DNA of 32,000 bases, taken from Nitratidesulfovibrio vulgaris str. Hildenborough. Lineage in GTDB: Bacteria; Desulfobacterota; Desulfovibrionia; Desulfovibrionales; Desulfovibrionaceae. The notes below the pieces were generated by a model. The model was not told where the DNA came from. It saw nothing but the letters and a program-made list of their open reading frames with translations, and made no database searches. Positions 1 to 32,000 of the stretch are shown one piece after another. Both the position numbers and the translations under genes were made by a program. The stretch lies in NCBI RefSeq assembly GCF_000195755.1, contig NC_002937.3, positions 1,830,001-1,862,000 of the forward strand, given 5' to 3'. Each line of letters opens with the position of its first letter. Position 1 is the first letter of the stretch.

Positions 1-2
1 CC

Positions 3-128
3 CGCCACATGCGCGAACACGGCACGGACGTCTTCGGGGCTGCCAAAGCGACAGGACTCATCGACGAAGACCGGCTTGCAAGGCTGCTTTCTCCTGAACG
101 TCTCGTGGCACTGGGGTACAGAGGATGA
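3..128 (+). CDS. 3' end of a fumarate-lyase superfamily gene (aspartate ammonia-lyase/fumarase-like), truncated by the window edge
   Basis: The frame beginning at nt 3 reads RHMREHGTDVFGAAKATGLIDEDRLARLLSPERLVALGYRG*. The G-L-I-D-E-D..L..L.PE..V pattern resembles aspartase/fumarase C-termini. Stop TGA 126-128 overlaps the hydE ATG 125-127 (ATGA). Only 41 codons are visible. Confidence 0.4.
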   Translation, partial: RHMREHGTDVFGAAKATGLIDEDRLARLLSPERLVALGYRG

Positions 129-1093
129 CCGCCATGCAGCGCGATGAACTTCTGTATCTGCTCTACGAAGCCCCAGAACAAGAGCTTTTCGCACGGGCCG
201 ACGCTGTCCGGCGCACTCACAAGGGTGAACATGTCTTCGTACGCGGGCTGATCGAATTCTCCAGCCATTGTGTACGCGACTGTCGCTACTGTGGCCTTCG
301 GCGCTCCAACTCCGCAGCGCACCGCTACAGGCTCACCCCGCGTGAAGTCATCGACGCGGCCCGTCTCGCCGTCGCAGGTGGCGCAGACACCATCGTCCTG
401 CAATCAGGAGACGACCTCGCCTGCGAGGCGTCGACCATCGCTGCGATGATTCGCGGCATCCGGGAGGAACTCGGAGTGGTCGTCACCCTCGGTTGCGGCG
501 AACGCCCCCCACGCGACTATGCCCTGTGGCGTGAAGCCGGGGCCTCGCGATACCTCATGAAGCATGAGACCGCAGATGCGGCCCTCTACGCAAGACTGCA
601 TCCCGGCAGGACACTGGAACAACGGCTAGAAGCGCTCCGCACGCTGCATGGACTCGGCTACGAGATAGGCTCCGGCTTCATCATCGGCATACCGGGGCAG
701 ATGCCCGAAGTGCTCGCCGATGACATCCTTCTGGCGCGTGAACTCGGTGTGGAGATGTGCGGTGCCGGGCCGTTCATCCCACAGGCGCAGACACCGCTGG
801 GTGGCGAGCCTCAAGGGTCCACCGCCCTGGCGTTGCGGGTACTGGCCGCGCTGCGCATCGCCCTGCCCGACGCGAACCTTCCGGCGACGACGGCACTAGC
901 CACGCTCGACCCCATCGGCGGGCAACGTGACGGACTGCGCGCCGGGGCCAACGTACTCATGCCGGGTTTCACTCCTGACACACACCGGGCTCACTACCGC
1001 ATCTACGACAACAAACACCGCGTGGGTATGGACGAGGCACGCGCAGCCATCGAAGCTGCGGGCCGCACACATAGCCTGCGACGCGAGGCATGA
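125..1093 (+). CDS. hydE: [FeFe]-hydrogenase maturase HydE (radical SAM, BioB-like)
   Basis: 322 aa ORF with radical-SAM motif CVRDCRYCGLRR near the N-terminus and a BioB/HydE-like TIM-barrel length. It lies directly upstream of hydF and hydAB. Confidence 0.85.
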   Translation: MTAMQRDELLYLLYEAPEQELFARADAVRRTHKGEHVFVRGLIEFSSHCVRDCRYCGLRRSNSAAHRYRLTPREVIDAARLAVAGGADTIVLQSGDDLACEASTIAAMIRGIREELGVVVTLGCGERPPRDYALWREAGASRYLMKHETADAALYARLHPGRTLEQRLEALRTLHGLGYEIGSGFIIGIPGQMPEVLADDILLARELGVEMCGAGPFIPQAQTPLGGEPQGSTALALRVLAALRIALPDANLPATTALATLDPIGGQRDGLRAGANVLMPGFTPDTHRAHYRIYDNKHRVGMDEARAAIEAAGRTHSLRREA

Positions 1094-1097
1094 CCCC

Positions 1098-2330
1098 ATG
1101 CAGGACACCCCCAAGGGACTGCGACTGCACATAGGCATCTACGGACGCCGCAATGTCGGCAAGTCGTCGTTACTCAACGCGCTGACCCGGCAGACCGTGT
1201 CCATCGTCTCCGCCACTCCCGGCACCACGACAGACCCCGTGGAGAAGACCATGGAAATGGCCCCCATCGGGCCTGTGGTCTTCATCGACACGGCTGGCAT
1301 CGACGATACGGGCGACCTCGGCCTCATGCGCAGCGACAGGACGAGGCAGATGTTCGACCGCACCGACCTTGCGCTGGTTGCCAGCGAGGGCGATGTATGG
1401 GGAGACTATGAACGCGACCTCGTCGCGGCATTCCGGGAACGCAAGATACCCGTCATCGCAGTGCTGACAAAAGGCGATGAGACTCCTGTCGCGCAGACCG
1501 TTCGCCAATCACTTCTGGCCGAAGGCATCGAATCGGCGGCGGTGTGTTCCACAGATGGTCGCGGCATCGACGCGCTGCGTGCCCTCATGGCCCGCATGGC
1601 CCCGGAACATGCCATCAGCCAGCCAGCCCTTCTTGCCGACCTCGTGCCTGCTGGCGGGCTTGTCATCTTCGTCGTCCCCATCGACCTCGGAGCCCCCAAG
1701 GGAAGGCTCATCCTGCCGCAGGTGCAGGCCATTCGCGACATTCTCGACGGCGACGCCATGTGCATGGTCGTCAAGGAGCGCGAACTCCGCCCTGCCCTCG
1801 ACCGTCTCACGCAACCGCCCGACCTCGTGGTGTGCGACTCGCAGGTGGTGCTGAAGGCCGCAGCCGACACCCCGCCCGGCATCCCCCTGACGACCTTCTC
1901 CATTCTCATGGCACGGTTCAAGGGTGAACTTGAGACACTTGCACGCGGGGCAGCGGTCATCGAGACGCTCGCCCCCGGTGACCGGGTGCTTGTGGCAGAG
2001 GCGTGTACCCACCATCCACTCGCCGACGACATCGGCAGGGTGAAGATACCCCGCTGGCTGCGCCAGTACGCCGGGGGCAACATCCACATCGACACCTTCG
2101 CAGGCAAGGACATGCCTGCCGACCTTTCCGGCTACCGCCTCATCATCCATTGCGGTGGCTGCGTCATCACACGCGGGCACATGCTGGGGCGAATGCACGC
2201 CGCGGCTGCGGCGGGAGTACCCATGACCAACTACGGACTCGCCATATCACTCACGCAAGGGGTGCTGCACCGCGCCCTTGGCCCCTTCCCTGCGGCACAG
2301 GAGGCATTCGACTCCATACCGCGGGGCTGA
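1098..2330 (+). CDS. hydF: [FeFe]-hydrogenase maturation GTPase/scaffold HydF
   Basis: In-frame ATG at 1098, 4 nt after the hydE stop. The 927 start in the ORF track would overlap hydE. GTPase motifs GRRNVGKSS, DTAGID and TKGD. C-terminal cluster motif CTHH...HCGGC. Confidence 0.9.
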   Translation: MQDTPKGLRLHIGIYGRRNVGKSSLLNALTRQTVSIVSATPGTTTDPVEKTMEMAPIGPVVFIDTAGIDDTGDLGLMRSDRTRQMFDRTDLALVASEGDVWGDYERDLVAAFRERKIPVIAVLTKGDETPVAQTVRQSLLAEGIESAAVCSTDGRGIDALRALMARMAPEHAISQPALLADLVPAGGLVIFVVPIDLGAPKGRLILPQVQAIRDILDGDAMCMVVKERELRPALDRLTQPPDLVVCDSQVVLKAAADTPPGIPLTTFSILMARFKGELETLARGAAVIETLAPGDRVLVAEACTHHPLADDIGRVKIPRWLRQYAGGNIHIDTFAGKDMPADLSGYRLIIHCGGCVITRGHMLGRMHAAAAAGVPMTNYGLAISLTQGVLHRALGPFPAAQEAFDSIPRG

Positions 2331-2482
2331 CAGGATGCTGCAACACATAGGGCAGAATCTCCGCAGGCAGAGCAATGCCCTTCTGATATTACAGACAGAT
2401 ACAAGCCGGGACATGCTCCCGGCAACGGCAGCGAGGCATACCGCCCGCGCCTGCCAGAACCTGTAACGACGGAGGATTGCAG

Positions 2483-3748
2483 ATGAGCCGTACCGTCATG
2501 GAGCGCATCGAATATGAGATGCACACTCCGGACCCCAAGGCCGATCCGGACAAGCTCCACTTCGTCCAGATCGACGAGGCAAAGTGCATAGGCTGCGACA
2601 CCTGTTCGCAGTACTGCCCCACCGCCGCCATCTTCGGCGAAATGGGCGAACCGCACTCCATTCCCCACATCGAGGCGTGCATCAACTGCGGCCAGTGCCT
2701 CACGCACTGCCCCGAGAACGCCATCTACGAGGCACAGTCGTGGGTGCCTGAAGTCGAGAAGAAGCTGAAGGACGGCAAGGTGAAATGCATCGCCATGCCC
2801 GCCCCCGCCGTGCGCTATGCACTGGGCGACGCCTTCGGCATGCCCGTCGGTTCCGTCACCACCGGCAAGATGCTCGCGGCCCTGCAGAAGCTCGGCTTCG
2901 CTCATTGCTGGGACACCGAGTTCACCGCTGACGTGACCATCTGGGAAGAGGGGTCCGAGTTCGTGGAACGCCTCACCAAGAAGAGCGACATGCCGCTGCC
3001 GCAGTTCACCTCGTGCTGCCCCGGCTGGCAGAAGTATGCCGAGACCTACTACCCCGAACTGCTGCCGCACTTCTCCACGTGCAAGTCGCCCATCGGCATG
3101 AACGGCGCACTGGCGAAGACCTACGGCGCAGAGCGGATGAAGTACGACCCCAAGCAGGTCTACACCGTCTCCATCATGCCCTGCATCGCAAAGAAGTACG
3201 AAGGGTTGCGTCCCGAACTGAAGTCCAGCGGCATGCGCGACATCGACGCCACGCTGACCACCCGTGAGCTGGCCTACATGATCAAGAAGGCCGGTATCGA
3301 CTTCGCGAAACTCCCCGACGGCAAGCGTGACAGCCTCATGGGTGAATCCACCGGCGGTGCCACCATCTTCGGCGTCACCGGCGGCGTCATGGAAGCGGCA
3401 CTCCGCTTCGCCTACGAAGCCGTCACCGGCAAGAAGCCCGACAGCTGGGACTTCAAGGCCGTGCGCGGTCTTGATGGCATCAAGGAAGCCACCGTCAACG
3501 TCGGCGGTACCGACGTCAAGGTCGCCGTGGTGCACGGGGCCAAGCGGTTCAAGCAGGTCTGCGACGATGTGAAGGCGGGCAAGTCGCCCTATCACTTCAT
3601 CGAATACATGGCCTGCCCCGGCGGCTGCGTCTGTGGCGGCGGTCAGCCCGTCATGCCCGGCGTGCTCGAAGCCATGGACCGCACCACCACCCGCCTTTAC
3701 GCGGGCCTGAAGAAGCGCCTCGCCATGGCGAGCGCCAACAAGGCATAG
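2483..3748 (+). CDS. hydA: Periplasmic [FeFe]-hydrogenase large subunit
   Basis: GGAGG at 2471-2475, 7 nt before ATG 2483, giving 421 aa. Two ferredoxin-type motifs [12 protein letters not shown] and [13 protein letters not shown]-cluster motifs [17 protein letters not shown] and [15 protein letters not shown]. The sequence matches my recollection of D. vulgaris HydA. Confidence 0.97.
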
Positions 3749-3759
3749 GAGGAAACGCC

Positions 3760-4131
3760 ATGCAGATAGCCAGCATCACCCGGCGCGGCTTCCTCAAGGT
3801 CGCCTGCGTCACGACGGGCGCAGCCCTCATCGGCATTCGCATGACCGGAAAGGCCGTTGCCGCCGTCAAGCAGATCAAGGACTACATGCTTGACCGCATC
3901 AACGGCGTCTACGGGGCGGATGCCAAGTTCCCCGTTCGCGCCTCGCAGGACAACACGCAGGTCAAGGCTCTCTACAAGAGCTACCTTGAGAAGCCTCTCG
4001 GTCACAAGTCGCACGACCTGCTGCACACGCACTGGTTCGACAAGTCCAAGGGCGTCAAGGAACTCACCACGGCAGGCAAGTTGCCCAACCCGCGTGCTTC
4101 CGAGTTCGAAGGTCCGTACCCCTACGAATAG
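3760..4131 (+). CDS. hydB: Periplasmic [FeFe]-hydrogenase small subunit with twin-arginine signal peptide
   Basis: AGGAGGAAA RBS overlaps the hydA stop. The N-terminus [10 protein letters not shown] is a Tat motif followed by a hydrophobic stretch and AVA. 123 aa. Confidence 0.97.
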
Positions 4132-4331
4132 CGCCAGAACGTATACGGAAGGCATAAACGCACATCCGTGATGCCGGAACCGCCTGCGGCGAGGGCCTCT
4201 TGGCCTGACCTCAGGGCGATTCCTCCGGCAACGCAGATGCATCTGCCCCACGATCTCATGACACGAAGACACTTAAAGTAATACATTACTGTTTTCGTGA
4301 AGCCTGTCCCTTGTGGCGCGGCGACAGAAAA

Positions 4332-4358
4332 GCCCCCCGACGCGCAGCGCAGGGGGGC
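4332..4358 (-). terminator. Rho-independent terminator of hydC
   Basis: GCCCCCC / GGGGGGC 7-bp GC stem with a 13-nt loop. On the minus strand it is followed by TTTTCT, 25 nt after the hydC stop. Confidence 0.6.
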
Positions 4359-4383
4359 GGAAAACGTCAGCACCTGTCCACGA

Positions 4384-6204
4384 TCAATCAGAGTCGCCCC
4401 GTACCCGCCTGCCAAGGGTCATCTCATGCCAGATGTCGCGCATGGTGTAGGCGACTTCGCTCTTGCGGTCGCCATACCGGGTGTGCAGCAGACGGTGAGA
4501 CAAATTCGAACAGGGCTCGCCAAGGAATGATTCGTAGACCTTGCCGATGAGCGGATTGTTGTGCGACTGCCGCAGTGCGTTTTCCGCATCGAGCGAGAAA
4601 AGGGCGGCACGTCGCGCCTGCGCGTTGGGGTTGTAGGCGCGCTTCGACCTCGGCTGACCGCCTCCGTCCATGCATCCACCCGGGCATGCCATGACCTCCA
4701 CGAACACATGGTCGGCCTTCCCTGCAAGAACCGCCTCGACCATCTGCCGGGCAGCCTTGAGCCCATGCACCACGGCGACCTTCACGGAACCGTTACCCTC
4801 ACCAAGCGGGACGACAGCCTCACGCACGTTCTCGTATCCGCGCAGGGCATGCAGTTCTACTGGGGCGAGTTCCTTGCCGTTCAGCACATGGTAGACCGTA
4901 CGCAGTGCCGCCTCCATTACCCCGCCTGTCGTACCGAAGATGACAGCCGCCCCGGTTGCCCGCCCCATCAGGGGGTCGTCGCAGGGCGAGGGTTCGAGTC
5001 CGGCGAGGTCTATGCCCTCACGCCGGAGAAGACGGGCGAACTCACGCGTGGTGAGCACTGCGTCCACATCCCGGACACCGTCGCGCCTGAATTCGGGCCG
5101 TGCGGCCTCTTCCTTCTTCGCCGTGCAGGGCATCAACGATACGACGCGCATCCTCTCCGGTGCGACGTTCATGGTGCGCGCAAGATAGGTCTTGGCCAAT
5201 GCGCCAAGGCACTGCTGAGGCGAGCGTGTGGTCGAGACATGCGGCAGGATGTCGGGGAGGTGCTTCTCGGCGAAATTCACCCAGCCGGGGCAGCAGGAGG
5301 TGAAGAGCGGCAGCTTCGCCCCGCCCCGAAGACGTTGCAGGAGTTCGGTGCCCTCCTCCATGATGACGAGGTCGGCTGCGAAGTTGGTATCGAGTACCAC
5401 GTCTGCCCCGAGAAGGCGCAAGGCCGTGGGCACCTGCCCTTCCACGCTTGAACCGGGAGGCAGCCCGAACTCCTCACCGAGGCCCACCCGCACCGCCGGG
5501 GCGAACTGGAACACGGTGACGATTTCGGGGTCGTAGAGATAGTCGATGACACGCTCCACGTCGTCCCGTCCAGCCAATGCCCCCACAGGGCAGACCAATG
5601 TGCACTGGCCACAGCCCACACAGTCGGACGCACTCTGGCTACGATTGTGCCGCAGCCCGATTTCGGTGCCGATGCCGTTTCCCGTCACCACGAGGGCATC
5701 GACGCCCTGTACGTTGCGGCACACGGCGACACAGCGCAGGCACCTGATGCACTTGCCCATGTCGCGCACGACGGACGGCGAAGAGACATCACGGGTGCGG
5801 CTGCGGGCATAGTCCGGAAAATGGTGACGCGTACCGGTAAGACCCACGAATTGTGCCACATCCTGCAACTCGCAGTCTCCATGACGGGCGCAGGCTGCGC
5901 AGTCATGGTCATGGTCGGCCAGCAGCAGTTCGACCTGTAGCCGCTGCATCCTGCGTACTTCAGGGGTACGCGTGAAGATGCGCATTCCCTCCTCGACGGG
6001 GGTCGTACAGGAGGTGACAATCTGCGGCCCGGCCTCCTTGTCACGCCATATCTCGACCAGACAGACCCGGCACGTCCCGGGTGCATGACCGATGTCGGCA
6101 AGTTCGCACAACGTGGGAATGAAGTGCCCGTTCTCGCGTGCGGCCTCAAGTATCGTCCTGCCCGGTTCACACCGGACTTCCTTGCCATTGATGAACGCGT
6201 TCAT
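4384..6204 (-). CDS. hydC: Cytoplasmic monomeric-type [FeFe]-hydrogenase: 2Fe-2S domain, His-ligated 4Fe-4S, two 4Fe-4S clusters, H-cluster and a fused small-subunit-like tail
   Basis: Start MNAFINGKEV at 6204, preceded by GGAGAG. The upstream ORF extension overlaps the neighbouring gene. No signal peptide. Motifs: C..GTCRVC (2Fe-2S), HDHDCAACARHGDC, CIRCLRCVAVC, CVGCGQCTLVCP, TSCCPGW, MPCTAKKEE and VMACPGGCMDGGGQP. 606 aa. Confidence 0.9.
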   Translation of the reverse strand: MNAFINGKEVRCEPGRTILEAARENGHFIPTLCELADIGHAPGTCRVCLVEIWRDKEAGPQIVTSCTTPVEEGMRIFTRTPEVRRMQRLQVELLLADHDHDCAACARHGDCELQDVAQFVGLTGTRHHFPDYARSRTRDVSSPSVVRDMGKCIRCLRCVAVCRNVQGVDALVVTGNGIGTEIGLRHNRSQSASDCVGCGQCTLVCPVGALAGRDDVERVIDYLYDPEIVTVFQFAPAVRVGLGEEFGLPPGSSVEGQVPTALRLLGADVVLDTNFAADLVIMEEGTELLQRLRGGAKLPLFTSCCPGWVNFAEKHLPDILPHVSTTRSPQQCLGALAKTYLARTMNVAPERMRVVSLMPCTAKKEEAARPEFRRDGVRDVDAVLTTREFARLLRREGIDLAGLEPSPCDDPLMGRATGAAVIFGTTGGVMEAALRTVYHVLNGKELAPVELHALRGYENVREAVVPLGEGNGSVKVAVVHGLKAARQMVEAVLAGKADHVFVEVMACPGGCMDGGGQPRSKRAYNPNAQARRAALFSLDAENALRQSHNNPLIGKVYESFLGEPCSNLSHRLLHTRYGDRKSEVAYTMRDIWHEMTLGRRVRGDSD

Positions 6205-6227
6205 GTGCTCTCCGCTTCGTCGGCCCG

Positions 6228-8249
6228 TCAGTCGTCGCACTGCGGGATGGCGGCCTCGGTGATGACAGAATAGACGCGGTAGCAACGCAGACAGCGTCCG
6301 GCCTCGTGATAGGCGTCCTCTGCGGAGATGGGACATTCCACCTCGTCGAACAACTGCCTGCGGTAGGCGGGGTCGAGTTCCTGTGCATGGATGCGGTACA
6401 GATGACGAACCGGAGTATCGACCCACTGTTGCGACAGCGGTTTGAAATCACGGATGATACGGCGCATCCGGCTTCTGGGAAAGAAGCGGACCCTGCCGTA
6501 GCGCAGATAGTCGTCGATGCTCCGCGCCCCCTTGAGGCCGGTCGCCATGGCCTGGATGAGCGTTGAGGGGCCCAAGGCGCAGTCGCCCCCGGCAAAGACA
6601 CCGGGCCGCGTCGTGGCGAGAGTGGTCTGGTCGGAGACGACGCGACCTCGCGCGTCGACATCGACGCCGTCCTCCGGCGAAAGCGCGGTGCTGTCCATCT
6701 GCTGGCCGATGGCGGGGATGAGGGTATCGCAGGGTATGACGCGCCCCGACCCCGACACCGCGACGACGCCGCGCCTTCCTCGCGCATCGGGCTCGCCCTC
6801 GCGCATGTCCACGACCTCGACACCGACGACACGGTCACGGGTCACGCCTGCGGAGTCCACCATCTGTCTGGTGATGATGCGCACCGGGTTGGTGAGGTAG
6901 TGGAAGACCACGCCCTCCTTCTCTGCGGCCTCTATCTCCTCATGGTCGGCAGGCATGGCGTCGCGTGTGCGACGGTAGACAAGGTGCACCTCACGTGCGC
7001 CGAGGCGCAATGCGGAACGGACACAGTCCATGGCGACGTTGCCGCCCCCCACGACCACGACCACCCCTGACAGCGAAGCGTCGGCTTGCGATTCGACATG
7101 GTCGTGCACTCGCAAGAGAAAGTCGATGCCGGGCTGGTATCCTTCAAGCGATGTATCCTCCCCCTCAATGCCCAGAAGGCGTCCTTCCGGGCAACCAAGG
7201 GCGAGAAACACGGCCTTGTATCCCTGCTCACGGAGTCCATCGAGCGAGACATCGTGCCCGAGACGCTGTCCATAGAAGAACCGCCCTCCGAGACGTTCGA
7301 CGATGTCGGTCTCCGTACGGAGGACATCCTTGGGCAACCTGTAACTGGGAATGCCGCATGCAGCCATGCCCCCCGCCTCGTTACGCGCCTCGAACACGTC
7401 GACGGGGTAGCCGTTGAGAAGCAGGTGATAGGCGCAGGATATGCCGGCAGGTCCGGCCCCCACCACTGCCACCTTGAGGTGGCCGGGTTTTCTGTCACGT
7501 ACGATATCAGGAGAGAACCAGCCCTGCGCAAGGTGACTCTCATGGTCGGCGACGTAGCGTTTGAGAATCTTGATGCCAACGGGCTCATCGACCAGCCCGC
7601 GTCGGCATGCCTGTTCGCAGAACCGCACGCACACACGGCCACAGGTCGCCGCCATGGGATACTTCTGCAGGATGACCCCGAGCGAATGCGAGGGCATGCC
7701 GTCACGTATGTAATCGATATAGCGGGGGACATTCACTCTGGCGGGACAGGCTTCGATGCACGGTGCCGTGACATAGCTCATGCCGTGCTGCTGTCCGCTC
7801 GCCGTGCGCGCCCCTTCAACGAGCATATCCTGAAAGTGCTCAAGCGCGCCGCACAGTGCCACAGTGCACGTGCGCCCGAGGCCGCACAATGAAGTAGAGC
7901 GTACCTGTTCAGCGAGTTCGACCAAAGTGCCCAGACCGCCAGAACCGACACCATCACGCAGCAGGGCGGCGAGGCTGTCGCGGATGATACCCGTGCCGAC
8001 ACGGCATGGCGTACACTTGCCGCATGACTCGCGGGCGGCCCTTTCCATATACTGCCACAAGGCATCGAGCAGATTCACACCCGGTTCGAAGACGAAGAAC
8101 CCTCTATCTCCGACAAAGGCGCGAATGGAGTTGCCCTGATTGAACGTATCGAACCCTTCGAACCCCGGCGCATCCGGTATCTCGAAAAGCGCCTTTCCCC
8201 TGTTGTCGTGGACGGTACCGTCCCAGATTCCGTAGATGACACGTGCCAT
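6228..8249 (-). CDS. Fe-S flavoprotein: NuoF C-terminal (SLBB/4Fe-4S) module fused to a GltD/NfnB-like NAD(P)H:FAD oxidoreductase
   Basis: Start MARVIYGIWDG at 8249. ESCGKCTPCRVG...SLCGLG is a NuoF N3-type cluster. CIEACP and CGRVCVRFCEQAC are GltD-type clusters. Dinucleotide folds VAVVGAGPAG and VVVVGGGNVAMD, and GVFAGGDC. The stop lies 23 nt before the hydC start. Confidence 0.85.
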   Translation of the reverse strand: MARVIYGIWDGTVHDNRGKALFEIPDAPGFEGFDTFNQGNSIRAFVGDRGFFVFEPGVNLLDALWQYMERAARESCGKCTPCRVGTGIIRDSLAALLRDGVGSGGLGTLVELAEQVRSTSLCGLGRTCTVALCGALEHFQDMLVEGARTASGQQHGMSYVTAPCIEACPARVNVPRYIDYIRDGMPSHSLGVILQKYPMAATCGRVCVRFCEQACRRGLVDEPVGIKILKRYVADHESHLAQGWFSPDIVRDRKPGHLKVAVVGAGPAGISCAYHLLLNGYPVDVFEARNEAGGMAACGIPSYRLPKDVLRTETDIVERLGGRFFYGQRLGHDVSLDGLREQGYKAVFLALGCPEGRLLGIEGEDTSLEGYQPGIDFLLRVHDHVESQADASLSGVVVVVGGGNVAMDCVRSALRLGAREVHLVYRRTRDAMPADHEEIEAAEKEGVVFHYLTNPVRIITRQMVDSAGVTRDRVVGVEVVDMREGEPDARGRRGVVAVSGSGRVIPCDTLIPAIGQQMDSTALSPEDGVDVDARGRVVSDQTTLATTRPGVFAGGDCALGPSTLIQAMATGLKGARSIDDYLRYGRVRFFPRSRMRRIIRDFKPLSQQWVDTPVRHLYRIHAQELDPAYRRQLFDEVECPISAEDAYHEAGRCLRCYRVYSVITEAAIPQCDD

Positions 8250-8747
8250 GCAGCTTCCGTAAAACCCCTCGCGGGTATGAGTATGGATACGGCAAAAGAC
8301 GAGACAGGTACGTCGCAAAACCCCGAAACCGACTTCTACCTATGAGCAGGGAAGAAAGAAAGCCTGAAAACCTGCCATGGAAACCCTTTGCTTACTCCAC
8401 ATCAGATATGTGGCTGTGCTATGCTGCACTGAAAAGAATCGTCACCCGCCACCGCCATGCCGGGACGCCTCTCATCTGGCGCATGGCGAGAGGCACCAAC
8501 GCCTGCGCATCTGTAAAGAAATGCTTCGACGTATAACGATGGCAGAATATCCACTGCAGCCCCAAAGGTGACGAAAACAGGGTGCCAACAGAACATGCGG
8601 CATCCCACCTGTTGGCTTCCGGCCCGCAACGTGGCATAGGGGGAACGCCCCATTGACGGCCTGCACGCCGCGGGTACTGCCGCTTCAGACAGGCAATACC
8701 ACCATGTCGGTCCGACACGGGCAAATAGCCCCACAGACGGAGAGAGA

Positions 8748-9629
8748 ATGCTTTTCCGATTCGGCAAAAAGGACGACCTGCCCGAAGCGCAGGACACCGT
8801 AAACGACCTGCTTGGACAGGCCATCGATACCCGTGCGAAGTTCATCGTCGTAGTCCCGGAAAGAGACACCAAGCCTCATTCGGTGACGTGTTCAGTCGAA
8901 CATGTCTCACGGGAGAGCATCCTTCTCGACGTCTCGCGCGCCACGGCCCTCAGCACCGGCTGGAAAGGCCGCAAGGTGCAGTGTTTCTTCAGCATCGTCA
9001 GGCTTCAGCCGAATCGTTCCGAAACGTTCTACAACTTCTCCGCGACGTTGCTCGACCTGCGCCGTACGAGCAAGGGTGTGCTCATCGAGCTTTCCATGCC
9101 CCGCAGCATCGAACCGGGACAGCGACGCAAGAGCCTGAGGATACGCCCGCTGCCATCACTCGTACTGTCCCTTTCCATGTGGCAGAATCCCGAACTTGCG
9201 GGCATGATGCAGGAACCGGCAACGGTGCAGGTGCTTCCATCCATCCCCTACCCCAACCTGCTCAAAGTCGGGGGCATCCGCGTTGCCGACATCTCCGCCG
9301 GGGGAATGCGTCTTGCCGTTCTGGGAAGTGCCTTGCAGGCACAGACATGGCTGGGCGAAGAGGGGCGACGCCTCATGCACTGTGTTCTCGGTTCTGTGGC
9401 CGACCAGCCTGTCCACGAATACTGGTTCAGCGTGACCCGTGCCAACGTCACCCCGGCCCCCTCACTCTCGGATGAAGCCTTCATCGGATTCGAGTTCACT
9501 CATGAAGGCAAACCCAACAAGGCCAAAGGACTCGACTGGCTTCCGGTGAAGGATGGCCATGTCCATCGGCTGAGCCGTTGGACGAACGCCGTATACATGC
9601 AATACATCCGCAAGGTTGCCACAGACTGA
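8748..9629 (+). CDS. YcgR-like PilZ-domain protein (putative c-di-GMP receptor)
   Basis: GGAGAGAGA RBS. QRRKSLR (RxxxR) at residues 125-131 and DISAGG (DxSxxG) at 181-186. The N-terminal ~120 aa is plausibly PilZN-like. 293 aa. Confidence 0.6.
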   Translation: MLFRFGKKDDLPEAQDTVNDLLGQAIDTRAKFIVVVPERDTKPHSVTCSVEHVSRESILLDVSRATALSTGWKGRKVQCFFSIVRLQPNRSETFYNFSATLLDLRRTSKGVLIELSMPRSIEPGQRRKSLRIRPLPSLVLSLSMWQNPELAGMMQEPATVQVLPSIPYPNLLKVGGIRVADISAGGMRLAVLGSALQAQTWLGEEGRRLMHCVLGSVADQPVHEYWFSVTRANVTPAPSLSDEAFIGFEFTHEGKPNKAKGLDWLPVKDGHVHRLSRWTNAVYMQYIRKVATD

Positions 9630-9736
9630 ACACACCTGCGCGGGGAGTGGCATTGCCCGACAGGCAATCACCTCCGCAGGGCGGGCGGTTTCTGTTTATG
9701 CCGCTTCGCTCCCTCAGTTGGCTTGGGCCATACATG

Positions 9737-9770
9737 AAAAGGGGCGCCCGCAGGACGCCCCTTCATTTTC
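9737..9770. terminator. Bidirectional hairpin terminator between the convergent PilZ gene and ribB
   Basis: AAAAGGGGCG-cccgcagga-CGCCCCTTCATTTTC. The GC stem is flanked by an A-run upstream and a T-rich run downstream. Confidence 0.6.
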
Positions 9771-9891
9771 CCTTCATTCTGGAGATGGAACGGCGCCGAT
9801 GCGGGCGTTCCATACGGAGGCTGCGACAGGAACACGGTATGCAGCGTCCTGCCGCTAGAGTCGCGCACCCTTCCCGACGGGGCACACGGCA

Positions 9892-10536
9892 TCAGAGCCC
9901 TTTGTCTTGCCTGTACGCGACAAGGTCTTCGACCGTAAGCACAGTCATCCTGTTCCGTTGGGCGAAGTCCACCAGTTGAGGCAAGCGGGCCATCGTGCCG
10001 TCGGGGTTCGTCAATTCGCAGAGAACACCATAAGGCTTGAGCCCTGCCAGACGCATGAGGTCGACTGTGGCTTCGGTATGACCGCGTCGTTCCAGCACCC
10101 CGCCGGGGCTTGCCCGCAACGGGAACACATGCCCCGGAGAACGCAGGCAGCCGGGACAGGCTGCGTCGTCGATGGCGGCCTTGACCGTACGAACACGGTC
10201 TGCGGCCGAAACACCTGTGGTGACGCCCTCTGCGGCTTCGATGCTGATGGTGAACGCCGTTCCCATGCTGCTGGTATTGTGAGCGACCATCATGGGCAGG
10301 CCAAGTCTGCTGACGCGCTCTTCGGGAAGGCACAGGCACACGATTCCGCTACATTCGCGTATCATCATGGCCATCTGTGCGGGAGTGAGGGTCTCAGCCG
10401 CGAAGATGAGGTCGCCCTCGTTCTCGCGGTCTGCGTCGTCGGCCACGAGAACGCCCTGACCCGTGCGAAGGGCGGCAAGCCCGCGCTCCACACGCTCGTG
10501 CGTCGTACCGAACTGTTCAAGGAGATGCTGATTCAT
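9892..10536 (-). CDS. ribB: 3,4-dihydroxy-2-butanone-4-phosphate synthase (standalone RibB)
   Basis: Start [10 protein letters not shown] at 10536 with a GGAGGG RBS. Motifs [16 protein letters not shown] and GHTEATVDL. 214 aa with no GTP cyclohydrolase II domain. Confidence 0.92.
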
Positions 10537-10629
10537 GGAATCCCTCCAGTGAGGCATGAACCAGGGCGTAGGGACAGAGGCTCCGTCTATGCGCAAAGCA
10601 TGAGCCTTTCGCACGGCACGGATGCCACC

Positions 10630-10780
10630 GCCGCATTCTCTTTCATCCGGACTGTCACCGTCGGCTCTGGTCTCTCACCAGATCTGCTGACCCTCTCCCC
10701 GTGGAGAGGCGCTCGTGGGCTTACCGGCATACGCCGGATACCACCGGTGGGGAATTGCACCCCGCCCTGAGAATTGGCGG
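10630..10780 (-). promoter_or_regulatory. FMN riboswitch (RFN element) in the ribB leader
   Basis: The minus strand reads TTCTCAGGGCGGGGTGCAATTCCCCACCGGTGGTA...AGCCCACGAGCGCC...GGTCAGCAGATCTGGTGAGAGACCAGAGCCGACGGTGACAGTCCGGATGAAAGAGAA. P1 closes by TTCTC/GAGAA. These are the conserved RFN core strings. Confidence 0.85.
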
Positions 10781-10784
10781 ACTG

Positions 10785-10814
10785 AACCTACAGCCTGTTC
10801 CGCAATCGTGTCAA
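10785..10814 (-). promoter_or_regulatory. Candidate sigma-70 promoter for the riboswitch-ribB transcript
   Basis: Minus strand TTGACA (10814-10809), an 18-nt spacer, then TAGGTT (10790-10785). It ends about 10 nt before riboswitch P1 and is preceded by the only AT-rich patch in the window. Confidence 0.45.
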
Positions 10815-10957
10815 GCATAGACTTATAGATAAAATATACATCGAGCTATTTTTCGACAACCAGCGCGCGTCATCCACCAAGCCAGCTATCTGAATACACA
10901 AATATTGTACGTATCATGGCTTGACTGCACGATTTTGGGAATAGCAACGAACAGACG

Positions 10958-10982
10958 AAAAAAAGGCCGGACTAATCCGGCC
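10958..10982 (-). terminator. Rho-independent terminator of the carbonic anhydrase gene
   Basis: GGCCGGA-ttag-TCCGGCC followed by TTTTTTT on the minus strand, 28 nt after the stop. Confidence 0.75.
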
Positions 10983-11009
10983 CTGAAGTCCATGCAAGGC
11001 ATGAAAGGC

Positions 11010-11654
11010 TCATGCGCAAGCGGTGACAAGTTCGACGAAACTGTCCTCGTCACCGTCATACCTGAGCAATTTGCCTTTCTCCATGTCGAAGAACCAGCCA
11101 TGCAGCGCAAGAGTCCCCTCCTCCACCCTCTTCGCTATCCACGGGAAGGTAAGCAGGTTCTCAAGCGAGACGAGCAACGCCGCCTGTTCGCAGGCGCGTT
11201 CCTGTACTTCCGGCGTTGCATGCGGCAACGATTCGAGTACTTGCATACGCGCCCTTCGGGCTATCCCCATCCATGGCCCTATGAACTCGCCCTGCCCTTC
11301 AGCCTGTTGCATGAGCGAATGGATGCCCCCGCAACACGCATGCCCGAGCACGATGATGTGTTCGACGTCAAGGCACGTCACCGCATATTCTATGGCGGCG
11401 CTGACCCCGTGGAAATTGGCGTCAGGGCCATAGGGAGGAACGAGGTTGGCGACGTTGCGGATGACGAACAGGTCGCCCGGATTGCAGTCGGTCAGGTGAG
11501 CAGGGTCGACACGCGAGTCGCTGCACGCGATGACGAGAGCCCGTGGTGCCTGCCCTTCACGCAAGGATTCGAACAGATTGTGGTCGTGGCAAAAATAGTT
11601 ACGCTGAAACCGGCGAAAACCGGCGATGAACCTGTCGAGATCCCTCTGTGGCAT
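11010..11654 (-). CDS. cynT: Beta-class carbonic anhydrase
   Basis: Start MPQRDLDRF at 11654 with an AGAGGA RBS. Zinc-ligand motifs CSDSR and HACCGG. 214 aa. It starts 22 nt after the CDF stop. Confidence 0.9.
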   Translation of the reverse strand: MPQRDLDRFIAGFRRFQRNYFCHDHNLFESLREGQAPRALVIACSDSRVDPAHLTDCNPGDLFVIRNVANLVPPYGPDANFHGVSAAIEYAVTCLDVEHIIVLGHACCGGIHSLMQQAEGQGEFIGPWMGIARRARMQVLESLPHATPEVQERACEQAALLVSLENLLTFPWIAKRVEEGTLALHGWFFDMEKGKLLRYDGDEDSFVELVTACA

Positions 11655-11676
11655 CGAATGTCCTCTGTCCTGATCG

Positions 11677-13122
11677 TTAAGCCTGATGGTTTCGCGGCGT
11701 CGGCTCCATATGAATGGCCACCCGAGAGATATCACCCAACCTTGCACGCAGGGACTTCTCAAGTCGCGTAGCGGCCTCATGGGCGACCGACACCGGGGTT
11801 TCGGGAGACATGCGGCAATGAAAGCTCAACGAAAGCTCATCACCTAGCCGGTGAAGCCGCATGTTGTGACAATCGTCGACGTCAGGCTCTGCGTCAAGCA
11901 GGGAGTGCACCACCCCTTCCACAGCAGTGAGCGCCTCATTACTTGCCTCCGGCAGGGCATCCTCGCGAACAGCGACCGGTTCGATATGCGTCACCACCGT
12001 GGCTTTGCCCAGCGTTCTCGCAAGGTCGGCTTCGAACGCACTCACCCGCTCATGCGCGACTTCAAGCCGTTCCTCTCCGGCGACCTCTGCATGCAGGTCG
12101 ACATGCTGTTCTCCGTCGACCAGCATGAACGAAACGGCATGCACGGCAAGCCCGTGTGAAGCGGCAACACCACGGATACGTTCGAGCATCCCCACCTCGT
12201 CGGGACTGGCGGGTTCCATGTGTACGATAACGTCGGCTTGGGGAAGCACCGCCTGGAGACGGCGTTCGGCCTGTTCGGAAAGAGTATGAGACGCTTCAAA
12301 GCTCATCCCTTGCGGCACGCAAAGCAACAGGTCGACAAATGTGCGAGGCCCACTCTGGCGTACCCGAAGTCGCTCGATGCGGACGATACCCGGCAAATCC
12401 TTCAGGGCATCCGCAGCACGCTCGACCTGTTCCTGCGCCCCGCCGTCGAGCAGCACGTCGACAGCGCGTCGACCAAGTTGCAGGCTCACGAAAACGACGA
12501 TGCACGACACGACGAGTGCCGCGAAGGCATCAGCCCGTTGCAGCACGGCGAACATGAACGAGTCCTGCGGAAAGAACATGGCGGCGCGCAACGCCAGAAG
12601 CCCCGCGATGACCACCGCCGAAGACCATACGTCCGTCGAGAAATGCAGGGCGTCGGCTTCCAGTGCCTGACTGTTGTGCTTGCGGGCGACCCGGCGCAGC
12701 ATGCGTGCACGGGAAATGTCGACGACGATTGAGACGCCCATGACGGCAAGCCCCCATACCGAAGGTTCCACATGAACGGCTTCGAAGAAGAGTCTGTCGA
12801 CGGCTTCACGCACAATCCAGCCGCAGGTGAGCAACAGCAGTAACGTCTCCACAAGCGCGGAGAGGTTCTCCACCTTGCCGTGCCCGTAGGGATGGTCGGC
12901 ATCGGCGGGGCGCGACGCCGCACGAACAGCCCAGTAGGTCACGACCGCGGCAACAAGGTCGAGACCGCTATGGGCCGCTTCGGAGAGGATGCCCAGACTG
13001 TTGGTGGCGAACCCCACTCCCAGTTTGAGTCCCGTAAGCAGCAAAGCCGCCCCGACGGATGAAAGCGCAGCGATGCGCTTCTCCCTGTCGGCCTCGGCGA
13101 TATAGGTATAATCGTCTGACAT
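11677..13122 (-). CDS. Cation diffusion facilitator (CDF) divalent-metal transporter with three tandem cytoplasmic ZT_dimer-like domains
   Basis: Start MSDDYTY at 13122 with a GGAGTGAG RBS. TM2 HSGLD and TM5 HFSTD form an HD-HD metal site. Three C-terminal modules each end in VHMEP, THIEP or IHMEP. 481 aa. Confidence 0.88.
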   Translation of the reverse strand: MSDDYTYIAEADREKRIAALSSVGAALLLTGLKLGVGFATNSLGILSEAAHSGLDLVAAVVTYWAVRAASRPADADHPYGHGKVENLSALVETLLLLLTCGWIVREAVDRLFFEAVHVEPSVWGLAVMGVSIVVDISRARMLRRVARKHNSQALEADALHFSTDVWSSAVVIAGLLALRAAMFFPQDSFMFAVLQRADAFAALVVSCIVVFVSLQLGRRAVDVLLDGGAQEQVERAADALKDLPGIVRIERLRVRQSGPRTFVDLLLCVPQGMSFEASHTLSEQAERRLQAVLPQADVIVHMEPASPDEVGMLERIRGVAASHGLAVHAVSFMLVDGEQHVDLHAEVAGEERLEVAHERVSAFEADLARTLGKATVVTHIEPVAVREDALPEASNEALTAVEGVVHSLLDAEPDVDDCHNMRLHRLGDELSLSFHCRMSPETPVSVAHEAATRLEKSLRARLGDISRVAIHMEPTPRNHQA

Positions 13123-13437
13123 GCTCACTCCGGTAGAATCTGGCATCCGGCGGCGGCGCGCACGAGGCAAGCCGCTCACCCCCATGTCGCGGCTACGAGG
13201 CCAATGCCTGCGGGCAGTTCACCTGCTGATGGCATCGACATCGCGTCACGCAATCCTGTAGCACCGGATTCTCTACCACCGGAGAATTTCCATGCAACCT
13301 GTGATAATGCATTGCATATTCCATGCACATCGACGACAGGCGCGGCAACACGATACACCGATCGCACCGGAACCTTGCGCATTCGCCATCACACTCGGCT
13401 GAACGGTCGCGTGAGGGCGGATACAGGCACGGCAGGA

Positions 13438-13743
13438 CTACCCGTCGGTGGCCAGCACAATCTGTCGCAGCACCATGCCCCGCGCCTCGTCGGGGAGTTC
13501 GTCATACGTCACCGGTTGAAACCTGCGGACCTCGATACCTTGAGGTATGCTGACCATGCCGAGGAATTCATCGCGCGGCCGCGTGAAAAGCTCGTAGCCA
13601 GACACATAAAGCGTACGGTAGACGATGACCGGTCCGTCATCCCGCGTATCGAGGGCCTCTCCCACAACCTGATAGAAGCGCCCTTTGTAGTGCCTGTAGA
13701 ACGGGTTCATACACTCCCCATCTTCTGCAACAGTTGTGGTCAT
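13438..13743 (-). CDS. DUF1653-family small protein
   Basis: FYRHYKGRFYQVVG...VIVYRTLY...LFTRP matches the DUF1653 signature as I recall it. An alternative start at 13710 (MNPFY) follows GGGGAG. Confidence 0.7.
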   Translation of the reverse strand: MTTTVAEDGECMNPFYRHYKGRFYQVVGEALDTRDDGPVIVYRTLYVSGYELFTRPRDEFLGMVSIPQGIEVRRFQPVTYDELPDEARGMVLRQIVLATDG

Positions 13744-13886
13744 CCTGCCCGCTGCTACAGGCAGACCGACAGCCTCATCGCGTCAGCATGGCTTTACGGC
13801 ACAGGCTCTCACGGTACCCCATGAGATGAAAAGGCATCATCGAACATTCCTGCACCGCAGCTGTGCCATCTTCACCTCGTACCGTC

Positions 13887-13917
13887 AAAAAAAGGCCGGG
13901 ACCATTCGGTCCCGGCC
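13887..13917 (-). terminator. Rho-independent terminator of lutABC
   Basis: Perfect 10-bp stem GGCCGGGACC/GGTCCCGGCC with a 4-nt loop, followed by T7 on the minus strand, 10 nt after the lutC stop. Confidence 0.8.
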
Positions 13918-13927
13918 CGGTCTGCCA

Positions 13928-14593
13928 TCACTCCAGCACAAGAACGATGAGTTCACGTGGCCCGTGTACGCCGAAGGCCAGTGTCATCTCGATATCTGCC
14001 GTCTTCGACGGGCCGGAGATGAGCAGGGCGTTGGTGGGCATGTTCTTTGCCCAGCCCATGTCACGCAAGGCCGAGGCGAATGTGGCGTGTATGGAGTCCG
14101 CCTTCAGCAAGGCGATATGGATGGACGGCACCAGCGACAGCAACCTCGGTTCGACGGCGTCGGGCCACAGTATGAGCGTACCGTTTTCGGCAATGCCACC
14201 CAACGTGCCGGTGATACCCGCATCCGTATCGAAGAGGGTATCGCGGAACGCCTCGACATCCCCCTCGTACGGGACAAGGGAAGGTGCCGCCTTCCCTTTG
14301 AACTTCTTGCGCAAGGCCGCCCCGAACCATGCCTCCGGCCCATAGGCGAGCGTCTTCACATCACGTTCCGAGAGCTTTCCTGCAAGACGGTTGGGCCATT
14401 CGGCCTCAGGCATGACATGCACCTCTGCCCGAACGGTCTCCATGCGTTTTTTGAGCAACGGTATCCGTTCCTCGACTGGAATGTCAGCAGCCTGCCATAC
14501 ATCGCCGCACCCGGGCAGCGGCATCGCGGCACGGGCGCAGGCCGCATGAAGCCGCCCAAGAATCCGCTCGCGCGAGGTTGTCGTGCTACTCAT
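13928..14593 (-). CDS. lutC: Lactate utilization protein C (LUD/YkgG family)
   Basis: Start MSSTTTSRERIL at 14593, overlapping the lutB stop by 8 nt (ATGAGTAG). The size and its position after lutA and lutB fit the LutC/YkgG family. Confidence 0.8.
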   Translation of the reverse strand: MSSTTTSRERILGRLHAACARAAMPLPGCGDVWQAADIPVEERIPLLKKRMETVRAEVHVMPEAEWPNRLAGKLSERDVKTLAYGPEAWFGAALRKKFKGKAAPSLVPYEGDVEAFRDTLFDTDAGITGTLGGIAENGTLILWPDAVEPRLLSLVPSIHIALLKADSIHATFASALRDMGWAKNMPTNALLISGPSKTADIEMTLAFGVHGPRELIVLVLE

Positions 14594-16013
14594 GACGGAT
14601 GCCCTCCTGTCGGGTAAGCTCATGAAGACTCGTGGAAGCGAACCGGGGGGCGGTGCGGACACTCGTCCACGCCTTGAGCGGTCCCACCTTGGGCAGCCGA
14701 TGCCCGAACCGTCCCAGCACCTTCAAGACGAAGGAATACAGGGCAGGATGGCTGTAGACCATCTCCCACCCTTTCCATACGGCCTTCTCGAACAGGGTGC
14801 GCTTGCTTCCTGCGCCTTTCACGACGCCCTCGCCGGGGGGCGCATAACTCTCGCGGCGCAAGCGGCGCAACAGGGCGGGAATGGGAATCCGTACCGGACA
14901 GACCTCTTCACACGCGTTGCACAGACTGGATGCCGTGGCGAGCACACCCTTTCGGGCAAGCCCGTCTATCTGCGGGGTGAGAATCTTGCCGATGGGCCCC
15001 GGATACACCGAGTCATAGGCATGCCCGCCGATGCGGACATACACCGGGCAATGGTTCAGGCAGGTGCCACAACGGATGCATTGCAGCGTTCTGGACAGCT
15101 GCGGGTCGGCCAGCATCCGCGAGCGACCGTTGTCGAGGATGACAAGGTGCACCTCTCGGGGGCCGTCCTTCTCGCCGGGCTTGCGCGGAGAGGTGATGCA
15201 GTTCACATAGGTCGTCACCAGCTGACCTGTGGCGGAACCTGTGAGCAACCGGAGAAGGGGCGGCACATCCTCCAGCCTCTCGACCACCTTCTCCAGTCCC
15301 ATGAGGGCGATATGAACGGGCGGCACCGTTGTGCACATGCGCCCGTTGCCCTCGTTCTCCACCAGCAGCAGCGTCCCTGTCTCGGCGATGGCGAAGTTCA
15401 CCCCGGAAAGGCCCACCTGCGCGGTACGGAACTTCTCACGTAGCGTCCTGCGGGCGATGGCGTTGAGCTTCTCCACCTCGTCCACATACGGTTCCCCGAG
15501 CTTTTCATGGAAGATGCGCGCCACCTGTTGCCTGTTCTTGTGCACGGCGGGCACGATGATGTGAGACGGGGGCTCGTGGTTCAGCTGGATGATGAACTCG
15601 CCAAGGTCGGTCTCCAGCGCCTCTATGCCGTGGCGTTCGAGATAGGCATTGAGATGCATCTCTTCGGACACCATGGATTTGCCTTTGACCAGCGTTGTGG
15701 CGTCATGGCTGCGCATGATGTCGAGGACTATACGGTTTGCCTCGTCGGTGGTTTCCGCCCAGTGGACGATGATGCCGTTCGCCGTGCACCGGTGTTCAAG
15801 CTGTTCAAGAAGGGCTGGCAGCTGCGCGAGAGCACGGCGCTTGTTCGCCTCACCCTGCACTCGCATCCTGTCCAGTTCTTCGGCGTCGGAAAAAACGTTG
15901 AGACGCTTGGCCCGGAGACCGTCGAGCGCCGAACGGAAATTGGCCCGCAGTTGCCTGTCGGCCAGAGCGCCCGTGACATTGCCCTTGAAGTCGATGGATG
16001 TGCTGCTAGCCAT
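14586..16013 (-). CDS. lutB: Lactate utilization protein B (4Fe-4S, LUD domain; YkgF/LldF)
   Basis: Start MASSTSIDFKG at 16013, overlapping the lutA stop by 8 nt (ATGGCTAG). Motifs CIRCGTCLNHCP and CNACEEVCP. 475 aa. Confidence 0.88.
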   Translation of the reverse strand: MASSTSIDFKGNVTGALADRQLRANFRSALDGLRAKRLNVFSDAEELDRMRVQGEANKRRALAQLPALLEQLEHRCTANGIIVHWAETTDEANRIVLDIMRSHDATTLVKGKSMVSEEMHLNAYLERHGIEALETDLGEFIIQLNHEPPSHIIVPAVHKNRQQVARIFHEKLGEPYVDEVEKLNAIARRTLREKFRTAQVGLSGVNFAIAETGTLLLVENEGNGRMCTTVPPVHIALMGLEKVVERLEDVPPLLRLLTGSATGQLVTTYVNCITSPRKPGEKDGPREVHLVILDNGRSRMLADPQLSRTLQCIRCGTCLNHCPVYVRIGGHAYDSVYPGPIGKILTPQIDGLARKGVLATASSLCNACEEVCPVRIPIPALLRRLRRESYAPPGEGVVKGAGSKRTLFEKAVWKGWEMVYSHPALYSFVLKVLGRFGHRLPKVGPLKAWTSVRTAPRFASTSLHELTRQEGIRHE

Positions 16014-16758
16014 TGATGCGCTCCCACAAGAACGACGCGAGATGCTGCCCCTGTACAGGCACACTCTGCTTCTCCATCGCGCCATTGATGTTCATGAGGC
16101 AGCCACAGTCGCCCGAAAGCACTCTGGCAGCCCCGGTAGAACGGATGTTGGCAACCTTGTCCGACACCATCGCACCGGAAAGTTCCGGCTGCTTGATGGA
16201 GAACGTGCCGCCAAAGCCGCAACATTCATACTCGTACGGCAGGTCGACCAGTTCCACGTTGGCGAGTTGCCCGATGAGCGTCTTCGCCGCGGCCACGGCA
16301 CCCATTTCGCGCATGGCATGGCACGACGAATGCCATGTGACCTTGATGGGGGCACCCTTGTCCTCATAGGTCTGGTGCAGGGCATTGCAGAGAAAGTCGC
16401 CGAGTTCGAAGACCCGTTCACTGAAGCGCCGTACTTCGAAATAGTCGGGCGCCTCGGCGAAAAGCTCGGGGTAATGGAAGCGCATCATGCCCGCGCATGA
16501 GCCAGAGGGAACGACAATGGGCCAATCGTGTGCCGAAAAGGCCTCGACCTGCCGCAAGGCAACGGTTCGAGCCTCGTCGAAGAACCCCGAATTATAGGCA
16601 GGTTGCCCACAACAACTCTGGGCGGCAGGAAACACGACCTCCACCCCGGCACGTTGTAGCAGGCGTATCCCTGCCATGCCCGCGTCGGGGAACGACATGT
16701 CCACGAGGCAGGTACCGAAGAAATAGACTGTCTTGATGTCTTCAGGGTAGGTATACAT
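16006..16758 (-). CDS. lutA: Lactate utilization protein A (CCG-domain Fe-S oxidoreductase; YkgE/LldE)
   Basis: GAGGAG RBS. YFFGTCLVD, SCCGQP and ECCGFGG are duplicated CCG cysteine-rich motifs. 250 aa. Confidence 0.88.
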   Translation of the reverse strand: MYTYPEDIKTVYFFGTCLVDMSFPDAGMAGIRLLQRAGVEVVFPAAQSCCGQPAYNSGFFDEARTVALRQVEAFSAHDWPIVVPSGSCAGMMRFHYPELFAEAPDYFEVRRFSERVFELGDFLCNALHQTYEDKGAPIKVTWHSSCHAMREMGAVAAAKTLIGQLANVELVDLPYEYECCGFGGTFSIKQPELSGAMVSDKVANIRSTGAARVLSGDCGCLMNINGAMEKQSVPVQGQHLASFLWERING

Positions 16759-16929
16759 GGCTCCTCACTGCGTGCATGGTTCCTCTGTCCACCGTCGGCA
16801 ACGGATATTCGCCTCATCATACCACGCACACACGGGGGTGTCATCTCGCACGCGCAGCACATGTTGCACGCACAGGCAACTGGCGGTACTACACCGCAGC
16901 CCCTTCAATCGCTAATCAAGGAGTACTCC

Positions 16930-17691
16930 ATGCAAGCCACCATATGCATCACCGGAGCAACCGCAGGGTTCGGCGAAGCCTGCGCCCGTCGTTTCGCCGC
17001 CGAGGGCTGCCGCCTTATCATCACCGGACGCCGCAAGGAACGCCTTGAAAAACTCGCCGCCGAACTCGGTGAAGACAGGTGCTTGCCGCTGGTCTTCGAC
17101 GTGCGTGACCGCAAGGCTGTGGAAGCGGCCTTTGCCGCCCTGCCCGAGGCGTTCGCCAACGTGGACGTACTCATCAACAATGCCGGGCTCGCCCTCGGAC
17201 TCGAACCGGCGCATCGCGCCTCTCTCGAAGACTGGGAGACGATGATAGACACCAACCTCAAGGGGCTCATGTACTGCACCCGCGCCCTGCTACCGGGCAT
17301 GGTGGAACGCGGCAAGGGACACGTGGTCAACCTCGGTTCCATTGCGGGGTCGTATCCGTACCCCGGCGGGAACACCTACGGAGCGACTAAAGCCTTCGTG
17401 ATGCAATTCTCCCGCAACCTGCGGGCAGACCTGCACGGAACGGGCGTACGAGTCACCAACATCGAACCGGGACTCGCCGAAAGCGAATTCTCCGTGATAC
17501 GCTTCAAGGGCGATGCCTCGAAGGCGGCTGGCGTCTACAAGGGCACGGAACCGCTGCGCCCTGTCGACATCGCCGACATCATCCATTTTGCGGTCACATG
17601 TCCGGCGCATGTGAACATCAATCGCATCGAAGTCATGCCCACGTGCCAATCCTTCGGTGCACTGCCGGTACACCGGACAGAAGCCGACTAG
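16930..17691 (+). CDS. NADP-dependent short-chain dehydrogenase/reductase (YdfG-like)
   Basis: AAGGAG 7 nt before ATG 16930. Motifs TGATAGFG, TGRRKE (NADP-type Arg), NNAG and YGATK. 253 aa. Confidence 0.88.
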   Translation: MQATICITGATAGFGEACARRFAAEGCRLIITGRRKERLEKLAAELGEDRCLPLVFDVRDRKAVEAAFAALPEAFANVDVLINNAGLALGLEPAHRASLEDWETMIDTNLKGLMYCTRALLPGMVERGKGHVVNLGSIAGSYPYPGGNTYGATKAFVMQFSRNLRADLHGTGVRVTNIEPGLAESEFSVIRFKGDASKAAGVYKGTEPLRPVDIADIIHFAVTCPAHVNINRIEVMPTCQSFGALPVHRTEAD

Positions 17692-17894
17692 GCCGCCTGT
17701 CGAAGCTAGAAAACAGGCGGGGGAGCGTACATAGTGGCTGCCCCGCCTGACCGTGACGCCCTTTCCCGGTGCCAGCGAATTGCGCCTGTACGGGGGATGA
17801 GCATCCGCCCAGACGTCCATGAACGGCGGACGGCGAGGCATTGCAACCGAATGAATCAAGTCCAACGCAACACGAACCCGTCGCCGGAGTCGAG

Positions 17895-18497
17895 ATGGAT
17901 AACGCCCTCAATATACTCATCAGCACTTGGATCAAGCTTTTCTTCGTTCTCGCACCGTTCTTCGTGCTGACGATGTTTCTTGCGCTGACGCGTTCGTTCA
18001 CCCCGCAACAGCAACGCCGCACCGCCGTGAAGGTAACCGTCGCCGTCTATGTCATCTGCATGTGTCTCTACTTCTTCGGTGATACCATTTTCGCCATCTT
18101 CGGTATCACACTCGATGCCTTCCGCATCGGTGCAGGGGCGTTGCTGTTCCTCTCGGCCGTGAGCCTCGTGCGGGGTCCGCAGCCCGCGCAAGAACCGCTT
18201 GCGGAAGGTGACATCAGCGTCGTGCCGCTTGCCATCCCCATCACGGTCGGCCCTGCGACGACGGGTGCACTGATGGTCATGGGGGCGACCGTCCGCACGC
18301 CCATGGAACGCGTCATGGGAAGCGTCTCGCTGCTGGCGGCAGTGCTCACCGTGGGAGGACTCCTCTACCTCGCCAACCCCATAGAAAGGATGCTGGGGCG
18401 CATTGGCATCTCCATCCTCACCAAACTGACGGGGCTCATTCTGGCTGCACTCGCCGCGCAAATCATCTTCACGGGAATCCGCAACTTTCTCGGCTAG
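17895..18497 (+). CDS. MarC/UPF0056-family integral membrane protein
   Basis: Start MDNALNIL at 17895 after GGAG. 200 aa with about six hydrophobic segments. The spacing and length are typical of the MarC family. Confidence 0.7.
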   Translation: MDNALNILISTWIKLFFVLAPFFVLTMFLALTRSFTPQQQRRTAVKVTVAVYVICMCLYFFGDTIFAIFGITLDAFRIGAGALLFLSAVSLVRGPQPAQEPLAEGDISVVPLAIPITVGPATTGALMVMGATVRTPMERVMGSVSLLAAVLTVGGLLYLANPIERMLGRIGISILTKLTGLILAALAAQIIFTGIRNFLG

Positions 18498-18718
18498 CCG
18501 TACCCTGCCTCGGGCGACAATGGATGACATACGGCGCTCAAGCGATGCCGGTCTGTTGCAGAAGACCGTCAGGTGACGTGATACGGGCTCAATGCTCGTG
18601 GAACATGGGACGTTGTGTCTTCTGCCCGCGCCCCCTGTCCTGCCGTGCAAGAAGCCTTGCCCTCGCGGGAGACGTGAACACAGTGGCATTGGCATGAATC
18701 GGGTACCGAAGCGCCATG

Positions 18719-18759
18719 AAAAAGCCCCCGGCATGTTGTCATGCCGGGGGCTTCATTCT
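18719..18759. terminator. Strong orphan bidirectional hairpin terminator
   Basis: Perfect 12-bp stem GCCCCCGGCATG/CATGCCGGGGGC with loop TTGT. A5 upstream gives T5 on the minus strand, and TTCATTCT follows downstream. It lies about 220 nt from the marC-like stop and about 300 nt from the GGDEF stop. Confidence 0.65.
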
Positions 18760-19056
18760 ACCGAATCATCCGGGAGACCCCTGAAGGAAAAACCGCAAGC
18801 GGTAACCGTCTCCTCGATTCAGGCCGACTCGGTCAGTGTGACACCAACGGTCTGCGCGTCATCAGTCTCCTGCCAGCTGAAGCGGAGGCAGGCTCGTGGC
18901 CTCACCCCGTGGGGCACGTGCCTACCAAGGCGTCGGCCTCCGCAGGGGGCATGAAGAACGCACACAAGGCAATACGCAGACAAACAGCTGAAAGACGGAT
19001 TCAAGCCGCATCACGTCTGTCTGCAACGGGGTACCGCGACAAACGGGGTGCTGCCA

Positions 19057-20115
19057 TCAACCTCGCGGCAGCGGCCACACGCGGATGCGATTCCGTCCGG
19101 CGTCCTTGGCGGCGTAGAGGGCATCGTCGGCGGCATCGACAAGGTTGTCACGAATAGTGGAAGGTGCCCAGTCGGGAGAGATGACCGCAACACCTCCGCT
19201 CACTGTAATGGACAGGTCGCGCTGAAGCACGTTGCCGTCTCCGTCGCGTATGGAGAAGAGGTTTCTCTCCAGCGATGCACGCACGTCTTCTGCGACATCT
19301 GCTGCACGCAACGCCACCGCCCCTGCGAGCACCACGGCGAACTCCTCGCCACCGTACCGTGCAGGAAAGACAGATCCCGCCGGGTCATCGGCGGAAGTGG
19401 CCACACGTGCCAGAGCCTGCCCGACAGTCTGAAGGGCCTGGTCACCGATACGATGCCCATAGACGTCGTTGAAGGTCTTGAAGTGGTCGATATCGAGCAT
19501 GATGAGCGCCAGAGGACGCCGCATCACATTCCAGTCATCGATGCACTGCAACAGGTGACCGTCAAATGCCCTGCGGTTTGCTATGCCGGTCAGAAAGTCA
19601 CGGCTCAACAGTTCGTTCATCGACGACGCATCGGCATGGAGAAGATTCTCGACCTCGCGGAACGTGTTGCGCAACACACTGACAATGGTTTCCGGGTCGC
19701 CACCGTGCAAGACGGCATCCACGCTTGCCTGCTCAAGACCTTTGACGACACCCTTGCGTTGCTGCAACAATCGTCTGAAATCTTCGACAAGCGTACCGGC
19801 TTCGGAGAGTGCCTGCCGCAAACGCTGTTCATACGGGGCGACAAGTATCTCCCTGTCACGCAGAAGAACCTCTTCGAAACGCCTGTCGGAAAAATCACGG
19901 TCACGCAGGACGGAAACAAGCAAGTCCTGCACAGCCGCCTTCTGGTTTTCCGTAAGATACGAAAAGTCGGCAAGCCCGCGCATGTAAAGGATAAGCGTGC
20001 GCCACTTCTGGTGTCTTGGAACACCGGCCTTGTCGAGGGCCTCGCAGAAGCGCCCCTCCGTGAAAAAATCGCATGAATCCCGGTCGCAACATCCGAAGGA
20101 CGTAACATCACGCAT
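19057..20115 (-). CDS. Soluble GGDEF-domain diguanylate cyclase with a Cys-rich N-terminus
   Basis: ATG at 20115 after GAGG, with an alternative GTG at 20136. GGDEF-domain strings LTGIANRRAF, DIDHFKTFND and RYGGEEF. No RxxD I-site five residues upstream of GGEEF. No TM segments. 352 aa. Confidence 0.88.
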   Translation of the reverse strand: MRDVTSFGCCDRDSCDFFTEGRFCEALDKAGVPRHQKWRTLILYMRGLADFSYLTENQKAAVQDLLVSVLRDRDFSDRRFEEVLLRDREILVAPYEQRLRQALSEAGTLVEDFRRLLQQRKGVVKGLEQASVDAVLHGGDPETIVSVLRNTFREVENLLHADASSMNELLSRDFLTGIANRRAFDGHLLQCIDDWNVMRRPLALIMLDIDHFKTFNDVYGHRIGDQALQTVGQALARVATSADDPAGSVFPARYGGEEFAVVLAGAVALRAADVAEDVRASLERNLFSIRDGDGNVLQRDLSITVSGGVAVISPDWAPSTIRDNLVDAADDALYAAKDAGRNRIRVWPLPRG

Positions 20116-20147
20116 TATGGCCTCGCAAACATACACTATGCATGGCC

Positions 20148-20843
20148 CTATACCCCACCCGTTCTCACATTACGCACAGCCGGCCAGATATTGCAAGGCC
20201 TTGCCGGAGAAAAGCCAGCCCTGAAAGCATCTTCCGCAGTGGAAAAGTACACCCTGTTACGACTGGCGACCCTACGCCCCTCGGCGCACCCCGGCGAAAA
20301 GAACCTGTGACTGTTCCGGTTGCCGACATACTCCCCTGCCGGGAACGATTCGAGCACGACCTTCCAGAATCCTGCCCGCGCATCCATGGCACGACGCTGC
20401 GCTGCCAGCAACCGCGCCTGTAGGGCCTGCGGCACATCATCATGGTAGTAGACATACGCGGAGCCCTTCTCCACAAGCACCTCGTTCAGCGAACGCCCGT
20501 CAGGCAACCGGACATCGCACAGCCCCCTGCCGTGCCTGTCCTTGCCTGCCCCAACAGGTACGAGAACCAGCGTTGCTTTCCCGGCAATCTCGGCGGCAAT
20601 CTTTCGGGATGCCTCGGCGTAATACTGGTCCGGGGCCCCATCATGCCCGATTTCCGGGGTATCGATGCCAGCCAGACGCACCTTGCTCGCCCTGTTATAG
20701 ACGAAGGTATCGCCATCCAGGAACGTCGCCCCGGAAACAACAAGGTTCTGTGCTTCGACTTGCGCGCACAGCACGACAAGCAGCGACACAAGCACATGTG
20801 ACAGGAATGCAACGATAGTACGTGAACAGATGCTTCGGCGCAT
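20148..20843 (-). CDS. Secreted staphylococcal-nuclease-like (SNase/thermonuclease) protein with a C-terminal Ada-Zn-like tail
   Basis: ATG at 20843. Signal-peptide-like N-terminus ...LLVVLCAQVEAQN. SNase core VRLAGIDTPE and DRHGRGL..V...G.SLNEVLVEKGSAYVY. Tail NRNSHRFFSPGC...NRVYFSTAEDAFRAGFSPARPC. 231 aa. Confidence 0.8.
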   Translation of the reverse strand: MRRSICSRTIVAFLSHVLVSLLVVLCAQVEAQNLVVSGATFLDGDTFVYNRASKVRLAGIDTPEIGHDGAPDQYYAEASRKIAAEIAGKATLVLVPVGAGKDRHGRGLCDVRLPDGRSLNEVLVEKGSAYVYYHDDVPQALQARLLAAQRRAMDARAGFWKVVLESFPAGEYVGNRNSHRFFSPGCAEGRRVASRNRVYFSTAEDAFRAGFSPARPCNIWPAVRNVRTGGV

Positions 20844-20971
20844 ATCCTGCCCCGTCTTGGGCCGCACATGCGGCAAGATGCTCGAAATGATGTATTCAGA
20901 CCTTCAAGGGGCACGATACCTGCCGAAGCCCCCTCCGCAGAATACCCGCACCGATGCTGCCATGTACAAAT

Positions 20972-20993
20972 GGGGCGACCCGAAGGCCGCCCC
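20972..20993 (-). terminator. Hairpin after rpoD (possible terminator or attenuator)
   Basis: Minus strand GGGGCGGCC-TTCG-GGTCGCCCC, a 9-bp stem with one G-U pair and a TTCG loop. It is followed by ATTTGTA, a weak U-tract, 9 nt after the rpoD stop. Confidence 0.45.
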
Positions 20994-21001
20994 GAAGTCG
21001 A

Positions 21002-22766
<1,765 letters not shown>

Positions 22767-22774
<8 letters not shown>

Positions 22775-24485
22775 GGGACCTCCCCAACGTTTCCTGCAAC
22801 GCCCGCAGCAGTTCGATGTCTGCCGCCGGGTCGGACACTCCGCCCATCTGCTGGCGCAGCGCTGCCATGCACGACGCGCTCTGCACCTTCAGTTGCATGT
22901 CGGCCAACATATGCCGCACAGCCGCGAGTTCGCCCTCTTCATTGTCGAGAGGGGGTACCTCGCCAGTGCGGCAGCGAATCCAGAACGTCTTTTCCCGTTC
23001 CGAGAGGTGGTCGACCACCTCTTCGGCACCATGACGCTCGATCTTGTCCCATAACGTCCGCGCCCATTCGGTACCCAGCACGAGGTCTGCCCCCGCCTCC
23101 TGCAACTGCGGCAGGCAATGGGGATACCGCACGGCGAACGTCATTATTTCGCGGTCACGTGATGCATGACCGCGCGCAACCGGCTTCTTCGCCGGGGCGG
23201 CTGCGTGCGCTTTGACGCGCTCGGCAAGGCTGTCACGCAACTCTGCCTCGTTGAGGCCGAGTCCGCCCGCAAGCCGCGTTATGTAATACGAAAGCAATTC
23301 GGGCTGCTCGACCTGCGCGAGAAACCCTTTCGTCCAGTCAAGCATATCTCGCGGGGCCTGTGCCGCCAGACTCCGCATGCAGAAATCCAGTCCATCAGGG
23401 GCCTCGTTCCGTATGCTTTCGAAAGCATCACGCCCGGCCCCGTGCAACAGGCTGTCGATGTCCTCTCCCTGTGGCAGGAGAACGACCTTGCAACGCATCC
23501 CGCGCACCAGAAGCATCTCGCAACTGCGCAAGGCTGCCTTGCGCCCCGCGTTGTCGCCGTCGAACAACAATTCAACCGTCGAACAGAAGCCAGAAAGCCG
23601 CTTCACCTGTTCGGGCGTGAGCGCCGTACCAAGCACCCCGACGGCGTTGTTGTAGCCGAACTGGTGCAGGGTGAGCACATCCATGTAGCCTTCTGTCAGC
23701 ATGGCTACCTTGTGCTGCGAGATGGCGCGCCGCGCCTGATACAGTCCGTACAGGTGGTCGCCCTTCTTGTAGATGGGCGAATCGCTACTGTTGATATATT
23801 TGGCCTGATCATCCTCGGCGATGATACGCCCGCCGAATGCGATGACCTGTCCGGCAAGACTCTTTATGGGAAAGATCAATCGCCCACGAAACCTGTCATA
23901 GGCTCTTCCGCTGTCACTGGTGGCAAGCAGACCCGCCTTGACGGCAAGCCCCTGCGCAAAACCGGCACGCCGCAACGTGTCTGCCAGCGACTGCCATTCG
24001 CGCAGACTCCAGCCGAGTTCGAAACTCTCGATGATTTCCGGGGCGATGGCACGCCGCTGCATATAATCGCGACATTCCTGCCCTTCCCGCTTCGCGAGGT
24101 TGCCGACGAAATGCGCACGCGCCACGTCATACATCCGCAGACATTGCCGCCGTAGCGACTGTTCCTGCTGCGCCCGCGGGTCGGGCTTCCAGTCGTCGAG
24201 TGCCACCCCCGCCTCTTCGGCGAGTTGTTCAAGCGTCTCGCGAAAGTCGAGTCCGTTTATGCGCCCGTAGAAATCGAAGAGGTCACCGGACGCCTGACAA
24301 CCGAAACAGTAGAAGAACCCCTCCTCCTCGTTGATCGAAAATGAAGGCTTCGTCTCCTGATGGAAAGGACAGGGCGCCATCCAGCGACCACCTGCCCTTC
24401 TGAGCTCGACATATCTTCTCGCGATATCGACAAGATTGAGCCGACTCTTTATGGCCTGAACGACACTACCGTCCCTGCGCTTCAT
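22767..24485 (-). CDS. dnaG: DNA primase
   Basis: Zinc ribbon [11 protein letters not shown]...YCFGC and [15 protein letters not shown]...DGDNAGRKA. 572 aa. Confidence 0.95.
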
Positions 24486-24517
24486 GCCAACCTCGCGCCC
24501 GAATGAAGCAGCATGGC

Positions 24518-26833
24518 CTAGCGGAATTCAACAAGCGTCACACCGTCACCGCCCTGGTCCTCCGGAGCGAGGGAGAACGTGGCGATCGCTGGAGACTGGC
24601 GCAGATAGGCATGCACCTCCTTGCGAAGCGCACCCGTTCCACGCCCGTGGATGATCTCAAGCACACTTCTGCCCGCAAGCAGCGCATTGTCCACACCCTT
24701 TTCCAGTTCGCTCAACGCAACATCAGCACGCATTCCACGCAAGTCAAGACGCATGGGCACAGGCGATGCAGAAACTGTCTGCGTGACGGATGCGCGCGTC
24801 TCGGGTCTGGCGTCGCTAGGGGCAAGGTCGCGGGCTTCGGCCCACAGGAACACCCCGCTCATGTCGATGCGAACCCGCGACTTGCGCAGGTCGACCTCAG
24901 CCACGACAGCCTTCTTGCCCCACGGACGATGGAACACCGGCTGCCCCTGACGGAGTGTGGCCACATCGACGGAGACGGGCTGTTCCTGTTCGGCTTGGGA
25001 TTCTGCGGGCTGGGTCGAAAGGGTCTCGCGTACTTTCGAAAGTGCCTTGAGGGTCTGCTTGTGGCTCACCTTTCCGTCTTTCCAGTCGCGCAGCACGCTC
25101 TGCGCCTGCGCCTGAATATCCCGGAAGAGGGTCTCGCGCTCACGCGCGAAGCGTTCTTCAAGCTTCATGCGTTTTGCGCGGTACTTCTCCTCTTCGGCAC
25201 GGAGGGCGTCGAGTTCACGCTCGCGGTCGACCGCAAGGCTATTCAGTCGTGCAACCAGCGCCGAGGTGTCTTCACCGTCAAGCAGCAGATAGTTCTCTGC
25301 CCTGCGGAGGACGCTTTCCGGCAGTCCGTGCTCGCGCGCCACGTCAAGGGCCTGACTTGCCCCGACCTGATCGTAGGCGAGTGTGTACAGAGGCTTGCGT
25401 GATTTGGGATCGAAGAGCACCGAAGCGGCACGCACCCCTTCGCGGGAGAGCGCATAGGCCTTCAGTGCCGGGAAGTGCGTGGCGGCGATGACCGAGGCAC
25501 CATGCGCCATGAGTTCATCAAGTACCGCCTGTGCGAGCGCGGCACCCTGCGCAGGGTCGGTGCCCGCACCGAATTCATCGAGGATGACGAGCGTGCTGTC
25601 ATCGAGCCCGTCCCACACCCGCCCGAGATGGGTTATCTGGGCCGTGAAGGTGCTCACATGGTCTTCGAGACTCTGTTCATCGCCGATGAAGGCATGCACA
25701 GTCGTCCATGCGGGCAGTGAACTGCCGGGGGCTGCGGGCACGGGAAGAGCGGACAGGGCCATCAGCGTGATGAGTCCGGCGGTCTTCAGCGACACCGTCT
25801 TGCCGCCCGCGTTGCCACCGCTGATGACGAGGCAGCGCTGTCCGTCGCCGAGGGCGATGTCCACGGGCTGCACAGCGTGACCGGCGAGCACGAGAAGCGG
25901 ATGCCGGGCCTTGCGCAGGTCGAGTGTCCGCCCCGACTCCATGCGCACCACGCTGCCATCGAAGGCAGCCGCGAGGGCACATTTGGCAAGCAGCACATCG
26001 GCAGTCACAAGCAGGTCGAAGGCAGCACGCACGCCAGCGAGTTCGCCGCGAACGAGGTCGGTGAGATAGGTGAGCACCTTGCGCTCTTCGGCCCTCTCCT
26101 CACGCTTGAGTTCCTGCAACCTGTTGTTGACCTCGACGAGGAACATGGGCTCGAAGTAGCAGGTCTCACCCGTCTGCGAATAGTCGTGGATGATGCCCTG
26201 CAGCCGTCCCTTGAAGTTCGACTTGAGAGGCAGCACGTACCTGTCGGACGAGAGGGTCATGAACTCGTCCTGAAGGTAATGGAGGATGTTGTACTGTTGG
26301 GCGTAGTCCTTGACCTTGCGCGTGCACTGCTGGTGCAACCTGCGAATCTCCTGCCTTGCGAGCAGAAGTTCTGGCGAGCTTTCATCGCGCAGCAGGCCGT
26401 CTTCGGAGACACAACGCTCAAGACCGGACACGGACCGCAAGGGTAGCGGGGTACGCAGAGTGAGCGTCGAAAGGGTCTCCCAACGCCCTGCGGTGGCAGC
26501 GCCTTCGGCTACCGAAGTCACAAGGGCGCGCGCCTGCGTGAGCATCTGCCGGAGAGCCCATAGCGCCTCAAGGTCGAGAACGGCACTCTGCCCTTCCAGG
26601 TAGCGGAAGACCCCGCCCAGCGGAGGAAAGACCGACAGACGGAAGCCGGTATGCTCACTCCAGCGGCGTGCATCCTCAAGCAGAGCGGTAGCGTCGGCAA
26701 GCGCATCGGAACCGGGGCACGGTGCAAGGGCCAGACAGGCCTCGCGACCGGCTTCGGAGACGCAGTATCGCGCCAGATGGTGCAATACCTTGTCGTATTC
26801 GAGTGCACGCAGGGTGCGGGCTTCAAGTGTCAC
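24518..26833 (-). CDS. mutS2: Endonuclease MutS2 (MutS domain V ATPase with C-terminal Smr)
   Basis: GTG start 6 nt after the yqeY stop. Walker A GGNAGGKTVSLKT. C-terminal Smr LDLRGMR...IIHGRGTGALR. 771 aa. Confidence 0.93.
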   Translation of the reverse strand: MTLEARTLRALEYDKVLHHLARYCVSEAGREACLALAPCPGSDALADATALLEDARRWSEHTGFRLSVFPPLGGVFRYLEGQSAVLDLEALWALRQMLTQARALVTSVAEGAATAGRWETLSTLTLRTPLPLRSVSGLERCVSEDGLLRDESSPELLLARQEIRRLHQQCTRKVKDYAQQYNILHYLQDEFMTLSSDRYVLPLKSNFKGRLQGIIHDYSQTGETCYFEPMFLVEVNNRLQELKREERAEERKVLTYLTDLVRGELAGVRAAFDLLVTADVLLAKCALAAAFDGSVVRMESGRTLDLRKARHPLLVLAGHAVQPVDIALGDGQRCLVISGGNAGGKTVSLKTAGLITLMALSALPVPAAPGSSLPAWTTVHAFIGDEQSLEDHVSTFTAQITHLGRVWDGLDDSTLVILDEFGAGTDPAQGAALAQAVLDELMAHGASVIAATHFPALKAYALSREGVRAASVLFDPKSRKPLYTLAYDQVGASQALDVAREHGLPESVLRRAENYLLLDGEDTSALVARLNSLAVDRERELDALRAEEEKYRAKRMKLEERFARERETLFRDIQAQAQSVLRDWKDGKVSHKQTLKALSKVRETLSTQPAESQAEQEQPVSVDVATLRQGQPVFHRPWGKKAVVAEVDLRKSRVRIDMSGVFLWAEARDLAPSDARPETRASVTQTVSASPVPMRLDLRGMRADVALSELEKGVDNALLAGRSVLEIIHGRGTGALRKEVHAYLRQSPAIATFSLAPEDQGGDGVTLVEFR

Positions 26834-26839
26834 TGACTG

Positions 26840-27289
26840 CTAGCCCGCCTGCAGACGTGCGCGAACGGCCGAACTGAGTTCCTTGCCGTCTACGCGCCCC
26901 TTGTGCTCATCCATGATGGCGCTCATCACACGCCCCATGTCCTTCATGGAGGTCGCACCAGAGGCGGCAACGGCGGATTCGATGGCTGCGGAAAGCTCTT
27001 CGCCGGTGAGCGGCTGGGGCAGATACTCGCGAATGACCCCAAGCTCCGCATCTTCCTTGTCAGCGAGGTCATCCCGTCCTGCGGCACGGAACTGCTCGAT
27101 GGAGTCGACCCGCTGCTTGGCCTGCTTGGTGAGCAGGTCGAGCATTTCGGCCTCTTCCACAGGGCGGCGCAACTCGACCTGAAGGTTCTTGGCGGCGGTC
27201 TTGAGCAGTCGCAACACGCCAAGGCGAAGGGCATCCTTGGCCTTGTAGGCGACAACGTAGTCTTTTTCCAGACGTTCGATGAGTGTCAT
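26840..27289 (-). CDS. GatB/YqeY-domain protein
   Basis: Start MTLIERLEKDYVVAYKAKD at 27289. The pattern is YqeY-like throughout (LRLLKTA, QRVDSIEQF, GRVMS). 149 aa. Confidence 0.85.
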   Translation of the reverse strand: MTLIERLEKDYVVAYKAKDALRLGVLRLLKTAAKNLQVELRRPVEEAEMLDLLTKQAKQRVDSIEQFRAAGRDDLADKEDAELGVIREYLPQPLTGEELSAAIESAVAASGATSMKDMGRVMSAIMDEHKGRVDGKELSSAVRARLQAG

Positions 27290-27320
27290 GTGGCACCTGG
27301 GTGGTTGGATGAAACGAGAC

Positions 27321-27352
27321 ACGGGAAACCCGGATGGATCCGGGCTTCCCGT
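27321..27352 (-). terminator. Internal hairpin between rpsU and yqeY (possible attenuator)
   Basis: ACGGGAA(A)CCCGGAT-GG-ATCCGGG(C)TTCCCGT is an imperfect 14-15 bp inverted repeat. On the minus strand it is followed by GTGTCTCGTTTC, a weak U-tract. Confidence 0.35.
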
Positions 27353-27404
27353 TCAATGCGTGCGTCAAGCCCGACCCCAGGCCGGAACCGGGAGACGGGA
27401 CGGC

Positions 27405-27608
27405 TTACGCCATGTTCATCTTCCTGATCTTCTTGAGGAGGCGCTTGCGGGCCGCAGCCTTCTTCTTCTTGCGCATCACGCTGGGCTTCTCGTAGTGCTG
27501 GCGCTTCTTCATTTCAGAAAGAATGCCAGCCTTCTCGACCTGCTTCTTGAAGCGGCGCAGAGCGATGTCGAAGTTGTAGTCGTCCTCATTGAGGTAGACA
27601 CCGGGCAA
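27405..27608 (-). CDS. rpsU: 30S ribosomal protein S21
   Basis: [27 protein letters not shown] followed by a basic tail. I prefer the TTG at 27608, which lies 8 nt after GGAGG and gives MPGVY (67 aa). The GTG at 27617 used by the ORF track directly abuts the SD. Confidence 0.9.
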
Positions 27609-27675
27609 AGAAATCACCTCCCATCACAGAAAATCGGCCCCACAAGGGGCAAGAGGGTTACATAGTGCACCCTCG

Positions 27676-27709
27676 AAAAAAAGGCAAGCCCCGGATGGCG
27701 GGGCCTGCC
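27676..27709 (-). terminator. Rho-independent terminator of the hup/small-ORF transcript
   Basis: Minus strand GGCAGGCCCCG-ccatc-CGGGGCTTGCC followed by TTTTTTT, 15 nt after the small-ORF stop. Confidence 0.8.
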
Positions 27710-27724
27710 CACTCGTCGTGTCGC

Positions 27725-27928
27725 CTAATGATGGCTACCGTGACAGTCCTTGGCGCAATCGCGCATGGACTTGAGCATGACGTAACCGACGCCGCTCAGG
27801 ATAACAAAGAGCACGGCATACAGCACACCGAAGAAGATGGCGTGGTCGGGCATCCACCAGGGGATGTCCTGCGGAAGGGGGCTCTGGATCGTTTCGCCAT
27901 GAATGGCCCACTGCAGAGGTTCGAGCAT
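27725..27928 (-). CDS. Small (67 aa) single-pass membrane protein with a Cys/His-rich C-terminus, function unknown
   Basis: AAGGAGAAG RBS overlaps the hup TAA stop, 6 nt before the ATG. One clear hydrophobic helix, HAIFFGVLYAVLFVILSGVGYVML. Tail MRDCAKDCHGSHH. A strong terminator follows. Confidence 0.6.
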   Translation of the reverse strand: MLEPLQWAIHGETIQSPLPQDIPWWMPDHAIFFGVLYAVLFVILSGVGYVMLKSMRDCAKDCHGSHH

Positions 27929-27938
27929 CGGCTTCTCC

Positions 27939-28211
27939 TTACTTCACCGCGTCCTTGAGCGTCTTGCCGGGGCGGAACTTGACGACCTTGGAAGCGGGGA
28001 TCTTGATTTCTGCGCCGGTGCGGGGGTTGCGTCCCTTGCGCTCCTGACGCGATTCGACGGCGAACGTGCCGAAGCCGGTGAGCGTCAGCTTGCCTTCACT
28101 GGCCAGAACATCCTTCACCGCGTCGAGGAACGCATTGAGGGAACGCTCGGCACTGGCTTTCGTCAGATTGGCCTTCGCTGCAATCTTGTCAACCAGGTCA
28201 GCCTTTGTCAT
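27939..28211 (-). CDS. hup: Nucleoid protein HU
   Basis: MTKADLVDKIA...GFGTFAVESRQERKGRNPRTGAEIKIPASKVVKFRPGKTLKDAV is the canonical HU/IHF fold signature. 90 aa. GGAGAGGAGG RBS. Confidence 0.95.
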   Translation of the reverse strand: MTKADLVDKIAAKANLTKASAERSLNAFLDAVKDVLASEGKLTLTGFGTFAVESRQERKGRNPRTGAEIKIPASKVVKFRPGKTLKDAVK

Positions 28212-28412
28212 CTGCCTTGTCCTCCTCTCCTTCGGGGGGTTACTTCAGCCATGAACATAGCGAGGCAGAGGTGACAGACGGTCGGGCCTGCCGCCAGCCG
28301 CGCCCTTGCGCTTTTTTTCCCAAACCACAAATGGGCTTACCAGATGCGGCCACGCCGCGCAACAACCACAATCAACGGAACAATCATCGAAAACACGATT
28401 CTACCAATCAAG

Positions 28413-29213
28413 TCAAGCGATAGCCGACATGGCAACGGCTTCTCCCAATGCGATGAAACGCTCCGGAGACAGCGTCTCGGGACGCGCGGCGGGGTCGATG
28501 CCAAGCCCTGCGAGAAGGGCAGAGGCATCACCACCCACATGAGGCCTCAATATCCCCTGCAACTGCTTGCGGCGCTGCTGGAAACAGAGGCGCAACACAC
28601 GGGCCAGGCGCTTCGACTGGACGGCATCGGGCCTGTCGGTACGCGGGGTGAAGGCAAGCACCGCCGAATCGACCTTGGGACGGGGCGTGAAGACATGCGG
28701 CGGCACAACGAAGCACCACTCCGGCTTCGTGAAGCACTGCAGCCACACGGAAAGCGCCCCGTACTGCCGGCTGCCCGGTGCGGCAACGATACGCTCACCC
28801 ACCTCCTTCTGGATCATGAACGAGGCGCGGAGGAGACCGGGCGCACGACTGCATATGTCCCACATGAGCGGTGAGGCGACATTGTAGGGCAGATTGCCGA
28901 TGACCTTCCACGGATGCGCCGCATCGAGCCTTTCCCATGGGAAGAGCAAGGCATCCGTCAAGACCACCTGTGCTTCGGGAGTACCCGCCAATGGATGAAG
29001 GCGATGCTCGCGTGCCCAGTGATGGTCCTTCTCAAGCAGAAAGAGACGGGCGGGCCCGGCGGCATGGATATGCCGTGTCAACGCCCCCGGCCCGGGGCCG
29101 ATTTCGATCACCCAGTCATCGGGCCCAATATGCAACTGCGCGGCGATGCGTGCGGCGATGTTCCTGTCCTTGAGGAAGTTCTGGCCAAGGCTCTTCTTCG
29201 CACGAGGGGGCAT
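28413..29213 (-). CDS. ksgA: 16S rRNA (adenine1518/1519-N6)-dimethyltransferase
   Basis: KKSLGQNFL, VIEIGPGPGALT and GNLPYNV. I chose the start at ATG 29213 (MPPRAKKSLGQNFL, GAGG 7 nt upstream). The ORF stays open to 29342, so a longer N-terminus overlapping the upstream gene cannot be excluded. Confidence 0.85.
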   Translation of the reverse strand: MPPRAKKSLGQNFLKDRNIAARIAAQLHIGPDDWVIEIGPGPGALTRHIHAAGPARLFLLEKDHHWAREHRLHPLAGTPEAQVVLTDALLFPWERLDAAHPWKVIGNLPYNVASPLMWDICSRAPGLLRASFMIQKEVGERIVAAPGSRQYGALSVWLQCFTKPEWCFVVPPHVFTPRPKVDSAVLAFTPRTDRPDAVQSKRLARVLRLCFQQRRKQLQGILRPHVGGDASALLAGLGIDPAARPETLSPERFIALGEAVAMSAIA

Positions 29214-29304
29214 GGCAGGACCTCTTCCCCCCTCGGACGTGCCCTGCCCTTCTGCGGCTGCCACGCCTTCTTCCTCCGCATCGCGCACCGCCCGGGGGCT
29301 TCTC

Positions 29305-29820
29305 TCACGCCGCATCGTCACCTCCGTTGCGGGTTTCCACATGCTTTCGCAGCAGCTTGATCATGCGCCGCTGCCTGTAGGCGTTCACGCCCTTGAATGT
29401 AAGTACGTACGCGACGAACGCCGCAGGAATGCCTAGGATGACACCGCCGATGGTCATGACGGCCACAAGTTCCGCACCCTGCTGGAGCATCTGTGCCAGT
29501 TCAAGCTTGGCAGGGTCGAACACGATGTCCGTATGCCACACGTGATGGCCCACCCAGTAGAGCATCCCGTAGAACGGGATGACATTGACGGGATTCGATA
29601 TCCATGTTCCGGCGACAGCCACCACCTTGCTGCCCCTTACGAGAAACGCAAGGGCGATGGCGACCACCGACTGAAAGGGTATGATGGGCAGAAAGCCGAC
29701 AAAAATCCCAGCAGCCATCCCCATGGCGATGGAATGCGTCGAGCCGGGCTGGCGCAGTATCCGCAGATACTGAAGCCGCAGGGCCCGCTTGAACCTCTGC
29801 CACCAGTCGAGACAGGACAC
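29305..29820 (-). CDS. DUF2062-family membrane protein
   Basis: GTG start 6 nt after the EF-G stop. ...STHSIAMGMAAGIFVGFLPIIPFQ... resembles the DUF2062 signature. Several TM segments. 171 aa. Confidence 0.75.
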   Translation of the reverse strand: MSCLDWWQRFKRALRLQYLRILRQPGSTHSIAMGMAAGIFVGFLPIIPFQSVVAIALAFLVRGSKVVAVAGTWISNPVNVIPFYGMLYWVGHHVWHTDIVFDPAKLELAQMLQQGAELVAVMTIGGVILGIPAAFVAYVLTFKGVNAYRQRRMIKLLRKHVETRNGGDDAA

Positions 29821-29826
29821 GAGCGG

Positions 29827-31875
29827 CTACTCCATGCAGTCAAAACGTTCGAATCGCATAACCAGCCCGGCACGCCCCTGCGTTGCAGAGCGCAGTGCCG
29901 TCGAAAACCCGAAAAGCCCGGCAAGCGGTGCAAGCCCTTGCACGACCTTCTGCCCGCCCCTGTCGAACATGTTCTCCACCTTGCCGCCCCGTGAGCCCAG
30001 TTGCCCGATGGACGCACCAAGATGCGCCTCGGGTACGGAAATCTCCACAGCCATGATGGGTTCCAGCAAGACCGGGCCTGCGGACTGCATGGCCGCCTTC
30101 ACGGCTGCCACCGCCGCCATGTGGTAGCCAGCAGGCGACGAGGCCCCGTCACGACGTTGCATGGACACGACCTCGACATCCACATCCTGCACGGGATACC
30201 CTTTGACGACGCCGCTTTGCAGACTATCGACGACACCTTGGGCCACCGAGTCAACCCATGCCTGCGGCCACCCTTCCGTCGCCATGCCGAAACGCACCCG
30301 GTTGCCCTTGTCACGCTCGCGGGCCGTCACGCGCAAAGAGACCTGCCCGTAGTGCGGCTGGTCACCCAGTTCACGGTCGAACTCGCCTGCGCCCTCGCCC
30401 GTGCCGGACACGGTCTCCTGAAAGACGACCTGCGGGTTGCCCACACGCGGACTCACCCCGTACTCACGCCGGATACGTTCAAGTACCACTTCAAGGTGCA
30501 ACTCGCCCATGCCGGAGAGGATGCGCTGCCCAGTGCCCTCGTCCTGTTCGACGGCAAGCGTGGGGTCTTCAAGGCACAGGCGCTCGAGAACCTCGTCGAG
30601 CTTCTCGCCCTCTTCGGTGTTGCGCGGTTCCATGGCAAGCGAGATGACGGGACGGTAGGCCGCGATATTCTCGAGCAGCACGGGCCGTTCCGCGGCGGCG
30701 ATGGTGTCGCCCGTGCGGGCGGCGCGCAATCCCATGACGCCGACGATGTCGCCGGCGAACGCCTCTTCGATCTGTTCGCGGCGTCCGGCGTGCAGCCGGA
30801 ACAGCTTCGAGACGCGCTCGTCCACTTCACGCGTGACATTGCGACAGGTATCGCCCTCGCACAGCGTCCCGGCATAAAGCCGTACCAGAGCCACCTTGCG
30901 GCTTCCTTCCATGACGACCTTGAAGACCAGCGCAGCCAATGGTGCCTTCGGTTCAGGCGAGACGACCACCCGCCTGCCCTCGCTCCGGTCGAGCCCGCGA
31001 ACCGGTGCCGCGTCGACAGGCGACGGCAGATAGGCACACACGCCGTCGAGAAGGGGCTGCACGCCGGTATTGTGCAAGGCAGACCCCGCAAAGACGGGGA
31101 CAAGGCTGCGCGCCAGCGTCACACGCCTGATGGCGGCACGGATTTCCTCGGGCGCAAGCTCTTCGCCTCCAAGGTACCGGTCGACGATGCCCTCGTCGTT
31201 CTCGGCGAGCGTCTCAAGCATCCTCTCGCGCCACACCTCGCAGAGGCGGGCACTCTCCCCTTCGACCGGCGCACGGGCATAGCTGCGGTCGTGCGCATCG
31301 GCGGGGAAGGTGAGCACTTCACGGGTGACGACATCGACAAGTCCTTCGAATGTCTCACCCTGCCCCATCGGCACGACCAGCGGCAAGGGCACGGCACCCA
31401 GCCGGGTGCGCATGGCGTCGAGGGTGGCTTCGAAATCCGCCCCAAGCCTGTCCATCTTGTTCACGAAGGCGAGTTTGGGGACGCCGAACTTCTCGGACTG
31501 CCGCCACACCGTCTCGGACTGGGGTTCGACACCTCCGACGGCGCAGAAGACCCCCACCGCCCCGTCAAGCACACGCAAAGAGCGCTCGACCTCGATGGTG
31601 AAGTCGACGTGCCCCGGCGTGTCGATGATGTTCACCGTATGCCGTCCCCATGTGCAGGTCGTGCAGGCAGAGGCGATGGTGATGCCACGCTCCTGTTCTT
31701 CGGGCATGAAGTCCATGGTCGCGGTGCCGTCATGCACTTCGCCCATGCGGTGAATCTTCTGGGTGTAAAAGAGAATACGCTCGGAAAGAGTGGTCTTGCC
31801 CGCGTCGATGTGGGCGATGATGCCGATGTTCCGCAAAAGTTCGAGACGGGGGGCGGGGCCATGAGAACTAGCCAT
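29827..31875 (-). CDS. fusA: Elongation factor G paralog, outside an str-operon context
   Basis: GGAG 7 nt upstream of the ATG. Motifs AHIDAGKTT, DTPGHVDF and NKMD. Domains II-V are recognisable. 682 aa. Confidence 0.93.
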   Translation of the reverse strand: MASSHGPAPRLELLRNIGIIAHIDAGKTTLSERILFYTQKIHRMGEVHDGTATMDFMPEEQERGITIASACTTCTWGRHTVNIIDTPGHVDFTIEVERSLRVLDGAVGVFCAVGGVEPQSETVWRQSEKFGVPKLAFVNKMDRLGADFEATLDAMRTRLGAVPLPLVVPMGQGETFEGLVDVVTREVLTFPADAHDRSYARAPVEGESARLCEVWRERMLETLAENDEGIVDRYLGGEELAPEEIRAAIRRVTLARSLVPVFAGSALHNTGVQPLLDGVCAYLPSPVDAAPVRGLDRSEGRRVVVSPEPKAPLAALVFKVVMEGSRKVALVRLYAGTLCEGDTCRNVTREVDERVSKLFRLHAGRREQIEEAFAGDIVGVMGLRAARTGDTIAAAERPVLLENIAAYRPVISLAMEPRNTEEGEKLDEVLERLCLEDPTLAVEQDEGTGQRILSGMGELHLEVVLERIRREYGVSPRVGNPQVVFQETVSGTGEGAGEFDRELGDQPHYGQVSLRVTARERDKGNRVRFGMATEGWPQAWVDSVAQGVVDSLQSGVVKGYPVQDVDVEVVSMQRRDGASSPAGYHMAAVAAVKAAMQSAGPVLLEPIMAVEISVPEAHLGASIGQLGSRGGKVENMFDRGGQKVVQGLAPLAGLFGFSTALRSATQGRAGLVMRFERFDCME

Positions 31876-32000
31876 GGAGCATCTCCGGCGGGAAGGAAGT
31901 GGCGGGAACGTGCCGTCCTATGGTCAGGGAGCGTTCGATGAAAAAATCTGGCGTCAGGTCCGGGAAGGCCCAGCACCCTTCACGGGACGATGTCAGCACA

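What the first reader, a model, noticed from the sequence alone, without database searches (positions are those of the whole stretch)
4384..8249. Cytoplasmic multi-cluster [FeFe]-hydrogenase co-transcribed with a NuoF-tail/GltD-like flavoprotein: an uncharacterised NAD(P)-linked hydrogenase module beside the classical periplasmic enzyme
Seen in sequence: hydC has no export signal. It carries a 2Fe-2S domain, an HxxxCxxCxxxxxC cluster, two ferredoxin-type 4Fe-4S motifs and all three H-cluster motifs. Its start lies 23 nt after the stop of a 673-aa protein. That protein joins only the Fe-S tail of NuoF (ESCGKCTPCR...SLCGLG) to a GltD/NfnB-type module with two Cys clusters and two GxGxxG/A dinucleotide folds. 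I saw no FMN/NADH-binding domain in it. Established, from recollection: hydrogenases with a glutamate-synthase-beta-like partner are classed as a separate [FeFe] group (A2 in the HydDB scheme). As far as I know their physiological acceptor is not biochemically settled. Inference: the pair forms an H2:NAD(P)+ or ferredoxin/NAD(P)-coupled enzyme. It would share the HydE/HydF maturases encoded 3 kb away and sits convergent to hydAB.
Basis: partly seen in the sequence, partly recalled or inferred. Interest (0 to 1): 0.7.

Follow-up and report, generated by a model that had tools for sequence, protein, structure and literature searches.

The report
Cytoplasmic NADP-linked [FeFe]-hydrogenase gene pair
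This is the already-annotated cytoplasmic iron hydrogenase gene (hydC) of a Desulfovibrio vulgaris-type genome, sitting in a two-gene unit with a flavoprotein that most likely links hydrogen to NADP(H); the unit belongs to a widespread hydrogenase class that nobody has yet characterised biochemically.

Summary
Two minus-strand genes lie 23 nt apart. One encodes a 673-aa flavoprotein (6228-8249). The window matches Desulfovibrio vulgaris Hildenborough, so the hydrogenase is the known hydC (DVU1771), and the pair falls in [FeFe] group A2, still called 'functionally uncharacterised' in a 2026 preprint.

What I add:
- The partner is not a plain GltD. It runs collinear with the C-terminal 640 residues of NuoF(HydB)-GltD fusion proteins.
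- It keeps only an SLBB remnant, the N3-type [4Fe-4S] bundle, and a circularly permuted GltD module of the StnC/NfnABC type. That module has Lys at the cluster-ligand position where bifurcating NfnB has Glu, plus a GGGNxAMD...YRR NADP(H) motif.
- The order partner-then-hydrogenase recurs across at least six phyla.
- Hydrogenases with such short partners form one clade (96/100 NJ bootstraps).

Best reading: a non-bifurcating heterodimeric H2:NADP+ oxidoreductase (about 0.55). Activity, complex formation and co-transcription remain untested. The locus is already known and interest is moderate.

The parts
6228..8249 (-). Partner flavoprotein gene (673 aa, 73.6 kDa; probably DVU1772). Predicted cofactors: three [4Fe-4S] clusters, FAD and an NADP(H) site.
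   Evidence: ORF and start context. Pfam NADH_4Fe-4S + Fer4_20 + Pyr_redox_2. Best NCBIfam match PRK12771, 400 bits.
8070..8249 (-). Partner residues 1-60: a small beta-rich remnant of the NuoF SLBB domain.
   Evidence: BLASTP aligns partner 1-60 to residues 374-439 of the long NuoF-GltD protein of L005. PF10531 SLBB is detected at the homologous place in L012. AF2 predicts strands 6-53 with pLDDT 82-92.
7821..8066 (-). Partner residues 62-143: the NuoF C-terminal helical bundle with N3-type [4Fe-4S] ligands C76, C79, C82 and C122.
   Evidence: PF10589, 68.8 bits. These cysteines are invariant in 50 homologues.
7536..7769 (-). Partner residues 161-238: the GltD/NfnB Fe-S domain (C164, C168, C203, C207, C211, C215), with K230 at the position of the StnC K170 cluster ligand.
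   Evidence: PF14691, 75 bits. Residue-level alignment to 8oh5_C. K230 is invariant.
6537..7475 (-). Partner residues 259-571: the FAD fold (GAGPAG at 264) and the NADP(H) fold (GGGNVAMD at 401 ... VYRRT at 424).
   Evidence: PF07992, 104 bits. The motif is shared with the NADP(H)-binding NfnB, NfnI-L, StnC and NfnA chains.
6231..6500 (-). Partner residues 584-673: the permuted first helix of the GltD module, carrying the C653-x2-C656 ligand pair.
   Evidence: phmmer aligns residues 623-656 to residues 9-42 of NfnB 4ylf_B, and residues 627-658 (weakly, 0.1 bits) to residues 16-47 of 5jca_L. The tail also aligns to its end-of-module position in 8oh5_C, 9bov_A and 9n5u_A. RCxxC is present in all S and L loci.
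6205..6227 (-). 23-nt intergenic spacer holding the GGAGAG ribosome-binding site of hydC. No terminator-like hairpin.
4384..6204 (-). hydC (DVU1771): a 606-aa cytoplasmic M3-type [FeFe]-hydrogenase.
5560..6204 (-). HydC residues 1-215: the NuoG-like relay, with a [2Fe-2S], a His-ligated [4Fe-4S] and two [4Fe-4S] clusters.
   Evidence: Pfam Fer2_4, NADH-G_4Fe-4S_3 and Fer4_Nqo3. Motifs.
4465..5517 (-). HydC residues 230-580: the H-cluster domain plus a fused small-subunit-like tail.
   Evidence: PF02906, 296 bits, and PF02256, 68 bits. L1/L2/L3 motifs.
4326..4358 (-). Likely intrinsic terminator of the pair: GCCCCCC-UGCGC-UGC-GCGUC-GGGGGGC followed by UUUUCU, starting 26 nt after the hydC stop.
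   Evidence: Sequence and RNA fold. The consensus scan missed it because the outer loop exceeds 8 nt.
8250..8747 (-). About 500 nt of upstream non-coding region, presumably holding the promoter. It contains a sigma-54-like TGGCAC-N5-TTTC at 8573-8587.
   Evidence: The site is not above chance for the window.
125..2330 (+). HydE and HydF H-cluster maturase genes. Any [FeFe]-hydrogenase of the cell needs them.
   Evidence: TIGR03956, 291 bits, and TIGR03918, 542 bits, both above their cut-offs.
2483..4131 (+). hydA/hydB: the periplasmic [FeFe]-hydrogenase, convergent with hydC.
   Evidence: HydA matches PDB 1HFE_L over all 421 residues, 989 bits. HydB has the Tat motif TRRGFLK.

Best explanation
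The two genes encode a soluble cytoplasmic heterodimer (or a multiple of it) that reversibly couples H2 to NADP+/NADPH without electron bifurcation.

**Proposed electron path (inferred).**
1. H2 is split at the H-cluster of HydC.
2. Electrons pass one at a time through HydC's two [4Fe-4S] clusters to its N-terminal NuoG-like clusters ([2Fe-2S] and the His-ligated [4Fe-4S]).
3. They cross to the N3-type [4Fe-4S] in the partner's NuoF-derived bundle. This would re-use the NuoF-NuoG docking geometry of complex I and HydABC.
4. They run through the two [4Fe-4S] clusters of the permuted GltD module, the second of which has Lys230 at the ligand position.
5. They collect on FAD, which hands a hydride to NADP+.

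**Direction (inferred).** With H2 plentiful the enzyme would make NADPH. With H2 kept very low by the periplasmic hydrogenases it could vent NADPH electrons as H2.

**Shown here:** the domains, motifs, gene order, conservation and co-phylogeny.

**Inferred:** the complex, the path, the NADP(H) specificity and the direction.
For: 1. All cofactor motifs for this path are present and invariant across 50 homologues.
2. The partner has no FMN domain and there is no NuoE gene, so the HydABC-type bifurcating centre is missing. Long relatives do have both.
3. The GltD module is of the StnC/NfnABC type by sequence and by fold. In Stn this module binds FAD and NADPH, feeds a linear cluster chain into a NuoG-like domain, and does not bifurcate (PMC10482914).
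4. The cluster-ligand position is Lys, as in StnC (K170), not Glu as in bifurcating NfnB.
5. GGGNVAMD...VYRRT is shared with five solved relatives. Four are documented NADP(H) binders: 5jca is the NADP(H)-bound NfnI, StnC binds NADPH per PMC10482914, and 4ylf_B and 9n5u_A are Nfn NADPH subunits. 9bov_A is inferred by homology.
6. The partner gene is followed by a HydC-type gene, by my estimate at -4 to about 106 nt, in all 17 short-partner loci. These span Alphaproteobacteria, Desulfobacterota, Verrucomicrobiota, Actinomycetota (Collinsella, Enorma) and Bacillota. No third gene is conserved.
7. H-domains with short partners form a clade in 96 of 100 NJ bootstraps, so catalytic subunit and partner co-evolve.
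8. The thermodynamics allow it. E0' for H2 is -414 mV. NADP+/NADPH is about -370 mV in anaerobes. H2 at 250 Pa is about -340 mV (PMC6288185).
9. DVU1771 peptides were reported from cathode-grown cells (PMC11705803).
Against: - No enzyme of this class has been purified. It is called 'functionally uncharacterised' in 2026.
- Cofactor specificity of such hydrogenases 'could not be determined' in silico according to PMC3561251.
- HydC's closest solved relatives are the catalytic subunits of bifurcating HydABC (519 bits against 412 for CpI).
- The Arg that contacts flavin N5 in NfnB is conserved (R304), so bifurcation is not excluded by sequence.
- HydC has two surface-side clusters ([2Fe-2S] and the His-ligated cluster). 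One would stay free for a second partner such as ferredoxin.
- The AF2 model is weak in the Fe-S domain (pLDDT below 50 for 186-223), and no complex model could be made.
- A weak promoter-like site lies inside the partner gene's 3' end (6454-6481).
Confidence: 0.55

Rival explanations
1. A two-subunit electron-confurcating/bifurcating hydrogenase. The NfnB-like FAD splits or merges electrons, so that NADPH plus reduced ferredoxin together drive H2 formation (or H2 reduces NADP+ and ferredoxin together). Ferredoxin would dock at the free N-terminal cluster of HydC.
For: - The partner's core fold is that of NfnB, whose FAD is a bifurcating flavin.
- R304, equivalent to NfnB R201, is invariant.
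- HydC resembles bifurcating HydA1 more than CpI.
- The NuoG-like domain offers a branched cluster arrangement (branching recalled from the CpI structure).
Against: - There is no NfnA-like subunit, NuoE gene or FMN domain in or next to the pair.
- Lys replaces the Glu ligand of NfnB.
- The same permuted module in StnC was shown by mutagenesis and structure to be non-bifurcating (PMC10482914).
Confidence: 0.12
2. There is no stable complex. HydC is a CpI-like ferredoxin-dependent monomeric hydrogenase, and the neighbour is a separate NADPH:ferredoxin oxidoreductase. The two communicate only through soluble ferredoxin or flavodoxin.
For: - M3-type hydrogenases such as CpI work alone with ferredoxin (412-bit match).
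- Sources name HydC homologues 'ferredoxin hydrogenase gamma subunit'.
- GltD-like proteins such as SudA/NfnB do reduce ferredoxin (PMC7483475).
Against: - Gene order is strict and spacing is tight or overlapping across phyla.
- The catalytic subunit forms a clade specific to partner type.
- The partner retains a NuoF bundle whose only known role is to hand electrons to a NuoG-type domain, and HydC has exactly such a domain.
Confidence: 0.12
3. Same complex and path, but the physiological nucleotide is NAD(H), or both nucleotides.
For: - HydDB's putative role for A2 names NAD reduction.
- HydC scores 721 bits on NCBIfam 'NADH-dependent [FeFe] hydrogenase, group A6'.
- In-silico cofactor calls for these enzymes are unreliable (PMC3561251).
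Against: - That NCBIfam score is below its 765-bit cut-off and concerns the catalytic subunit, not the nucleotide site.
- The Rossmann motif ends in Tyr-Arg-Arg, as in the NADP(H)-binding relatives, rather than in an acidic residue. The motif rule itself is general knowledge.
Confidence: 0.08
4. A glutamate-synthase-linked hydrogenase in the literal sense. The partner acts as a GltD beta subunit feeding a GltB large subunit, so that H2 drives glutamate synthesis.
For: The class name in HydDB is 'Glutamate synthase-linked (putative)'. There are GltD-family hits in NCBIfam.
Against: - All GltD models score far below cut-off (TIGR01317 191 vs 448; TIGR01318 282 vs 483).
- No gltB-like gene lies in the window or beside the pair in Rhodovastum or D. 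aminophilus.
- The module is permuted and fused to a NuoF piece, unlike GltD.
Confidence: 0.03

Closest known systems
[FeFe]-hydrogenase group A2 ('glutamate synthase-linked, putative'; HydDB/Greening scheme). The same enzymes are called dimeric NAD(P)H-dependent [FeFe] hydrogenases in the clostridial literature, e.g. C. thermocellum Cthe_3003-3004.
   Same: A group A catalytic subunit with a neighbouring gene for a GltD-like Fe-S flavoprotein (PRK12771/PRK12814 hits). The role is predicted to be NAD(P)-linked and is unproven.
   Different: Here the flavoprotein gene is upstream, not downstream, and it contains a NuoF fragment, which the 2016 HydDB rule excludes. The class as defined by neighbourhood lumps at least two architectures: short tail-only partners, and full NuoF-GltD fusions with NuoE.
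StnC of the Sporomusa ovata StnABC transhydrogenase (PDB 8OH5), and the equivalent subunits of Nfn-ABC from Thermococcus sibiricus (9N5U) and Caldicellulosiruptor saccharolyticus (9BOV).
   Same: These are the best sequence and fold matches for the partner. They share the permuted GltD module with a C-terminal CxxC, a Lys at the cluster-ligand position, and the FAD and NADP(H) motifs. Electrons pass into a NuoG-like cluster chain.
   Different: In those enzymes the module is fused inside a NuoG/formate-dehydrogenase-like polypeptide and serves a NuoE/NuoF bifurcating core. Here it is fused to a NuoF remnant and serves a hydrogenase, with no bifurcating core present.
HydABC-type electron-bifurcating [FeFe]-hydrogenases (group A3; PDB 7Q4V, 8A6T, 7P5H).
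   Same: HydC is most similar to their HydA subunits (519 and 516 bits). The partner's first 150 residues are homologous to the C-terminal part of HydB/NuoF.
   Different: There is no FMN/NADH domain and no HydC(NuoE) subunit. There are no C-terminal ferredoxin-like clusters of HydB either; a GltD module stands in their place.
NfnB/NfnI-L of NfnAB (PDB 4YLF, 5JCA) and GltD of glutamate synthase (2VDC, 6S6S).
   Same: The same core fold, with two [4Fe-4S] clusters, FAD and NADPH motifs (258 bits; TM about 0.7 on the target).
   Different: Those have the canonical order with CxxC at the N-terminus and a Glu ligand, and they partner with NfnA or GltB. The partner here is permuted, has Lys, and lacks those partners.
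SfrAB NADPH:Fe(III) oxidoreductase of Geobacter sulfurreducens, and the NADP-dependent formate dehydrogenase of Moorella thermoacetica.
   Same: By description, each is a two-subunit NADPH-linked enzyme made of a GltD-like subunit and a NuoG-like or catalytic subunit (PMC7483475; PMC6288185). Many close homologues of the partner are auto-named 'formate dehydrogenase (NADP+) beta subunit'.
   Different: I had no reference sequence of SfrB or FdhB, so the relationship is untested here. Every short-partner locus I examined had a hydrogenase, not a molybdopterin enzyme, next to it, so that auto-name looks wrong for them.

Membership tests
[FeFe]-hydrogenase, group A (catalytic subunit) | H-cluster binding motifs L1 (TSCCPxW), L2 (MPCxxKxxE) and L3 (ExMxCxxGCxxGGGQP). 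| tested here: met
   Found at residues 302, 358 and 503. PF02906, 296 bits. TIGR02512, 532 bits vs cut-off 406.
[FeFe]-hydrogenase, group A (catalytic subunit) | M3 architecture: [2Fe-2S], a His-ligated [4Fe-4S] and two [4Fe-4S] clusters N-terminal to the H-domain. | tested here: met
   Pfam Fer2_4, NADH-G_4Fe-4S_3 and Fer4 dicluster. Motifs. Full-length alignment to CpI and HydA1.
[FeFe] group A2, HydDB 2016 rule | The protein immediately DOWNSTREAM of the catalytic gene has a GltA/GltD/'putative oxidoreductase' domain and no NuoF domain. | tested here: not met
   Downstream of hydC lie a terminator and the convergent hydB. The GltD-like gene is upstream and carries PF10589/NuoF-family hits.
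[FeFe] group A2, 2026 neighbourhood rule | PRK12771, COG0493, PRK12814 or PRK12831 domain within two genes either side of a group A hydrogenase. | tested here: met
   PRK12771 E=1.6e-119 and PRK12814 E=1.2e-118 on the adjacent gene. Rule quoted. Both scores are below NCBIfam's own whole-protein cut-offs.
[FeFe] group A2 | A demonstrated enzymatic activity that defines the class. | not testable with these tools
   None exists in the literature searched. It is 'functionally uncharacterised'.
NuoF / HydB (group A3 partner) | FMN- and NADH-binding domain (PF01512), with the SLBB domain and the N3 cluster. | tested here: not met
   No PF01512 hit. Only the last ~115 residues of NuoF models align. 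Long relatives hit PF01512 at 1e-45.
GltD (glutamate synthase small subunit) | Whole-protein match to GltD models, and partnership with GltB. | tested here: not met
   TIGR01317 191 vs 448. TIGR01318 282 vs 483. No GltB-like neighbour.
NfnB (bifurcating subunit of NfnAB) | Canonical domain order, a Glu-ligated proximal cluster and an NfnA partner. | tested here: not met
   The CxxC helix is permuted to the C-terminus, and Lys230 stands in place of Glu. No NfnA-like gene is adjacent.
StnC/NfnABC-type NADPH module | A permuted GltD module with a terminal CxxC, a Lys ligand, and FAD plus NADP(H) motifs. | tested here: met
   Alignments to 8oh5_C, 9bov_A and 9n5u_A over residues 124/161-657. Top Foldseek hits.
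StnC/NfnABC-type NADPH module | Insertion in a NuoG/FdhF-like polypeptide, and association with a NuoE/NuoF bifurcating core. | tested here: not met
   The partner ends after the module. No NuoE or full NuoF is in the window.
SfrB / NADP-formate dehydrogenase beta subunit | Orthology to GSU SfrB or Moorella FdhB, and a molybdopterin-type catalytic neighbour. | not tested
   No reference sequence was available. The neighbour here is a hydrogenase. The name appears only as an automatic annotation.

The most novel reading that the evidence does not exclude
The pair is a minimal two-subunit flavin-based confurcating hydrogenase. The NfnB-like FAD of the partner merges electrons from NADPH with electrons from reduced ferredoxin, which docks at the unused N-terminal cluster of HydC. 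This would let Desulfovibrio and many gut and soil bacteria make H2 from NADPH against the thermodynamic gradient, without any NuoE/NuoF core. A milder version is an evolutionary one: the enzyme is a 'de-bifurcated' descendant of a HydABC-GltD hydrogenase, which would show how bifurcating complexes decay into simple ones.
Probability: 0.1. Interest if true: 0.75.

Novelty: already known. Interest (0 to 1): 0.35.

Why it matters
Group A2 [FeFe]-hydrogenases are common. A 2026 survey found them in 17% of human-gut bacterial species. Because their reaction is unknown, such surveys leave them out of H2 budgets. D. vulgaris is genetically tractable, encodes the maturases HydE and HydF next to this pair, and already has a DVU1771 deletion strain. 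That makes this locus a practical place to settle what the class does.

The analysis narrows the hypothesis to a single-nucleotide, non-bifurcating H2:NADP+ oxidoreductase. It names residues to mutate: K230, C653/C656 and R304. It also shows that 'A2' as currently assigned by gene neighbourhood mixes short-partner enzymes with NuoE + NuoF-GltD + HydA enzymes, which probably do different chemistry.

For Desulfovibrio physiology, such an enzyme would give a direct route between cytoplasmic H2 and the NADPH pool.

Tried and rejected
- **Bootstrap run.** A Biopython BLOSUM bootstrap timed out. I redid it with a fast Kimura-distance NJ.
- **Terminator and promoter scans.** The consensus scan found no terminator after hydC and no convincing sigma-70 promoter upstream. 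The terminator was found by reading and folding the sequence instead. A sigma-54-like site upstream is no more frequent than chance, so it is not claimed.
- **Literature.** Searches for DVU1772, 'hyd gamma', and NADPH-dependent dimeric [FeFe] hydrogenase characterisation found nothing relevant. Two attempts to open the Pereira 2011 review failed because it is not held. The paper cap then stopped a look at the C. thermocellum proteomics.
- **Nomenclature trap.** One paper's 'group A2' uses a different scheme (CpI = A2), so I set it aside.
- **Complex model.** I considered modelling the complex by fusing the two chains.
- **Natural fusions.** I looked for partner-hydrogenase fusions among the top 120 homologues of each protein and found none.
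- **Genome scan limits.** I re-used those as group A3 references. The sample is not a census.
- **Glutamate-synthase reading.** I rejected the literal 'glutamate synthase-linked' reading (see rivals).

Full report
**What is there**

On the minus strand, an ORF runs from ATG 8249 to TGA 6228-6230 and encodes 673 aa. After 23 nt that contain a GGAGAG ribosome-binding site, a second ORF runs from ATG 6204 to the stop at 4384-4386 and encodes 606 aa, 66.0 kDa. The region is about 63% G+C. No terminator-like hairpin lies between the genes. A G+C-rich hairpin followed by UUUUCU sits at 4326-4358, starting 26 nt after the hydC stop.

The neighbours on the plus strand are:
- HydE, at 125-1093 (TIGR03956, above cut-off).
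- HydF, within 927-2330 (TIGR03918, above cut-off).
- hydA.
- hydB, which has a Tat motif.

All of these end at 4131, convergent with hydC. HydA matches PDB 1HFE_L over all 421 residues at 989 bits. The window is therefore Desulfovibrio vulgaris Hildenborough or something nearly identical. The two genes correspond to DVU1771 (hydC) and, from my recollection of the genome numbering, DVU1772.

**The hydrogenase**

HydC has the full M3 layout:
- a [2Fe-2S] site (C33/45/48/66);
- HxxxCxxCxxxxxC (98-111);
- two CxxCxxCxxxC motifs;
- the three H-cluster motifs;
- a fused small-subunit-like tail.

It passes TIGR02512 ([FeFe] hydrogenase group A; 532 bits vs cut-off 406). It falls just short of the NCBIfam 'A6, NADH-dependent' model (721 vs 765). 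Its best solved relatives are the HydA subunits of bifurcating HydABC (519 and 516 bits), ahead of CpI (412). It has no export signal.

**The partner**

Pfam finds NADH_4Fe-4S (62-143), Fer4_20 (161-238) and Pyr_redox_2 (259-571). It finds no FMN domain.

1. *The GltD-like module is circularly permuted.* phmmer aligns residues 623-656 (ELDPAYRRQLFDEVECPISAEDAYHEAGRCLRC) to the N-terminus (residues 9-42) of T. maritima NfnB. It aligns residues 627-658 to residues 16-47 of P. furiosus NfnI-L, though only weakly (0.1 bits). The same tail aligns in place with the end of the module in StnC (8OH5), C. saccharolyticus Nfn-ABC (9BOV) and T. sibiricus NfnA (9N5U). So the 'extra' C-terminal 90 residues supply the CxxC pair (C653, C656). 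That completes the eight cysteines of the two [4Fe-4S] clusters.

2. *The cluster next to the flavin has Lys, not Glu.* In StnC the fourth ligand of that cluster is Lys170. Bifurcating NfnB has Glu there (PMC10482914). The partner has Lys230, invariant in 50 homologues. In a census of related loci, Lys together with a C-terminal RCxxC was found in 16 of 17 short and at least 10 of 17 long partners. The two canonical NfnB-like genes had Glu and no C-terminal CxxC.

3. *The whole partner is collinear with the C-terminus of a longer fusion protein.* Residues 1-657 align at 37% identity with residues 374-1011 of a 1015-aa protein from an Armatimonadota MAG. That protein carries a thioredoxin-like [2Fe-2S] piece and the NuoF FMN domain, followed by NADH_4Fe-4S, Fer4_20 and Pyr_redox_2. 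Its relative in L012 also shows the SLBB domain between the FMN domain and NADH_4Fe-4S. The partner therefore equals an SLBB remnant, the N3 bundle and a permuted GltD module. It is most simply read as an N-terminally truncated HydB-GltD fusion.

An AlphaFold2 model has mean pLDDT 79.5 and is weak in the cofactor-free Fe-S domain. Its closest PDB folds are 9N5U_A, 9BOV_A and 8OH5_C, then NfnI-L and NfnB.

The nucleotide motif GGGNVAMD...VYRRT is shared with five solved relatives. Four of them are documented NADP(H) binders: NfnI-L (5JCA, the NADP(H)-bound structure), NfnB (4YLF), StnC (PMC10482914) and NfnA (9N5U). 9BOV_A is inferred by homology. That the Arg-Arg pair marks 2'-phosphate binding is general knowledge of Rossmann folds, not something tested here.

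**Comparative evidence that the two proteins work together**

The partner has thousands of full-length homologues of about 665 aa and 58-83% identity with the same architecture. HydC has a matching set. In at least 13 cases, by my comparison of the longest-contig lengths listed, a partner homologue and a HydC homologue appear to sit on the same contig.

A scan of GTDB species genomes returned 43 loci with a full partner-type match. I reached three findings from them.

- *Short partners.* In all 17 loci with a short partner (600-670 aa), a HydC-type gene with both the NuoG-like and H-domains follows directly. By my estimate from the hit and ORF coordinates, the spacing runs from a 4-nt overlap to about 106 nt. 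The hosts are:
  - Ancalomicrobiaceae and Rhodovastum (Alphaproteobacteria);
  - Pelobacter, Desulfovibrionaceae and D. aminophilus;
  - Verrucomicrobium;
  - Collinsella and Enorma;
  - Lachnospiraceae and Oribacterium.
- *No third gene.* No third gene is shared between the two flanking regions I inspected.
- *Long partners.* These are about 1010-1050 aa, with a NuoE-like gene found directly upstream in all six loci inspected (L005, L010, L012, L013, L016, L018). In nine loci a HydA follows. Elsewhere a molybdopterin enzyme or another oxidoreductase follows.

An NJ tree of H-domains puts all short-partner hydrogenases in one clade (96/100 bootstraps). It has two fully supported subclades, and DvH HydC is sister to the D. 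aminophilus enzyme. The long-partner group is only weakly supported (36/100). This is a rough distance tree, not a maximum-likelihood analysis.

**How it most likely works**

The partner has one flavin site and one nucleotide site. It lacks the FMN/NuoE centre that bifurcates in HydABC and Stn. Its module is of the type shown experimentally to pass electrons linearly from NADPH-FAD through two clusters into a NuoG-like chain (PMC10482914). HydC offers exactly such a NuoG-like chain, and the partner keeps the one piece of NuoF that normally abuts it.

I therefore read the pair as a non-bifurcating H2:NADP+ oxidoreductase. The path is H-cluster, then the two [4Fe-4S] clusters, then [2Fe-2S] or the His-ligated cluster, then the N3-type cluster, then two [4Fe-4S] clusters, then FAD, then NADP+.

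The energetics are close to equilibrium in cells. NADP+/NADPH is near -370 mV, and H2 ranges from -414 mV at 1 bar to -340 mV at 250 Pa (PMC6288185). Either direction is therefore possible. I favour NADPH formation when H2 is supplied. Peptides of DVU1771 were reported from cathode-attached cells (PMC11705803).

The cluster assignments follow from motifs. The docking, the order of the path, the specificity and the direction are all inference. Confidence is about 0.55.

**Rivals**

- *Two-subunit confurcating enzyme using ferredoxin as well.* Sequence does not exclude this: R304 is conserved, HydC resembles bifurcating HydA, and one N-terminal cluster stays free. The Lys ligand, the StnC precedent and the absence of any second flavin or NfnA-type branch make it less likely (0.12).
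- *Two independent enzymes linked by ferredoxin.* This fits CpI-like behaviour. It does not fit the tight conserved pairing, the partner-specific clade, or the retained NuoF bundle (0.12).
- *NAD(H) instead of NADP(H).* Possible but disfavoured by the motif (0.08).
- *Literal link to glutamate synthase.* Poorly supported (0.03).

**Comparison with what is known**

hydC is an old gene name. From memory, it was described in 1989 as a 65.8-kDa homologue of the periplasmic enzyme, but I could not retrieve that paper. Current papers record the following:
- 'the cytoplasmic [Fe] HydC' is listed among the D. vulgaris hydrogenases (PMC10989807);
- DVU1771 was deleted in the all-hydrogenase mutant JW5095 (PMC10127678).

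The class is [FeFe] group A2. Under the 2016 HydDB rule the locus fails, because the GltD-like gene is upstream and has a NuoF element. Under the 2026 rule (PRK12771/PRK12814 within two genes) it passes. Similar clostridial pairs were called NAD(P)H-dependent on genomic grounds only (PMC3561251).

So the finding is real and correctly read, but the locus and its class are already known. What remains open is the biochemistry. What is new here is descriptive:
- the truncated-HydB origin of the partner;
- its permuted StnC-type module;
- the split of 'A2' into short- and long-partner forms.

**Verdict**

- Observation: confirmed.
- Interpretation: partly supported and sharpened.
- Novelty: already known.
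- Interest: 0.35. A specialist would not be surprised. Even so, the locus is a good, tractable handle on a widespread uncharacterised hydrogenase class.

Noticed in passing
L005, L006, L010-L013, L016, L018 (e.g. L012:4106-9693): A three-gene unit: a NuoE-like gene, a ~1030-aa fusion of full NuoF/HydB with a permuted GltD NADP(H) module, and a HydA-type [FeFe]-hydrogenase. The GltD module stands where HydB normally has its ferredoxin-side clusters. The enzyme would therefore carry both an FMN/NAD(H) site and an FAD/NADP(H) site. The same fusion also sits next to a molybdopterin enzyme (L019) and other oxidoreductases (L008, L014).
   Followed up: partly
L081:1-11848 (Rhodovastum atsumiense chromosome): An alphaproteobacterium carries the partner-hydC pair (2-nt gap) directly after a cbb3 oxidase and fixGHIS assembly cluster. 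That is an oxygen-sensitive [FeFe]-hydrogenase beside genes for microaerobic respiration. Close homologues also occur in Hyphomicrobiales, Rhizomicrobium and Azospirillaceae MAGs.
   Followed up: no
one search hit list (P0035-P0119): Many close homologues of the partner (58-64% identity) are auto-named 'formate dehydrogenase (NADP+) beta subunit'. Yet every short-partner locus inspected had a hydrogenase next to it, not a formate dehydrogenase. The name is probably propagated misannotation.
   Followed up: partly
window 8573-8587 (-): A sigma-54-like element, TGGCACCCTGTTTTC (one mismatch to TGGCAC-N5-TTGC), lies about 325 nt upstream of the partner's start codon. Such matches occur about as often by chance in the window (4 found, 3.4 expected).
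   Followed up: partly
window 6454-6481 (-): A weak sigma-70-like site (TTCCCA-16-TATCAT, 9 of 12) lies inside the 3' end of the partner gene, about 250 nt upstream of hydC. It could give hydC a transcript of its own. It is not above background.
   Followed up: no
window 8250-9891: About 1.6 kb lies between the partner gene and ribB (9892-10614, minus strand; DHBP synthase of riboflavin synthesis). It holds only ORFs without any Pfam or NCBIfam match (e.g. 8748-9629 on the plus strand, 8402-8872 on the minus strand). What is encoded there is unclear.
   Followed up: partly
window 11010-11780 (-), 11677-13185 (-), 14586-16085 (-): A carbonic-anhydrase-like gene, a cation-efflux (CDF) transporter and a LutB-type lactate-utilisation Fe-S protein follow further along. 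Beyond them the window holds rpoD, dnaG, a MutS2/Smr gene, ksgA and an EF-G gene. This is ordinary chromosomal context.
   Followed up: no
partner residue 639 (window 6333-6335) and residue 671: The D. vulgaris partner has extra cysteines (C639 in VECPIS, C671) that are not conserved in homologues. They are unlikely to be ligands.
   Followed up: no
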